Part shown: one piece after another, positions 1 through 57,949 of the stretch
How positions within the stretch are numbered: the stretch's first letter is position 1
Layout: each line of letters starts with the position of its first letter
Assembly (NCBI GenBank): GCA_028719205.1
Contig: JAQUKH010000014.1
Span: 1 to 57,949 of the forward strand
Length of the DNA: 57,949 nt
Origin: a bacterium
Lineage (GTDB): Bacteria; JACRDZ01; JAQUKH01
Reading direction: 5' to 3'
Made by a program: the position numbers and the translations under genes
The notes under the pieces: generated by a model
Databases searched by the model: none
Seen by the model: only the letters and a program-made list of their open reading frames with translations
What the model was told of the DNA's origin: nothing

Positions 1-358
1 CAAGTGTGTTAATGACCATATCGACATCCTCTTTAACACCGCGGCACATCGCCAATATCTCTACATCTTTTCTTATCTCTCCGCGTTTTTGGGCTTGAAC
101 GATCAACTGCAGGGCCTTACAATCGGATTCGCCGTTCACAGGGAACGCGACATCCATTACATGGACGCCCATATCACTCAAAAATTTTGCCATCTCCAGT
201 TTACCTTCAGGGCTGAACGCCACACCAGGCATCTGCTCGCCGTCACGAAGCGTATCATCATAAATACGAATATCTGAAGGATTTGGAAATTTTAATTTTT
301 TGGTGAATGTTTTTGGTAATCTGACTAATTTATCAATTGGTTCACGAAATTCGATCAT
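1..358 (-). CDS. DRE-TIM metallolyase, LeuA/homocitrate/citramalate synthase family (5' part only; runs off window edge)
   Basis: Not in ORF track. Manual translation from ATG 358: MIEFREP...IRIYDDTLRDGEQMPGVAFSPEGKLEMAKFLSDMGV; D-T-LRDGEQ signature; GGGAG RBS upstream. Confidence 0.9.
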   Translation of the reverse strand, partial: MIEFREPIDKLVRLPKTFTKKLKFPNPSDIRIYDDTLRDGEQMPGVAFSPEGKLEMAKFLSDMGVHVMDVAFPVNGESDCKALQLIVQAQKRGEIRKDVEILAMCRGVKEDVDMVINTL

Positions 359-368
359 TGAAACTCCC

Positions 369-419
369 GTAGGGGCATCTGCCCAAATTAAGAGGGCGAA
401 CACATGGGTTCGCCCCTAC
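369..419. repeat. GTAG-family REP doublet
   Basis: GTAGGGGCATCTGCCC...GGGCGAACACATGGGTTCGCCCCTAC, two inverted REP hairpins. Confidence 0.8.
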
Positions 420-423
420 AATA

Positions 424-1731
424 TTATTTCGCCAGGTCATACCCTTTGCTTTTATCCCCGACAACGCCCCATTTTTGGATAGCCGCGTTTAATTCTTTAT
501 TTTTCTGACAGGCTTTCTCCAGCGGGATATTTTTCATTTCAGCTTCAATTGCCTGATGGAATGCCTTAACTCCTGCCTTAAGGCCCATCGGATGCCCGTG
601 AACTCCGCCGCCCGCCCCAATCAGAATATCAGTCCCGACATCATTCATCAATTTCCCGATCAAACCGGCATGAATCCCGGCCGAAGGGCATGGGAACACC
701 CTGTTCAGATGATAAAACGGCGAAAGTAATTCCTGCGCGATCCTGATGATCCTTTCTTTAAGCATTAACACCTTTCCGTAATGGCTCGGATAAACAACCA
801 TATCCGCCCCTGACAATCTCGCCAGTTTTCCGAGGACCAGATTTGAGCTCAATCCATAATTAGGCGATTCAAACATCGCACCGGCAAAATCCGGATGGCT
901 TAAGATCGGAACATTTATGCTTTTATCTTCAGCCAGCGCGCTCATCGCGGAAAAACCAACAGTATAAGTGTTGACCATCAGGGAATTCGCGCCGTTCTTT
1001 ATAGCCTTATGCGCCTTTTCAAACATCCTGTCATGGTTGTCGGTTATATTCACACTATACAAAACTTTTCTGCCGGTCTCGCTATAAATTTTTTCCGTCA
1101 TCTTTAAGCAGATCTCCAACCGCTCCGGAACAGTACAATAATCCGGATCAGCCAGCAGCTCATCATCCTTTATAATATCCACGCCCGCCATGCCTAATTC
1201 AAAAAACATTTTACCAAGCGCTTTAGGCGCCAGGCCCACACAAGGCTTAAACATAACCATAACCAGCGGCCGGTCCTTAACCTTCAATAACTTTCTCATT
1301 CCCTCAACCCCGAATTTAGGGCCGTTATAATTTTTAATATATGATAAAGGAAAATGGATATCCAGAAGCTTTAATTTCCCGGCCATGGAAATATTCCCGT
1401 AAAGCGCGGTTAAAACCTGCGGTATCTGCCCGTTTATATTTACAACCGGGAAACCGAGCATAAAAACAAAATTCCTGACCTTATTTTCAGGCAGGGCATC
1501 TTCATAATTCGGTATTTCATAAAGCCCAAGCACCCTTGCCCCGAATTTTTCAATTACATCTTCAGTCTCTTCAGGGACTTTGGTCCAGGTCCCGGTTGAC
1601 TGCTCTAAAGCCAGCGCCTCTACTTTTTTTAAAATATCATCCGTGGCAGTTTCGAGATGATATATGCCGATTATATAATCTTCCTGGTTTATGCCTTCTT
1701 TAATAGTAAAAAGTTTGCTGTTCAGATACAT
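424..1731 (-). CDS. RuBisCO-like protein (form IV RLP)
   Basis: DIIKDDE carbamylation motif, MFKPCVG (K177 equivalent is C), SHPDFAG, SAGIH, GGGVHGHPMG; overall MtnW/YkrW-like. Confidence 0.9.
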   Translation of the reverse strand: MYLNSKLFTIKEGINQEDYIIGIYHLETATDDILKKVEALALEQSTGTWTKVPEETEDVIEKFGARVLGLYEIPNYEDALPENKVRNFVFMLGFPVVNINGQIPQVLTALYGNISMAGKLKLLDIHFPLSYIKNYNGPKFGVEGMRKLLKVKDRPLVMVMFKPCVGLAPKALGKMFFELGMAGVDIIKDDELLADPDYCTVPERLEICLKMTEKIYSETGRKVLYSVNITDNHDRMFEKAHKAIKNGANSLMVNTYTVGFSAMSALAEDKSINVPILSHPDFAGAMFESPNYGLSSNLVLGKLARLSGADMVVYPSHYGKVLMLKERIIRIAQELLSPFYHLNRVFPCPSAGIHAGLIGKLMNDVGTDILIGAGGGVHGHPMGLKAGVKAFHQAIEAEMKNIPLEKACQKNKELNAAIQKWGVVGDKSKGYDLAK

Positions 1732-1747
1732 ATTTTCTCCTATAATA

Positions 1748-1992
1748 AGTCACAAGTTTTAAAGTCACCAAGTCACCAGTTAAAAACAATAACTCGTATT
1801 TTGTGATTTGATATTATATCAATAAAATCCAAAAATAATCTATTATTAATTTTCCCAAATATAATTTTATTAATTTTTGTAAAAATTCAATATACAAAAC
1901 AATCATTTTTTATTACAATATATGGAAAATAAGTTACAAAACCACCAGCTTTATTACTTGCTTGTGACTTGTGACCTTGTAACTTGCAACTT
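1748..1992. repeat. Degenerate GTCACAA / TTGTGAC heptamer arrays in inverted arrangement
   Basis: AGTCACAAG..GTCACCAAGTCACCAG at 1748-1780; CTTGTGACTTGTGACCTTGTAACTTGCAAC at 1961-1990. Confidence 0.65.
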
Positions 1993-1997
1993 TTAGT

Positions 1998-2073
1998 GGG
2001 GCTGTAGCTCAGTTGGGAGAGCGCCTCGTTCGCAACGAGGAGGCCGTCAGTTCGATCCTGATCAGCTCCACCA
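1998..2073 (+). tRNA. tRNA-Ala(CGC)
   Basis: GGGGCTG acceptor stem, CCTCG-TTCGCAA-CGAGG anticodon arm, GTTCGATCC T-arm, encoded CCA, 76 nt. Confidence 0.95.
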
Positions 2074-2200
2074 GATTTTCTGCCTCCGGCAGAAAATCAG
2101 AGCAATCGAAAATTGAAAATCGATATTTGAACAAAAAGTTTTTCGATTGCGGTCAACTTTCGATTATCGATTTTCAATAATACGGGATCGCATTTTTTTT

Positions 2201-3142
2201 ATGAAAAGAATATTCCTGCCTATTATTTTCTTTACTTTCCTTACAAACATCGCTTACCAGCAAACATCCTCAAGTATTATAATCGGCAGAATTATCGAGA
2301 CAGAAGGTGAATATGTTTTTTTAGAAATAGATAAAAACAAAAAAATCGCACTGGGCATGATCTTTGGTATTTATAACTCTGAGAATGAAGCCGTTGGGGT
2401 ATGCGAAATAAGCAAAATCGATAAAAATAATAATTATATTGCCCGTATTTTAACACAAACCGAAGAAATAAAAAAAGACTACACCGCGCTCGCGGATATC
2501 GAAAAAGAATATAAACTGAGAGAAAAAATAAAAGACCTGAAAACTTCCGCTAATTATTTGGACTCATATAAAAAATTTGAAGCCTCTTTAAATAAACCGA
2601 TCAACATGACAAATTCTGATACCCCGGCGATAAAAGACAAAATACTGTGTAAAATATTTAATCAATCATTGACATATGTTGGCCTCCAGATCTATAAATT
2701 TTCCAATCCCTTAATGACAGAAAAAGAAGAAACTGAGATCACGCCTTTAAACATTTACAGGGATATAATAGATGAATCCAGCAAATTAAAAATAGATAAT
2801 GTTAATAATAAAGTCAATATGGAAGCCAGTATTAATATCGGCAAACTGAAAAGACGGCTGCAAAGCAATGGATTTACATTAAAACCAAAAATTGTACGCC
2901 TGGTCTTCCCGACTGAAAATAACGCGGAAGTCATCAAACAGATCATTGATAAAATATTAAAATACTCAAATTACGCCTCGACAGAAAACGAAGATATAAA
3001 GGATATTACAAGCCCTGTTTCATTTATTATATATACTACTCCGAAAATTTTTGCCGATGAAATAAATACCTTTGATTTTGAGGATATCCGTATCACGCCT
3101 TCAAAAGTTTATGAAGATACAATTGAATTAAAAACCTGGTAA
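2201..3142 (+). CDS. Secreted hypothetical protein, paralog of next gene
   Basis: Signal peptide MKRIFLPIIFFTFLTNIAYQ from ATG 2201 (track starts 2147); collinear with 3183..4115. Confidence 0.8.
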   Translation: MKRIFLPIIFFTFLTNIAYQQTSSSIIIGRIIETEGEYVFLEIDKNKKIALGMIFGIYNSENEAVGVCEISKIDKNNNYIARILTQTEEIKKDYTALADIEKEYKLREKIKDLKTSANYLDSYKKFEASLNKPINMTNSDTPAIKDKILCKIFNQSLTYVGLQIYKFSNPLMTEKEETEITPLNIYRDIIDESSKLKIDNVNNKVNMEASINIGKLKRRLQSNGFTLKPKIVRLVFPTENNAEVIKQIIDKILKYSNYASTENEDIKDITSPVSFIIYTTPKIFADEINTFDFEDIRITPSKVYEDTIELKTW

Positions 3143-3182
3143 AACTTGACTGGAACCCATTTTAGGGATAGAATGTTGCTTC

Positions 3183-4115
3183 ATGAAAAAATTACTGTTA
3201 ATCCTGATCATTTTAGTTATTTTTACGAACGTCACCATCGGGCAAACATCCCCGACTATTATTCTTGGTGAAATTATAGATACAGAAGGTGAATATGTAT
3301 TTATTGATATTGATAAAGATAAAGAAATTGTTTTAGGCATGATCTTTGGTATTTACAACCTCGAGAACGAGGCTATTGGCGTATGTGAAATAAGCAAGGT
3401 CATAAAACAAGGAAATTATATCGCCCGCCTTTTGACACAGAGCGATGAGATAAAAAAAGGTTATTCTGTGCTGGCAGACATTGAAAGAGAATATAAACTT
3501 AGAGAAAAAATAAAAGAATTGAAAACTTCCACTTATTATTTAGATTCATTTAAGAAATTTAATGAATCGGAAAATAAACCGGTTGATATGAGAAACTCGG
3601 ATATCCCGGCAATAAAAGATAAAATACTTCGTAAAATATTCTGTCAATCAATGCAGTATCTGGGTATAGAAATTTCTAAATTTTCAAATCCATTTGAAAA
3701 GGAAGAAGAAATTATACCTCTGAACATTTATAGAGATATTCTGGATGAATCCAGTAAATTGAAAATTGATAATATTAATAACAGGATTAATATTGAATCT
3801 ACAATAAATATCGGAAAACTGAAAAGACGGCTGCAAATTAAAGGATACTCATTTAAACCAAAAATTATCCGCCTGGTTTTTCCGAATGAAAATAACGCGG
3901 AAATTATTAAACAAGTCATTGATAAAATGTTAAAATATTCGAATTATATCGCGAAAGAAACTGAAGAGATAAGGGATGTTACAAGCCCTGTTTCATGCAT
4001 CATATACACTACACCGAAAATTTTTGCCGACGAAATAAATACTTTTGATTTTGAAAACTTAGGCATTTCGGCATCAAAAGTTTATGAAGACACAATTGAA
4101 TTGAAAATCTGGTGA
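3183..4115 (+). CDS. Secreted hypothetical protein, tandem paralog
   Basis: Signal peptide; shares blocks such as TEGEYVF, PAIKDKIL, NIGKLKRRLQ, YTTPKIFADEINTFDFE. Confidence 0.85.
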   Translation: MKKLLLILIILVIFTNVTIGQTSPTIILGEIIDTEGEYVFIDIDKDKEIVLGMIFGIYNLENEAIGVCEISKVIKQGNYIARLLTQSDEIKKGYSVLADIEREYKLREKIKELKTSTYYLDSFKKFNESENKPVDMRNSDIPAIKDKILRKIFCQSMQYLGIEISKFSNPFEKEEEIIPLNIYRDILDESSKLKIDNINNRINIESTINIGKLKRRLQIKGYSFKPKIIRLVFPNENNAEIIKQVIDKMLKYSNYIAKETEEIRDVTSPVSCIIYTTPKIFADEINTFDFENLGISASKVYEDTIELKIW

Positions 4116-6859
4116 CAATGAAAAATAAACTTATTTGGTTAGTTTTTATCTTTTTTGTCTTTACCTCCTGTTATCAGGCAAGCGAATGGTATCAGACGCT
4201 CGAAAGTGATTTCAATATAGGGCTAAAAGAAAATATAGATACCCAAACTGATCCCGACCAGATCCAGCTTGCGATCAAAAACACGGGGAAAAAAGTATAT
4301 AACCTGTTATCCAGAAAAAATGGCGCGATAACCCAGTTTTTCCCGAGTGAATATACAAAAAGTTTTGACTCGGGCCCGGGCCAATTCCTTTTTGTTAATG
4401 ACGGCATAACTGACGCGGGGCTGAACAAAAATGCCAACTACCAAATAAGCGCTTACCTTTCAGATGACCTATCCGCTTATTCAAATCCTTTTCCTCAGGA
4501 TTTTATATTTAGCCTTCCCGAAAAGCAAACGATCTCCACATTTGTCCTGTATAACGGGCCGGGCAGCGACGCGGGCGGCGCGGATTCTGAAATTAATAAT
4601 TTCAAGCTGTATAGCAACAACGATGTTGTCACGCCGGACGATATACTTTCTATTGAAGAAGACGGAGGAGGCTGGTGTTATAAAGGTGTTTCAGGAGAGG
4701 ATATTGTTTTTCAGCCGCTTTCGCCAAAAAATGTTTTTGGCGACATTCCATTCGCTTCAAAACAAAAAAGCAAAGAGTTCTCGCGCGATACATGGGTTCA
4801 ATCTAAAGACCTGGAATTTAATTTAAATAAAGAAAATCCGAAATGGATCAAAATATATTTTAAAAAACCCACGGAAATTTCAAGTATATTTATCATGAGT
4901 GATGATGGGGCTAATGTTGACAATTTAGAAACAGATATATTCAATTTAGAAATTATCGTTCATTCTAACTCCTACGGGGACGAATCAGTATATGATAACA
5001 GCGATAATAAAATTGTGCAAAATGACTATTCCAAGGGCTTTTATAAAATATTCAATCCCGTATTGGCAAACGCGGTTACTATTAAATTCCACAGCCCAAA
5101 ATATGTTGAATGGCAAAAACTGATCATTTTTAAATCCCCATGGAAGGAAATAGTATCCGCAAAAGCCGATATCAAAGACAAGGATTACTCTCCTCAAGTA
5201 TTTACCTTTAATGCCACTGAACCATTTCAATATTTCAGATTATCGGTAGAAAGTAATCACGGAAACAAACGCTGGTTATCTTTTGGAGAAATAGAGGCGT
5301 ATTCTATCCTTCCCAAAAATATTGCCTCCTCTAAGAACGGAAGGGCTAAAATAATGTATACCACGCGCGGAGAAGGAAAAGAAATGCCTATGTCCGTGCT
5401 CAATAACGGGAAAATAACCTATAATGAAGGTTTTAATTTCGGTTTAGAACGGCCTGATACACTGCAATACGCTATTCTTGACCTCGGCGGAAGAAAAACA
5501 TTCAATCAGATCGCGCATTGGAATTGCGGCTGGTATGGGGCGCGTTCTGTAACGATTTATGCAAGCATGGACCTGGAAAATTGGAATAAAATAGGTTTGT
5601 ATGAAAACCTGAATTTAAGCAGGCCTCAAGCTGTTAATAAAGACACCTTTAACTTTGAACCTGTATCCGCGCGTTATGTAAAATTTGAATATAACTCAAA
5701 CAGCTGGAATTCTTATACCCTCAGAATAAGCGAATATGAAATTTTTTCCTGTCCGGTAGAATATGATCCATCCGGTTTGTATGTATCGCCTGTTTTAAAC
5801 TGCAAGCAGCCCGTAAAAATGGAATCGATCTCTTTCAACCAGGAACCGGAAGGCGATATTCCGTTAAATACTTCTATTGAACTTACCATAAAATCAGGAA
5901 CAAATAATAATTTATCCGGTACCCAAGCAATAAACACCTGGAAATTTGAAAATAATAACATCCCGAAAAGTATCTCTTTATCAGACAGCCATACAGGCAA
6001 TCAATATTTCCAATATCATGTAAAATTTAACACAAACATTCCGTTCATTACTCCGGTATTCAGCGATTTTAACCTTATTTACAAAACTCCGCAGGAACTT
6101 TACGCGGACGCGAATTATTGTTATGATATTGAAAAATATGAAGAGGCTTTAAAAAATATAAATATTTTCATCGAAAACTTTTCCGGGCAAACATGGATAG
6201 ACAAGGCTGCCGTTGACCTGAAAACCGCTATTTTACTCAAGATCGATGAAAAAGCTCAAAATATTTTTGATAAAGGAATGCAATCAGCCGGAGAAAATAA
6301 TCTGGAAATGGCGCAAAGAATATTACAATCAATTATCGCGCAATATCCGTCAAATAGTTTTAACGATAAAATTAAAATCCAGCTTGAAGAAATTGAAGCT
6401 CAAAAACAATATCAGGAATTAGTTTCTTCCTTTGAGAAAGATCCTGAGAACACAAGCATAAAATTAAAAGGCCTGTCAAATAATTTTCCTAAAACCAAAT
6501 GGGGGCAAACGGCTAAAGAAAAAGCTGAAGAATTTCTGGAAATAAAAATTAAAACATTATATGAACAAGGCATAGATCTTTTTAACGATAACAAATTCAT
6601 CGCGGCAAAAGGAATATTTGAAAAATTAATTGAAAAATTTCCTTTAAGTTCTTATGTCCAAAGAGCGGAGAACCAGATACTGGTCTGTAATGATAAAATT
6701 TTAGAGGATATGTTTTTCAAAGCATCTTCTTTATATAAAGAAGGCAATACGAAAGAGGCCGGCGAAATACTTTTTGATATGATCCAGATAAATCCCGGAT
6801 CCGAGTGGATAAAAAAATTACAAGGGATAATAGAAGAAAAAAATAATGAAAATAAATGA
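4112..6859 (+). CDS. Lipoprotein with discoidin (F5/8 type C)-like domains and C-terminal TPR/BamD-like repeats
   Basis: Lipobox FTSC; YFRLSV, ILDLGG..FNQI, PVSARYVKF motifs; repeated helical I..YP/FP.S units. Confidence 0.75.
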   Translation: MTMKNKLIWLVFIFFVFTSCYQASEWYQTLESDFNIGLKENIDTQTDPDQIQLAIKNTGKKVYNLLSRKNGAITQFFPSEYTKSFDSGPGQFLFVNDGITDAGLNKNANYQISAYLSDDLSAYSNPFPQDFIFSLPEKQTISTFVLYNGPGSDAGGADSEINNFKLYSNNDVVTPDDILSIEEDGGGWCYKGVSGEDIVFQPLSPKNVFGDIPFASKQKSKEFSRDTWVQSKDLEFNLNKENPKWIKIYFKKPTEISSIFIMSDDGANVDNLETDIFNLEIIVHSNSYGDESVYDNSDNKIVQNDYSKGFYKIFNPVLANAVTIKFHSPKYVEWQKLIIFKSPWKEIVSAKADIKDKDYSPQVFTFNATEPFQYFRLSVESNHGNKRWLSFGEIEAYSILPKNIASSKNGRAKIMYTTRGEGKEMPMSVLNNGKITYNEGFNFGLERPDTLQYAILDLGGRKTFNQIAHWNCGWYGARSVTIYASMDLENWNKIGLYENLNLSRPQAVNKDTFNFEPVSARYVKFEYNSNSWNSYTLRISEYEIFSCPVEYDPSGLYVSPVLNCKQPVKMESISFNQEPEGDIPLNTSIELTIKSGTNNNLSGTQAINTWKFENNNIPKSISLSDSHTGNQYFQYHVKFNTNIPFITPVFSDFNLIYKTPQELYADANYCYDIEKYEEALKNINIFIENFSGQTWIDKAAVDLKTAILLKIDEKAQNIFDKGMQSAGENNLEMAQRILQSIIAQYPSNSFNDKIKIQLEEIEAQKQYQELVSSFEKDPENTSIKLKGLSNNFPKTKWGQTAKEKAEEFLEIKIKTLYEQGIDLFNDNKFIAAKGIFEKLIEKFPLSSYVQRAENQILVCNDKILEDMFFKASSLYKEGNTKEAGEILFDMIQINPGSEWIKKLQGIIEEKNNENK

Positions 6860-8051
6860 AATTAAACAAATTCATAATTTATTTTCTAAAAATCTTGCCG
6901 TTAAAAAGAATGAAAACATATTGATATTCACGGATGCGAATGATCTCCCGCCTGCCGTCCGCCTGCCGGACGGGCAGGGACGGGCAGGTTCGCCCCTGCA
7001 AGAAATCACACAATTGATCGCGGAGGAAGGAAAAAAATTCGCGAATATAATACTTCATGTTTATCCATCAACAGGATCACACGGAGCGGAACCCCCGTTA
7101 TCGCTGTGGGAAATAGCTTTTGGCAGAGAAATAACCGGTAAATTCAGAAAACAAAAAATTCTCCGGCCGTTATTAAATAAAACGGCCACAGAAAAACAAA
7201 TTAAAATGGCGCATCGTATTGTAGGGGCGAACCCATGTGTTCGCCCTGTACCATTACGCCCTGTTTTGGGCAGACACATGGATCTGCCCCTACATCAAAA
7301 AATAAACGCCGTCATCGCCCTGTCCCGGTTTTCAACCACGCATACAAATTTCAGAAAACTTCTGACACAGTCTCTTGGTGTCCGGTATGCCAGCATGCCT
7401 CTTTTTGACGCTGAAATGCTTTCCGGCCCGATGGCCGTTGATGTCAATAAAATGGCTAAGAAAACTATTTCCATGGCAACAAAGTTAAGCCGCGCGAATA
7501 AAGCTCTGATCACTTCTTCCGATGGAACAAATCTTCATTTTAGTTTAAAAAAACGCGCGGGACAAGCGGATACCGGAATATTAGTAAAGGCCGGCGCAAT
7601 GAGCAACCTTCCCGCGGGCGAAGCTTATATCGCGCCGGTTGAAGGAACTGCGGAAGGAAAGCTTGTTGCCAAATTCAGCCAAACCAGAAAATTAATAAAA
7701 CCTTTAATATTCGAAATTGAAAAAGGAATGGTTAAAAATATTTCCGGAGAAAAAAAAACCAGCGAAAGACTTGAAAAGATCTTTGATAAATTTCCTAAGG
7801 CTCGCGTTTTAGCTGAATTCGGCATCGGAACTAACGAAAAGGCCAAACGGCCGGATAACATCCTGGAGGCAGAAAAGATCCTCGGCACAATCCATATTGC
7901 CTTTGGAGATAACTCAACGTTCGGCGGGAAAAATAAAGTGCCGTTCCATGAAGATTTTGTAATCTTTAAACCAACCGTAAAACTCTATTTTCAAGGCAAA
8001 AAAACTTTAACACTGATCAACCAAGGAAAAATAAAACTACCGGCACGTTAG
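6846..8051 (+). CDS. Aminopeptidase (M29/thermophilic metalloprotease-like) with two in-frame REP-derived inserts
   Basis: NLPAGEAYIAP, AEFGIGTN, EAEKILGTIHIAFGDN, H-x-D motifs. Confidence 0.88.
   Translation: MKINEIKQIHNLFSKNLAVKKNENILIFTDANDLPPAVRLPDGQGRAGSPLQEITQLIAEEGKKFANIILHVYPSTGSHGAEPPLSLWEIAFGREITGKFRKQKILRPLLNKTATEKQIKMAHRIVGANPCVRPVPLRPVLGRHMDLPLHQKINAVIALSRFSTTHTNFRKLLTQSLGVRYASMPLFDAEMLSGPMAVDVNKMAKKTISMATKLSRANKALITSSDGTNLHFSLKKRAGQADTGILVKAGAMSNLPAGEAYIAPVEGTAEGKLVAKFSQTRKLIKPLIFEIEKGMVKNISGEKKTSERLEKIFDKFPKARVLAEFGIGTNEKAKRPDNILEAEKILGTIHIAFGDNSTFGGKNKVPFHEDFVIFKPTVKLYFQGKKTLTLINQGKIKLPAR
6947..6988. repeat. 21-nt palindromic mini-element nested inside itself within a degenerate REP
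   Basis: CCCGCCTGCCG[TCCGCCTGCCGGACGGGCAGG]GACGGGCAGG = 42 nt; flanks rejoin to GCGAATGATCT|TTCGCCCCTGCA. Confidence 0.8.
7221..7293. repeat. REP doublet inserted in frame in aminopeptidase
   Basis: GTAGGGGCGAACCCATGTGTTCGCCC...GGGCAGACACATGGATCTGCCCCTAC. Confidence 0.85.
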
Positions 8052-8176
8052 TATACATATTAGTTCATGCCCCTATGCTCCATGCTTTCTTCACTTGTGA
8101 CTTGCCTGCCCGCCGTAGGAGGGTGACTTTGCAACTTCCGACTCTTTTTAACGCCATGCTCTATGCCCCATGCTTT

Positions 8177-10810
8177 TTATATCTGATCCCGTACCTCAAG
8201 ATATCTTTCTTTGCCTATCACCCCGAATTTTTTATCCGGAAACGCCTTCAGAGAAAGCGTAAGCCAGAACTCCACGTCTTCCGGAATCCCAAGCTTCGCT
8301 ATTTGTTTCCTGATGGAAAATTCAGCCTCCCAGCAATGAAGGTCGCGTTTCAGGGCGACTTTATATTGATCCAGCTTAAAATCTCTCATACGCGGGACAT
8401 AAATATTATCGTTGCGAAAACTGCCGATGAAGCTGCCTTCCCAATACCGTGTAAGAGGAACCCTTACAAGTGAATCTACGGTAGCAAAACTATTATTCGG
8501 ATAAAAATAGGTAAGGTTATGTTTATAGGTAAGATCCAGATACGTGGCCGGCGCGTAGTGAAGAGTGCTTTCAATGGATTTCAATTTACCCTTTCTCAAG
8601 GCCTGGACATTACCGGGATAAGTCGTATCGCTGACAGGATAAGTTATATCGGTACTGTCGCAATAGATATCGTATATTATAACCGTCTGCAGGTCGAAAT
8701 AATCTTTAGGACGCGCGGTTATATTTATATTCAGGTCATTAAATTTTGATTTTCTGTTTTCAACCGGAACTTTTTCGTCTTCGATTATTATTTTTTTTTC
8801 AGTCGTGTCATAATGAGATTTACGTTTTCTTCTTATGTCATAACCGATGCCCGCGGTAATAGTCGTTCTATAAAAAATAGTCCTGGCATTAAACGGTGAA
8901 TTCAAGGTCAACGAAGTAGATAAAGTATTTGTAACTATTCCTTTATAGGGATCTTCCTCGATCTCCTGCCATTGCCGCTTATATGAATGCGTGTTCTGCC
9001 ATGTAATGTAATCTGTAATTCTTGTCGAAAGCGTTCCCTGTGTGTCAAAACTGCTCACACGCCGCTGATTAGGGTCAAGCAAGCTCTTTTTATCGCGCCA
9101 ATCTTCGTTATAACCGACAGCCGGCATAAAAGAAATATTTATCAGCCGGCTTTTAAAAATTTCAAAATTAGTCTGCAATTTTTGGTATAAATTCGCGGTC
9201 TGGGTGCTGAATTTAGTAGCATACTTTATTGTGATCCTGTCCCGAGGATCCAGCTTAAACGGCCCGGAAAGTTTTCTTACCGTAATTTGTTTTTTTTCAT
9301 AATCTATAAAAACTATTTCTACCGGAATGTTATATACTATTGGAGAATTAGGATTAATATTAAGATTCACAGAATTATCACTGGCAAACGCGGATATAGT
9401 TCCTGTAGAAGGAAATGTCGCAAGCGTGACAATATAAGTGTCAGTATTTCCCGCGTCCGGGTTAAGGTCATCTTTCACTACATCAAAGGACTCTCTTCTG
9501 TCGCCGCGGTCATAGTTTATTACATAAGTAGCGTTTAGACTGTAATTTATCGCCGGCGTTGTTCTCCCGACCTGCGTGGGTAAAAGAGTAAAAGAAACAT
9601 CAGGAAGCCTTTCTTCGGTTTTTTTAAATTTCTTCAGGTCATCATCCCATAAATTTCTCTGGAACGTGGCTACCCGAAAAACAATATTGGGATATTGAAC
9701 AGTCGTGATATCAAAACTGGAATTAATATCTTTCGTAGCGTCACTCGCGCTTTCAATTTCTTTTGTGTACGCCGTATTACTTCTATAATGCAGGTCTAAT
9801 TTCGAATCTACTGTTAATTTATTTTCCTTTACCGTTTCTTTTACTATTGTTGTTTCTATTATCGTTGTATCTATCGCTGTTGTATCTATTGCCGTTGTAT
9901 CTATTGTATTGTAGGTAGTTTCAAAACTTGTACTTTCATATAACATTTGTTCATAATTCGCGTCCGCCTTCCATTCTTCAGCTACAGGCCCGGTATATGA
10001 ATAATCATCATTAGGATTCTCTGTTATTACCTTGCTGAAATATATAAATACTTTTCCCTTCCCTTTCCCTGAAAATAAAGTAAAATTGTGATCAATACCT
10101 GTTCCCCAGCCGACAAACTGCCACCAATCAATATAATAATTACCGCTATTATTATTACTAAAAAAATAGTCATATTTTGCCCGCAGGATAAGCCCTTTTC
10201 GTTTGTTATAGCCTACTTTATAATGCCAGCGGTTTTTATCATCTAATTTCTTTGTATAAAAAGGGAAATAGATCGTAGGAACATCTTTTATCATAAAAGA
10301 TACTTCCCTGCATACTAACCTTTTTTTGGGATAAAGTATTATTTCTTTGGCCCTGAATTTATAATGTGGAGACGGATTATCGCAGGTAGTAAAAAGGCTC
10401 CTCCCTGAAGAATAAAACTCATTTTTATCCACCTGTTCCATTTCCTCATTGGTATATGACCACGGTTCTATCCTGGAACTGGATTTTTCCATTGTGCCCT
10501 GATTTTTCTTTATATTGTAATTCAATGCCTCGCCTTTAAGTGTATTATCTTTTTGAATAAGCGAAACATTTCCTTCCGCGTTGATATTATCAGTATCAAC
10601 ATAAAACTTCATATGATCTGCCTGGAGCCTTGTCTCCCCCTGGGACAGATCAACATTTCCCTCGCCGACAATAAGATTCTCCTCCTCAATGTATTCCAAT
10701 TTGTCTGCTTTGATCTTTACAGGAACGCTCTCCGATGTATCGAAAGCATAGATTGATGGTGAAACTAATAATATTAAAATAATAAATAGTTTTATAGTTA
10801 ATTTTTGCAT
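8177..10810 (-). CDS. lptD: LPS-assembly protein LptD-like
   Basis: Signal peptide from ATG 10810; OstA-like N-terminus (IKADKLEY, GEGNV, LQAD), FTTCDNPSPHY, C-terminal RDLHCWE. Confidence 0.8.
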   Translation of the reverse strand: MQKLTIKLFIILILLVSPSIYAFDTSESVPVKIKADKLEYIEEENLIVGEGNVDLSQGETRLQADHMKFYVDTDNINAEGNVSLIQKDNTLKGEALNYNIKKNQGTMEKSSSRIEPWSYTNEEMEQVDKNEFYSSGRSLFTTCDNPSPHYKFRAKEIILYPKKRLVCREVSFMIKDVPTIYFPFYTKKLDDKNRWHYKVGYNKRKGLILRAKYDYFFSNNNSGNYYIDWWQFVGWGTGIDHNFTLFSGKGKGKVFIYFSKVITENPNDDYSYTGPVAEEWKADANYEQMLYESTSFETTYNTIDTTAIDTTAIDTTIIETTIVKETVKENKLTVDSKLDLHYRSNTAYTKEIESASDATKDINSSFDITTVQYPNIVFRVATFQRNLWDDDLKKFKKTEERLPDVSFTLLPTQVGRTTPAINYSLNATYVINYDRGDRRESFDVVKDDLNPDAGNTDTYIVTLATFPSTGTISAFASDNSVNLNINPNSPIVYNIPVEIVFIDYEKKQITVRKLSGPFKLDPRDRITIKYATKFSTQTANLYQKLQTNFEIFKSRLINISFMPAVGYNEDWRDKKSLLDPNQRRVSSFDTQGTLSTRITDYITWQNTHSYKRQWQEIEEDPYKGIVTNTLSTSLTLNSPFNARTIFYRTTITAGIGYDIRRKRKSHYDTTEKKIIIEDEKVPVENRKSKFNDLNINITARPKDYFDLQTVIIYDIYCDSTDITYPVSDTTYPGNVQALRKGKLKSIESTLHYAPATYLDLTYKHNLTYFYPNNSFATVDSLVRVPLTRYWEGSFIGSFRNDNIYVPRMRDFKLDQYKVALKRDLHCWEAEFSIRKQIAKLGIPEDVEFWLTLSLKAFPDKKFGVIGKERYLEVRDQI
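9845..9905. repeat. 15-nt coding tandem repeat (DTTAI/DTTII/ETTIV)
   Basis: GTTGTATCTAT repeated at 15-nt period. Confidence 0.75.
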
Positions 10811-12162
10811 AACGCCTTTCTCGCCTCTCCCACCGTGTAAAGCGACCCGGTAATGCAAATAATCTCATTTTTTTGGACGACCCCTTGCAGGCGCCGGATC
10901 AACCCTACCATTCTTTTGATCGCCTTTCTTATCGGATAAACTGCTTCAACATCTTTATGATACTTTCTGACGATCTTCGCCTGTTCATCTAAAGAAGATG
11001 CCCTGTCGCAATGGGGAGAGGTAACTATGATTTTATCCGCAAGCGGCATAAGTTCTTTCACAATACCGGATATATCCTTATCCTTTAATATTCCCAAAAT
11101 AAAATTTATTTTTTTGTCAGGGAAATATCTTCTAAGGCTTTTAGCTAATACTGAAGCACCCGGTGGATTATGCGCGCCGTCTATTATTATCGTCGGGGCA
11201 CGGCAAACAATTTCAAAACGACCGGGCCATTTCGCGTTTTTCAGGCCTTTTCGGATATCATTCAAATTTATTGTAATGGCTCCGATTTCGGAGTCCCTAC
11301 CTAAGATTTCAATAACAGCAAGCGCCATTGAGGCATTTTGTATCTGATATTCACCTAAAAGGCTTATATCATAATCCGTTGAATTTTCATAAATACCTTT
11401 ATAAGAAAATTTCTGGCTTATAGGGACCCGAATCCCTTTTTTCAGGGCGGGCACCTGCCTGCCGGACAGGCGGGCAAGACCCGCCCCTACAAAATCTTTG
11501 CTTAAAAGATATATTTTGGAATTCTTTTTTTTACATATTTTTCTGATGACATTTAAAGGCTCTTTTTCCGTAACCCCACAAACAAGCGGCACATTTTTTT
11601 TGATTATCCCCGCTTTTTCAAACGCGATCTTTCCTAATGTATTACCTAATTCCTTTGTATGGTCAAACCCAATGCTTGTAATAATGGAAACTAACGGCGT
11701 AATTACATTTGTCGCGTCCAGCCTTCCGCCCATTCCAACCTCAATACAGGCAAAATCGACTTTTTCCTCTTTAAAATACTCGAACGCGATTGCCGTTGAA
11801 ACCTCAAAATAGGTAAGATCTCCCAATTTATTATTTGTTTTTCTCACCAGGGGGATCAGCTTTTCAACAATTTCCGTTAACTTTTTCCGGGGAATTAAAA
11901 CACCATTGATCTGGATCCTCTCGCGGAAATCAACCAGATGCGGAGAGGTATAAAGGCCTGTCTTTAAACCCGATTCTTTTAAAACCGAGGCGATAAAACT
12001 GGAGGTTGAACCTTTCCCGTTCGTCCCTGCAATGTGGATCGATTTGAAAGTGTCCTGGGGATCATTTAATAACGACAGGAGATAGGTTATCTTTTCTAAT
12101 CCGAACTGGATCCCAAACCTTTCAAGGCTGTATAAAAAATCGATTGCTTTATCATAATTCAT
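10798..12162 (-). CDS. folC: Bifunctional folylpolyglutamate synthase/dihydrofolate synthase
   Basis: HIAGTNGKGS, YTSPHL, EVGMGGRLDATN, WPGRFE, DGAHN, TGSLY. Confidence 0.97.
   Translation of the reverse strand: MNYDKAIDFLYSLERFGIQFGLEKITYLLSLLNDPQDTFKSIHIAGTNGKGSTSSFIASVLKESGLKTGLYTSPHLVDFRERIQINGVLIPRKKLTEIVEKLIPLVRKTNNKLGDLTYFEVSTAIAFEYFKEEKVDFACIEVGMGGRLDATNVITPLVSIITSIGFDHTKELGNTLGKIAFEKAGIIKKNVPLVCGVTEKEPLNVIRKICKKKNSKIYLLSKDFVGAGLARLSGRQVPALKKGIRVPISQKFSYKGIYENSTDYDISLLGEYQIQNASMALAVIEILGRDSEIGAITINLNDIRKGLKNAKWPGRFEIVCRAPTIIIDGAHNPPGASVLAKSLRRYFPDKKINFILGILKDKDISGIVKELMPLADKIIVTSPHCDRASSLDEQAKIVRKYHKDVEAVYPIRKAIKRMVGLIRRLQGVVQKNEIICITGSLYTVGEARKALCKN
10875..10908 (-). repeat. Degenerate REP with 9-nt loop insert, inside folC
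   Basis: GTAGGGTTGATCCGGCG[CCTGCAAGG]GGTCGTCC versus GTAGGGGCGATCCGGCGGGTCGCCC at 29058. Confidence 0.65.
11445..11490 (-). repeat. REP carrying a 21-nt insert, inside folC
   Basis: GGGCGGGCA[CCTGCCTGCCGGACAGGCGGG]CAAGACCCGCCCCTAC; encodes VGAGLARLSGRQVPA. Confidence 0.8.
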
Positions 12163-12237
12163 AAATTTTCTAGTATTATAGCTCAATTCCATGTTTTTTT
12201 TAAGAAATTATTGCCAAAATTCACAAAAATAATTAGC

Positions 12238-12266
12238 TTTACAATACACAAAATCAGGTATATACT
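12238..12266 (+). promoter_or_regulatory. Putative sigma70 promoter
   Basis: TTTACA-17 nt-TATACT upstream of the radical SAM gene. Confidence 0.55.
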
Positions 12267-12286
12267 ATATTATTAGAAGTTAGGAA

Positions 12287-14296
12287 GTGTATAAAAGAAA
12301 AATGAAGTTGTTATTGTCCTCAGTTTTTAAACCTTACGGGGTTGACGATGAATTCGGCCGTAAAGAAAATATTATGGAGCTTTTCCATAATCAGGTCACC
12401 AGAGAGCAGGGGATCTTTTCCTTCCGTTACCACCACAAAAGTTTTAACCTTTATTTATTAGCCGAAAATGTAAGCATACCAAGCACTGTTCTGGATTTCC
12501 CGTCAATAAAACGTTTTATCAGGGAGATCAAAAAAGGCTATGATTTTGTCGGCATTTCTTTTATCGCTCCGAATTACATAAAAGCCAAAAAAATGTGCGA
12601 ACTTATCCGCCAATATTCCCCAAGAACAAAGATAATCCTCGGCGGACACGGCACACAAATACCTGAACTTGAAAAGATAATAGATTGTGACCATATAGTA
12701 AAAGGCGAAGGTATAAGCGGCCTTAAGAAAATACTCGGTGAACCGGAAGACGCTCCGGTAAAACACGTTGTGCTTACTTCAGCGGACAACAAAAGAATTA
12801 TGGGTATACCTGTATCGGAAACCGCCGGCGTTCTTTTACCGGGGGTCGGATGTCCCAACGGATGCCGTTTCTGCTGTACAACCCACATGTTTAATTTTAA
12901 ATATACCCCCTTCTTTAAAGACGCCCTTGAGATGTTCAACGTAATGCGAAAAATTGAAAATGAGCTGGGCTGCAGTGATTTCTTTGTCATGGATGAAAAT
13001 TTCCTTAAATCCAAAGACCGGGCGATCGAATTATTGAATCTGATGAAAATCCACAAAAAAAATTATTATTTCGGAGTTTTCTCCTCAGCGGAAACTATTA
13101 ATGAGATAGGAGTTAAATTCTTGTTTGAGATAGGCATAAGGTTTATCTGGATCGGAGTGGAATCCAAAGAATACTGCTATACTAAAAATAAAAATATTGA
13201 CATGAAAAAACTTTTTACTGAATTAAGGAGCCATGGAATATCTATCTTGGCATCCACTATCCTGTTCCAGGAACATCATGACAAGAAAACCATTTGGGAA
13301 GACGTTGACTATACCCTGGATCTCAGGCCGGATTTTGTTCAATTCATGCAGCTTGGGCCTCTTCCTCAAACTCAATTATATCTTGATTATAAGGAAAAAG
13401 GGCTTTTACGCGAGGATATACCTTATGAGGAATGGCACGGGCAACATCAACTATGGTTTAAACACCCTAATTTTACATCAGAAGAGTCAGAAATATTCCT
13501 GCGCGACGCCTTTCTTAAAGACTACCGCGAATTGGGGCCTTCCATATTAAGAATGGCTGAAACATATATTCAGGGTTATTTTTACACCCAAAAATATCAG
13601 AATGATCCCTGGCTTAAAATGCGAAATGACCAGCTGAAAGAAAGCTGTATCAGGTATTATCCGCTTTTAAGTGTTTTAAAAACCTTTATGCCGAACGCCA
13701 AAACCAGAAACATAACGGAACAGGTTATCAGGTCATATGAGAAAGCCTTTGGGCCTAAAACTATAAAGCAGAACATATTAACACTTGGGGCATATCTATG
13801 CGCTATTAAGGAATATCTTAAAATAAATATAACCGGCGATATAAGGCAGCCTAAAACTTTCTTTACTAAATTTAATAAACCGGAATTTAAATTATTCCCC
13901 GCTGTATTAAAAGGAAAACTTCTTCCGGATCTTTCCCTGAACTTACTGGAGATCAAACAAAATTACGCCCTTTCCGGCAATAATATTTATCTGGAACTGC
14001 ACGGAATCCTTGATTCGATAAACGTAAATAATTTACAGCACAGGCTCGCCGGTTTATTCAATAAAGAAAAAAAAGCGAACATCGTTCTGGACATTATAAA
14101 TATTAATCGAATAGATGATAACAGCCTGTATAAATTACTGGAACATCTGAAGGATTTTCAATTCCGAACAAAGCTATGCTACTGCGCTAAAATTGAAAAT
14201 ATTTCCCAGATGGTCGAGGAAATAAAACTCAATTTTGACACAAAGCTTGAATGCCTGAAAGAAAATCTGATCCCGGAATCAAACACCGCGCGATAA
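12287..14296 (+). CDS. Cobalamin-binding radical SAM protein with C-terminal STAS-like domain
   Basis: IILGGHG/GEG B12 domain, GCPNGCRFC CxxxCxxC, DENF; tail LELHGILD..IVLDI..ID. Confidence 0.85.
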   Translation: MYKRKMKLLLSSVFKPYGVDDEFGRKENIMELFHNQVTREQGIFSFRYHHKSFNLYLLAENVSIPSTVLDFPSIKRFIREIKKGYDFVGISFIAPNYIKAKKMCELIRQYSPRTKIILGGHGTQIPELEKIIDCDHIVKGEGISGLKKILGEPEDAPVKHVVLTSADNKRIMGIPVSETAGVLLPGVGCPNGCRFCCTTHMFNFKYTPFFKDALEMFNVMRKIENELGCSDFFVMDENFLKSKDRAIELLNLMKIHKKNYYFGVFSSAETINEIGVKFLFEIGIRFIWIGVESKEYCYTKNKNIDMKKLFTELRSHGISILASTILFQEHHDKKTIWEDVDYTLDLRPDFVQFMQLGPLPQTQLYLDYKEKGLLREDIPYEEWHGQHQLWFKHPNFTSEESEIFLRDAFLKDYRELGPSILRMAETYIQGYFYTQKYQNDPWLKMRNDQLKESCIRYYPLLSVLKTFMPNAKTRNITEQVIRSYEKAFGPKTIKQNILTLGAYLCAIKEYLKINITGDIRQPKTFFTKFNKPEFKLFPAVLKGKLLPDLSLNLLEIKQNYALSGNNIYLELHGILDSINVNNLQHRLAGLFNKEKKANIVLDIININRIDDNSLYKLLEHLKDFQFRTKLCYCAKIENISQMVEEIKLNFDTKLECLKENLIPESNTAR

Positions 14297-17200
14297 ACGT
14301 CCTGCCCTTTTTTTCGGATATTTAATATACGGGATCAGTTTGTCATTTTGATTTTTTCCCGTCCCGTCATAAGTCAGAGAAACGATCGGAACACCGGTGA
14401 TCGATTCTATTGAAGAAGACATTGCTTCAGTGATCAAGCCCGCGCAGCAGAAAGCCGGGCTCAGCTGGACAAAAAGAGAAATGTCGGGGTATTGTTCAAG
14501 CAGGGAAAATACCGTAATAAGGTTATCCATTGATTCTCCCGCGTGTTCGGGCATTACATGAAAGTTATCCATAATATATTTAAGGTCAATAGGATTTTCC
14601 GCTTCCTTTTCCTGAAGTATCTCATTGAAATGTTTATAGTAAATATTTTCAATAGTACCCGCCATCATCATCGCGCCCTTGCTCGCTATGGCGTCTTTAA
14701 AACGCCCGTCCCAGAACCACCTTTTTACATACGAATTAGTGATCATTTTAGCGAGATCGCTTAAAGAAACAGTAATAACCTCACCGCCCGCGTCCTCAAT
14801 AAATTTAATAAGGTTCTGGTTCATAATATCGTTATCCCTGACATAAAGGTCACCAAATAACGCGATCTTAGGCCTTAATGTTTTCTCTGTTTTTATACTT
14901 TTGAAATTCTCGACAACTTCAACCACCGCTTTTTCCAAAGGTTTTTTACCCATAAACGCGTCGTAAAAGACAGTTACCGCTTTTTTTACCGCCTCATCAG
15001 TACTGCCTTTTTCTTTTTCGTAGGGCCTTATTTTACAGGACATTTTCCTAATCATCCCGCCGAACATATACGCGAAATATGTTTCAATACTCGCCCTTAA
15101 TGAAATGTCCAATAATGACAAGTTTCCGGTGTAAACAGAAATATGTTCCATCCCGTTACCGTAAGATTTGAACATGCTTTTTACAAGGTAAGGATAAAGC
15201 CTTATATTACAGGCAAGGCTGGAATTAAGCATCCAGACCATCGTATCCAGTGGATTTAAGTTGTTGTCTTTTATATAATCGATAAAACTCTGATATATAA
15301 TGCTGACCGGCAGGCACTGGCCTTTATTGCTTTTTAATCCAAGCTGAACGGAATGTTCCGTAACCGGCACTATCCTCGCGTCAATTCCTTCTTTAATAAG
15401 AACCGCCTCGACCAGTTTAACGGTGAGATCATCCCAGCTTGGAAATAAAAGAGTTTTATTGGCTATTTTTAATTCTGTTTCAGGATTCACAGAAAGATAA
15501 TTTTTAAAAACAACCGTTTTTTTCTGCTGATCAAAATGATTTCTGAACGCGCGTATGGCGGCCTCTATCCTGGTTTCATAACCTACATTTGATCCGTGTT
15601 CATCCAGGTCAAGAATAATATAAGGCTTTTCATAATCTTCCATGATCCGTTTAAAATATTCAAGGGCAAAAGAATCAGGTGAACATTTAAAACTTGAGAT
15701 ATACACAGGATATATCCCTTTTGTCTTCGCGACAATAACCGACGCCGCAAGGATCTTCGCGGTATAATTCCAATGGAACGCCTTTAATAAAGGTTCGATC
15801 TCCTTGACATCATCTTTGCTGTACGCGAGCATTTCATGATAGAAAGCCTTTGTTCTAAGATCGCTGAAAATACCGGGAATACCCTTATTCATATTATTAT
15901 CCAGCACAACATACGGCCTTCCAAGAAGCATTATTTTTATATCATCGCCCTGCTCTATCTCCCGCTGATATATGTTTTGTATTTGGGATTTACTCTCTTT
16001 AATAAATTCAAGCGCCGCGTCATAAGCGGACGCGATCGACCAGTAATCAATACCCGTAGAGGTCCTTAACGCCCTGTAAAGCTCGACTTTTGTAAGAAAA
16101 TCCCCGGGATGAATAGCCGGCATAATGGATTTATCAGCTAACTTTATACCTTTGGATGAAGATACCAGTGATACCGCGAATTGGGTATAATAACAATAGT
16201 GCCGGAATACATCCTTCTCTTTTTCTCTTGATTCAAAATAAACAGGTAAAAATACATAGTCCGCTTTCTCCGAAAGGTATTTGACCTGGCCGTAAAATTC
16301 CATTATCGGCACGCAGAACTCAGCTTTTGCTGTTTTCTTGCCAACCTTAAGCGTGTCTTTAGCCCCTTCACTTGAAATTGTTTTAATACCTAGCGTGTTA
16401 AAAAAATGGGTCCATAACACATTCTCTTCCGAAAGGTAAAGCCCGTGAGGTATACCGATAGTGATACCTGACTTGTATTTTTCGGGTTTATTATTGACTT
16501 TAAAGGCCTGCTTATATTCTTTAACAAGGTCAAAAACGGATCTTCTATTAACAGTATGTTTTGGACTGTTATAGTCCCTGCCGCATAAAAATCCGAAAGC
16601 GACTATTTCATTTTGAACAGTCACCTTTTTTATCTTGCAGTTATTATGGCAAAGGGAGCATACCTCCGACTCAACCGGTATCTCTTCTTTATAAAGCGAT
16701 ATACCGCGGAATTTTGACTGCCTGATGCTGCTTTCGGCAAGTATTAACGCGCATCCCAGAGCGCCCGTTAAATGGCAGTATTTTGAAACATGGATCGGTT
16801 TATTAAGCTTATTTTCAAACGCGGCAACAAGGGCCTTATTTCTCGCGGTCGCGCCCTGGAAAAATATTTTTTTCCCGATATTCGCTTCCCCCGCCACTTT
16901 GGAAAAATAATTATCCCTCACCGAATGAAGGACCGACGCGAGAATTTCATCAACCGCGTATCCGTCGCCGAGAAAATGATTAATATCGCGTTCCATAAAA
17001 ACCGTACAGCGGTTGCTCGATACCGGAGATGGTTTATTCAAAGCCCTGTCGGAATATTCGCTTAAAGCGCACCCCAGTTTCTGAGCCTGTTCTTCGATAA
17101 AACTGCCGGTCCCGGCGGCGCAGACATTATTCATAACGCAAAAAGTTACCATGCCGTTCTTCATGGTCGTGAACTTTGAATCCTGCCCGCCGATCTCGAT

Positions 17201-18475
17201 GATAGTATCAACCTCCGGGTCAAGTTTGAACGCCGCGCGCGCGTGTGAAGTAATTTCATCTATTATCTGGTCAGCCCCGATTATTTTGCCTATGAATTTT
17301 CTTCCGGCACCGGTCGCGGCAGCTCCCTTAAATTGAAAACTGATATTTTCCCGCGTTGAAATATTGTCGATCGCCTCAAAGATCAGTTGGGTTGCCTTTA
17401 AAGGCTGGCCCGCGGTCATCGTGTAAAATCCCGCGAGGATATCGGAGTTATCATCTATCAACACGGCCTTCGTGCTTGTAGAACCGATATCGATGCCCAT
17501 ATATACTTTACTTTCGGGTAAAAGTTTTTCATAGATATCAACTTCCACAGTACCGCCGTCTTTTTTTGAAGATACATAACTGAATTTCTCCAAACTTTTA
17601 AAATCAGGATAACCGGAAAGTTTCAATTCCAGCGGTTTATACCCGTATTCCAGTTTGGTTTTATTTTGAATTATAAAAGATTCGGGGGTGTTTAAATTCA
17701 GCGGGTTTAATTTTCTTTCATTTAAATATATCAGCGCCGCGCCTGCCGCGCCGTAAAGATAAGAATTTTCTTCCACAACCGGCGCGCTTCCCAAAAATTT
17801 AGTTAAATGTTTTATAACCGCTTTATTCCTGGAAACCCCGCCGGTAAAGATCACCGGTTTCCTGATATTCTCATCCCCGAAAAGCGTGTCAGCGATATTT
17901 TTTACCAATCCGTCGCACAGGCTGTCGCAGATCTGCTGTATCGAATACCCTTCCTGCTGGGCGTGAATGAGGTCGGTTTTCGCGAAAACAGCGCAACGGG
18001 AGGCGATCGGCGGGATAATATCTTTATTGGAAAAAGCTGTTTCACTGAACTTTTCGATACTTTCGATCTTAAGCCGCTTTACCTGCTGGTCCAGAAAACT
18101 GCCTGTCCCGGCCGCGCAGGTTGAATTTGTTTTATAACTCTCATATTCACCCGACTCGTTGAACGTAATTAACCCGAAATTCTCCCCCCCGACATTAAGG
18201 ATAGTCCTTGCTTCAGGATGATATTTCTTTACAGCGGTTATTAAAGCCAACTGATTGTCATATTTGAAAGCCTTTTTAATAATATCAGGCGTGGACGCCG
18301 TAGACGCCACCCCGCCAAGCGTACTTATATCAATATTTTTCAATATATTAACAATTGTTTCCCTGACCGCCCCGTGATGCAGGCGGTAATCGGTTTTAAC
18401 TATCTGCTGGCCTTCATTCATTAAAACAGCCGACACAGCCACGGAGCCGACATCAATTCCTAAAATCTGGAGCAT
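14279..18475 (-). CDS. Acyl-CoA dehydratase activase fusion (two BadF/BadG ATPase domains plus DUF2229-like regions)
   Basis: GIDVGS and GIDIGSTSTK, two CAAGTGSF motifs, IEIGGQDSK, LLGRPY, FKCSPD, DEH..GYETRIEA. Confidence 0.9.
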   Translation of the reverse strand: MLQILGIDVGSVAVSAVLMNEGQQIVKTDYRLHHGAVRETIVNILKNIDISTLGGVASTASTPDIIKKAFKYDNQLALITAVKKYHPEARTILNVGGENFGLITFNESGEYESYKTNSTCAAGTGSFLDQQVKRLKIESIEKFSETAFSNKDIIPPIASRCAVFAKTDLIHAQQEGYSIQQICDSLCDGLVKNIADTLFGDENIRKPVIFTGGVSRNKAVIKHLTKFLGSAPVVEENSYLYGAAGAALIYLNERKLNPLNLNTPESFIIQNKTKLEYGYKPLELKLSGYPDFKSLEKFSYVSSKKDGGTVEVDIYEKLLPESKVYMGIDIGSTSTKAVLIDDNSDILAGFYTMTAGQPLKATQLIFEAIDNISTRENISFQFKGAAATGAGRKFIGKIIGADQIIDEITSHARAAFKLDPEVDTIIEIGGQDSKFTTMKNGMVTFCVMNNVCAAGTGSFIEEQAQKLGCALSEYSDRALNKPSPVSSNRCTVFMERDINHFLGDGYAVDEILASVLHSVRDNYFSKVAGEANIGKKIFFQGATARNKALVAAFENKLNKPIHVSKYCHLTGALGCALILAESSIRQSKFRGISLYKEEIPVESEVCSLCHNNCKIKKVTVQNEIVAFGFLCGRDYNSPKHTVNRRSVFDLVKEYKQAFKVNNKPEKYKSGITIGIPHGLYLSEENVLWTHFFNTLGIKTISSEGAKDTLKVGKKTAKAEFCVPIMEFYGQVKYLSEKADYVFLPVYFESREKEKDVFRHYCYYTQFAVSLVSSSKGIKLADKSIMPAIHPGDFLTKVELYRALRTSTGIDYWSIASAYDAALEFIKESKSQIQNIYQREIEQGDDIKIMLLGRPYVVLDNNMNKGIPGIFSDLRTKAFYHEMLAYSKDDVKEIEPLLKAFHWNYTAKILAASVIVAKTKGIYPVYISSFKCSPDSFALEYFKRIMEDYEKPYIILDLDEHGSNVGYETRIEAAIRAFRNHFDQQKKTVVFKNYLSVNPETELKIANKTLLFPSWDDLTVKLVEAVLIKEGIDARIVPVTEHSVQLGLKSNKGQCLPVSIIYQSFIDYIKDNNLNPLDTMVWMLNSSLACNIRLYPYLVKSMFKSYGNGMEHISVYTGNLSLLDISLRASIETYFAYMFGGMIRKMSCKIRPYEKEKGSTDEAVKKAVTVFYDAFMGKKPLEKAVVEVVENFKSIKTEKTLRPKIALFGDLYVRDNDIMNQNLIKFIEDAGGEVITVSLSDLAKMITNSYVKRWFWDGRFKDAIASKGAMMMAGTIENIYYKHFNEILQEKEAENPIDLKYIMDNFHVMPEHAGESMDNLITVFSLLEQYPDISLFVQLSPAFCCAGLITEAMSSSIESITGVPIVSLTYDGTGKNQNDKLIPYIKYPKKRAGRLSRGV

Positions 18476-18508
18476 ATATTTCCCCTGAATTCAATAACTT
18501 GTGGAAAA

Positions 18509-18690
18509 TTTAATTCCAAGATCTATTTTTGCTTAAACCCGAAACGTTTTTGATAAATCTAAGGCTCACTGCAGGCAATTTTAAAACTCGCTCTTCGAGC
18601 TCAAACATTAAAATTGCTTATCTTCCGTTTCGCCAAGATTTATTAACAAAAAGCGTTTCTATAGACGCAAAAACAGACCTTGAAATTAAA
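18509..18690. repeat. ~180-bp imperfect inverted repeat (MITE-like or structured RNA)
   Basis: Outer arms 18509-18532 and 18667-18690 match 21/24; inner arms GAAACG.TTTTG, ATAAATCT, GCAATTTT all mirrored. Confidence 0.7.
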
Positions 18691-18744
18691 CAATTTTCTA
18701 AACTCAAATCCTATGATCTATTTAAAAACATTGTATATCTGATT

Positions 18745-19299
18745 TTAGATAAAGTGTAGAATATTTAACCACTTTTTATATTTTTGCTCTTTCGTTAAAC
18801 TTGCCATTGCGGGGCTTGTTGAAGGGAGCCTATGGTATTCAAAATCGTGATGGCTATTTTTTAATTCTGGCAGGACCCGTTTTTTGAATTCTATTTCCGC
18901 CTTTACGCCATTAAAAAAAACATATCTAATACCCGGATATTTTGCGAACAAAACATTAAAATTGTTTATTGTTTGATTTTTAATAGCCTGATCACTGCTG
19001 CCTTCCCTCTCGCACGCTTTTAAAACATCCCATATCGCTAACCCGTTTTTTATCACTATATTTTTTTTATGTTCATAACCGGCTTGCGGATCTATATCCA
19101 GCAATTTACAAATAATATGCCAGAATGCATTCCGGTTATGAGCGTAATATTGACCTTGTTTTAAAGATTTTTTACCGGGAAAAGTTCCTAAAATTAGAAC
19201 CTTTGGGTTACCCCCTATTATTGGCGGAAAGCCTAAACAGCGAAAGCGCTCATTTTGCGTCATTATCTTTTTTATATCAAAATTTATCCAAAAAAGCAA
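18745..19299 (-). CDS. Uracil-DNA glycosylase superfamily (deoxyinosine/Mug-like)
   Basis: LILGTFPG..SL..QYYAH.RNAFW, WDV, GSSD, FNG, LPSTSPA. Confidence 0.9.
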   Translation of the reverse strand: MLFWINFDIKKIMTQNERFRCLGFPPIIGGNPKVLILGTFPGKKSLKQGQYYAHNRNAFWHIICKLLDIDPQAGYEHKKNIVIKNGLAIWDVLKACEREGSSDQAIKNQTINNFNVLFAKYPGIRYVFFNGVKAEIEFKKRVLPELKNSHHDFEYHRLPSTSPAMASLTKEQKYKKWLNILHFI

Positions 19300-19483
19300 T
19301 ATTGCTTTTTAAGATATTTGTCAAACCGTCGGATAATTTCTGAAGCCGCCATTCCAGGATTATCTCATCCTTAAATAACCGGCCCGCGGACTTTTCTTCA
19401 TCGCTTAAAAAAGCGGTTTTTTGACAAGTTATTTTTTCAGATATTTTTTCAATTTTTTCTGTTGATCCCATAAATCCTCTTTT

Positions 19484-20209
19484 TTATTTTTTATCCCTCA
19501 TCTTAAACAGCAACCTGAGTATTTCAAGGTAAAGCCATATAAGCGTGACCATTAAACTGAAAGCCCCATACCATTCCATATACCCCGGGGCACCGGACTT
19601 AGCGCCTTTTTCGATAAGATCAAAATCGAGCACTAAATTAAACGCCGCGATAACTACTACAAATAAACTGAAAATGATCCCTAAAGGCCCGCTGTCATAG
19701 ATTAAAGGAACGCTTTTGCCAAAAAAGGAAAGAACAATGCCTATAAAATAATATAAAGCAATTCCTCCCGTTGCCGCAAAAACACCAAACCGGAAATTAT
19801 CCGTCACTTTTATAATACCTGATTTATAGATCAATAATAAGGAAAAAAGGGTCCCGAAAGTCAGCCCCACTGCCTGTAAAACCACACCCGGGTATAAGCG
19901 TTCAAGAAAAACAGATGTTGAGCTTAGAATCACGCCTTCCAGAAGGGCATATACAGGGGCAGTAACAGGAGCCCATTCGGTTTTAAAAATAGTGACCATC
20001 GCTATGACAAATCCGCCGATTAAAGCAGGCCAGAAAAGAGGCAGGTATTTCCCGGGATTGTTCCAGACAAAAGAGGCACTTAATAATAACAGGAATAACA
20101 GGATAAATGATTTATTTACAGTACCCTGTATGCTCATTACATCGGACGGGTCATAAGACCGCGATTCCGCGAAAGTATCTCTGCTTAATGCCGGATTTCC
20201 TGTTTTCAT
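19484..20209 (-). CDS. Bax inhibitor-1/YccA family membrane protein
   Basis: 7 hydrophobic segments, YALLEG, NLVLDFD, EWYGAF.LMVTLIWLYLEILRLL. Confidence 0.92.
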   Translation of the reverse strand: MKTGNPALSRDTFAESRSYDPSDVMSIQGTVNKSFILLFLLLLSASFVWNNPGKYLPLFWPALIGGFVIAMVTIFKTEWAPVTAPVYALLEGVILSSTSVFLERLYPGVVLQAVGLTFGTLFSLLLIYKSGIIKVTDNFRFGVFAATGGIALYYFIGIVLSFFGKSVPLIYDSGPLGIIFSLFVVVIAAFNLVLDFDLIEKGAKSGAPGYMEWYGAFSLMVTLIWLYLEILRLLFKMRDKK

Positions 20210-20390
20210 AAATTACTCCTCCTTTATGGAAATTTAATTATATATAAATTGATATTTTATTTTAATTGGCAGATTCAACTTTTTATTGACTTTTCCCCAC
20301 TCCATGCCCTATGCCTCATACTTTCTTCACTTATGACTGGTGCCTTTATAACTGGAGACTTTTTTAAAAATTAGTGTTATTATTTATATT

Positions 20391-20855
20391 ATGGAACTTA
20401 AGTTTATCGTTGATAACATGCTTGGAAGATTAGCCAAATGGCTCAGGATCGCCGGTTATGATACGCTCTACTTCAATAGCATTGAAGATGATAAATTAAT
20501 AGACATCGCTTTAAAGGAAAATAGGATAATTCTTACAAGAGATACCCGCCTGATAAAAAGAAAACTTGTAAAAAATTATATTTTAATAAATAATGACTTT
20601 TGGAACAATCAGCTTAAAGAACTTTCAGAAAATATTAAATTAGATCTTTCCTCAAATATCCTGACAAGATGTGTTTTCTGCAATGACATTCTTTCTCAAA
20701 TCGAAAAAGAAAAAGTGATAAACAAAGTCCCGCCCTATGTCTTCGAAACACAAAACATTTTTTTGTCCTGCCCAAAATGCGAAAGGATCTTCTGGCAGGG
20801 AACACATTTCGCGGAAATAAAAAAGGTTCTTAATAATATCATTCCGTCATCATAA
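20391..20855 (+). CDS. Mut7-C RNase domain protein
   Basis: DNMLGRLAKWLR..GYD, RIILTRD, RCxxCN, CPKC..FWQGTH. Confidence 0.93.
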   Translation: MELKFIVDNMLGRLAKWLRIAGYDTLYFNSIEDDKLIDIALKENRIILTRDTRLIKRKLVKNYILINNDFWNNQLKELSENIKLDLSSNILTRCVFCNDILSQIEKEKVINKVPPYVFETQNIFLSCPKCERIFWQGTHFAEIKKVLNNIIPSS

Positions 20856-20915
20856 AAAGGTTAACCGGATCACAGCGCTTTTTACTTCCGCCGGTCTTTT
20901 CCGGGCTGCCCCATA

Positions 20916-20990
20916 TACAAGACTCAAGCGGAAGGTTCTGGCTGAAAGCCAGGTTCTTTCCGCTTCTAGTCCTTGTTATCCTCGTAGGGG
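20916..20990 (+). mobile_element. 75-bp structured insertion element, copy 1, ATA on both sides
   Basis: 64/75 identical to 25041-25115; removal gives VOC gene end MQSYNMGQPGKDRRK*. Confidence 0.8.
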
Positions 20991-21397
20991 ATATTATACG
21001 ATTGCATCATGCTTACATTGTTGCCTTCGGTGTCTATAAATGTAGCATAAAGCCCGACACCGGGAATATCATCAGGCTCTCCAGGCTTCTGCATCCCGCC
21101 AAGCACTTTTCCGCCTGCCGCTTCAACGTTTTTCATTGCCTTTCTGATATCATCCACGGCAATCGTTATCCTGGTATACTGGTCCGGTTTCGTTTTCTGG
21201 TAAAAACCCCCGTTAATGTTACCGGGATTTTTGACCATGCGGTTTTCATCAGTTTCGCTAGTCGTTACAAGCACATATTCTCCCATATCGGGCCCCAATT
21301 GGTTCGTTTGCCAGCCAAACGCCTTCTCATAGAACCTGGACATCCGCTTTCTATCATTCGCCGGCATTTCAAAATGGACTACTGGACTTATTTTCAT
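20966..21397 (-). CDS. VOC/glyoxalase family protein (C-terminus replaced by insertion)
   Basis: VVHFEMPA, FYEKAFGW, GNINGG, IPGVG, DTEGN; ATG 21397 with GGGGG RBS. Confidence 0.9.
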   Translation of the reverse strand: MKISPVVHFEMPANDRKRMSRFYEKAFGWQTNQLGPDMGEYVLVTTSETDENRMVKNPGNINGGFYQKTKPDQYTRITIAVDDIRKAMKNVEAAGGKVLGGMQKPGEPDDIPGVGLYATFIDTEGNNVSMMQSYNIPYEDNKD

Positions 21398-21500
21398 ATT
21401 TTTACCCCCCAATCTTAATTTAGTTAATTTTAAACTGCATAAATTTATCAAGTTTATTTTAGTATGACAATGGCTTGAATCCGCTTTTTATTGACTTTTT

Positions 21501-22205
21501 TTATTCCATAGCTTTTTTTCTCATATTATCTGGCATTTTCTCTATCGCGTATCTTAACGCGGTGCGCGGCATTTTATTTTTGTGTTTGATGATGTATTCA
21601 AAAACTTCTTTTTGATGCAGCCGGCTTGCCTCCTTCAGCATCCAGCCGTAACCTTTCTGAACCATGTCATCCCCATCTAATAACAAAGCATCCGATATCT
21701 CAAATATATCTTTCAGGAACCTGCCCCTTCTGGCAGGGATAATTAATGACACCGCCGAGGCTCTTTTCAGCCAGCGGTTATCAGATTTTGTCCATATTTT
21801 TAATTTTTCAATTAACTTCGGATATTTATCAATAAAGTCAGCAACCGTATGATTGCAAAAGCTGTCACATTTCGCCCAGTTATCGATATATCTTTCGATC
21901 CATTTCTCACATATATAAAAATCTTTTTCTTCAAATTTATCTGACAGATTCGGAAGCCAATCCGCGGCAATAAACGCCTCTTCGCAAAAACCCGAAGAGT
22001 AAAGTTCTTCGCAAAGTCCGAATATCTCCTTTTTATCCAGCCCCTTTATTTCCTTCCAGTATTTTTTAGCTATCTTATTAACTATACCGGTCTTAACCCC
22101 ATAATATATGACTTTTTCCTTAAAAAACCGCTGGAAGCTTTTTTTTGTGGTTTCATCAGAGTTGTTTTTTAATTCGATGCGGATTTGAGTAATAATATGG
22201 TTCAT
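21501..22205 (-). CDS. DNA alkylation repair protein (AlkD-like)
   Basis: IDNWAKCD, W.KRAS, MVQKGYGWMLKE, MPRTALRYAIEK. Confidence 0.92.
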   Translation of the reverse strand: MNHIITQIRIELKNNSDETTKKSFQRFFKEKVIYYGVKTGIVNKIAKKYWKEIKGLDKKEIFGLCEELYSSGFCEEAFIAADWLPNLSDKFEEKDFYICEKWIERYIDNWAKCDSFCNHTVADFIDKYPKLIEKLKIWTKSDNRWLKRASAVSLIIPARRGRFLKDIFEISDALLLDGDDMVQKGYGWMLKEASRLHQKEVFEYIIKHKNKMPRTALRYAIEKMPDNMRKKAME

Positions 22206-22301
22206 ATAATTAACCGGTCTTTTTGCACCACCCCTTTAATCCCCTCCTTATTATATTAAACAAAACAAAAAGGGCCAAGTATTATTTAAAAACGGCTTTC
22301 T

Positions 22302-23459
22302 TTAAATCTCAAGGAGCCGTCTCATAGCTTTAAGCAATGCGCCGAAACTGGCCGTGAATAAAATGAAAACAGCAACCCAGCCGATAAATGGAATTAGAGA
22401 AATAATGGTAAATGCCAGAGTACCCCACACAGCGTTCAGCCAGGTAACCCGGATCTCGCCGTTCTTCTTTAAGAGTTTTTCGATAATCGCGCCAAGGAAG
22501 AAAACCATTATCAAACATGAAATAAGAGTCAAAAGCAAAAATAACACGCCGAGTATAATTCCGGCATATGCGCCGATAAGCGTAATAATGAGCAGGACTA
22601 CCGCGATGGGAACAACCAAAAGTCCGGCTACGCCTACACCAAGATCGCTCCAAAAATTTTTGTAAGCGGAAGTCACCACTTCGGAAAGTTTTGCGCGGAA
22701 AAGCTTAATGAAAATAATTCCTGCCAAAAACAGAGCGAGCATTTTTAAAACAATAGCCACAGCACGGCCCGCGTATGGCATGTGTTTTTTTCCTTTCCAC
22801 TTTATGAATTCAATCGCACCGATCTTAGCGCCTTCCTGTACCTGGGCTTCCTGCCGGCCATAATATTTAATTGGCCCGGCTACGCGAGCCTCGGGCCCAA
22901 ACACAAGCTTTTTTCCCGCCCGGACTTCCAGCGGCCCTTCAATGGCGCCGTTGATAAAAATTTCACCGCCGGCAATCATCGCGGATTTGGCCACACTGCC
23001 GTTTAAATTAATAACACCGCCCGCCGCCCACAAATCGCCTCCAACTGTCGCGTTTTTTGAGATTGAGACCGTCCCGCCCGCCACAAGCAAATCTCCGGCA
23101 ACGGGCGCGGTTATGGAAACATTACCTCCGGCTAAACGCGCATCATCACCAACCCGGTTAGACACGTTCACGTTGCCCCCAGCCGCAAAAAGGTCTTTTT
23201 CAATTTGACCGGCCATGTTCACACTGCCGCCCGCAACGAACAAATCACCTGAAACGTCTTTGTTAACGGCCACCGATGCGCCGGCTACATATAAGTTATG
23301 AAAAGTTTCCGAACCGCCGACCACCACCAAATTGCCCGGGGTCTCAAGGCTTTTGGGCAAATACTGCGCTGCGTTTATAATCACGGTGTGTGAGACTATT
23401 AAAACCGCAATTACTGTCAGAAATAATTTTTTTGTCACTTTAGCACCTCCATTTTTCAT
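22302..23459 (-). CDS. Membrane protein with polymer-forming (bactofilin-like) beta-helix repeats
   Basis: Signal peptide, repeated GDL..AGG.V.I units, C-terminal TM bundle with IPFIGW. Confidence 0.8.
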   Translation of the reverse strand: MKNGGAKVTKKLFLTVIAVLIVSHTVIINAAQYLPKSLETPGNLVVVGGSETFHNLYVAGASVAVNKDVSGDLFVAGGSVNMAGQIEKDLFAAGGNVNVSNRVGDDARLAGGNVSITAPVAGDLLVAGGTVSISKNATVGGDLWAAGGVINLNGSVAKSAMIAGGEIFINGAIEGPLEVRAGKKLVFGPEARVAGPIKYYGRQEAQVQEGAKIGAIEFIKWKGKKHMPYAGRAVAIVLKMLALFLAGIIFIKLFRAKLSEVVTSAYKNFWSDLGVGVAGLLVVPIAVVLLIITLIGAYAGIILGVLFLLLTLISCLIMVFFLGAIIEKLLKKNGEIRVTWLNAVWGTLAFTIISLIPFIGWVAVFILFTASFGALLKAMRRLLEI

Positions 23460-23570
23460 TTATAACCACCGGATAATGAACAGGTTTAATTTTATAATAT
23501 TATTACAAATAAAATAATGGCTTAAATCAACTTTTAATTGATTTTTTCCCGCTTATAACTTTTTTATTGA

Positions 23571-23783
23571 GTGAAAAAAGTCAAAGGCCAATTGCACAAC
23601 CATCCCAACGACCATGTTGTATATGTAAAAAGCGATGCACGGTTCAAATTAAGCTTTCCTGACGGAAAGAGTTCAGTATTTGACCTCAAGGCAGGACAAG
23701 TATTATGGCTAAAAGCAGGCCCTCACGAAACAGAAAATACAGGCACAACAGAGGGAGATAATCTTGTAATTGAAGTGAAATAA
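23571..23783 (+). pseudogene. Cupin-domain fragment, N-terminus apparently missing
   Basis: HNHP..VVY, G..LW..A.PH.TEN.G..VIEVK; weak GTG start. Confidence 0.55.
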
Positions 23784-23786
23784 GGA

Positions 23787-24356
23787 TTATATTTTTTTCC
23801 CGAGCGCTATTGCCTTTTCGCGAATGCCTTTCAATTTGAGTATTTCCCCTGATTCTCCCGCGTCAGGGACAAGGAGAGATTTGAATTTCATCTCACTATA
23901 TCCGGCTATCAGGGCAAAAGATTTTTTCACAATATCAAGCCCTATATTTTCGTAAGCGCTTAACAACAAAACCATAGTCTTTCCTCTCATCGGCGACTCA
24001 AACGTGTCAGTCGAATTATCCCATTTATAGAGTGAAAACATCCTGTCTATTATAAGCTTGAGCTGGGTGCTCGGCCCATAGAAATATAGCGGAGTGGCAA
24101 AAACAATCACATCAGCCTTTGCCATTTTCTTAAGAACCTCTTTTACATCATCATTAATAACGCACTCATACTCCTTGAGCTTTTGACATCGCCGGCAGGA
24201 TATACACCCATTTGATTTAGACTTAAGCAAAGCAGTTCGGATTATCTCCACCTTACCGCCATTTAAACTCGCGCCTTGAACAAACCATTCCACAAGCGTA
24301 GAAGTATTGCCGTTTTTTTTCGGGCTGCCATTAAGAATTAAGATATTTTTAACCAT
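23787..24356 (-). CDS. Flavodoxin family / NADPH-dependent FMN reductase (Fe-S flavoprotein-like)
   Basis: NGSPKKNGNT, CISCRRC..C, ADVIVFATPLYF, KLIIDR. Confidence 0.92.
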   Translation of the reverse strand: MVKNILILNGSPKKNGNTSTLVEWFVQGASLNGGKVEIIRTALLKSKSNGCISCRRCQKLKEYECVINDDVKEVLKKMAKADVIVFATPLYFYGPSTQLKLIIDRMFSLYKWDNSTDTFESPMRGKTMVLLLSAYENIGLDIVKKSFALIAGYSEMKFKSLLVPDAGESGEILKLKGIREKAIALGKKI

Positions 24357-24399
24357 GGGCTATATTATACTATTTTTTGATTTATTTAATGCGGATTTT
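24225..24399. repeat. 175-bp direct repeat, copy A
   Basis: Near identical to 26210-26384 (flavodoxin 5' end and upstream region). Confidence 0.9.
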
Positions 24400-24435
24400 A
24401 TTTCGGGTGATGGAAAGATTTTTCGTTTGAAGCAT

Positions 24436-24762
24436 TTAAGCAATTCGTATACCTGTTTTTATTATTTCATTAACGAAAGGATTTCCGTCATTAAAATCTT
24501 TTTCAGATATTGGATGTGGCTCTATTATGGGATATTCAAATCTCGCGGCTATTCTCATTAGTTTAATTTGTTCATCAAAAATATCTTTAATTGAGTTATC
24601 AACGATTAGCGCCAAATCTATATCACTGTCTTTGCGATGCTTCCCTACAGCATAAGAACCAAAAAGATAAGCGCTTTTAAAATCAAGCCCCTCTGCCTTT
24701 ATAAATTGCATAAAGTTTTTTGCTATTTTGATCGCTATTTTTTGATTTCTGACTTTAACCAT
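24436..24762 (-). CDS. Minimal nucleotidyltransferase (MNT) antitoxin
   Basis: YLFGSYA.G....SDIDLA. Confidence 0.9.
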   Translation of the reverse strand: MVKVRNQKIAIKIAKNFMQFIKAEGLDFKSAYLFGSYAVGKHRKDSDIDLALIVDNSIKDIFDEQIKLMRIAARFEYPIIEPHPISEKDFNDGNPFVNEIIKTGIRIA

Positions 24763-25205
24763 TTTCTAAATTCCTCAATTTTCTTGATGTATTTTTTAGA
24801 ATAATCCGCTGTGCATTTATTTTTAAAATTTGCTTTATAATTATCATATCGGGCATTAATATTAAAAGTAGTCAAATCCGCAAGAAAAGATAATTTTTCC
24901 GCAGTCATAGCTAAATTGGATTTTTTAGCTATCATAACCAAATTATGCGTATAAGGTATATTTTCATCTGCCATTTTAACATAAAATGATTTCAATAACT
25001 TTTCTATTACAATATGTCCCATAAATAACGCCCAGCTATAAACTTGAGTTAATCGGAAGGTTCTGGCTGAAAGCCAGGTTCTTACCGCTTTTACTCATTG
25101 TTATCCTCGCAGGGGATAATCTTTTGATTTAAACAAATGCTTCATAACTTTATAGTCGTTATCAGAAGATTTAGTCCAATATTCTATTATTTCTTCTTTT
25201 GTCAT
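24735..25205 (-). pseudogene. HEPN domain gene interrupted by the 75-bp element
   Basis: MTKEEIIEYW...FKSKDY | SWALFMGHIVIEKLLK..THNL..ARY; insert introduces an in-frame TAA. Confidence 0.88.
25041..25115 (+). mobile_element. 75-bp structured insertion element, copy 2, ATA on both sides
   Basis: Removing it plus one ATA restores the continuous HEPN frame. Confidence 0.85.
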
Positions 25206-25306
25206 GATTTGTATTTTAACATAATCCGCAATTGTAAACAATGGTAATTAAAGGGTTATGGATTTTGTCATAATAACAATTTTTGCAAAAATTCTAAATT
25301 AAAAAA

Positions 25307-26149
25307 CTATTTTTCAATCAATCTACTGATCGTTGAATAATGCATACGTAAATAGTCCGCTATTTCCTTCTGGCTGTAACCATATTTTTTTATCGCCTCA
25401 TTGATCAGCTCATTCCTGGTTTTTTTCTTAATATCTTTATTTCCAAATAAAACTTCCAAATCTGGCCTGGCCAGATATCTTTGTTTTTTTGGGATTTCCT
25501 TTATATCTTTATTGCCTGCCAGATATTCTATCAGTTTATCCGTGAATTTCTGCCCTCCCAATATACTCTGGCCTTTTACTTCTTCCCATATAGATCCCTG
25601 CCCTTTACCTTCCCTTACAAACTCCATATACTTTTTTCTCGCTTCCTTTTCCCTTTTCCCGAATTGGCTCAATATCCAATCCACAGTTAACCAATTCTCA
25701 GTTGTTTTCAGCCCCGCCGTACTATTGTAACTGCTCCAATTCCATTTTTTAGCTTTCTCTACCATTCCCGCTCTTACCGGATTCAACACTACATATCTGC
25801 TTACTTCCAATAAATAACTGTCTCTCTCTATCACTATTGCTTTATATCTCCCTTGAAATATATGCCCCGCGCTTTTATGCCGTTTATTATAAGCTTGCGT
25901 ATATACTCCATTTATATGCCTCATCCCTTTCGATAAATTACCATCCGGGGTTTCTAATATCAGGTGAAAATGATTATCCATTAAACAATAGCCGTGACAT
26001 ATCAGGTTGTAAGATATTACAGCCTGTTTTAATATTTTTATAAATGTATTCCGGTCAATATCATCCTTGAAGATATCTCTCTTAGCATTGCCTCTGGATG
26101 TTACATGATATATCGCTCCTTCATATTCTATTCTTATTGGTCTTGCCAT
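25307..26149 (-). mobile_element. REP-associated tyrosine transposase (RAYT, Y1_Tnp) with C-terminal HTH
   Basis: MARPIRIEY..YHVTSRGN, YCLMDNHFHL (HUH), GHIFQGRY, YVVLNPVRAG, WSSY; HTH YSQKEIADYL..HYSTISR. Confidence 0.92.
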
Positions 26150-26155
26150 GTTTAT

Positions 26156-26202
26156 ATTTTATTCCTTCGATTGGAAAATGTCAAGATTAAAGACCTGACC
26201 CC
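26156..26202 (-). promoter_or_regulatory. RAYT upstream motif and promoter
   Basis: GGGGTCAGGTCTT followed by TTGACA-17 nt-TAAAAT, 6 nt before the ATG. Confidence 0.65.
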
Positions 26203-26341
26203 AATATGAAAGCAAAGCAGCACGGATTATTTCCACCTCACCGCCATTTAAACGCGCGCCTTGAACAAACCATTCCACAAGCTTAGAAGTATTCCCGTTT
26301 TTTTTCGGGCTGCCATTAAGAATTAAAATATTTTTAGCCAT
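26159..26341 (-). pseudogene. Truncated duplicate of flavodoxin gene (repeat copy B, 26210-26384)
   Basis: First ~44 aa match 23787..24356, then break just before the GGGGTCAGGTC motif. Confidence 0.88.
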
Positions 26342-26461
26342 GGGCTATATTATACTATTTTTTGATTTATTTAAGGCGGATTTTTATTTTAGGAGATTGG
26401 TTAGGGGACAGACGGTTTAAACGGCTTTAGTAAGTTACTCTAGGAAACAACGGCCTATAAG

Positions 26462-28000
26462 TTACAATCCCTTGAGAATTCCCACTAAATATTTTTGTGA
26501 TCTTTTTGGATTATCCTCTGCTTTATTTGAAATTATGTTTATTGCTTTTTGATATTTATCGATTCCATATTCATTAATTAATGAAATTATATCCTCAACG
26601 ACAACGAGGTCGTTTTCTTCAAAAACAACTTTGGCGAATTCTCTCGCCTGATCGACCTTTTCCGCGCCGTACAAATTTTTTAAATTCTCGAATTTTTTAG
26701 CTTGTTCTATTGGATCGTATAGATCAAACAATCTATATTTCGATGGCCCTCTTGATTCATAACCGTCTTCAATATCAGAATATTCTATATCAATAATTTC
26801 AAATTTTTTTAATTCCGTCATACCGCTGCTTATAGTCTTTGTATTTGAATTAAAATGATTACTAAGGGTCTCGCGAGGGTAACTCCACCAAGGGATATCC
26901 TTGTTCAGGCTTGCTTCATATAGATTGATCAGGTAACAAAATTTACCGGTAAAAGAAAGCCTTCTGTCCCATCCATAACTGAAATATTCTCCGGGCAGGG
27001 TAAAATACTTTTCTTCGGGATATTTATATGGTTTATCATTATTTTCCGGATCGAGTAATGTAACTTTTGCGTTCTCTCCGTATTGCGTTTCATATTTTAT
27101 AAGATTATATGTGTCCTTTAACTTCTTTAATGTTTCGGTGATCAGGCTTCTGTAAGGAGTTTTACCCGTATCTTTATCGATTCCCAGATACTCTGCCATT
27201 TTTTCAAAATCAAAGTCAATAAAACCATCTCCCTTAAATTCCCGCAATAATAAAAGATAAAGGTCAAACGCCCTTTCATCATGTATATTTAGCATTTTGC
27301 CGGCTAAATTTTCATTTTCTAAAAAATATCTATATATTGCAAACGAAGGTTCCTTTTCTTTTATATCTCCGCTCATCTCATGATCAATAACAATTTCAGA
27401 AAAATCTTTAATTAGTGATCTTGCCAGTTCTTTTGATCTTATTACTACAGATGCCTCATTATTTTTATTAAGTGCGGAGTCCGACCAGTTGGTACTTCCC
27501 AATATAACTATATTTTCGTCCACGACTATGACCTTGCTATGTGTATGTATGGCCTTTGTATCATATAATACATCAATCTCATTTTTCTTGAAAAACCTGA
27601 AAGCATTTTGATTTCCCCCCTCATTCTGCCATTCATCCCCGCTATCCAACCGCTTGTAATCAATAGTCTGATCCAATATAACCTTAACTTTAACCCCGCG
27701 CTTTTTTGCATTAACCAGGCTTTCGCATAGTTGATATACTTCTGACTGCGTATTTTTTTCGTCAATGCTGACGAGGTACATGGCCATGGATATGGATTTT
27801 TGGGATTTATCAAGGATTTCTTTGACAGCGGGATAATATTTTCTGCCGCTGATATTGGTAATTTCCGCTTCCCGTAGGGGCTCAACATTTTGAGCCCTTA
27901 TTGAATTGGATGTAATTATGGATATTAGGAGAAATAGGATGATAAATATTTGTTTTGTATTTTTACACATTAGAATATTATACATTATATGAATTTTCAA
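26462..28000 (-). CDS. Phospholipase D/Nuc-family protein with two predicted winged-helix regions
   Basis: Hydrophobic N-terminus; single HSKVIVVD..GSTNWS..N.E motif; HTH-like EKMAEYLGI and RETLSNHF..TISSGM.EL. Confidence 0.75.
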   Translation of the reverse strand: MKIHIMYNILMCKNTKQIFIILFLLISIITSNSIRAQNVEPLREAEITNISGRKYYPAVKEILDKSQKSISMAMYLVSIDEKNTQSEVYQLCESLVNAKKRGVKVKVILDQTIDYKRLDSGDEWQNEGGNQNAFRFFKKNEIDVLYDTKAIHTHSKVIVVDENIVILGSTNWSDSALNKNNEASVVIRSKELARSLIKDFSEIVIDHEMSGDIKEKEPSFAIYRYFLENENLAGKMLNIHDERAFDLYLLLLREFKGDGFIDFDFEKMAEYLGIDKDTGKTPYRSLITETLKKLKDTYNLIKYETQYGENAKVTLLDPENNDKPYKYPEEKYFTLPGEYFSYGWDRRLSFTGKFCYLINLYEASLNKDIPWWSYPRETLSNHFNSNTKTISSGMTELKKFEIIDIEYSDIEDGYESRGPSKYRLFDLYDPIEQAKKFENLKNLYGAEKVDQAREFAKVVFEENDLVVVEDIISLINEYGIDKYQKAINIISNKAEDNPKRSQKYLVGILKGL

Positions 28001-28076
28001 TGGTGGGATTTTTAACGAATACGGAAAGATTAAATTTTCTTTAATAACAAAATAAATTTAGATGTTCTTTATAAGA

Positions 28077-28181
28077 TTATTTTGTACTCTTTTTAGCCAG
28101 AACATTTTCAGGTCCGCCATGCCAGCCAAACACCGAGACTATAACATTTGTATCAATGACTACTTTTGTTTTCTTGCCCAC
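28077..28181 (-). pseudogene. Truncated PIN toxin
   Basis: Manual translation MGKKTKVVIDTNVIVSVFGWHGGPENVL..* (34 aa), overlapping the upstream small gene. Confidence 0.75.
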
Positions 28182-28387
28182 TCAACAGCCTCCTCGACAA
28201 CAGCAGAGCTTAATTTCTGTTTTTCAATAACCTTTTTAGCTTTGGCTGAAACCTCTGTAAAATCAGGTTTTTTGAACAGCTTTTTTAAAAAAAGAGTGTC
28301 TATTATTTTTTTCACATCATCCTGCGGCAATTGTTCTAAAGCACCTAATAATTGTGAACTATCCAGTTCAATTACTGCTTTTCTCAT
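28160..28387 (-). CDS. Putative antitoxin
   Basis: 75 aa, GGAGG RBS, directly upstream of the PIN remnant. Confidence 0.65.
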   Translation of the reverse strand: MRKAVIELDSSQLLGALEQLPQDDVKKIIDTLFLKKLFKKPDFTEVSAKAKKVIEKQKLSSAVVEEAVEWARKQK

Positions 28388-28732
28388 TTATACATCCTCC
28401 ATAAAATATTTTCATTATTATAACACTAATTATAACGTCTATTAATCAAAATCTTTTAATAATTATACCACACTGATGGAATGAAATATCTTCTGCCCGA
28501 AAATCCCTGTTATTTAAAGAGATTTTTCTTGTAGGTGCATTTTAGCGGCTCAAGCTGTTTAAACGGTTCAAGCGGTTCAAACGGAATTTATTTAAAACAG
28601 TATATTTATTCCAACAGACACGCTGATATGGTTTTTAACCGCATCTGACACACTTTCACCTTTGAGGATACTTGCGATCGTTTTTTCTGTTCCTCAAACT
28701 TCCGACTTCTGATCTTATGACTTTTCCTAAAC

Positions 28733-29005
28733 TCTATGCCCTATGCTCTATGCGCCATGCCTCTTCACTGGTGACTGGTGACTTTACAACTTGTGACTTT
28801 TTTTGTTGTCTATATTTTTTCTGATGAGTTTTTTAACTTCGTTCCCAACAAGCTTTGGGATTTGTTTTTTGATTTCATCGGTTATTTTTTCCATTTATTT
28901 TTTCTCTTCTGTTCTTCCTAGCTTTTATCTTTACTTGTGACTTGTGATCTTGCAACTTGTAACTTTATTCCTGCTGGTGACTTGTGACCTGGTGCTCTGG
29001 CGACT
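28733..29005. repeat. Mixed heptamer arrays (CTATGCT and TTGTGAC types)
   Basis: CTCTATGCCCTATGCTCTATGCGCCATGC; CTTGTGACTTGTGATCTTGCAACTTGTAAC. Confidence 0.7.
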
Positions 29006-29057
29006 TATTAATAGATTATATCAAAGATTTGGATTGGTATTAGAATATTTTTTATTC

Positions 29058-29082
29058 GTAGGGGCGATCCGGCGGGTCGCCC
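29058..29082 (+). repeat. GTAG REP at left edge of AT-rich island
   Basis: GTAGGGGCGATCCGGCGGGTCGCCC. Confidence 0.8.
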
Positions 29083-29166
29083 TTTTAATGTATTTTTTGA
29101 ATAATTTTGAAGCAGATTATAAAAAGTCAACTCTTTTAATCTCTTAGCTACGTGATACTTGATCTA

Positions 29167-29760
29167 TTATGTCTTTGGCAATTTATTTTTATTATTTTGA
29201 GACTCACTTAGATCATTATTGGTAAAAGTAGTGGTTTGGAAGTTCCGTATAACAAAATATATATAAAAAGGAAAAAGACTGGCATAAAAAAATCCCAATA
29301 CAATTGCACCCAAATTATCATATTTTTGAACTCTAAAAAAAGCTAATGTAGCACCCCCTGCATAATACAATGCAGATGCAATAATAACTGAACAGAGAAA
29401 ATACTTTTCAGCACTGCGATTATTTTCTCCGTGTTTTTCAAGAAATTCTTCCCATCCAATTATATGTTTTGATTTTAGTTTCGGTTCAATATGTATACGA
29501 ATATAACGTCCTGCTCTCATAATACTATTTTGTTCAAACGAAAGCATTAATACAACAACTGCTGTAATTATTGGACTTACAATTATTACAAAATCTAAAT
29601 TAAGTTTTTCTCCAGCAGCAACCAAAAGTGGAATTCCTGATATGGAGATTGTTTGAGTTCGAACAACTCTTTCTTTAAGCGCCAATATTTCTGTTCTTAG
29701 AGTATTAAACTGATTAATAAGAAATTCTCTATCTTTATCGTTTGCAATTTCGTGATTCAT
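29167..29760 (-). CDS. Hypothetical 4-TM membrane protein
   Basis: Helical N-terminus QFNTLRTEI, two TM pairs separated by RAGRYIRIHIEP..GWE; GAGG RBS. Confidence 0.75.
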   Translation of the reverse strand: MNHEIANDKDREFLINQFNTLRTEILALKERVVRTQTISISGIPLLVAAGEKLNLDFVIIVSPIITAVVVLMLSFEQNSIMRAGRYIRIHIEPKLKSKHIIGWEEFLEKHGENNRSAEKYFLCSVIIASALYYAGGATLAFFRVQKYDNLGAIVLGFFYASLFPFYIYFVIRNFQTTTFTNNDLSESQNNKNKLPKT

Positions 29761-29773
29761 ACAACCTCTATTT

Positions 29774-30778
29774 TTAAAAACTCTTAATAAACTGCATCTT
29801 TTTTAGTCCATATGATGCTGCGCCAATTAAAGCTGATTCATGGTTAAGTACTATATACACTGGGATTTTTGATATTAGTTCTTTCATTTTCCCCTTTTGT
29901 TTAAAAGAATTCATAAATTGCCCATTCTTCAAAATTGATAGAATCCGGGGTGGAATCCCACCGCACACATAAAGACCAGCCGTAGATAATGTTTTCAAAG
30001 TTAAATTACCTGCTTCTGCCCCTAGAATAGAAATAAATATGTCCAACGCGGCTGTGCATATATCACACTTTTTATTTAGAGCAGCATCAATAATAATCGG
30101 AGTTATGTCAATATTGCTATTTTCATTTATTTGTTTAGTTAACCAATCGGGTTCTTTATACTTATCAGAATTTCTTAAAAAATAATAAATATTTGATATC
30201 CCTTTTCCGGAACAAACAGTTTCATAACTAACATGGTTTAATTGAGTTAATAGATAATTTAATAATTCTACTTCTATAGAATTGGTCGGAGCAAAATCAG
30301 TATGACCTCCCTGAGAAGGATAAATAAAATAACGATTTTTTCCCCATCCTAGAAAGGATTCACCTAATCCTGTACCAGGAGCAATAATGGAAATATTTCC
30401 ATTATGATTTTTTTCACCTAGGTTTAAAGTATATATTTCAGATTCTTTAAGATGTGGCAAAGCATAAGCTGTTGCTTCTAAATCATTTAATATTTTAACA
30501 TTTGAAATATTCAGTGATTTTTTAATATTATTTTCATCTATTGTCCAATTTAAGTTTGTTATTTTAGTTTTTCCTAACATTATAGGCCCTGCAACACCAA
30601 AACAGGCCATATTTATTTTGTAGTTTGTTTCGCTAAGAAAATCTTTTATTACACTTTCAAAATTGACATAATTTGAATTTTGATATAATTTTTTATTTAA
30701 GGTGTCTATAACTCCAGCTTTGAGCCTAAAAATCCCTAGTATTGTTTTTGTTGCACCAACATCGCCTGCAATTATCAT
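29774..30778 (-). CDS. glk: Glucokinase
   Basis: AGDVGATKT, FGVAGP, TNLNW, LNDLEA, PGTGLG, GGHTDF, GGIPPRI, F..KG. Confidence 0.93.
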   Translation of the reverse strand: MIIAGDVGATKTILGIFRLKAGVIDTLNKKLYQNSNYVNFESVIKDFLSETNYKINMACFGVAGPIMLGKTKITNLNWTIDENNIKKSLNISNVKILNDLEATAYALPHLKESEIYTLNLGEKNHNGNISIIAPGTGLGESFLGWGKNRYFIYPSQGGHTDFAPTNSIEVELLNYLLTQLNHVSYETVCSGKGISNIYYFLRNSDKYKEPDWLTKQINENSNIDITPIIIDAALNKKCDICTAALDIFISILGAEAGNLTLKTLSTAGLYVCGGIPPRILSILKNGQFMNSFKQKGKMKELISKIPVYIVLNHESALIGAASYGLKKMQFIKSF

Positions 30779-30995
30779 TATTATTTTCCCTTTTTGATAT
30801 TTATTTTATAGTTGAAAATAAATTTATTTAATTTAGCTATTATTTCATTAATTAATCTTATCTAACAATAAATAAGATGTCAAGGAAAAATATAAAAACC
30901 AAAAGCTATTTATACAACTTTAATTTTCAAAAATATTCTTCCTTTTATATTAAAGTGTCTCGGAAATAGAGACCAATATAAAAGCTCAATATTTA

Positions 30996-31151
30996 TTAAT
31001 TCCCACCCAAAAATGACTTCCTTACTTCATCATTATTTAAAAGATTTTGACCGGTGTCTTCTAAAAATATTTTTCCAATTTGAAAAACGTATCCTCTGTG
31101 AGCATATTCTAAGGCTGTGTAAGCGTTTTGTTCGACGAGTAAAATAGTGGT
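30996..31151 (-). pseudogene. 3' fragment of LivF-type branched-chain amino acid ABC ATPase
   Basis: Manual translation TTILLVEQNAYTALEYAHRGYVFQIGKIFLEDTGQNLLNNDEVRKSFLGGN*; no start, in-frame stop just upstream. Confidence 0.85.
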
Positions 31152-31299
31152 TCTGACCTACCCCCATCTATTATGCCACTAGCAGCTTAGTAATTCCACT
31201 TTCCAGGTTTTCTAAGACCGTCATTGATGTGAATAATCTTCTAAATTCGGGGACGATTGAAAGGCCTTTTTTTATTATATTTTATTGCAGGTATGGCAA

Positions 31300-32784
31300 T
31301 CAATTTATTATTGCTATAAGAAAATCGGCAAAATTTGTATGTATTTGATCTAATTTAATTTTCATTCCCTTTTGATTGATTATATTTTTTATTTCTTCTT
31401 CTTCGAATAATTTTTTAAATTCCTCACCTAATAAAAAATTTCTTCCAGTATCTTTTAAAAAATTTATATAATATTTATTTAATAATTTAGAAACCCGTCC
31501 TGTATGTTTTGGATCTTCACAATCAAGAATAATTATTTTATTTTTAGTTACTCTTATTAAATGTACAATTGTTTTACATATTTCGTTATAATCTCTCATA
31601 TGGTGAAGCGAATTTTTACAAATACTAATATCAAAATAATTATCAGTATAAGGTAAGTCTGGAGCAGCATGATTCGTCAAAAATATATTTTTTATTTTTT
31701 TTAGTATTTTATATTCAGTTAATATTTTTAGGGATACTAGGGACACGTCATTCCCAATTATTATACTATTTTTAGGTAATTTTTCATTTATATTAAAAAG
31801 AGATCTATCTTCCCCACAAGATACATCTAAATATTTTATAGGCTTATTATCTATTGTTGATTGCTTAATTTCATTATAAATAATATTTTTTATTTTTGAT
31901 TTTCTAAAAACAAAATTAAATATAGGTTTCATTATATAATTGTGGATTGCAATTCTATATTTTATAGATTGACTTGCTTCTGTTTCAATAGTATTTGGGT
32001 CAATATATTTATTTTTATGTATTTCTTTACCTTTAAGAAATGTTAATCGTTCGATTCCATGGCAAAATAAGTTATCATTTATTGAATTAATATCCACCAA
32101 AATACCTTCTGTTTTTTCTGATCTTTTATTGAAAAAATCATTCGAAGAATGACTCAAATAACATGTAAATGCAATACCTTCATGTGAATGATATTTATTA
32201 TCTGACGTATAATAATGATTTTCAAAATGCATTATTGGACGAGCTTCTCCAATAGAAGCACCTTTCAGTTCCTTATTGGCTATTCTTTGGACAGCCTCTA
32301 TAATAGATTCCCTCATATCATATATTTTAACTCCACCAGATGGTAGTGAATATATAGCCTGTTGAAAAAGGCTATTATTTAATGGTAAATCATTAAATAT
32401 TTGTGGACTCAAATGATTTAATAGAGGCGAACATATATCAATAGTATAATTTCCATTAGAAAAATTGTATTTATTATTTTCTTTTTTATCAGTAAGTTTC
32501 AGCATCATTTTTTCATAATTTGAATTTTGAGATAAGGTATCTTTTTCTGTTATAACAAATTTTGAATGTAATTTTGGAGCAACATAAATTTCATAGCGGT
32601 GTGTATAAATAAATAATATTATAAAAAAACGCCTTTTTTGACAATAAATAAAAAAAGGGTTTGGGGTATCCCTAATAAATGAATGTTTTGTGGGAAGAGA
32701 ATACAATTCTTTATATAGCTTAAACTCTTCCGCAACTTCTTTATCAAAAAATCCAGTGATTTGTTTATTATTATTTTTGTCCAT
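31300..32784 (-). CDS. Fusion of degenerate Nudix-like domain and class I SAM methyltransferase
   Basis: LPSGGV....ESIIEAVQRIANKELKG; YLDVSCG, GNDVS, DLPYTDNYFD, SLHH. Confidence 0.75.
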   Translation of the reverse strand: MDKNNNKQITGFFDKEVAEEFKLYKELYSLPTKHSFIRDTPNPFFIYCQKRRFFIILFIYTHRYEIYVAPKLHSKFVITEKDTLSQNSNYEKMMLKLTDKKENNKYNFSNGNYTIDICSPLLNHLSPQIFNDLPLNNSLFQQAIYSLPSGGVKIYDMRESIIEAVQRIANKELKGASIGEARPIMHFENHYYTSDNKYHSHEGIAFTCYLSHSSNDFFNKRSEKTEGILVDINSINDNLFCHGIERLTFLKGKEIHKNKYIDPNTIETEASQSIKYRIAIHNYIMKPIFNFVFRKSKIKNIIYNEIKQSTIDNKPIKYLDVSCGEDRSLFNINEKLPKNSIIIGNDVSLVSLKILTEYKILKKIKNIFLTNHAAPDLPYTDNYFDISICKNSLHHMRDYNEICKTIVHLIRVTKNKIIILDCEDPKHTGRVSKLLNKYYINFLKDTGRNFLLGEEFKKLFEEEEIKNIINQKGMKIKLDQIHTNFADFLIAIIN

Positions 32785-32845
32785 AACAATTTATTAATTA
32801 CACCATTTTCCCTATTATTACCTTCTAATTTATATCATAATATTT

Positions 32846-33367
32846 TTATTGTACAATTATTTCTTCAGATATTGATAAATGATGAATAAGCTGATAATAT
32901 TTAAACGAAACTGGATAAATTTCCAATATTTCTATCCTAATATCTTTACCTGCAATATTAATATTTTTCAAATCACCCTTTTTCATGCCCATCAAATTGT
33001 GTGCAAGAGGACTATCATAAGTAATTAATCCATTTATAGGATCAGACTCTCCGAAAGCTCCAATAGTAAATTCTTCTTCTTCTCCATTAAAAAGAATTTT
33101 AGCTGTAGCACCTATTCTTATTGCTTCCTTTTGCTCGTGTATTTCAATGATATTTACCCCATCTAAGAGTGATTTTAGCTTTTTTAAAATTGTTGATTCC
33201 ATTTCTAGTCTACGTTTTGCATCTTCATAACTAAAATTATCATGCCAATCGCAACTTATACCTGCAGCATCTCCCATTTCCTTACCAATATTTTTAACTT
33301 TTTCCTCTTGCTTTTTAATTTTTTTATTTACTAATTCTAACCCTTTTAGTGTAAAATATTTTTTCAT
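32846..33367 (-). CDS. GreA/GreB family factor, atypical tip
   Basis: T..GL coiled coil, DWHDNFSYE, IGAT, ESDP..G.ITYDSPLA..LMG.K.GD. Confidence 0.88.
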   Translation of the reverse strand: MKKYFTLKGLELVNKKIKKQEEKVKNIGKEMGDAAGISCDWHDNFSYEDAKRRLEMESTILKKLKSLLDGVNIIEIHEQKEAIRIGATAKILFNGEEEEFTIGAFGESDPINGLITYDSPLAHNLMGMKKGDLKNINIAGKDIRIEILEIYPVSFKYYQLIHHLSISEEIIVQ

Positions 33368-33398
33368 ATAATTACCTTTATAACAGAAACAACAAATA

Positions 33399-33992
33399 TT
33401 ATGATGATATTAATTTGAAACAATTGTTACTTATTTTTTGAATAGGTATATTTCCATCAATAATATTATCACACATGTCCATAACTTTAATTAACTGACA
33501 CCCATTATCAGTATCTGAGTTTTCTTTCTCAATATAATTAAGAATATTGTAATTATTATTCGAATCTATTTCCCTTTGTCTTTTTTTTATCCTAATAAGA
33601 CGTGTTGCTAAAGAAACTTCTACTCCAATAAGAAAGAAATCATAGAATTTATTTCTAAATAAAATAACTTCTTCGGTAGTTCTTATCCCATCAATAATAA
33701 ATCTTTCTATATTTTCACGTTTAATCTTTTCGATCGCCATTTTGGCAAGGATATCATTCCCCTTTTCTTCCCTCATTAAATTTGCAATTGTAAAATAATC
33801 TATTCTGTCGGATATTTTTATACCTTTAACATATGCCTCGTTTTTTATAAAATCCGAAAGAGAAATTATTGAATAATTTAGTCTAGATATTATTTCGCAA
33901 ATTGTTGATTTCCCAGATGCTATCCCTCCAGCAATACCTATATGTTTTTTTGTAATAATATTTGTTTCTATTCTTTCCATAAGCCACATCAA
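33399..33992 (-). CDS. P-loop nucleotide kinase (dephospho-CoA/NMP kinase-like)
   Basis: GIAGGIASGKST, LSD, IIDGIR..EE, R..R...R lid. Confidence 0.85.
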   Translation of the reverse strand: MMWLMERIETNIITKKHIGIAGGIASGKSTICEIISRLNYSIISLSDFIKNEAYVKGIKISDRIDYFTIANLMREEKGNDILAKMAIEKIKRENIERFIIDGIRTTEEVILFRNKFYDFFLIGVEVSLATRLIRIKKRQREIDSNNNYNILNYIEKENSDTDNGCQLIKVMDMCDNIIDGNIPIQKISNNCFKLISS

Positions 33993-34096
33993 TGATTTAT
34001 TTATGATTTAATTGTATGTTTATTTTTATTATAATCTAAATATTATTATTTATATTTTATTTTTATCAAATGCATTGTACAATCAACGCTTTAATC

Positions 34097-34774
34097 TCAC
34101 CGGTTCAAGGGAGTAGAAGACCGTAGTGGATCTGTTGTGGCAATTGTGTTAGCGACTTTAGACCCCGTAGCCTTAGTCTTTGCGAATGAAGTCTTTACTA
34201 GTTCATCGAACTCACTGTCTTTGATTCTTACGAGTGTCATATGTGTCTGTGTAAGAATATCAGCCATATCTACGAAGTATCCATTCCCATACTCAACATT
34301 CCCATTAGCATTTTTGTAGAACTTGATATACCCATAGTTGCGTATACGTTTACCATCTTTAAGTATGGTCGCATCAGAAGTAAACGACATCTCTTCTTTC
34401 TCTTCGTCATAATGAATGTCCCGGCTAGTCCATTCGGCACCAATCGTACCATCTGCATTTATCCCATACCCTTTATAGACATAGTCTCTGTGTGAAAAGT
34501 ATATCTTACATATACTGATGGGTCTTTCTTGGTTGTTAGTCATACTAATTATCCATGTTCCTTCAACCTTATTAAGAGGAGACAACCGACGCGCCAAGGA
34601 CTTACTACCACCAATAAGTTCATAAATCACCAGAAGTAGTACTCCTACAGCGACTGCACCTGTTAGCGCAGCAGAAACCGGCCATTGAAGGATTTTAGTA
34701 AAGAAATGGTCATAGGCTATTGGTACTAGTAAGCCAATTATAGCACCATATGCAGCAGCAATAGTTTTCTTCAT
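34097..34774 (-). CDS. 2TM plus beta-strand-rich protein (Cap15/S-2TM-beta-like)
   Basis: Two N-terminal TM helices, then VEGTW and alternating beta strands ending G.GYFVD; AGGAG RBS. Confidence 0.65.
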   Translation of the reverse strand: MKKTIAAAYGAIIGLLVPIAYDHFFTKILQWPVSAALTGAVAVGVLLLVIYELIGGSKSLARRLSPLNKVEGTWIISMTNNQERPISICKIYFSHRDYVYKGYGINADGTIGAEWTSRDIHYDEEKEEMSFTSDATILKDGKRIRNYGYIKFYKNANGNVEYGNGYFVDMADILTQTHMTLVRIKDSEFDELVKTSFAKTKATGSKVANTIATTDPLRSSTPLNR

Positions 34775-35434
34775 TTTTCACACTCCTTTGAAACCGCCAA
34801 ACAACGAGTCATCTTAGTTCGGTGTTAATAAACGCAGTGTAAATACCATATAATATTAGAAAATAAGGTTTTTAAATATAAATTTAATACACTATTTTAA
34901 ACAATCACATTACTAATCGGTTTACTATAGCAAAAACTAATATACACAATATCTAGTCATTAATAATTTTAGATTATATCCACAAAATTTATCTCAATTT
35001 ATTGTAGTTAAGCATTTTGTAAATTTTTATTAGATTTAGACCTTCAACTTAACTTAAACATTTTATTTTAATTTATTTTATACCAGACTTTTTTAAAAAT
35101 TTATATATTCGTTTTATCTAAATACTAAAATTATGATTTTTTGCGAAAATATCTCGAGACTTGGCTGAAATGATAGACAAACCTGCTTACGGCAGGTAAG
35201 AATGAATAGATATGGCCACTTCTCGTCCGCCTTTGGCGGATTTACACAACGAAACAATTTTATAACTTATATCATAATTTTTATTTATGTTCAATAAAAT
35301 AATTTAACAATAGAGGCTTTAATTTGATTTGGATAGAAAGTCGAAAATAGTTTTTAAAATCAGAATCACATTTTGGTACACCAGTCTTGCATCTTTCCCA
35401 TGGGACTTGGTCTTGTTCATATCAAAAATAGCAA

Positions 35435-35827
35435 CTAATATCCATTATCGACCGTGTTTCTAAGATACATATAGGATTGAGGTGGAGAAGCGTTAAAGTC
35501 TTGGCGTATACATAGTGGTTTTACATATTTTTTATTATCTCCAATTTTAATAGCATGGGCAACATTTCTATCAGTGAAGTATTCAAAGAAAAAGTCCTCG
35601 GAAATACCTGAATATTTTTTAGTCTTTTTCCAAAGCATATCAGGTGTTAGGCTGATTATATCTTCAATTTCGAATTCTCCGATAACTTGCTGAACTGGCG
35701 ATGATGCGTAAACAACTACAGTCTTTATGTTTGGATTTTTGAAAATGATTTTTCTAAATTCAAATTTCTTAGTGCCTTCAAAAATCTTGGAAGCATATTC
35801 GGGTTTTATTGATAGTAATACTCTCAT
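35435..35827 (-). CDS. ASCH domain protein
   Basis: LLSIKPEYA.KIF.G.KKFEFRK, VYASSP, GEF, PPQSY.Y. Confidence 0.92.
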   Translation of the reverse strand: MRVLLSIKPEYASKIFEGTKKFEFRKIIFKNPNIKTVVVYASSPVQQVIGEFEIEDIISLTPDMLWKKTKKYSGISEDFFFEYFTDRNVAHAIKIGDNKKYVKPLCIRQDFNASPPQSYMYLRNTVDNGY

Positions 35828-37347
35828 TTTTTGTAGGCAAATTTAACTAGTGAATTGAAATGTTCTCTATTCATTTTTATAAATCCTCTTGGCATATTTG
35901 TTATATCGGGTATTATTCCTAAAATATTTAAATCATTTAGTGTCGGCTTTGGTGTTGGAAATGAATGTGCGTAAAGAAAATTGATAACAAATGGTTTGTA
36001 ATCAGGATATTTGTCCCAATATTTCGTTTTTAATTCATCTTCTGAAATAACGGTTCTCTTCCTACAAATCGCGAGTAATTCTTCAAAAGATGTCAAATTA
36101 TTTTTTACATTTTCCACTATACAAATAGTTGTAACGGTACTCGAATATATTTTTGGAGTAGTTTCCCCCTTCCTATATATTACCAATATATCACCAGATT
36201 TTAGATATCTATCTTTCGAATGAGAAATATATACTTTGCTAATAGCATTTCTATATGGTTTATTTTCAATAAAGTCCTTTGGAGATTCGATAGTAAGAAT
36301 TGAATCAGGAAATAATTCGGTATGGTATTGTGGTTCAATTTTTATAATGTAAATGTTTGTTTCTTTCGAAAGAAAAGGAAAAGTATATTTAGGATTTTCA
36401 ATATTTGCCGGTAGGTTTTTATCAAAATGCCTTACATAAACTTTTTCTTCCTTATTTTGTGTAATCTTTATACCATGATATTTAAAACCCCATTCTTCTA
36501 GTAAAGCAATCAGCCTTTGATGTTCTTCCCTTTCATCAAAAATAGTTACATAAATTTCATTTACTTTTTGCTTAAGGGCATTATCAAAAATAATTTTTAA
36601 AAATCTTTCCCCGATTTTATAGCCATTATTTACAACTTTAAACGTTCCAATTTTCAGTCTTCTTTTCTTTATAAAAGTTGGTGTGATATCTGAATAGTTT
36701 TCATCTTCATTTTCAACTTTGATAAATAAAAAGGCTGATAAAATTTCGTCTTTATAACAGACATATGAAATTTCATCAGATTTTTTTCTGAACCATTTAT
36801 CAAAATCATGATAATCTTCCCTAAAACTGTCGAAGAAAGTATCAGATAGATTTACTTCCCCAAAAAATTGTTTTCTAACAGCCAATATCTTGTAGTCAAC
36901 AAGATCAGGGTTTTCGGCCGTAACTTTTTCGAGAAAAGTATCTATACTAAACACCTTTTCAGAAATATTCAGAATTTTTGCTTTTGTATGTATTTTTTTG
37001 TCTTCAGAGATGAGAATATCTACTCTCTCGCTAAATACTTCATTTAAAATTCTTGAATCACATACATCATTATCAGTTATATCAAATTTGTCACTAACTT
37101 GCTTTATGATTCCATTAAATGGCGTTTCAGTTTTTAAAAGATAATAATTTTTGATTTTAATGTTTATAGTTTTTACTGTTTCCAAATCTTTGCTACGATT
37201 CAATTCTTCGACTGTGATAGGATGAATACATTTGGTGATTTTTAGTTTCGTGTTGTCGAGCCAATGGAACAAATACCCAATATCTGGATTAACTACCTTA
37301 CTGGCTTCTCTGTGAATGATTATGTTAGTATCAAGTAATACTCTCAT
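35824..37347 (-). CDS. PIN domain + GNAT acetyltransferase + PUA/ASCH-like multidomain protein
   Basis: LLDTNIII..E..D..ISED (PIN); LKIGTFKV..G.KIGERF, EIYVT, WGF (GNAT); YHTELFPDS, KVYI, GDILVIYR. Confidence 0.85.
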   Translation of the reverse strand: MRVLLDTNIIIHREASKVVNPDIGYLFHWLDNTKLKITKCIHPITVEELNRSKDLETVKTINIKIKNYYLLKTETPFNGIIKQVSDKFDITDNDVCDSRILNEVFSERVDILISEDKKIHTKAKILNISEKVFSIDTFLEKVTAENPDLVDYKILAVRKQFFGEVNLSDTFFDSFREDYHDFDKWFRKKSDEISYVCYKDEILSAFLFIKVENEDENYSDITPTFIKKRRLKIGTFKVVNNGYKIGERFLKIIFDNALKQKVNEIYVTIFDEREEHQRLIALLEEWGFKYHGIKITQNKEEKVYVRHFDKNLPANIENPKYTFPFLSKETNIYIIKIEPQYHTELFPDSILTIESPKDFIENKPYRNAISKVYISHSKDRYLKSGDILVIYRKGETTPKIYSSTVTTICIVENVKNNLTSFEELLAICRKRTVISEDELKTKYWDKYPDYKPFVINFLYAHSFPTPKPTLNDLNILGIIPDITNMPRGFIKMNREHFNSLVKFAYKK

Positions 37348-37901
37348 CTTGTAATATAATCTTTTAAGGCTTTAAAAATATCTGAAAAATCTGAATGATT
37401 TCCGATATTCAAAGTTATTCTCAATTTGTTAGATACTTCCTTGGCATAGTTAATTTCACTATTCTGCATTTTTTTTAACAATAAAATGTCATATGGCCGT
37501 TTATCTCTTTCTTCGAGTCTGTGTTTAATCTTAATTATATCATCTATTACTAAATTCAACGAGATAGGATTTATATTTCTAAACGTTTCAATTGGCACAT
37601 TTATAATATTACTTTCTTTATCAAACAGACAGTAATGACCATCAAGTAAATAGTAATGATTTTCCTTTACTTTGTTTATCAATCCTTGAATCAAAATATA
37701 TTGGGCATGAGGGATATCCATTACTTTTTTGTTTTTGGAGTCACTACTAATTTCTTTCCATTTTAGCACTTCGCTTGCTGATAAATAATCAATCTTTAAG
37801 TCATTGCATATTTGTCTGCAAATAGTGCTTTTTCCTACTCCGTGAATTCCTCCTAGAAAAGCAATATTTTTTAACATATCTGTCTTTTTTCTAGAAAACA
37901 T
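37344..37901 (-). CDS. P-loop kinase (archaeal adenylate kinase-like)
   Basis: GGIHGVGKST, SAS, LLDGH, I..RL..RD. Confidence 0.85.
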   Translation of the reverse strand: MFSRKKTDMLKNIAFLGGIHGVGKSTICRQICNDLKIDYLSASEVLKWKEISSDSKNKKVMDIPHAQYILIQGLINKVKENHYYLLDGHYCLFDKESNIINVPIETFRNINPISLNLVIDDIIKIKHRLEERDKRPYDILLLKKMQNSEINYAKEVSNKLRITLNIGNHSDFSDIFKALKDYITR

Positions 37902-37955
37902 ATAATCGCTCTAATTGTTGATACTAATATGTTTTCTTAATATCCCTAAATATAT

Positions 37956-38972
37956 TTAGAAATTTTTGTAATATTCTTTAATAGCTTTAGTAACTCCATT
38001 TATATCGTGATCGAGTGGATTAAAAGTCTTTTCTGGTATCCACCTTTTAAGTTCATCAAAATTGAATATAGTTTTCCAATTCCCCCCGATAAGCGAACTT
38101 CTTAATAAGTTTATATAACTAATAACTTTTTCTGAAGCATCTTTTATTGATTCATCACCATTATTTATTATGAAATGAGAACTTTTGAATGTTTCGCCCA
38201 TTGATGAGTTTACAAATCCACTCCAAGCAGCAGCAATACATTGTGGTGCCTCAATTTGCTTTGAAATATTTTTTAGTTCAAGATAGTATCTAGGGAGTGT
38301 ATATTGTTTTAAAAATTGTTCTGGCACAAGCCGAATAAGATCTTTATTCCATTCAGAAGGAATTTCCGTCAATATACATTCTAAGTCCGCTTGCAAACAG
38401 TTTTGATATCTTTCAGCTTCAAGAATTTTGCTTTTATATGTTTTGTCATCAATTAGAATTGGCAATCCAGTAAATGTAAATGGGGTACTGCAGCAGAGAA
38501 GATGTCTATTGTTTCTTGAAAGAACACGAATGGATGCTACACCACTTTTGAATTTATATTCAGTATCAAAAAGCATTTTTGCTTCCACTTCACCATCTTC
38601 ATCTTCAACATATCTATCTAGTCGTTTGCTTTCTTTGTCAAGAGATTTTATTGCTTTTGAAAATATTTGTCCCGGAAGGACTGGAATCCATCTCGATAAT
38701 ATAGCATTATTAACACAAACAACATCCCCAGGATAAATCTTTTTAATATTGTCTGCTATCTTCCAGCCTTTCCAATAATTATCGCTTAGATAAAAATCTT
38801 TACCAAGTATACCTTTCCAAATATTGGCACTATCAATAGGATTAATAAAGTCAAATTCATGGAAATAACCCTTTCGTTTTTTCTCAGCCTTTTCTATCTC
38901 CCAATTAAAATAGTTTCTAATTTTTGAAACGATGTCAATGACTGTTGGTATATTCCAAATAAAATCTAACAT
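37956..38972 (-). CDS. Hypothetical protein
   Basis: 338-aa open frame, co-oriented, 54 nt upstream of the kinase; no motif recognised. Confidence 0.75.
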   Translation of the reverse strand: MLDFIWNIPTVIDIVSKIRNYFNWEIEKAEKKRKGYFHEFDFINPIDSANIWKGILGKDFYLSDNYWKGWKIADNIKKIYPGDVVCVNNAILSRWIPVLPGQIFSKAIKSLDKESKRLDRYVEDEDGEVEAKMLFDTEYKFKSGVASIRVLSRNNRHLLCCSTPFTFTGLPILIDDKTYKSKILEAERYQNCLQADLECILTEIPSEWNKDLIRLVPEQFLKQYTLPRYYLELKNISKQIEAPQCIAAAWSGFVNSSMGETFKSSHFIINNGDESIKDASEKVISYINLLRSSLIGGNWKTIFNFDELKRWIPEKTFNPLDHDINGVTKAIKEYYKNF

Positions 38973-39102
38973 TTCTTTCTATCCGGAAAAGCCGGGAATA
39001 TTATTGAAAACATTTACTTGTCCCTCTAATTTTAAGCAATTATTTAATTTCTATTTTATCCCTTTTCTCCTCATAATTCCATTCATTTTTAAATAATTAA
39101 GA

Positions 39103-39192
39103 GGGCGTATGCCACCCGCCTGCCGGACGGGCAGGTACGCCCCTACGAATTAAATACGGACAAAAAAGGGCGAGTTTAGAACTCGCCCCTAC
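39103..39192 (-). repeat. Two REPs at right edge of island, the first with a 21-nt insert
   Basis: GGGCGTATGCCA[CCCGCCTGCCGGACGGGCAGG]TACGCCCCTAC and GGGCGAGTTTAGAACTCGCCCCTAC. Confidence 0.85.
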
Positions 39193-39292
39193 AAAAACAA
39201 TAATTATCCAATTCCTTATAAAATTAAACTACCGCCCCCATCCTTATAATTCAAAACGCTCGCCAGCGTCAGCGGATTCGGGCCTAAAGGCT

Positions 39293-39434
39293 GATTACAC
39301 AGATTTCAATGCTCGATTACACAGATGCCTTACGGCTGATTACACAGATCCACCACGGCGGACAAGTTTAAATGCTCGATTACACAGATGCCTTACGGCT
39401 GATTACACAGATTTCAATACACGATTACACAGAT
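39293..39434. repeat. Array of six GATTACACAGAT 12-mers with short spacers
   Basis: Exact copies at 39293, 39315, 39338, 39378, 39401, 39423. Confidence 0.9.
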
Positions 39435-39474
39435 TTTCAGGAACATTGTCCATTTTGTCTAATATATACCGGCA

Positions 39475-39780
39475 TTATGCTACTTTTAAATTAAGCCCTA
39501 ATGAATTAAGTATATGCATAACTGTTGAAAATTTGGGATCGCCGTCTTTGGATAACGCTCTGTATAAATGCTCTCGGTTTAATCCCGACGTTTTGGAAAG
39601 TTTTGTAAATCCGCCTTTTATTTTGGCAACAACCGCAAGTGAAGCAAGAAAAGCTTTTTCATTGCCGTCTTTTTGGTATTCCTCCAAAGCAACTTCAAGA
39701 TATTGTTTGATCTCTTTGGGATGCCTGGTAAAATATTCTTCTTCAATTTCGTTTAATGTTCTAAATTTTCTTTTGTTCAC
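39475..39780 (-). CDS. Addiction module antidote (HigA-like HTH)
   Basis: YL..ALEE, GG...L...SGLNREHLYRALS.DGDP.F.T. Confidence 0.9.
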   Translation of the reverse strand: MNKRKFRTLNEIEEEYFTRHPKEIKQYLEVALEEYQKDGNEKAFLASLAVVAKIKGGFTKLSKTSGLNREHLYRALSKDGDPKFSTVMHILNSLGLNLKVA

Positions 39781-40084
39781 GGTATTCCTCCCAATATTCC
39801 AATGCCTTTTTTATATCCTTATCCTGTGTACTTTTGTCGCCGCCAACTAATAATAATACCAGATCATTTCCATCCTCACCGCAATATACTCTGTAACCTT
39901 TTCCGAAATCAAAACGCAATTCTAAAATTCCGCTAAATCTTTTATGATCGCCGTAATTACCCTGTTCAACTCTTTTTAGCCTTACAAGAATTCTCTTTTG
40001 GGATACTTTATCTTTTAAAGAATAAAGCCAATCTGTAAAAGGTTCTTCATTGTCTTGTGTTTTATATGAAATTATTGTTTTCAT
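39761..40084 (-). CDS. RelE/HigB-like toxin (addiction module killer)
   Basis: PF.DWL..LKD, RL.R...GN.GD.K, ELR...G.GYRVY, LL.GGDKSTQ.KDI. Confidence 0.92.
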   Translation of the reverse strand: MKTIISYKTQDNEEPFTDWLYSLKDKVSQKRILVRLKRVEQGNYGDHKRFSGILELRFDFGKGYRVYCGEDGNDLVLLLVGGDKSTQDKDIKKALEYWEEYREQKKI

Positions 40085-40088
40085 CAGT

Positions 40089-40117
40089 ATTGTAGCTTAT
40101 AACCTACATTTTGTCAA
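40089..40117 (-). promoter_or_regulatory. TA promoter with palindromic operator, probably leaderless
   Basis: TTGACA-17 nt-TACAAT, 4 nt before the ATG; TGTAG..TTATAA..CTACA palindrome overlaps it. Confidence 0.75.
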
Positions 40118-40263
40118 GAGGAATAATCTTATCATTAAAATAATTCAACTAATCATTTGAGTTATTATTTTACCACTAAAACTCAATAATATTTTAATTT
40201 TTTTAATAATGTATGGGCAGGCAGGTTTCCCGTTCAAATCCTGAAATTGGAATTATATAATTC

Positions 40264-40545
40264 TTAATGATTTAATGATTCTTGAGAAAGATACTCTCTC
40301 AACATAGACTTAAGAGTGGTTTTACCTTTTGTGCTTTTAAGATATTTTTCTCTTCGCAAAGCATCGTATTTATTTCTGTAAGATTCATAAAATATTAATT
40401 TTAAAGGTAATCTTGGAGCCGTGGCAGGGACTTGTCCCTTTTGATGACGCAGAAATCTGGATTTTAAATCATCGGTAAAACCGATATAAAGATTTTTATC
40501 TTTTAAGCTCTGCAAAATATATACGTAATAAAATACATCACTCAT
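40264..40545 (-). CDS. Small GIY-YIG nuclease
   Basis: YYVYILQS....LYIG.T.DL..R...H..G, E.Y....A..RE.YLKS. Confidence 0.92.
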   Translation of the reverse strand: MSDVFYYVYILQSLKDKNLYIGFTDDLKSRFLRHQKGQVPATAPRLPLKLIFYESYRNKYDALRREKYLKSTKGKTTLKSMLREYLSQESLNH

Positions 40546-40722
40546 CGTTTAATTAAATTATTTTTTGATCCATCTATAGAAGAAGGATAGTTCAAATACA
40601 TTTTCGAATTATATACCTTTTAGATGGCTATGTCCAGAACCGTATGGTTCAAGAAGGAGCCCTGTACCATCTATAAATATCATATACAGATAAGATGGCG
40701 GAGCCCTGTACCGTACGGTACA

Positions 40723-40748
40723 GGGCGGAGAGATAGGGAGTTGAACTC
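40723..40748 (-). repeat. Imperfect copy of tRNA-Ser 3' end
   Basis: GAGTTCAACTCCCTATCTCTCCGCC versus GGGTTCAAATCCCTCTCTCTCCGCC in the tRNA. Confidence 0.7.
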
Positions 40749-40879
40749 GCTACGCTCTCCATAGGGGCTCAGCCCCTCTGGCGTTACGTCCCGATAAATC
40801 GGGACTCCACTGTCACCCCTTGAAGGAAACTCCCGTTTCCTCCAAACCTCTTTCCCGTTAAAATCCCTCTCTCCCAAAT

Positions 40880-40916
40880 AAAAAAGCCTCAAATGGTTTT
40901 TAACCACTTGAGGCTT
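40880..40916 (-). terminator. Rho-independent terminator after tRNA-Ser
   Basis: AAGCCTCAA...TTGAGGCTT stem followed by T-run on minus strand. Confidence 0.75.
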
Positions 40917-40920
40917 ATAC

Positions 40921-41010
40921 TGGCGGAGAGAGAGGGATTTGAACCCCCGGTGGACTTTCATCCACGCTAGTTTTCAAGACTAGAGCCATCAACCGCTCGG
41001 CCATCTCTCC
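40921..41010 (-). tRNA. tRNA-Ser(UGA)
   Basis: GGAGAGA stem, CTAGT-CTTGAAA-ACTAG anticodon arm, long variable arm, GCCA end, 90 nt. Confidence 0.95.
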
Positions 41011-41019
41011 GGAGAAATA

Positions 41020-41140
41020 AGTCACAAAGTCACAAGTTACAATGTCACAAGTAACATAAATAAGGGCACAAGTCACAACGTCACAATGTCACAAGCAACA
41101 ATCAAAAAAAGTCACAAGTTTCAACGTCACAAGTGACATA
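41020..41140. repeat. GTCACAA heptamer array
   Basis: About ten (G/T)CACAA units. Confidence 0.85.
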
Positions 41141-41150
41141 CAAAAACAGG

Positions 41151-41561
41151 TTACAGGCTTTTATGGAAATTCCATAAAAGTTTTCCGACTTCCTGACGTA
41201 AGGCTTGCAACATTCTATTTGTTTTTTCGTCCAAATATCCCAACTTTAAAGAAAAATCTAATAGGTACTCAGTTTCCGCAAGAGAACCTAATGCTATATT
41301 TACAAACTGCTTTAACTCTTTCCTGCCTTGTCGGCCGGATCCTTCAACAATATTAGTTGGAACTGATAATGCGGCTCTTCGCAATTGTGAAGTAATCCCG
41401 TAAATTTCTTCCTTTGGAAATCTTTTTGTTTCTATATATACCTTAAATGCTAATTCGTCCGCCTTGTTCCAAACCAGCAAATTTTTATAACCATATTTTA
41501 CTACTTCTTTTTCTTGTTGTTGACCTTGTAACCTTGCTGTTTGTAACATTTCGATTTTCAC
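41151..41561 (-). CDS. Four helix bundle protein (23S rRNA IVS protein family); start uncertain
   Basis: YKNL.VW.KA, FPKEE.YG.TSQLRRAA.SVP.NI.EG, IA.GSL.E. Confidence 0.93.
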   Translation of the reverse strand: MKIEMLQTARLQGQQQEKEVVKYGYKNLLVWNKADELAFKVYIETKRFPKEEIYGITSQLRRAALSVPTNIVEGSGRQGRKELKQFVNIALGSLAETEYLLDFSLKLGYLDEKTNRMLQALRQEVGKLLWNFHKSL

Positions 41562-41665
41562 AACTTATTTCGTTCTTCACTCTTTACCGGTGACGTTGTG
41601 ACCTTGCAACTTTCAACTTTTCTTGCTGGTGACTTTGTGACCTTAAAACTTGTGACTTTGTGCCC
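41520..41665. repeat. TTGTGAC heptamer array, inverted relative to 41020-41140
   Basis: TTGACCTTGTAACCTTG, GGTGACGTTGTGACCTTGCAAC, TTGTGACC..TTGTGACTTTGTG. Confidence 0.75.
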
Positions 41666-42017
41666 TTGCCAAATAATTAAAAGCAAAAAAATAATTCTGC
41701 CATAAGCGGTCAGAAGAACCGTATTCATTATTACAGGCAAAGTAATCGGCTAAGACTTCATTAAGCCGGGTTAATTCCCTGAGCCTGTTTTTATTTCTAC
41801 CATCGGAAATAGTTAAACTTAAGAGTTCTAAAGCGCGTTCAAAAGCCAGCCTGCTATATTCAGGATTATTTTTGTTTTTCCAGTTAATAGCCCTGAATAC
41901 TTCACTCCCGATATTTGCCATTTGTGATGGGAATGAAAGTTTAAACCATTTACCGTTTGCCAATTCCTTGTGCTGATAATTTCTATTAATCGTGATTTTG
42001 TCTTTTATAATTCTCAT
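41643..42017 (-). CDS. Small helical hypothetical protein
   Basis: QHKELA.G.W, QMANIGSEV.RA, ERALELL, E..R..E...D.F; ATG 42017 preferred. Confidence 0.75.
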   Translation of the reverse strand: MRIIKDKITINRNYQHKELANGKWFKLSFPSQMANIGSEVFRAINWKNKNNPEYSRLAFERALELLSLTISDGRNKNRLRELTRLNEVLADYFACNNEYGSSDRLWQNYFFAFNYLARAQSHKF

Positions 42018-42121
42018 TTTTTTCTCTTTGCCTGTGACTCCCGCCGCGGCGGGCAAGTGTGACTTTGCAACTTCAACTTTTCTTGCTGGTGACGTGGTGA
42101 CTTTGTGACTTGTGACCTATC

Positions 42122-43414
<1,293 letters not shown>

Positions 43415-43488
43415 TCACCACGTCACAAGTAATATAAATAGATTTTGTAACCAAAAATATTTCAAACTTAAAGCAGATATTATATCAA

Positions 43489-44916
43489 TTATCTTGGCAT
43501 AATCCAACTTGAATTTATTTTTAATTTATTAAAATCGGTTTCGAGGTCCAAAAGCTTTGGCTCGTAATAAATTGTATACGGCAAAAACCCGAGGAAAATG
43601 AACGGTTTTTCATCAAGCATTATATTCTCGATCTCCTCGTAAGATTTAACCGCCTCATTTTTATCAACTGACTGCTCGGCAAGATGTAAAAAATTGGTTA
43701 TTTTTTCACTGCTGTAATACGTGTATGGTAAAAATTGATTAAATAAATACGCGTAGAAATTCTTCGGCTCTTTGTTCTCGATCGTAAACGCGGATAAGAA
43801 CAATCCCGGTTTATTCTCTGAAAGGGCCTGAAGGAAACTCTCTTTCGGTTTCAGCTCCATCTGGATATTAAATCCAGCCGCCGCCAATTCATTCCGGATT
43901 TCAGAGCCTATTTTCTCCAGTTCCGGTGAACCATCCGGAACATAAAGTGTTACCAGTTCATTTTTAACAGTGGAATATTCTTCGTGGTTCAAAATTGCCT
44001 TTGCCTCTTCCTGATTTAATATAAGGTCTTTTTTTGATAATTCCAATATATCAGGAGCGATCCCCCTGTTGGATATCTCAAACGAAGCAGAAACCGTATC
44101 CATAATTTTTTGCCTGTCAATAGATAATCCTGCCGCCTCTCTTAAATATGGTTTTTCAAACAGCTTGTTTTGATGATTAATACCCAGGAAAACCGTTGTT
44201 AACCTGTTTAGAACCAATGATTCGCTCGATTTGGTATTTTCTTCGGGAAAAATACTGAACCGTATATCATTCAAATACGGCCTGCCTTCAAAATACTCTT
44301 CATTCGCTTCCAATATTATTTCTTTTTCATCACTGCTTACAAACCTGAACGGCCCGCTTCCGACAGGCGCGTCCCAAAACTCATCCCCGGCCTCATTCAG
44401 GTTTTCAACCGGTAAAATGGACGCCGCGCAAAGCGAAAGATCCTGAAAGAAAGAATTATCAAGATATCTTAAATTTATTTCCAGAATGTTCTGGTCCAAA
44501 ACCCTGATACCCGCTATTTCACCGGCGGAACCCGAACGGTATTCATCCACACCCTGAACAGCGTTAAAGATATAACTGTAGGGCGAATTAGTTTTCGGGT
44601 TTGCCGCTCTTTCAAAACTGTATTTAACATCGTACGCGGTCAATATCCTGGAATTCTGGAATTGTATTCCCGGAAGAATATTAAACACCCACGACAAGCC
44701 GTCCTTAAGGCTGTTATAGGATTTAGCAACTTCAGGCAGTGTGTTATAGATTTTAGAACATACCTCTTTTTCATACGGGCTTACCGCCTTCGCCGGATCC
44801 AGACTTTGAGGCATCGACCCAACCCCTATTTTCAAAGTCCCGCCGTATCTGGGCAGGGAGGCGGCGCTGGCAGAACAAGTAAGTATTAAAAACAACATAA
44901 AAACTTTCTTCAACAT
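43489..44916 (-). CDS. ABC transporter substrate-binding protein, family 5
   Basis: YGGTL, SLDPA, LTAYDVKYSFER, PVGSGPF, YFEGRPYL. Confidence 0.88.
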   Translation of the reverse strand: MLKKVFMLFLILTCSASAASLPRYGGTLKIGVGSMPQSLDPAKAVSPYEKEVCSKIYNTLPEVAKSYNSLKDGLSWVFNILPGIQFQNSRILTAYDVKYSFERAANPKTNSPYSYIFNAVQGVDEYRSGSAGEIAGIRVLDQNILEINLRYLDNSFFQDLSLCAASILPVENLNEAGDEFWDAPVGSGPFRFVSSDEKEIILEANEEYFEGRPYLNDIRFSIFPEENTKSSESLVLNRLTTVFLGINHQNKLFEKPYLREAAGLSIDRQKIMDTVSASFEISNRGIAPDILELSKKDLILNQEEAKAILNHEEYSTVKNELVTLYVPDGSPELEKIGSEIRNELAAAGFNIQMELKPKESFLQALSENKPGLFLSAFTIENKEPKNFYAYLFNQFLPYTYYSSEKITNFLHLAEQSVDKNEAVKSYEEIENIMLDEKPFIFLGFLPYTIYYEPKLLDLETDFNKLKINSSWIMPR

Positions 44917-44947
44917 ATTTTCTCCAAAAAGGCCACTAGGCTTAAAA

Positions 44948-45132
44948 AGTCGCAAAGTCACCAGTCACAACGTCACCAGCAAATACAAAGAGGTCGCAAT
45001 GTCACCAGTTTTAAGAAGTCGCAAAGTCACAATGGTTGCAACGTCACCAGTATTAATTCTTACTTGTGACTTTGACACTTGTCACCTACGACTTATTGTG
45101 CTTGTGACTTGTGACTTTGAAACTTGTGACCT
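44948..45132. repeat. Head-to-head GTCAC/TTGTGAC arrays with no gene between
   Basis: GTCGCAAAGTCACCAGTCACAACGTCACC... then CTTGTGACTTTGACACTTGTCAC...TTGTGACTTGTGAC. Confidence 0.8.
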
Positions 45133-45135
45133 TTT

Positions 45136-46572
45136 TTACTTTATTCCATACACCTGTATATAGTTCTTCTCACCCTTCCGGGTTATCGCCACAAACTCCA
45201 TACGTTTATTATTATCAATATCGCCCGGATGAAATTTTAAAATACTGCCCTCTATCTTCGGGCTTTTCCATAAAAGGACCGGCCCGATCTCGTTCCATTC
45301 AAGGATATATATATAGTCAAAAGATTCTTTTGTTACAGGCTCGTTGCTGGTCATGACTAATTCAGGCCTGCCGCTGTCGTCAAAATCGATTGACTCAAAA
45401 TAATTGCCGAACATATCCCCGCTCTGCCAGATCTTTTTCTTGTCTATATCAAATACTGTCAGGCTTCCGTTATTATCCAGAACGCACCATTTTTTTTCTT
45501 TAGATCTGTCAGGCGCTATCATCGCTAAAGAATAAAAATCCACCGGCAAATATATATCCGAAAACTGTAATTCACCCATTGAATCCGCCTGCAGATATTT
45601 TACCGCTTCGCCGCTGTAATAATTTCTACCGCCTAAAAAAGAACTCAGCAGCAGGAATGCGTAAGGTTTTTCACCTGTCCCGGCCACGATCTTATCATTA
45701 AGATCAGCTATCTTCTGAAATTTGCCTTCATTCCATTCAAAAACCTCTCCTCCATCGTCCTGGAACGAAGATAACGCTATTTCTTTTTTACCATTGTGAT
45801 TAAGGTCGGTTATAAAAATATGCCCTATTTTTTCCCTTGACCTTATTTTTATATCAGTATTTACTGAATATGGAAAAGACATGATCTCCTCAAAAGCCGC
45901 ATCCAGATGGAAGATCCTTATATAAGACGGTGTCAGAGCGATAAAATCGTTTATTCCGTCATTATCAATATCGCTGATCTCAAAATCAAGGATATCATAA
46001 GGGAAATGCACCTCTCTTTTCAGGGATAAATAATCTTCCGGCAGATTGAACCTCGGCATTTCGACCGCTGTCTGCAAAAGATAGGAGATCTTATCATCTT
46101 TTTTTATCTCTTTTTCCAGAATCGCGGATATATCTCCTGTTACCCCGTTAAATACCTGAAAATTAATATAAATATTTTCGCCCAGATCCATGATCCTGCC
46201 CGTGACTACAATTTCTGATCCTAAATTTTTGGCGACCTCTTTCGCGAATTCCGCGTTTATGAACCCGTTATACCTGTTAATTCCCAACTTGTTTTTAACC
46301 TCGATCAATTCCTTTTCATCCGGAAATATAAATTTACCTTCTCTTAATTTAGAAGCGAACATGTTCGACAGGGTACCCGAAAACACATCCATCCGGTTGG
46401 GATTAGCAGGCACCAATCCCAGAAAAACAACCTTGTTGCTTTTTATCTTTGATAACACCTCTTTAACAAGGCTGTCAGATAACTCCTGAAACTTTATTTC
46501 ATCCGCCGGTAATAAAGGGGTTAAACTAAAAAATAATATAATTAATAATGTTTTCGTTAAATTTTTCATCAT
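45136..46572 (-). CDS. Secreted protein, FlgO/CsgG-like N-domain plus FG-GAP/VCBS repeats
   Basis: Signal peptide; A.EVA..LG...VVTG; DIDNDG.ND, DLNHNGKKEI, DFDDSG.PEL, GDIDNN. Confidence 0.72.
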   Translation of the reverse strand: MMKNLTKTLLIILFFSLTPLLPADEIKFQELSDSLVKEVLSKIKSNKVVFLGLVPANPNRMDVFSGTLSNMFASKLREGKFIFPDEKELIEVKNKLGINRYNGFINAEFAKEVAKNLGSEIVVTGRIMDLGENIYINFQVFNGVTGDISAILEKEIKKDDKISYLLQTAVEMPRFNLPEDYLSLKREVHFPYDILDFEISDIDNDGINDFIALTPSYIRIFHLDAAFEEIMSFPYSVNTDIKIRSREKIGHIFITDLNHNGKKEIALSSFQDDGGEVFEWNEGKFQKIADLNDKIVAGTGEKPYAFLLLSSFLGGRNYYSGEAVKYLQADSMGELQFSDIYLPVDFYSLAMIAPDRSKEKKWCVLDNNGSLTVFDIDKKKIWQSGDMFGNYFESIDFDDSGRPELVMTSNEPVTKESFDYIYILEWNEIGPVLLWKSPKIEGSILKFHPGDIDNNKRMEFVAITRKGEKNYIQVYGIK

Positions 46573-47360
46573 TTTTTTAAAACCAATTCTTTATACAAAT
46601 TATAAAAATCACCGGCCGAGAGATCTTCAGCCCGCAAATTAGTATCCAAATTTAATGAACCGAATACCTTTTCAACGTCCTCTTTTTCTTTTTCCAGATG
46701 CCCCGCTATAACCTTCGCGGCTTTTTTTCTCCTGAACTGGAACGATTTCCTGACAAAAGAAAAAAACGTTTCTTCATCATCCATAGCGATCAGCGGTTTT
46801 TCCCTGACCGATAATTTCACGATCGCGGATTCTACCTTTGGCGGCGGTTTAAACTTTTCCCTTCCGACAAAACCGACTATCTCAACATCCGTATAAAACT
46901 GCGTAAAAATGCTTAAGGAACCGTAATCTTTGGTCCCCGGTTTCGCGCCTAATCTTTCAGCCACTTCCCTTTGTATTAAAAATACGATATGGGTAAAATA
47001 TCTAATATTTTCAAGTAACTTAACTACCAGAGGGCTTGTAAGGTAATAAGGGATATTCCCTATAACTATCGCCTTTTCAAATCCATTTTTCTTTATCAAA
47101 GACGGAAGATCCAGTTCCAGGATATTTCCGGATATTATCTCTAAATTATCATGTTTTGTAAACGAAAGAACCCTGACCAGGTCTTCATCAAGCTCGACAC
47201 ATAAAACCTTTTTAGCCCGTGTTATCAGATGTTTTGTAAGCTGTCCCTTGCCCCCTCCGACTTCGATCACAAGATCATTTTTAGTTATCTCTGCCGCTTG
47301 CGCGATCTCTTCAAGCACGCTTTCATCACGTAAAAAATGCTGGCCCATCGGACTGCCCAT
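46569..47360 (-). CDS. rsmA: 16S rRNA dimethyladenosine transferase
   Basis: GQHFL, IEVGGGKG, VELD, GNIPYY, QREVAER, F.PPPKVES; track's N-terminal extension is repeat-derived. Confidence 0.95.
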   Translation of the reverse strand: MGSPMGQHFLRDESVLEEIAQAAEITKNDLVIEVGGGKGQLTKHLITRAKKVLCVELDEDLVRVLSFTKHDNLEIISGNILELDLPSLIKKNGFEKAIVIGNIPYYLTSPLVVKLLENIRYFTHIVFLIQREVAERLGAKPGTKDYGSLSIFTQFYTDVEIVGFVGREKFKPPPKVESAIVKLSVREKPLIAMDDEETFFSFVRKSFQFRRKKAAKVIAGHLEKEKEDVEKVFGSLNLDTNLRAEDLSAGDFYNLYKELVLKK

Positions 47361-47384
47361 TAATTTTTGCCTCCGGCGGCAAAA

Positions 47385-47652
47385 AGCATGGCGCATAGAG
47401 CATGGAGCATGGGGGGAAAAGCATAGAGCATGGAGCATAGAGCATGGCGTTTAGGTTTATATGTTAAACCATACGCCATGCTCCATGCACTATGCGCGTT
47501 ACCTTTGTCTCTTGCTATTTGCACCATATTTTTATTCTTTACTTTTAACTCTTTGCGCAATGCGCTTGCTTTTCTCTCTTTACTCCATGCGCCATGCCCT
47601 ATGCTCCATGCGCTTTTCTCTTATCTTCACCCTATGCTCTATGCGCCATGCT
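47385..47652. repeat. GCATAGA/GCATGGA and inverted CTATGCT/CCATGCT heptamer arrays
   Basis: GCATAGAGCATGGAGCATAGAGCATGG versus CTCCATGCGCCATGCCCTATGCTCCATGC. Confidence 0.85.
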
Positions 47653-48591
47653 CTTTACCATTTGTGTTGCGAGCTTGATCGCCGCTTCCATACTCCCCGT
47701 ACCCGCGATGCCTTTTCCGGCGATGTCGAACGCGGTCCCGTGGTCAACGGAAGTCCTTATGAACGGGAGGCCCAAGGTTATATTTACCGCGTTGCCGAAA
47801 GACGCCATTTTCAAGGGGATCAAACCCTGGTCGTGATACATCACTATCACCGCGTCATACATACCCTGATTTGCCTTTACAAATAAAGTATCTGACGCAA
47901 ACGGGCCTTCCACGCGGATATTTTCTTTTTTCGCTTTTTTAATGGCCGGCTCGATAAATTCAGCTTCTTCCCCGCCAAACAACCCGCCTTCACCTCCATG
48001 AGGATTTAAACTGCAAACAGCGATCAGCGGCTTTTTTTTACCGAACCACTTGGTCAATCCCGCGTTCGCTATTGAAATCTTCTCATAAATTTTATCCGCG
48101 GTAATATTACGCGCGACATCCCTTAGTGCCATATGGGTCGTAACCAGCACCACCCTGATCTTTCCGCCCGCGAGCATCATCGCGAATTTTTTAGTCTTTG
48201 TTAAATGCGCCAGATATTCCGTATGCCCGGGGAATTTCAGCCCCGCAAGGCTAACCGATTCTTTATTTATCGGGGCCGTTACCATTGCCTGGATATCGCC
48301 TTTTCTAATTAATTCCACGGCTTTATCAATATATTCTATAGAGGCTTTCCCGGCTTGAGCGCTTATTTTACCAACAGGTATTTTTTTGGGATCGGCATTT
48401 TTCAGGTCAATAATATTTATTTTGCACAAGGGCGAACGGCCGTTCGCCCCTACAACAAAAAACCTTTTATCGCCAATAACCAGAGGAACACATATCCTGT
48501 TAATATTTTTGTTTAATAATATTTTGCCGATTATTTCAGGCCCGATCCCGGCGGGATCGCCCATTGTTATGCCAATAACAGGTTTACCCAT
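47632..48591 (-). CDS. pdxA: 4-hydroxythreonine-4-phosphate dehydrogenase
   Basis: TMGDPAGIGPE, TAPINK, GHTE, LNPH.GE, MYHDQGL, RTSVDHGTAFDIAG. Confidence 0.97.
   Translation of the reverse strand: MGKPVIGITMGDPAGIGPEIIGKILLNKNINRICVPLVIGDKRFFVVGANGRSPLCKINIIDLKNADPKKIPVGKISAQAGKASIEYIDKAVELIRKGDIQAMVTAPINKESVSLAGLKFPGHTEYLAHLTKTKKFAMMLAGGKIRVVLVTTHMALRDVARNITADKIYEKISIANAGLTKWFGKKKPLIAVCSLNPHGGEGGLFGGEEAEFIEPAIKKAKKENIRVEGPFASDTLFVKANQGMYDAVIVMYHDQGLIPLKMASFGNAVNITLGLPFIRTSVDHGTAFDIAGKGIAGTGSMEAAIKLATQMVKSMAHRA
48430..48453 (-). repeat. REP inside pdxA
   Basis: GTAGGGGCGAACGGCCGTTCGCCC encoding VGANGRSP. Confidence 0.85.
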
Positions 48592-49817
48592 TATTCCACC
48601 AACTTTATTTCAATAACCGCTTCTTTCTTTAATTTTTCGACCCACGCGGAATAAACTTTTTCCATTTTATCCTGCGTAAGCTTATTTTTTATATTAAGCT
48701 TAACGGCGGCAACCTGATCTGGAGAAAGGGTTTCTTTGCTTACCACCTTAATAATATGGTAACCATAATCAGTTTTAACAATATCGCTTAATTCCCCGAT
48801 CTTTAAATTAAAAGCCACATTTTCAAATTCAGATACCATATCCCCGCGTTTAAAAAATCCCAAGTCCCCGCCGTCCTTAGCGGAAGGCCCTATGGATTTT
48901 TCTTTCGCGAGTGTTTCAAAATCCTCTCCCTTCTTCAACCTTTCAAGCAGGTCCTTTGATTCTTCAAGGGTTTTAGACACAATATGAAACGCGTGAATTC
49001 TTTCCCCGGGCTCAATTGTTCTTCTGTCCTCAAGCTTGATAATGTGATACCCGAACTGAGTCTTTACCGGGCCCGCGATTTCGCCCTTCTTCATTTGGAA
49101 TACCTTATCTTCGAATTCCGGAAGCATATCGCCTTTGCGGAAATATCCGAGGTCACCGCCTTTTTCAGCCGAAGGCCCCTTGGATCTTTCTTTCGCGAGT
49201 TCATCAAAATCCCTGCCGTTATTAAGTTCATTTAAAACCGCGTTTGCCTCTTCTTCTGTGTTAAGCAGGATATGTTTCGCCCTGAGTTCTTCCTTCTGTT
49301 TTTCAAAATAATCGTCTATTTCTTTTTCACTTACCTCTATCTTTGATTTAACCTCCTGCTCAACATATCTTTGAATTACCAGCTCTTCCTCGATCCTGCT
49401 TCTATACGACCTGCGCAGTTCAGTTAAATTTGTCTGCCTTTCAACTAAAGCGTCTTCAAACGCCTTTTCATCAGGAAAATTCTTTTTCATGTTGGTTATC
49501 GCTTCTTCAACATAACGGTTAACCTCAGCCGGAGAGACATCAATACCCGCCTTTTTAGCATTCTGTAAAATAAGTTTGTTTTCTATCAAAAGATTCAACA
49601 TCTTTTTCTGTTCAATTTTTAACGCGTTAGCCTGCTCTTCAGGAGGATAAACCTTCTTAACCTGTTCCCTGACCTGAACCAGTTCATTTTCCAGTTCACT
49701 CAGCGTAATGATCTCTCCGTTCACCTTCGCGGCTATCATTTCTACTATTTTAGCGGACAACGCCGTACTTAAAAAAATTATCATGCTTAAAATAATAAAT
49801 ATCCTGATTTTTCTCAT
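48591..49817 (-). CDS. SurA/PrsA-like peptidyl-prolyl isomerase with two parvulin domains
   Basis: AKVNGEIIT; two HI..F..LA..S..GGDLG.F..G.M..EFE..GYHIIK domains; sits upstream of pdxA-rsmA. Confidence 0.92.
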   Translation of the reverse strand: MRKIRIFIILSMIIFLSTALSAKIVEMIAAKVNGEIITLSELENELVQVREQVKKVYPPEEQANALKIEQKKMLNLLIENKLILQNAKKAGIDVSPAEVNRYVEEAITNMKKNFPDEKAFEDALVERQTNLTELRRSYRSRIEEELVIQRYVEQEVKSKIEVSEKEIDDYFEKQKEELRAKHILLNTEEEANAVLNELNNGRDFDELAKERSKGPSAEKGGDLGYFRKGDMLPEFEDKVFQMKKGEIAGPVKTQFGYHIIKLEDRRTIEPGERIHAFHIVSKTLEESKDLLERLKKGEDFETLAKEKSIGPSAKDGGDLGFFKRGDMVSEFENVAFNLKIGELSDIVKTDYGYHIIKVVSKETLSPDQVAAVKLNIKNKLTQDKMEKVYSAWVEKLKKEAVIEIKLVE

Positions 49818-49919
49818 AATTCCTCCGTTAAAAGTTCAACAACCCTGGATCTTTGACAAAATTATACCATATTCTTGACAAAAACCAAAATCTTGCATTT
49901 TTTTGAAAAGTTAAGGCTC

Positions 49920-50915
49920 TTAAGTCTTATCTTTTATTTGTTCGTAAATTTTTTCGAATAGGCCTTCAGTCTCTTTAAAGGCAGCTAAAACTTTCGGGTC
50001 AAAATGGCAGGGCATCAGCCTTTCATCTCCTTTAGTGATTATGTCACAAGCTGTTTTATGATCATAAGGAGGTTTATAGACGCGTTTATTTCTTATAGCA
50101 TCATAGCTATCCGCGATAATTATTATTCTTCCTTCAATCGGGATTTCTTCTCCTTTCATACCATATGGATAACCGCTTCCATCCCACTTTTCATGATGTG
50201 TAAGGGCGCCGGCCTTTCCAATAGCGAATCTTGCATGCTCCCCGATTATCTTTGCCCCAAAGAGAGTATGTTCTCTTATTATCTTCTGTTCCTCTTCAGT
50301 AAGCTTCCCCGGCTTTTTCAAAATGTTGGGAGGAATATGCAGTTTCCCTACATCATGCAATACGGACTGAAGCCTGATCGCTTTTATATATCCTTCTGAC
50401 ATGCCTAATTGCCTGGCAATAACCGCGCAATACTCGCCCAGTCTCAGAATATGGTTACCTGTATCTTCATCATTGACTTCAGCCGCCCTTGCTAAGGCAT
50501 AAATCGCGTAAACAAACCCTTCCTCAGCCTCTTTAGCCCGGACAAGCATTTTTATCCTCGCTAAGATCTCGTGCGCGTCAACCGGTTTTGAAATAAAATC
50601 CTCCGCACCGGCTTCAATACTTTCAATACGGTCTTCTTTTGACCTTAATACTGTTACCATAATTACAGGTATATTTTTAGTTTTATCATTTCCTTTAATT
50701 TTCTTACAGACCTCATAACCGTCCATGTACGGCATCACCACATCCAGCAAAATAATATCCGGATGGTAAACTTCAATTATTGATAAAGCTGTTTTTCCAT
50801 CCCTGGCAAGCTTTACTTTAAAACCTTTTGGAACTAATAATGCCTCTAAAAGCTCAAGGCTTTCCACATTATCATCAACACATAGAATTTTAACTATTTC
50901 AGTTTGTTCAAACAT
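49920..50915 (-). CDS. Response regulator with HD-GYP phosphodiesterase domain
   Basis: ILCVDD, DIILLDVVMP, KP; LHDVGK, HHEKWDGSGYP; ATG 50915. Confidence 0.93.
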   Translation of the reverse strand: MFEQTEIVKILCVDDNVESLELLEALLVPKGFKVKLARDGKTALSIIEVYHPDIILLDVVMPYMDGYEVCKKIKGNDKTKNIPVIMVTVLRSKEDRIESIEAGAEDFISKPVDAHEILARIKMLVRAKEAEEGFVYAIYALARAAEVNDEDTGNHILRLGEYCAVIARQLGMSEGYIKAIRLQSVLHDVGKLHIPPNILKKPGKLTEEEQKIIREHTLFGAKIIGEHARFAIGKAGALTHHEKWDGSGYPYGMKGEEIPIEGRIIIIADSYDAIRNKRVYKPPYDHKTACDIITKGDERLMPCHFDPKVLAAFKETEGLFEKIYEQIKDKT

Positions 50916-50946
50916 GTTAAACCCCCATGCCGCGTACAGTATTTCT

Positions 50947-52047
50947 TTAACAGGGAAAAATAAACTTAAATACCGACCCTTTTCCCGGGCCCTCAGACTC
51001 AACCCATATTTTTCCATTAAGTAATTTTATTAATCTTTTCGCGAGAGCCAGCCCTAATCCAATCCCTTTATATTCTTTTTTTATGGAAGAATTTACCTGA
51101 TTAAACGGTTGGAATAATTGATCCATATCCTTTTTTGCAATACCTATTCCCGTATCATAAACAGAAATTTCGATTTCCGAATTGATCCTTTTTGCCCGGA
51201 TACAAACCTTCCCTCCTTGCGGTGTAAATTTTATAGCGTTAGAAAGGAGGCTATATATTATTTGTGTCAATCTTTGTTCGTCGCAATTAATTTTCCCGAT
51301 ATTTTCATCCACTTCAAGGGAAACCTTAAGTCCATTATTAGCAGCCTTTTCTCTGGTAAGGATTAATAAATTATTTATTGTATTTTTTAATGAAAAAAAG
51401 GAAATATTCTGTTCATAATTATCTGTATCTATTAAAACAATGTCAAGGATAGCGTCTATTAATGAAATTAATTTTTTCCCGCTTGTAAAAATATGTTCAG
51501 CGTAATTTTTCTGTTTTTCATTGAGCGGGCCGAAATCCTGGCCGATCAAAACTTCTGAAAAACCGATTATTGAATTAAGCGGGCTGCGTAATTCATCCGA
51601 CATATTAGCGATAAATTCACTTTTCGCGCGGTTTGCCAGTTCAGCCTCTAATTGAGCCTGTCGTAATAGTACCTCCATTTGTTTCCGGTGTGTAATATCA
51701 ACCAAATAGCCGATGATGTCCGTGGGGTTGCCGTTTTTATCCCGAATTAAACGCATATCATCGAACATCCAGCGATATTCCCCGTCTTTTGAACGAAAAC
51801 GATATTCATAGGTATAACAATCTTTTTCGAATAACCTCGGTATCTCGGAAAGGACACGCATTTGATCTTCATAATGAATACGATTGCTCCAGAGGCCGGG
51901 ATTATTTATAAATTCTTCAGGCCTATAACCCAGGTATTGCGAAACATTGTTACTTATAAAATTAATACCATAGCCGGCATGGGGTTTGCGGGTATAAATT
52001 ATTGAAGAAGAAACTGACATGAGAAATTGCAATCGTTCTTTTTCCAT
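50947..52047 (-). CDS. PAS domain sensor histidine kinase (H-box reads MSDELRSPL)
   Basis: PAS_3 (IH.ED, EYR...KDG.YRW), SNAIKFT, DTGIGI, G.GLGL; conserved His appears replaced by Asp. Confidence 0.88.
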   Translation of the reverse strand: MEKERLQFLMSVSSSIIYTRKPHAGYGINFISNNVSQYLGYRPEEFINNPGLWSNRIHYEDQMRVLSEIPRLFEKDCYTYEYRFRSKDGEYRWMFDDMRLIRDKNGNPTDIIGYLVDITHRKQMEVLLRQAQLEAELANRAKSEFIANMSDELRSPLNSIIGFSEVLIGQDFGPLNEKQKNYAEHIFTSGKKLISLIDAILDIVLIDTDNYEQNISFFSLKNTINNLLILTREKAANNGLKVSLEVDENIGKINCDEQRLTQIIYSLLSNAIKFTPQGGKVCIRAKRINSEIEISVYDTGIGIAKKDMDQLFQPFNQVNSSIKKEYKGIGLGLALAKRLIKLLNGKIWVESEGPGKGSVFKFIFPC

Positions 52048-52122
52048 TATAAAACTCCCAATTTATTTCTTTAAAAGATCCGCCACAGAATAACATTTAT
52101 AAAGCTTACAGATATTTTCAAT

Positions 52123-52302
52123 TCATGGCTCATATTGGTGAAAAACAGATTTGGCTGTATCATCTGAATTTGTTTGCAATGTCTTTAATTCTTTCGTGCT
52201 TTCTTCTAATTTTTCCTCCACTTGCCGCCGGCGAACCTGTTCTTCAGCCTCCTCCAATACCCGGTTAATCGCTGGAGTAATGTTTGATAAATTTTCTTTC
52301 AT
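52123..52302 (-). pseudogene. Probable remnant of a receiver-domain end and linker
   Basis: MKENLSNITPAINRVLEEAEEQVRRRQVEEKL resembles the REC-to-PAS linker of sensor kinases. Confidence 0.45.
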
Positions 52303-52702
52303 AGTTAGCCGCTCCTTAGGGCGTCAACAGCCCGTTTCATTTCAATTTAAAATTTTTATATCCCCACACCCAGAAAGATACTGATATTAGGCTGGAAAAC
52401 AACTCACAGCCATTTTCAAAAAAACCTTAAAAGCTCCAGTTCTCCTGAGTACAGAGGCATTAGATCCTATTTTTTTATATTGTAAACTATAATTTAGCAA
52501 TTTCAAGTAAAAATTAAGTATGGGTTATAAACATTAAGTATGATTTAACATTATACACAAAAAAATCACGGCTTTTTAAAAGATATTTCAAATAATTCGA
52601 CTAAAACTTTTAAAAATATTTTTATTCATATTTTTGCGATATAATTCCGTGATATAGAATGGTAATTTGCACATTATTTACTCTTTTAAAATGCCCAATA
52701 TT

Positions 52703-53389
52703 TCATTCATTCTCTATTTTGGAAATAAGATATTTGCCTAATTCTTCAAATTGTTTTTTATTTTTGGAGTAGAAAGGAAGCAAGCGGTGATATTCTCTTA
52801 CCTTTTGAACATTCTTTATCTCATTAATTAGGATATCTTTGGATAATTTGCGTTCGGTATTATGATAAGCGCCGATAAAAAGTATTCCTGTCTGGCCGTC
52901 TTGCAAGGTATTATCTATCCTCCGGGCAATAAATTTGTCCCTTTTATTTAAAATAATATTTTTAGTTAATTTATATCTTATAAATCCAAATAATTCCTCA
53001 AACTTTGTCTTAGCCTGAGTCATCTTAAGCAAATTATCGCGTTCTTCCTTGACAAGACTGAAATCTTCAGTCTTTACTAAAATGGCTCCTCTTTTAAGAA
53101 GGCTCACGACTAATTCGTAATTCCTGCTTCCTGAATTCGCGACTTCTTTAGCTATTTTTTCTCCTATTTCCCCTTCAGCTGCCATTCCATCCTGATATAT
53201 TTTCATTTTTGATACATCTATTGAAGCAAAATAATCTATTATGACATCCCAGAAACCCTCAATTGTTCTGAGATGTGCTTTCCAAAATTCTTCCCCTAAA
53301 TCCGAAATACCTCTCTTAGTTATTTCCCCTGCCAAAGAACCAAGGTCTGCGTTTGTATGAATAATAGGAACCAATATTAATGTTCTCAT
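52703..53389 (-). CDS. Hypothetical protein coupled to gvp operon
   Basis: 3 nt from gvpJ; PIIH..DLGS, YQDG, RD.FIA.RI, LFIG..H. Confidence 0.75.
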   Translation of the reverse strand: MRTLILVPIIHTNADLGSLAGEITKRGISDLGEEFWKAHLRTIEGFWDVIIDYFASIDVSKMKIYQDGMAAEGEIGEKIAKEVANSGSRNYELVVSLLKRGAILVKTEDFSLVKEERDNLLKMTQAKTKFEELFGFIRYKLTKNIILNKRDKFIARRIDNTLQDGQTGILFIGAYHNTERKLSKDILINEIKNVQKVREYHRLLPFYSKNKKQFEELGKYLISKIENE

Positions 53390-53392
53390 AGG

Positions 53393-53707
53393 CTACCGGG
53401 TTATTTTTTTATTTATCTTCGCTTCCAGATGCTCTACTCTTTTCTTCAACGTTACATTCTCTTTTTCCATCTCCGTGTTTTTTGCCTTTGTAGACAGATA
53501 CCCATCATCCTGCCACCAGTTTATACCCATCTCCATAGCCTTATCTACAGACGCGATCAAAAGCCTTATTCTGATAGTCAAAAGGTCTATATCAGCAATC
53601 TGGATCTTGATATCTCCGGCAATCACTATTCCTTTATCGAGAACACGTTCCAGGATATCAGCAAGATTAGTTGCCTCAGTAGCATGTGTCATTTTTTGTT
53701 CTGACAT
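53393..53707 (-). CDS. gvpJ: Gas vesicle protein GvpJ (GvpA family)
   Basis: LADILERVLDKGIVIAGDI..IDLL.I..RLLIASVDKA..GINWW. Confidence 0.85.
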   Translation of the reverse strand: MSEQKMTHATEATNLADILERVLDKGIVIAGDIKIQIADIDLLTIRIRLLIASVDKAMEMGINWWQDDGYLSTKAKNTEMEKENVTLKKRVEHLEAKINKKITR

Positions 53708-53723
53708 AAGATTATTTCCTTTC

Positions 53724-54257
53724 TTACATTAAATTTCCTAATGGCCCTAAATCTAAATTCAACTCGTCATCTTTTATACCGAATATTGCCTGGATCTCTT
53801 TTATCTTCATTTTAACTGCCTTAAGGCTCAATCCTAATTTCTGGACCTCTACAGGAGAAAGTGTTTTCCCCTTTACCCTCCTGAATGCCTCTTTTTCCAT
53901 TAACCTTCTGATCAGTTCCACGATACTTAAAATTAATTTGGCCAGCCCCTGTTCTGTTTTCCCGGGGCAGTCAAAATCAATCAGTTTTGGAATATTTTCT
54001 TCCGCTTTTCTTATTTCTTTTTGTAATTTTTCGATATATTCCATATCTTCAAGGGTAAACTCTTTATCAGGGTCCCTAAAACTTTTACCTGATAATTCCT
54101 CCGCCCTGGAAATGGATGTCAAAATAATCCTAAGGCCCAAAAATACAAGGTCTACATCCGCGACCCTCAGGACTAACTCTCCGTTGATAACAGCTCCTTT
54201 TTCTAAAACTGTATCCAATACATCCACTAACGCGACTTTGTCATTTTTATTAATCAT
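53724..54257 (-). CDS. gvpK: GvpA-like domain fused to GvpK
   Basis: LVDVLDTVLEKGAVI.G..ADVDLV; GLAKL.L..VEL.R.LME..A.RR, LNLDLGPLG. Confidence 0.85.
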   Translation of the reverse strand: MINKNDKVALVDVLDTVLEKGAVINGELVLRVADVDLVFLGLRIILTSISRAEELSGKSFRDPDKEFTLEDMEYIEKLQKEIRKAEENIPKLIDFDCPGKTEQGLAKLILSIVELIRRLMEKEAFRRVKGKTLSPVEVQKLGLSLKAVKMKIKEIQAIFGIKDDELNLDLGPLGNLM

Positions 54258-54258
54258 A

Positions 54259-55074
54259 TTAAAACTCTAATGTTGTAAAATTATATGCCGGCCAGGGCCC
54301 GCTATATCTGAGGGAAAACCCTTTCGCCTGAATTTTATGATTTAAATTTTCGACTTCTTTTTTAAAATCTCCGATTTCACGCTCAGAAACCAAATATGCG
54401 GCATTTAAAACCATGGTTTCGCTTTTGCCGGTTAACTCTTTCTGCAATATTTTACATTTGGTTGAATTTACCGCGTATTTTTTTAAATCTTCAAAAATGG
54501 ATTCTGTAATATTATCTAATTCTTTACTCACTTCTTTGGAAATAATATCCTTTAATTCCTCTTCCATAAAATAAGCCGTACCTTCCGGCAAAGAACTTAT
54601 CTGCGCTTCTTTTATTTTTATCAGCGTATTTTTCCTTCTTATGTTTCCCCTGAATATTTCCTTATTTTCTAAAAAAATCTTTAAACCCCATTCCTGTTTT
54701 CCGCGAATTTTATCTAACACACCCATTATCCCGTCATAATTCTTTTCTAATGATGCTTTTAGCCCTGTTTCATCCTTATAAATAATACCGAATCTCATTG
54801 GTATCAGGCTCAAGAACCTCCCGTCCATCTTCATCGCTTCGTCTATAACCCGTCCATGAATAACTGCCTTTCCCTTGATCCAATTTAAATCCTCTCGAGC
54901 GCTTTTTTGGATCTTACTCGATGCAAATTCTTCCAGCGGGACCTTGCTTACCACAGCCTCTAACTCGCGACAGAATAAAATATAAATATCATTTTCCTCA
55001 TCGATACCTTTTATCGCTAATGTCTTTTCACCGTCAGTTTTTTCTCTGATACAATAAAGATATAATCCGTCCAC
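54259..55074 (-). CDS. GvpL/GvpF family protein
   Basis: YLYCI, H..V, PMRFG, EWGLK, LNAAYLV, SGPWPAYNF. Confidence 0.9.
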   Translation of the reverse strand: MDGLYLYCIREKTDGEKTLAIKGIDEENDIYILFCRELEAVVSKVPLEEFASSKIQKSAREDLNWIKGKAVIHGRVIDEAMKMDGRFLSLIPMRFGIIYKDETGLKASLEKNYDGIMGVLDKIRGKQEWGLKIFLENKEIFRGNIRRKNTLIKIKEAQISSLPEGTAYFMEEELKDIISKEVSKELDNITESIFEDLKKYAVNSTKCKILQKELTGKSETMVLNAAYLVSEREIGDFKKEVENLNHKIQAKGFSLRYSGPWPAYNFTTLEF

Positions 55075-55076
55075 AA

Positions 55077-55325
55077 CTATTCTCCACGAAGCCCATATGA
55101 TTGAACCTCTAAATTTTCATCTAATTTAACCGCATAGATATTCCTGTCCTGCACTCTTGTAGAAAGACCAAGAGATTTTATAAAAGAACTCTCCTCATAT
55201 GCCTCTGCCTCGACATCCCAACCTGAACCTGCCCTTGCCGCCTTAATAACCTTTACATCTTTAACATTAAGAATTTTTCTCAAAAATTCACTAACTGTCT
55301 TTCTGACTGACTCCATATTAGCCAT
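55077..55325 (-). CDS. gvpO: GvpO-like gas vesicle protein
   Basis: GW.VE.E, Y.V.LD....V.SY; operon context. Confidence 0.7.
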   Translation of the reverse strand: MANMESVRKTVSEFLRKILNVKDVKVIKAARAGSGWDVEAEAYEESSFIKSLGLSTRVQDRNIYAVKLDENLEVQSYGLRGE

Positions 55326-55327
55326 AT

Positions 55328-55567
55328 TTACACTCCTCCATCTTTTAGTTTTCTTATATCATCCAACTGTTTTAAAATCACCTTTTCCTTTTCATCATAT
55401 TCTTTTTCACTTATTTCATCCAGTTCAAAACGCAGCTGCAGTTCCATAAGTTTTTCTTTTACAAGCCCCTCATCAGATGCCTCTTTTTCTATAACACCAT
55501 TAATCTTTTCACCTATCCAGATTATGCCTTTTATTGGTGACAGTAAAATACTGTCAATTAAAAACAT
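55328..55567 (-). CDS. gvpG: Gas vesicle protein GvpG
   Basis: P.KG..WI..KI, L.ELQ...E..EISE.EY...E..IL..L. Confidence 0.88.
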   Translation of the reverse strand: MFLIDSILLSPIKGIIWIGEKINGVIEKEASDEGLVKEKLMELQLRFELDEISEKEYDEKEKVILKQLDDIRKLKDGGV

Positions 55568-56334
55568 TAATGGCTCCCAGTTTCTATTACCAAATTAATA
55601 AAATTAAACGGCGGCAGTGTCCCGACATACTTAAATTTTATTTCACTGCCATATCTTTTATCCAACTGCTGAACCTTTAAATCAAATTCTGCTTCTTTAG
55701 ATTTATCCACTAAAAAAGCGGCATTGATAATCATCAACTCGCCGTATGTATTATTGACTTTCGAATCACAACAAAGCGGTAAGAGAGTATTAAAAATATC
55801 ATCTTTACAAATCTCTTTCTCTTTTTGCAGCGCCTCCTCAACCATTCTTCCAATTTCCACTTGTTTATAATATGTTTTTTCAGGAGCTAGATTTACTAAT
55901 TTTTCTTTCAACGTGCGGATATCCTGATATTTTTCCAATATTTTGCCATAGATAATATCTTCTTTAAAAATCGCCTTTAATCCCAGCTCCCTTTTCCCAA
56001 TAAACTTTTCCAGTAAATTTTTAAATTTATCATATTCTTTAGATAAAATCTTATTAATCCCTTCTTCATCTTCGGCAATGGTACAAAAACGGACCGGCAA
56101 AACCGTATGTTCTTTCATTACTTCTTCAATGGCCTTCTCATGTGAAATCATATTTTCTCTCGACACAGGATACTTTGTTATTGGAGAATTGCTCACAACC
56201 GCGGATATATCTTTAAAACAAATACTGTATAATTCATCGCCCCTGCCGCCAATCCCAAAATGGCCAAAAGACTTCGATTTTGAGCCCTGGATCATACAAT
56301 AAATATATTTACCTTCCTTAATATTTTTGTCCAT
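55567..56334 (-). CDS. GvpL/GvpF family protein
   Basis: GKYIYC, HE..IE.VM, VLPVRF, NAAFLV, G.LPPFNF. Confidence 0.9.
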   Translation of the reverse strand: MDKNIKEGKYIYCMIQGSKSKSFGHFGIGGRGDELYSICFKDISAVVSNSPITKYPVSRENMISHEKAIEEVMKEHTVLPVRFCTIAEDEEGINKILSKEYDKFKNLLEKFIGKRELGLKAIFKEDIIYGKILEKYQDIRTLKEKLVNLAPEKTYYKQVEIGRMVEEALQKEKEICKDDIFNTLLPLCCDSKVNNTYGELMIINAAFLVDKSKEAEFDLKVQQLDKRYGSEIKFKYVGTLPPFNFINLVIETGSH

Positions 56335-56335
56335 T

Positions 56336-57106
56336 TTATTTCTCCCATTCCTCAGGATAAATAACAATATTCACAAAATTAAACACTGGCAGAGGCCCGG
56401 TGTACATAAACTTTATCCTGCCCTTATATTCCTCACTTAGATCACTCATTATATTATCAAATTCCTTCTCCCTGCCTCTATCCACCAGGAACGCCGCATT
56501 CATAAACATCTCATCACCCATAGTCTTGTTAACTTTATGATCACAGGCACTTCTTCTTAGAAGGTCTATTATAGTGTCTGCCTCTTTACCTTTTTTATTC
56601 TGCAGCGCCTCTTCCACCATCTTACCGATTTCCATTTTAGCCGGAACATTTTTATTTTTGCTGTCTTTCTGTATCTTTTTTTTTAATTTTTTTATTTCTT
56701 CATTTTCCCGCGTGATCTCCTTAAAAATATCATCCATATTTTCCCAGATCCCTTTAACACTTAACTCTATCCTATGCTCCACATTGACCAGCGCGTTTTT
56801 AAATTCTCTATATCTCCTGTCTAAAAGGTTTCTTGTTTCATCGCAGGTCGCGGCTACAGTCCCGAACCTGACAGGAAGCACACTATCGAACTCCTTCATT
56901 ACCTCTTCAATTACCAGCTCATGGGCCAGCATATTTTCCCTGCTTACAGTAAACTTAATTATTGGATGGCTGCTTACAACCATGCTTAAATCCTCGTGGC
57001 CGATGGTCAAAACTTCATCTCTTCTGCCGCCTATGCCTATGGGGCCGAAATTTCTTTCCTGCGAAGTTTTAATGATACAATAAATATATTTACCTTCTTT
57101 TGCCAT
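56336..57106 (-). CDS. GvpL/GvpF family protein
   Basis: GKYIYCII, AHE.VIE, VLPVRFG, NAAFLV, TGPLP.FNF. Confidence 0.9.
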   Translation of the reverse strand: MAKEGKYIYCIIKTSQERNFGPIGIGGRRDEVLTIGHEDLSMVVSSHPIIKFTVSRENMLAHELVIEEVMKEFDSVLPVRFGTVAATCDETRNLLDRRYREFKNALVNVEHRIELSVKGIWENMDDIFKEITRENEEIKKLKKKIQKDSKNKNVPAKMEIGKMVEEALQNKKGKEADTIIDLLRRSACDHKVNKTMGDEMFMNAAFLVDRGREKEFDNIMSDLSEEYKGRIKFMYTGPLPVFNFVNIVIYPEEWEK

Positions 57107-57113
57107 ATTTACC

Positions 57114-57944
57114 TCACCCTTTTAACCTTACTAATAAGGAATTATTATTAAATTCCTCCTCTATAAAAGAGCAGGAATCGTATTGACCTGCCTGTTCGGC
57201 AGACAGGCAATATTCTTTTAAGATCTCATGCGCGTTTGTTATATCTTCAAATTGAGTTTCAATGCCGGGAACATTCGGATTATTATCAGGATGGAAAGTA
57301 ACAGCCAGTGTCTGATACGCCTTTTTTATCTCGTCCTTAGTTACAAAATTATTCATAAGCAGCATTTTCCTCCTTGCCCAATCAATTTTCCCAAAATTCA
57401 ATTTTTTTATCTCAAGGGTATAAAAACTATAAGGAGGTAACGGCCCTATGCATTTAAAATTTAATTTATTTTCATATTTAATATTTAATAATTCAATCCC
57501 TTCCTCAAAATCTTTCAAATTTCGTTTATTTATTAAAAAGGCGGAATTTAAAACCATCCTATCATCCATAACATCATGGGCTCTCATATCCTCGCTGATC
57601 TTGTTCAAAAAACAATGTATCCCTGAAGAATATTCTTCCCTTTTTCCTTCTAATCTCTTGCTAATCATTTTTCCTATTATTATCCGATCTTCTATGGCTA
57701 TTTCTGCAGAGTGAGCTAGAAGCCTGTCTTTAAATTCCCTGATTTCACTTTCTTCGCCTATCTCTTTTATGAATGAAGGAAAATCATTCCACGTAACAGC
57801 GACATCAATCTCTATCTTATCGTTTATTTTATCCAAAACATCTTTTATGAGGTTATATCCTTTATCTAAAACATGTTTGATCTCTCCCTCATCCTGAATA
57901 AAGGTCCTTATCTTTACAGGGATAACCGTGATCCCGGAATTCAT
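57114..57944 (-). CDS. GvpL/GvpF protein with C-terminal DnaJ domain (5' end likely beyond window)
   Basis: LNSAFLI, GPLPPYSF, then EIKKAY..LA..FHPD.NP...F..I..A..IL. Confidence 0.88.
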   Translation of the reverse strand: MNSGITVIPVKIRTFIQDEGEIKHVLDKGYNLIKDVLDKINDKIEIDVAVTWNDFPSFIKEIGEESEIREFKDRLLAHSAEIAIEDRIIIGKMISKRLEGKREEYSSGIHCFLNKISEDMRAHDVMDDRMVLNSAFLINKRNLKDFEEGIELLNIKYENKLNFKCIGPLPPYSFYTLEIKKLNFGKIDWARRKMLLMNNFVTKDEIKKAYQTLAVTFHPDNNPNVPGIETQFEDITNAHEILKEYCLSAEQAGQYDSCSFIEEEFNNNSLLVRLKG

Positions 57945-57949
57945 GATTC

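Follow-up and report, generated by a model that had tools for sequence, protein, structure and literature searches.

The small dispersed repeats (SDRs) of Nostocaceae designated SDR4-6 are reportedly 21-27 nt long, hairpin-forming and given to nesting, while the Rickettsia palindromic elements (RPEs) are said to be selfish palindromes that lie in frame in protein-coding genes, as extra loops. Small GC-rich palindromic inserts, nested or clustered and found in genes, are also known from AT-rich mitochondrial genomes, as the GC clusters of yeast and the 'byp' elements of Magnusiomyces, the latter being skipped by the ribosome, and REP hairpins are the preferred insertion sites of IS1397, ISKpn1 and members of the IS110 family. 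REP and REPIN elements themselves are mobilised by RAYT (Bertels and Rainey 2011, PMC3116915). The GTAG-type REP class is described in Di Nocera 2013 (PMC3733652), which reports intragenic in-frame REPs and complex GC-rich REP loops, there treated as variants and not as a guest element. Within its account of the SDRs, PMC5861425 gives HIP1 as an insertion site of SDR5 and reports these repeats from one cyanobacterial family only.

We analysed a 57,949-nt stretch of DNA (hereafter the window), which is contig C14 of a 2.59-Mb, 37.5% GC genome in 68 contigs (G000), together with two comparison genomes of the same genus (G001 and G002). A 21-nt palindrome found there is, on sequence comparison, very probably mobile DNA of some kind, and we consider it probable that the best explanation as a whole is that it represents one copy of a 20-21-nt, GC-rich, hairpin-forming, non-autonomous mobile DNA family. 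Whole units are present where close relatives have an empty site, their homology ends exactly at 21 nt, they bring no target duplication and their copy number is bursty. Loops of other hairpins and the centre of the element itself receive insertions well above chance, and ordinary coding DNA receives them too.

The 21-nt unit and its REP hosts

The exact 21-mer, CCCGCCTGCCGGACGGGCAGG, was verified by direct sequence check at 39115-39135 (+), within the loop of a REP that lies between genes (39103-39146), and a variant with three mismatches, CCTGCCTGCCGGACAGGCGGG, lies at 11454-11474 (+) in the loop of a REP at 11445-11490, in frame in the minus-strand folC, a FolC/Mur-ligase-family gene (10798-12192, -). 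The third site, at 6947-6988 (+), consists of two nested copies that read CCCGCCTGCCG, TCCGCCTGCCGGACGGGCAGG and GACGGGCAGG, the outer 21-mer (6947-6957 plus 6979-6988) being interrupted after base 11 by a second, inner one that has one mismatch (6958-6978). This 42-nt pair is hosted by a folded, decayed GTAG-type REP (6936-6999, +; GCGAATGATCT ... TTCGCCCCTGCA), which has lost its 5' part relative to the intact REP of G001, within a Peptidase_M29-family gene (6846-8051, +) that also bears a REP doublet at 7221-7293. An initial annotation had proposed all three placements, including that of one copy inside another within a decayed REP, and each holds in the window sequence. At up to three mismatches the window has three matches, against 0 in 100 dinucleotide shuffles; genome-wide there are three exact copies, nine copies at up to three mismatches and 11 distinct places at up to four.

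The family follows a 20-21-nt, GC-rich hairpin design with arms CCYGCCYG and CRGGCRGG and a centre CCGGA, and its two main alleles, CCCGCCTGCCGGACGGGCAGG and CCTGCCTGCCGGACAGGCAGG, account for 95 and 68 of 176 copies. A 4-nt periodicity is visible directly in the 21-mer, both strands of which are predicted to fold with a 6-bp stem and a 4-nt tail, or with an 8-bp stem (range 6-8 bp). It lacks a GTAG or CGTC tag and folds with a CCCG tail, while the host REPs carry GTAG/CTAC. Several short inserts elsewhere in the window had been listed as relatives, and three of them prove to be 17-19-nt GC-rich hairpins of related design, CCYGCCCGCC..GGCGGG: a 19-nt mini-hairpin of the related CCTGCCCGCC..GGAGG class at 8104-8122 (+), lying between GTGACTT repeats; an 18-nt mini-hairpin, CCCGCCGCGGCGGGCAAG, at 42040-42057 (+) between GTGACT repeats; and a 17-nt GC-rich hairpin at 39350-39366 (+) within a GATTACACAGAT tandem array. 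The listed sequence at 40700-40724, however, is a different palindrome, and that at 10875-10908, CCTTGCAGG, lies in a poorly paired REP-like stretch where an insert could not be demonstrated. The design of 8104-8122 is found again at C41:6482 and twice in tandem at C41:10550, and a copy resembling the 39350-39366 hairpin is present at C39:9027.

The GTAG-type REPs of this genome have the form GTAGGGGC..GCCCCTAC, and all three 21-mer sites of the window are loops of such hairpins, two of them intragenic and in frame. The initial annotation held that removing the insert restores a plain REP, and this is borne out at 39103-39146, which without its 21 nt reads GGGCGTATGCCATACGCCCCTAC, a letter-perfect match to the REP at C1:128126. 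It is borne out also by the loop lengths between the 8-nt arms of 89 strict REP hairpins, which are bimodal: 83 loops measure 3-6 nt, one measures 9 nt and five measure 23-26 nt, the long class thus exceeding the short by about 20 nt, and all five long loops contain a 19-21-nt CCYGCC...GGCAGG insert. REP loops house five of the 11 places detected at up to four mismatches.

Orthologous loci in the same genus supply the corresponding empty sites, for which the annotation had suggested a search. In the M29 gene the nested pair is read in frame as ..PPAVRLPDGQGRAGS.., the ORF staying open through the 42 nt, and G001 (75% protein identity) has at the same codons an intact REP, ACAGGGGCGAATGATTA^TCCGCCCCTGCA (the junction is also given as ..GGGGCGAATGATTA^TCCGCCCCTGCA..), from which the 42 nt are missing; in a more distant relative there is no REP. 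A 424-nt contig of sequencing run X2, which aligns to 6791-7229 (37 substitutions, 21 gap letters) and shows TA at 6945-6946 as in G001, probably comes from a relative with one copy at this site. At the folC site the G000 REP measures 48 nt and the G001 REP 27 nt at the same place, and G002 is without a REP. In a gene on C13, a 36-nt block made of two 18-nt relatives in G000 is absent from G001 and G002, the sequences being otherwise 82-83% identical. At these three clean empty sites the new copies match pre-existing copies in the same genome and not their own flanks; together with the bimodal REP loops, the sites support the earlier proposal of an inserted unit of oligonucleotide size. Elsewhere in G000, a relaxed-pattern match on C50 was rejected as a copy, being ordinary conserved coding sequence and thus a false positive; the N-terminus of the C23 orthologue was unalignable, the C8 orthologue has its sequence replaced at the site, and an orthologue of the C22 gene was not found with the query used.

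Distribution across phyla, genomes and viral sequence

A scan of 185,579 species genomes (one genome per species, query CCYGCCTGCCGGACRGGCRGG) placed the 21-mer at a minimum of 125 loci, where chance would lead one to expect a few matches in GC-rich genomes. The 80 matches listed name at least 12 phylum-level groups: 45 belong to Bacteroidota, 13 to CPR/Patescibacteria, four each to Omnitrophota and Nitrospirota, three to Planctomycetota, two each to Chloroflexota and Bacillota, and seven to others including one Woesearchaeota metagenome-assembled genome (MAG). The Bacteroidota listed include cultured members of Niabella, Flavobacterium, Flavivirga, Aureibaculum, Psychroserpens and Maribacter. 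Flanking sequences are unrelated, with at least 15 of 20 flank bases common to just 11 of 8128 copy pairs.

Copy number is highly uneven, ranging from 0-2 per genome up to about 120-130. Five genomes searched at up to one mismatch contain 129, 120, 17, 10 and 2 copies, against 0 for a reversed control pattern, and 92 exact copies are among the matches listed for one genome (G036). Within the genus of the window, G001 has one match at up to three mismatches, as does the control, and thus none that is credible, while the single match in G002 is an exact copy, in the loop of another hairpin. The G002:C12 copy lies just upstream of a gene.

The element extends into viral sequence, with 45 stretches of IMG/VR carrying the 21-mer. 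A Bacillota MAG has 37 copies (at up to two mismatches) in five prophage-like contigs totalling 80 kb, where they sit within tape-measure, sheath, portal and terminase genes; these five contigs, about 2.7% of the genome's DNA, hold 32 of its 129 copies. A BLAST search of cultured phages and plasmids with the 42-nt block returned short matches only, at chance-level E-values of 0.001 to 8. The matches, in GC-rich hosts, were to Streptomyces, Rhizobium and Halorubrum viruses.

These distributions bear on an alternative in which the 21 nt are simply a loop variant of the G000 REPs, copied by RAYT as REP-plus-loop composites with no separate element involved. Long, GC-rich, self-complementary REP loop variants with inner regions of up to 27 bp are indeed documented in Di Nocera 2013 (PMC3733652), and G000 has three Y1-transposase matches, one of which, on C26, adjoins GTAG REPs although not the 21-mer. 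Moreover, all seven or eight REP-borne copies in G000 share one orientation, which is compatible with separate hits and with composites alike, and three or four of them share a ..AT(G/A)ATTA loop type, which suggests that some copies may have spread as REP-plus-insert composites and not as separate hits. As the whole story, however, a loop variant is unlikely and largely refuted: the same 21 nt recur in many phyla amid unrelated, non-REP flanks, a genome without a Y1 match has 129 copies, the M29 and folC REPs have orthologues in G001 that lack the insert, and G000 combines at least four REP backbones with three different inserts. By the same token, 'parasite of REPs', as the element had originally been described, is too narrow a term for a unit found across phyla in non-REP contexts, with about half of its copies in ordinary coding DNA.

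Insertion preference, coding copies and further alternatives

Nesting as in the window recurs elsewhere: eight of 210 unique copies, from eight different organisms, sit at the middle 1-3 nt of a relative; two loci (L122 and L195) reproduce the exact nested architecture of the window, six further cases are also nested, and three more copies stand in tandem. In at least three of the nested cases (L059, L106 and L108) the inner allele differs from the outer one, which excludes simple arm duplication. Flank stems of at least 7 bp across the junction accompany 13 of 176 copies, compared with 12 of 1055 control junctions, and among the hosts with such stems are heptad arrays and hairpin repeats of unrelated kinds. 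The targeting of hairpins that had been proposed is thus upheld by REP loops, nesting and flank stems, but roughly 85-90% of copies have no detectable flank stem, so that loop targeting is a preference at best, one that could partly reflect places where insertion is tolerated.

At the junctions, a purine stands at base -1 in 85% of copies (T in 3%) and T or G at base +1 in 74%. Among 210 copies there are slightly more 1-nt flank repeats than expected (64 versus 44), with 21 versus 15.3 for 2-nt and 7 versus 3.0 for 3-nt repeats and none of 5 nt or more; no target-site duplication of at least 2 nt was seen beyond chance.

Could such hairpins arise locally and repeatedly, by template switching at quasi-palindromes in which replication copies the other arm, with a CCNG-periodic sequence recurring by convergence? 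The 4-nt periodicity of the element would suit this, as would the look-alike at 57187-57207 (-), which has four mismatches, is close to the 20-nt CCTGTCTGCCGACAGGCAGG type and lies in frame in an ORF. There, G000 has 12 nt more than G001, through either a gain or a partial loss, and the extra 12 nt approximate the complement of the adjacent CAGGCAGG, which G001 also has. Convergence, though, cannot produce some 90 letter-perfect copies in one genome (G036), the same 21 nt across phyla, or nested pairs whose inner and outer alleles differ, and we regard local origin as very improbable as a general account.

Returning to a mobile family, about half of its copies (95 of 174) have an open frame over 303 nt. 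Exactly one frame is open in 70 copies, 47 of which are sense and 23 antisense, and all six phases are used, those encoding Cys rarely, a pattern that looks like selection after insertion. Each 21-nt copy in a gene adds seven residues, and in-frame insertion into conserved genes, a trait of the RPEs, occurs here as well. In the Bacillota genome, at 14 loci, the reading frame runs on through 31 of the 37 21-mers that could be tested, while 14 of 15 testable 20-nt relatives (CCCGCCTGCCGGCGGGCAGG and CCTGTCTGCCGACAGGCAGG) coincide with frame breaks, meaning that long frames on both sides fit only with the element left out. The initial annotation had noted that a length divisible by three preserves coding frames, which is true of the 21-mers in the M29 and folC ORFs; that coding copies are always of such a length, which it put forward for checking, does not hold. 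With relatives of 17-20 nt, and 20-mers that break the frame, lengths divisible by three are those that persist in genes, and the process itself follows no such rule.

The same indels weigh on a further proposal, which sees in the 21-mer a conserved site for binding or regulation, akin to parS and kept for host function. A short palindrome-like sequence so nearly perfectly conserved across phyla might invite that view, and some copies, such as that at G002:C12, do lie just upstream of genes. Yet the unit appears in coding sequence as a 21-nt indel and not through point changes, its copy number differs within one genus and, between genomes, spans about 1 to 129, it nests in itself, it is concentrated in the prophage-like contigs of the Bacillota genome and its 20-nt relatives break genes, all of which makes host function a highly improbable reason for its presence.

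There remains the nested copy itself, which an alternative assigns to misassembly of short metagenomic reads at a palindromic repeat. In the probable source run (X1) Logan contigs stop at 6947 and 6988, and none of those listed spans 6947-6988 with the window's flanks, so these contigs give the nested join no independent confirmation; an artefact is nevertheless extremely improbable, given an ORF that the 42 nt neither interrupt nor shift out of frame, a contig of the X2 relative that crosses the site, the same nested architecture in eight unrelated assemblies and the presence of the 42-nt block with other flanks on at least 12 short contigs from three runs. Runs X2-X6 contribute small shares that have no bearing on habitat.

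Possible mechanism and comparison with known systems

How the units move may be sketched as follows. New copies would be made from an existing copy in a copy-and-paste manner, transfer would proceed via single-stranded DNA, and a sequence-specific enzyme supplied in trans would do the work; single-strand transfer would explain the preference for loops, the lack of duplication and the ability of either strand to fold with a 4-nt tail. REPs being the most exposed hairpins in G000, the element would there look like a REP parasite. The M29 site offers a putative series of no copy (G001), probably one (the X2 relative) and two nested copies (the window), as would be expected had the site been hit twice, the second time in the loop of the copy already there. 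We put forward this scheme, in which a hairpin-specific enzyme acting in trans would copy and paste the unit by way of single-stranded DNA, as a tentative possibility.

RAYT is unlikely to be the helper and was set aside, as the numbers of PF01797 matches are out of step with copy number: there are 0 (three candidates scored) in the genome with 129 copies, 13 in that with 120 copies and 5 in that with 2 copies, counts that come from incomplete MAGs. A full-length parent bearing the two halves as its ends was likewise rejected, a half-site scan having yielded nested or decayed copies only, and neither G000 nor 80 kb of a copy-rich genome contains gene-sized cargo between element halves or terminal inverted repeats (TIRs) shared with a full insertion sequence (IS). 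Genes at dense clusters in two copy-rich genomes encode prophage structural proteins, IS607/TnpB and a group II intron reverse transcriptase, besides IS3, IS110, IS66 and housekeeping genes, and no helper candidate common to these clusters emerged. A copy located 86 nt upstream of an IS110 transposase gene is not split by that IS.

If the mobile family is real, mobile DNA of only 21 bases is spread over much of the bacterial tree, setting a lower size limit for transposable elements and pointing to an enzyme that acts on DNA hairpins. A source would then be at hand for some of the short in-frame indels of conserved proteins, as well as for variants of REP loops hitherto taken as drift, and annotators would have to treat such inserts as genuine and not as sequencing errors, with the 20-nt relatives making real frameshifts. 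The exact 21-mer also offers a searchable marker for finding the helper by phylogenetic profiling. More speculatively, and with no great confidence, we can imagine that no smaller self-contained mobile DNA is known than this 20-21-nt hairpin, recognised as such by an undescribed class of enzyme, copied into single-stranded DNA and carried by phages between phyla, perhaps even to archaea. Were that so, REP 'complex loops', many seven-residue Pro/Gly/Ala/Arg indels of bacterial proteins and nested GC-rich CPR palindromes would be one process, of which nested GC-rich palindromes in other uncultured bacteria would likewise be traces, and 20-nt forms at frame breaks in otherwise intact prophage or IS genes would be fresh knock-outs or would be passed over in translation.

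Our literature search found no description of the 21-nt element and no paper text matching its 17-mers; a search for GC-rich in-frame palindromic elements in protein-coding genes of Patescibacteria found none, and of the matches listed for RPEs outside Rickettsia none was relevant. Of the described systems, those IS that target REPs are full elements of at least 1 kb with their own transposase, whereas no cargo was found between 21-mer halves in the half-site scan, and an IS-derived miniature inverted-repeat element (MITE) differs in that the 21-mer has neither target-site duplication nor TIRs in common with a full-length IS. The mitochondrial GC clusters and byps are organellar, longer and lineage-specific, and the 21-mer gives no sign of the bypassing known for byps. 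RPEs, of some 100-150 bp, are lineage-restricted, in contrast to a 21-nt unit that crosses phyla. GTAG REPs and REPINs resemble it as short GC-rich stem-loops with an unpaired end tetranucleotide and no target duplication, but the 21-mer has a CCCG tail in place of their GTAG/CGTC tag, shows no RAYT link and is not the family of one species; it is a guest within REP loops, not a REP.

Closest in kind, by description, are the SDRs of Nostocaceae. Both are hairpins of the 21-27-nt size class, abundant in some genomes (with hundreds of copies in the case of the SDRs) and nearly absent from relatives, and both insert into other repeats and into themselves; for neither is an enzyme known. Unlike the SDRs, the 21-mer is found in many phyla and in viral contigs, and about half of its copies are intragenic.

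REP and hairpin content of coding sequences

In addition to the REP that carries the nested 21-mer pair, the M29 gene of the window contains a second REP site (7221–7293), occupied in G000, the genome of the window, by an in-frame inverted REP doublet resembling a REPIN. The same codons of the congeneric genome G001 hold a single symmetric REP, and the REP is absent from this site in a relative of a different family within the same phylum, a comparison that shows turnover of REP content at a fixed intragenic position.

The folC gene also differs among congeners. Adjoining its REP in G000 is an extra small hairpin, AGGGACCCGAATCCCT (window 11422–11437), accounting for approximately 15 nt that G001 and a second same-genus genome, G002, are without. 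At a different site (alignment columns ~340–355), the G002 gene has a GC-rich in-frame insert of its own (..GRGTARRPAPYGSGCR..), and G001 has a shorter one. Hairpin inserts inside genes are a common feature of this genus.

Interrupted mobile genes and 21-mer variants in G036

The copy-rich genome G036 encodes mobile-element genes at L236 (contig C197, 380–4090) and L240 (2412–2947), every one of which is broken at 20-nt elements. They comprise IS607-type genes (TnpB and a MerR-resolvase that is split), the reverse transcriptase of a group II intron and an IS3 integrase, the last two also split. Other mobile DNA in this genome has been heavily struck by the hairpins. Among the G036 matches listed, the mutated position lies in the central CCGG in 12 of 18 single-mismatch 21-mer variants, and all 12 changes are C-to-T or G-to-A, a pattern consistent with cytosine methylation at CCGG or, alternatively, with frequent exposure of the loop as single-stranded DNA.

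GC-rich hairpins within repeat arrays

Tandem arrays based on GATTACACAGAT occur in the window (39300–39420) and on G000 contig C39 (~9000–9060); in both places a GC-rich hairpin of 17 nt, CC(A/G)CCACGGCGGACAAG, occupies the middle of the array. Heptad-like GTGACTT/TTGCAAC repeats, with 17–19-nt GC hairpins in between (in one case a tandem pair), were likewise observed in the window (8090–8150 and 42020–42080) and on contig C41 (6400–6500, 9240–9260 and 10550–10590).

Viral matches and Y1 transposases

Several Halorubrum tailed viruses contain exact 20–22-nt matches to the doubled right half of the 21-mer (GACGGGCAGG twice) near their genome ends (record positions ~92–146), probably chance similarities in GC-rich terminal repeats. 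Three Y1 (IS200/RAYT-type) transposase matches were found in G000, in the window (25790–26116, −), at C3:88623–88832 and at C26:1964–2137; two GTAG REPs abut the C26 match, which makes this gene the probable RAYT for the GTAG REP family.

What the first reader, a model, noticed from the sequence alone, without database searches (positions are those of the whole stretch)
35435..37901. Translationally coupled kinase / PIN-GNAT-PUA / ASCH operon
Seen: three genes joined by 4-nt ATGA/ATGAG-type overlaps (37344-37347, 35824-35827). They combine an RNase fold, an acetyltransferase, two predicted modified-base reader domains and an adenylate-kinase-like enzyme. Established: ASCH/PUA folds bind nucleic acids, and some ASCH proteins deacetylate ac4C. 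Inference: a write/read/cut system based on nucleic acid or tRNA acetylation, probably antiphage or toxin-antitoxin-like. Similar triplets may be widespread; I cannot assign a name.
Basis: partly seen in the sequence, partly recalled or inferred. Interest (0 to 1): 0.75.

Follow-up and report, generated by a model that had tools for sequence, protein, structure and literature searches.

The report
Known PIN-GNAT-PUA/ASCH toxin-antitoxin-like cassette with kinase
The three overlapping genes are real and form a widespread, already catalogued but biochemically unsolved cassette (PADLOC candidate PDC-M11, labelled GevT toxin/GevA antitoxin in one phage record), here in its longer form with a nuclease domain and an extra kinase-like gene.

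Summary

- **507-aa protein:** folds as PIN (1-140), GNAT (153-312) and a ZmASCH-like PUA-type domain (328-506).
- **130-aa protein:** an ASCH protein.
- **185-aa protein:** has an archaeal adenylate-kinase fold.

The system has names. The 507-aa/ASCH pair is PADLOC candidate PDC-M11 (5e-204 and 3e-52). The triplet is the (PIN)-GNAT-EVE + ASCH + AAA_17 operon of Bell 2020 and Matelska 2017. A PIN-less relative in an E. coli lambdoid phage record is labelled GevT toxin/GevA antitoxin (40% and 56% identity). This scan met the cassette before on other DNA.

In related loci ASCH follows the big gene in 78 of 80. The kinase precedes it in 31 of 74 judgeable loci, with at least 11 gains or losses on the tree.

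My reading is a toxin-antitoxin-like conflict module acting on RNA. The ASCH partner keeps the Lys/Glu dyad of tRNA ac4C deacetylases in 79 of 79 sequences. I found no experimental paper. This is a new member of a known kind, of moderate interest.

The parts
37344..37901 (-). 185-aa P-loop kinase-like protein (AAA_17) with an archaeal adenylate-kinase fold; an accessory gene of the cassette
   Evidence: Pfam AAA_17 6e-13. Model pLDDT 93.1. Best folds are archaeal adenylate kinases: 6ln3 Z 19.1 and 7owe Z 16.9, with the next unrelated match at Z 14.9; Foldseek agrees. A homolog lies directly upstream of the big gene in 31 of 80 loci.
35824..37347 (-). 507-aa PIN-GNAT-PUA(ASCH-like) protein, PADLOC PDC-M11A; the predicted toxin or effector
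   Evidence: PDC-M11A 5.4e-204 over residues 1-505. More than 5480 homologs. Three-domain model.
36928..37347 (-). PIN (VapC-like) domain, residues 1-140
   Evidence: VIA-align to 4chg_A Z 13.3, 3zvk_B Z 13.2 and 5sv2 Z 13.0. D6, E48, D94, D97 and D116 are invariant in 80 of 80 sequences.
36412..36891 (-). GNAT-fold domain, residues 153-312, with an atypical beta4-alpha3 loop (N-G-Y-K-I-G)
   Evidence: Naa60 and Naa50 Z 14.2-14.5. Profile alignment to Naa50. Seven of the nine columns invariant across 45 diverse homologs lie in this domain.
35830..36366 (-). C-terminal ZmASCH-like PUA-type domain, residues 328-506; lacks the ASCH octapeptide and carries an invariant YHTELFPDS motif
   Evidence: 5y6b_D Z 14.1, rmsd 2.2, 139 of 139 residues. 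Collinear but non-significant hhalign match to the ASCH partner, with an insertion where the octapeptide would be. Motif counts.
35435..35827 (-). 130-aa ASCH protein, PADLOC PDC-M11B; the predicted antitoxin
   Evidence: PDC-M11B 3e-52. Pfam ASCH 6e-5. phmmer to ZmASCH 5GUS 1.5e-10. 56% identical to the protein labelled GevA antitoxin. G18, K20, E23 and R25 are invariant in 79 of 79 sequences.
37344..37347 (-). ATGA stop/start overlap, kinase to big gene
35824..35827 (-). ATGA stop/start overlap, big gene to ASCH
35181..35197 (-). Weak terminator-like hairpin about 240 nt downstream of ASCH; a possible operon end
   Evidence: Consensus scan only: 5 sites found against 2.2 +/- 1.7 expected in shuffles.

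Best explanation
This is a three-gene member of the (PIN)-GNAT-PUA/EVE + ASCH cassette family. That family is PADLOC candidate PDC-M11, and its PIN-less phage form is labelled GevT toxin / GevA antitoxin. It sits in a horizontally acquired low-GC island. I read it as a toxin-antitoxin-like conflict module that acts on RNA, most likely tRNA. Shown here: the gene order and coupling, the folds, the conserved residues and the family membership. Inferred: (1) the 507-aa protein is the effector, in which the C-terminal ASCH-like domain has lost the catalytic octapeptide and docks on an RNA or a modified nucleotide, the GNAT-fold domain transfers an acyl group to it, and the PIN domain with its intact acidic residues cuts RNA; (2) the small ASCH protein is the antidote, probably an enzyme that removes the acyl mark, since it keeps the Lys/Glu dyad needed for tRNA N4-acetylcytidine deacetylation in other ASCH proteins, or else it competes for the same RNA; (3) the kinase-like protein is a dispensable accessory whose acceptor is probably not an ordinary nucleoside monophosphate. 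I put membership at about 0.95, a toxin-antitoxin or defence role at about 0.6, and the acetyl write/erase step at about 0.3.
For: Family: PDC-M11A 5e-204 and PDC-M11B 3e-52. The proteins labelled GevT and GevA hit the same models at 2e-133 and 7e-52, and are 40% (5e-60) and 56% (3e-50) identical to the window's proteins. In that phage the pair lies between cI and kil. Linkage: ASCH lies downstream in 78 of 80 loci, and the two misses are cut by contig ends. Active sites: the PIN acidic residues are invariant in 80 of 80, and the ASCH octapeptide GxKxxExR is invariant in 79 of 79. The ASCH partner is homologous to ZmASCH (1.5e-10). ZmASCH binds and cuts single-stranded RNA (PMC5615036, abstract and passages) and removes ac4C from tRNA in vitro (preprint 10.64898/2026.02.27.708502, sections 21-22). 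The GNAT domain holds 7 of the 9 columns invariant across 45 diverse homologs. Mobility: GC is 0.25-0.31 against 0.36-0.44 in the flanks; 0 of 40 other genomes searched have it, including 2 of the same genus; the protein tree cuts across taxonomy; homologs occur on plasmids (33 records) and in phages (16 records). Published predictions agree.
Against: I found no experimental paper on this family. PDC systems are described as untested candidates (preprint 10.1101/2024.01.29.577857). The toxin and antitoxin labels rest on one GenBank annotation. The GNAT motif A (Q/R-x-x-G-x-G/A) is replaced by N-G-Y-K-I-G, and Matelska 2017 argue from this that the domain may be inactive. ZmASCH did not hydrolyse free ac4C and did not lower ac4C when expressed in E. 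coli. Defence context is weak among close relatives: of 142 flanking ORFs the commonest families are housekeeping (beta-lactamase-fold 11, SufBD 8), and only a few hit defence models (DndC 3, type II methyltransferase 3, HNH 2, AbiEi 1).
Confidence: 0.6

Rival explanations
1. A PIN toxin with a catalytically dead GNAT-like scaffold. The GNAT and PUA-like domains only bind RNA or regulate the PIN nuclease. The ASCH protein neutralises by binding the toxin or its RNA, or by repressing transcription, with no acetylation chemistry.
For: Motif A is atypical (N-G-Y-K-I-G instead of R/Q-x-x-G-x-G/A), and Matelska 2017 state the domain probably lacks acetyltransferase activity. The PIN acidic residues are invariant. 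In alpha-proteobacteria the ASCH partner is fused to an HTH domain, which fits a regulator.
Against: PIN is missing in many family members: forms of about 350 aa, and the phage GevT of 357 aa. The GNAT and PUA-like domains are always kept, so PIN cannot be the core toxin. The GNAT domain is the most conserved part. The ASCH catalytic dyad is invariant, which is unexpected for a pure binder.
Confidence: 0.2
2. A housekeeping or regulatory RNA-modification pair: a writer (GNAT) and an eraser (ASCH) of an acetyl mark on tRNA or rRNA that tunes translation, not a conflict system.
For: ASCH proteins act as tRNA ac4C erasers in vitro. Flanking genes in Flavobacterium-type loci are housekeeping (SufBD, beta-lactamase-fold). 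NCBIfam finds the same ASCH type fused to ribosomal protein L22 (2e-14, below that model's cut-off).
Against: The distribution is patchy and mobile: 0 of 40 other genomes searched carry it, it sits in a low-GC island, it is carried by phages and plasmids, and its tree disagrees with taxonomy. A PIN nuclease fused to a housekeeping writer would be unusual. The pair sits at the cI-proximal locus of a lambdoid phage, between cI and kil.
Confidence: 0.08
3. A DNA-base acetylation system of restriction-modification type, in which PUA-type domains read modified DNA, GNAT acetylates a DNA base and ASCH removes or reads the mark. This is the proposal of Iyer et al. 2013 as cited by Bell 2020 and Matelska 2017.
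For: Bell 2020 report links to type I restriction-modification systems and an ASCH-HsdS fusion. PDC candidates were found embedded in BREX, DISARM and type I RM systems. ZmASCH also binds single-stranded DNA.
Against: No restriction-modification genes adjoin the cassette in this window. None are among the 25 PADLOC families listed of 61 matched in the flanks of 142 related ORFs. PIN domains of the VapC type and ZmASCH act on RNA. I could not read Iyer 2013, which is not held.
Confidence: 0.07

Closest known systems
PADLOC phage-defence candidate PDC-M11 (A + B)
   Same: Both core proteins hit its models end to end (5.4e-204 and 3e-52), with the same order, strand and coupling.
   Different: PDC-M11 has two genes. 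Here a kinase-like gene is translationally coupled upstream; it gives only chance-level PADLOC hits (VakA 0.0016).
(PIN)-GNAT-EVE + ASCH (+ AAA_17 ATPase) operons of Bell et al. 2020 (PMC7641849), PIN_15/PIN_17 of Matelska et al. 2017 (PMC5499597), and Iyer et al. 2013 (not read)
   Same: The same three-domain protein, a second PUA-type protein in the operon, and a frequent AAA_17 gene noted for Bacteroidetes. The window reproduces all three parts.
   Different: Those papers call the C-terminal domain EVE or PUA-like. In my fold search its best solved match is ZmASCH, so the two reader domains look like divergent copies of one fold. The reported link to type I RM is not seen in this window or in the flanks of the 80 closest loci.
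GevT toxin / GevA antitoxin of Escherichia phage PhiR47_2 (GenBank PV340567.1; annotation only)
   Same: GevA is 56% identical to the window's ASCH protein (3e-50). GevT is 40% identical to residues 162-464 of the big protein (5e-60). Both hit the PDC-M11 models.
   Different: GevT has no PIN domain (357 aa) and no kinase gene, and lies between cI and kil in a lambdoid phage. The same pair at 99% identity or more is in 275 of 5426 complete E. coli genomes, annotated only as hypothetical protein and ASCH domain protein. I found no paper behind the names.
ZmASCH (PDB 5GUQ/5GUS) and ASCH-family N4-acetylcytidine deacetylases (YqfB, TthASCH, EOLA1, TRIP4)
   Same: Sequence homology (1.5e-10). The octapeptide G-x-K-x-x-E-x-R is kept, and so are the equivalents of ZmASCH Y47, Y90, Q127 and S128 (Y40, Y83, Q117, S118). 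The Lys/Glu dyad is essential for tRNA deacetylation in TthASCH, EOLA1 and TRIP4.
   Different: ZmASCH K53 is Q46 here. No activity has been measured for this subfamily. ZmASCH was inactive on free ac4C and gave no significant ac4C decrease when overexpressed in E. coli, but was active on tRNA in vitro.
[quoted passage not shown]
   Same: A GNAT fold used as a toxin acting on aminoacyl-tRNA is the analogy drawn by Bell 2020.
   Different: Those toxins are single-domain proteins neutralised by DNA-binding antitoxins. This one is fused to PIN and PUA-type domains, has an atypical motif A and is paired with an ASCH protein.
Archaeal-type adenylate kinases (for example PDB 6LN3, 7OWE, 1KHT)
   Same: Best structural matches over nearly the whole kinase (Z 19.1, 174 residues aligned; Foldseek 1.8e-9). 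P-loop GGxHGxGK and an hhhDGH strand.
   Different: In the profile alignment to human AK1, the Arg that ends HLSTGDLLR aligns with an invariant Trp (W48). The Arg two residues after DGY has no counterpart, because the kinase has C91 there. That these Arg residues bind the NMP phosphate is recalled from memory. I therefore do not file it as an adenylate kinase.

Membership tests
PADLOC PDC-M11 | Protein matching a PDC-M11A model | tested here: met
   PDLC04422 5.4e-204, residues 1-505 on profile positions 1-493 of 501
PADLOC PDC-M11 | Adjacent protein matching a PDC-M11B model | tested here: met
   PDLC04425 3e-52, residues 1-125; the genes overlap by 4 nt
PADLOC PDC-M11 | Protection against phage | not testable with these tools
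   Candidates are described as untested. The two papers that name PDC-M11 only list it.
(PIN)-GNAT-EVE + ASCH operon (Bell 2020) | N-terminal PIN, central GNAT and C-terminal PUA-superfamily domain in one protein | tested here: met
   VIA-align ranges 1-140, 153-312 and 328-506 with Z 13-14.5
(PIN)-GNAT-EVE + ASCH operon (Bell 2020) | C-terminal domain is specifically of the EVE type | tested here: inconclusive
   The best solved match is ZmASCH (an ASCH protein), and no EVE entry appears in the 50 rows shown. Only Foldseek's top chains were re-aligned.
(PIN)-GNAT-EVE + ASCH operon (Bell 2020) | Separate ASCH protein in the operon, often with an AAA_17 protein | tested here: met
   Pfam ASCH 6e-5 and AAA_17 6e-13. 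ASCH in 78 of 80 related loci and the kinase in 31 of 80.
GevTA (GenBank PV340567.1 annotation) | Homology of both proteins to GevT and GevA | tested here: met
   40% identity at 5e-60 and 56% identity at 3e-50
GevTA (GenBank PV340567.1 annotation) | Toxicity of the large protein and neutralisation by the small one | not testable with these tools
   Record annotation only; no paper found
GNAT acetyltransferases | GNAT fold | tested here: met
   Naa60 5icv_A Z 14.5, rmsd 2.9, 153 residues aligned
GNAT acetyltransferases | Motif A Q/R-x-x-G-x-G/A (CoA pyrophosphate loop) | tested here: not met
   The loop aligned to Naa50 R-G-I-G-I-G reads N-G-Y-K-I-G; only the last Gly of the three signature positions is kept. 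I therefore call it a GNAT-fold domain, not a proven acetyltransferase.
PIN / VapC nucleases | Conserved acidic active-site residues | tested here: met
   D6, E48, D94, D97 and D116 invariant in 80 of 80. Which four form the site is inferred from the fold, not measured.
VapBC toxin-antitoxin systems | Upstream VapB-type DNA-binding antitoxin | tested here: not met
   The upstream gene is the kinase and the downstream gene is ASCH, so this is not a VapBC pair.
ASCH N4-acetylcytidine amidohydrolases / tRNA deacetylases | Octapeptide G-x-K-x-x-[E/T]-x-R with the Lys and Glu/Thr dyad | tested here: met
   GTKKFEFR; G18, K20, E23 and R25 invariant in 79 of 79. The motif is defined in the preprint, sections 20-22.
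ASCH N4-acetylcytidine amidohydrolases / tRNA deacetylases | Deacetylase activity | not testable with these tools
   Needs an enzyme assay
Adenylate / NMP kinases | P-loop and NMP-kinase fold | tested here: met
   GGIHGVGKST; 6ln3 Z 19.1; profile hit to AK1 1.4e-8
Adenylate / NMP kinases | Arginines that hold the acceptor NMP phosphate (role recalled from memory) | tested here: not met
   The AK1 Arg of HLSTGDLLR aligns to invariant W48, and the position after DGH holds C91. It is not filed as an adenylate kinase.

The most novel reading that the evidence does not exclude
The cassette is an RNA-acylation counterpart of DarTG (the DarTG analogy is recalled from memory). The GNAT-fold domain, aimed by a catalytically disabled ASCH-like reader, puts an acyl mark on a tRNA base or on aminoacyl-tRNA. 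The free-standing ASCH protein is an enzymatic antitoxin that erases that mark. In the long form, a PIN nuclease and an adenylate-kinase-fold enzyme with a Trp in place of the NMP-binding Arg add cutting and a phosphorylation step on a non-NMP substrate, for example an RNA end or a nucleoside. That would make a three-enzyme write/erase/cut circuit.
Probability: 0.2. Interest if true: 0.75.

Novelty: new member of a known kind. Interest (0 to 1): 0.35.

Why it matters
The family is very large: more than 5480 proteins in one search and 1794 cluster representatives at 50% identity. It occurs in bacteria, archaea-infecting and enterobacterial phages and plasmids, and its PIN-less form is in 275 of 5426 complete E. 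coli genomes. In everything I could read, its chemistry is still unknown. The recent report that ASCH proteins remove N4-acetylcytidine from tRNA gives the small partner a concrete, testable activity. If that holds, this would be a toxin-antitoxin or defence system built on reversible RNA acylation. The window itself adds only another instance, in a sparsely sampled lineage and in the longer PIN-plus-kinase form.

Tried and rejected
- **Complex prediction:** the 507-aa protein with the ASCH partner gave no verdict (score 0.00, controls not run). I draw nothing from it.
- **RNA evidence:** no RNA holder was listed for the stretch. Three DNA runs of one study hold it, and one may be the source. 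I did not lay reads.
- **Promoter scan:** sigma-70-like sites are at chance level (32 found against 29.8 +/- 5.4).
- **Upstream 338-aa gene (37956-38972):** I considered it a possible fourth member. It has no Pfam, PADLOC or NCBIfam hit, no homolog in the 80 related loci and no usable Atlas hit, so I rejected it as a conserved part.
- **Downstream 225-aa gene:** it lies 660 nt away and gives only a chance-level AbiI hit (7.8e-4). Rejected.
- **Filing the kinase as adenylate kinase:** rejected (see the membership test).
- **hhalign of the ASCH partner against the C-terminal domain:** collinear but not significant (E 0.029, probability 1.7%). Their kinship rests on the fold only.
- **Iyer et al. 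2013:** not held under DOI, a guessed PMC id or the PubMed id. I know it only through citations.
- **Papers behind the GevT and GevA names:** none found. The library lacks most subscription journals, so a published characterisation may exist.
- **Supplementary tables:** those of Payne 2024 that define PDC-M11 were not available.
- **Island boundary in congeners:** in one same-genus genome the contig ends 1.9 kb beyond serS, and glucokinase was not found with this query in either of the two. No clean empty site could be shown.
Full report

Yes. The minus strand carries three ORFs: 37344-37901 (185 aa), 35824-37347 (507 aa) and 35435-35827 (130 aa). At 37344-37347 and at 35824-35827 the plus strand reads TCAT. 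On the coding strand that is ATGA, so each stop overlaps the next start.

The coupling is conserved in relatives, not accidental.
- Between the big gene and the ASCH gene, 69 of 77 comparable loci have gaps of -14 to +9 nt, and 33 of these are exactly -4.
- Between the kinase and the big gene, 29 of 30 extracted loci have gaps of -23 to +23 nt.

**2. What are the three proteins?**

- **Big protein.** Pfam has no hit for it. A model built on 45 homologs is confident (pLDDT 91.5, pTM 0.86).
  - Residues 1-140 match VapC-type PIN toxins (Z 13.0-13.3).
  - Residues 153-312 match GNAT acetyltransferases (Naa60, Z 14.5).
  - Residues 328-506 match the Zymomonas mobilis ASCH protein (5y6b_D, Z 14.1, rmsd 2.2, all 139 residues).
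- **Small protein.** Pfam calls it ASCH (6e-5). It is homologous to ZmASCH at sequence level (1.5e-10).
- **Kinase.** Pfam calls it AAA_17 (6e-13). Its model (pLDDT 93.1) is closest to archaeal-type adenylate kinases. 6ln3 scores Z 19.1 over 174 residues and 7owe scores Z 16.9, ahead of other P-loop kinases at Z 12-14. Foldseek gives the same answer.

**3. Does it have a name?**

Yes, several.
- **PADLOC.** The models identify the big protein as PDC-M11A (5.4e-204, end to end) and the small one as PDC-M11B (3e-52). PDC systems are 145 candidates derived from genes embedded in BREX, DISARM and type I RM systems, and their authors describe them as untested (preprint 10.1101/2024.01.29.577857, passages). 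The tables that define PDC-M11 are supplements that I could not open.
- **Bell et al. [quoted passage not shown] They state that almost all such operons also encode an ASCH protein and often an AAA_17 ATPase. They class these as predicted toxin-antitoxin systems with no module characterised (PMC7641849, passages).
- **Matelska et al. 2017.** They list the same systems under PIN_15 and PIN_17. They note extra ATPase genes in alpha-proteobacteria and Bacteroidetes, and argue that the GNAT domain lacks motif A (PMC5499597, passages).
- **Iyer et al. 2013.** Both papers credit this work, which I could not read.
- **A phage record.** A tblastn search of phage records hit Escherichia phage PhiR47_2 (PV340567.1). 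There a 357-aa gene and a 125-aa gene between cI and kil are annotated 'GevT toxin' and 'GevA antitoxin'.
  - GevA is 56% identical to the window's ASCH protein (3e-50), and GevT is 40% identical to residues 162-464 of the big protein (5e-60).
  - Both hit the PDC-M11 models (2e-133 and 7e-52).
  - I found no paper that uses these names, so their experimental basis is unknown to me.
  - The same pair at 99% identity or more is in 275 of 5426 complete E. coli genomes, annotated only as hypothetical protein and ASCH domain protein.

**4. How is the family built?**

The big protein has more than 5480 homologs below E 0.001 among 8000 scored candidates. The named ones are mostly Bacteroidota 'PIN domain-containing proteins'. 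An exhaustive search of 50%-identity representatives gave 1794 hits. These include forms of about 350 aa that begin near residue 150 (no PIN) and forms of about 620 aa with an N-terminal extension.

In 80 genomic loci:
- **ASCH gene.** It follows the big gene in 78. The two misses, L050 and L074, are cut by contig ends.
- **Kinase gene.** It lies directly upstream in 31 of the 74 loci with at least 600 nt of upstream sequence. On a FastTree phylogeny of the big protein, kinase presence needs 15 changes, and at least 11 on well-supported branches (shuffled mean 24.4). The kinase is therefore a recurrent but dispensable accessory.
- **Kinase family size.** It has only 333 hits.
- **Extra gene.** Six loci carry a further gene of about 310 aa, with no Pfam or PADLOC match for the copies scanned on their own (L004, L018), between the big gene and ASCH.

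**5. What do the conserved residues say?**

- **PIN.** D6, E48, D94, D97 and D116 are invariant in 80 of 80 sequences, so a working nuclease is plausible.
- **GNAT.** Seven of the nine columns invariant across 45 diverse homologs lie here (F172, Y179, W185, E212, Y266, F288, E301). The loop that aligns to the Naa50 R-G-I-G-I-G motif reads N-G-Y-K-I-G. The domain is under strong constraint, but its CoA-binding signature is atypical, so acetyl transfer is unproven.
- **C-terminal ASCH-like domain.** It aligns collinearly with the partner (hhalign E 0.029, not significant). It has an insertion and an invariant YHTELFPDS motif where the partner has its octapeptide.
- **ASCH partner.** It keeps G18-x-K20-x-x-E23-x-R25 in 79 of 79 sequences. 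It also keeps the equivalents of ZmASCH Y47, Y90, Q127 and S128.
  - A 2026 preprint reports that all 19 ASCH proteins tested, ZmASCH among them, remove ac4C from E. coli tRNA in vitro, and that the Lys/Glu pair is essential in three of them. ZmASCH was inactive on the free nucleoside and showed no significant effect when overexpressed in E. coli (10.64898/2026.02.27.708502, sections 21 and 22).
- **Kinase.** The profile hits human AK1 (1.4e-8). The Arg ending HLSTGDLLR aligns with an invariant Trp (W48), and the position after DGH is Cys. That those arginines hold the acceptor phosphate is my recollection. On that basis the acceptor is probably not an ordinary NMP.

**6. What is the context?**

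- **Composition.** The cassette lies in a stretch of GC 0.25-0.31, inside a window of mostly 0.33-0.45 (0.36-0.44 in the flanking blocks).
- **tRNA and repeats.** The stretch lies next to the 3' end of tRNA-Ser(tga) at 40921-41010. GTGAC-rich repeats flank it.
- **Other island genes.** The island also holds a HigB/HigA-like pair, a GIY-YIG gene, and a methyltransferase / GreA-B-like / dCTP-deaminase-type kinase-domain trio.
- **Genome.** It is a 2.59-Mb, 68-contig assembly from a sparsely sampled lineage. None of 40 other genomes searched, including two of the same genus, has the big gene.
- **Nearest relatives.** They are 63-71% identical, and the named ones are mostly from Bacteroidota. Acquisition by horizontal transfer is likely.
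- **Defence context in relatives.** It is weak. I scanned 142 flanking ORFs, after dropping 8 syntenic Flavobacterium rows.
  - The commonest Pfam families were beta-lactamase-fold (11), SufBD (8), phage integrase (4) and HNH (4 and 3).
  - The commonest PADLOC families were DndC (3), type II methyltransferase (3), HNH (2) and single hits to AbiEi, DrmD and others.
  - Only the top 25 families are listed, so I cannot give a total. In Flavobacterium the cassette sits as a small islet between sufD and a beta-lactamase-fold gene.

**7. How does it most likely work?**

*Shown:* family membership, architecture, coupling, conserved sites and mobility.

*Inferred:*
- The big protein is the effector.
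- Its disabled ASCH-like domain aims it at an RNA or a modified nucleotide.
- The GNAT-fold domain acylates the target, and the PIN domain cuts.
- The ASCH partner is the antidote.
- The kinase modulates.

Three points favour an enzymatic, mark-erasing antidote: the invariant dyad, the homology to ZmASCH, and the fact that PIN is optional while GNAT and PUA are always kept.

Against it stand the atypical motif A, the lack of any assay, and ZmASCH's weak behaviour in cells.

The complex prediction gave no verdict.

**8. Verdict**

This is a new member of a known, catalogued kind whose chemistry is, as far as I could read, still unsolved. Interest is moderate. The window adds an instance in an unusual lineage and shows the long PIN-plus-kinase form. 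The open mechanism, which may be reversible RNA acylation, is what makes the family worth bench work.

Noticed in passing
window 28600-42120: The low-GC stretch (0.25-0.31) abuts the 3' end of tRNA-Ser(tga) at 40921-41010. Arrays of GTGAC/GTCAC-rich repeats bracket it (28778-28990 and 41026-42119). An imperfect 18-nt direct repeat lies at 28623-28640 and 40888-40905. This may be a genomic island of about 12 kb with no integrase inside it.
   Followed up: partly
window 31300-33992 (minus strand): Three adjacent genes: a 494-aa protein with a C-terminal SAM methyltransferase domain, a 173-aa protein with a GreA/GreB C-terminal domain, and a 197-aa P-loop kinase. The kinase matches the kinase part of the PADLOC dCTPase model (1.2e-19) and the NCBIfam anti-phage dCTP deaminase model (1.4e-10, far below its cut-off), but there is no deaminase domain. 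This may be a separate defence-like module.
   Followed up: no
window 39475-40084 (minus strand): A HigB/HigA-like toxin-antitoxin pair (Gp49/DUF891 1.6e-5 and 'addiction module antidote' 2.4e-18). A GIY-YIG gene lies at 40264-40545 and a 23S rRNA intervening-sequence protein at 41151-41561.
   Followed up: no
window 37956-38972 (minus strand): A 338-aa ORF 54 nt upstream of the kinase on the same strand. It has no Pfam, PADLOC, NCBIfam or Atlas match and no homolog in the 80 related loci. It may be co-transcribed, but it is not a conserved part of the cassette.
   Followed up: partly
L004:4598-5545, L013:6515-7438, L018:6518-7444, L073:6493-7422, L074:6493-7209, L076:1312-2241: In six related loci a gene of about 310 aa is inserted between the big gene and ASCH. 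The copies are 53-56% identical to one another. The two copies scanned on their own (L004, L018) have no Pfam or PADLOC match. L012 instead has a 355-aa gene with no PADLOC match between the kinase and the big gene.
   Followed up: partly
window 35814-35827 and 37334-37347: The big gene and the ASCH gene start with the same 14 nt (AGTAATACTCTCAT on the plus strand), and both proteins begin MRVLL. This may be a shared translational-coupling signal or chance.
   Followed up: no
window 39282-39434: Short tandem-like repeats built on GATTACACAGAT and GCCTTACGGCTGA units, in the spacer between the 338-aa gene and the HigBA-like pair.
   Followed up: no
window 25307-28000: An IS200-like transposase (Y1_Tnp 2.8e-12) and a 512-aa PLD-like protein (PLDc_2 8e-24) lie just outside the low-GC stretch.
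   Followed up: no
L024 and L028: The big proteins of a Dysgonomonas and a Prevotella assembly are nearly identical (branch lengths 0.002 and 0). Rickettsiales and Ignavibacteriota sequences nest among the Bacteroidota ones. These are signs of recent horizontal transfer of the cassette.
   Followed up: no
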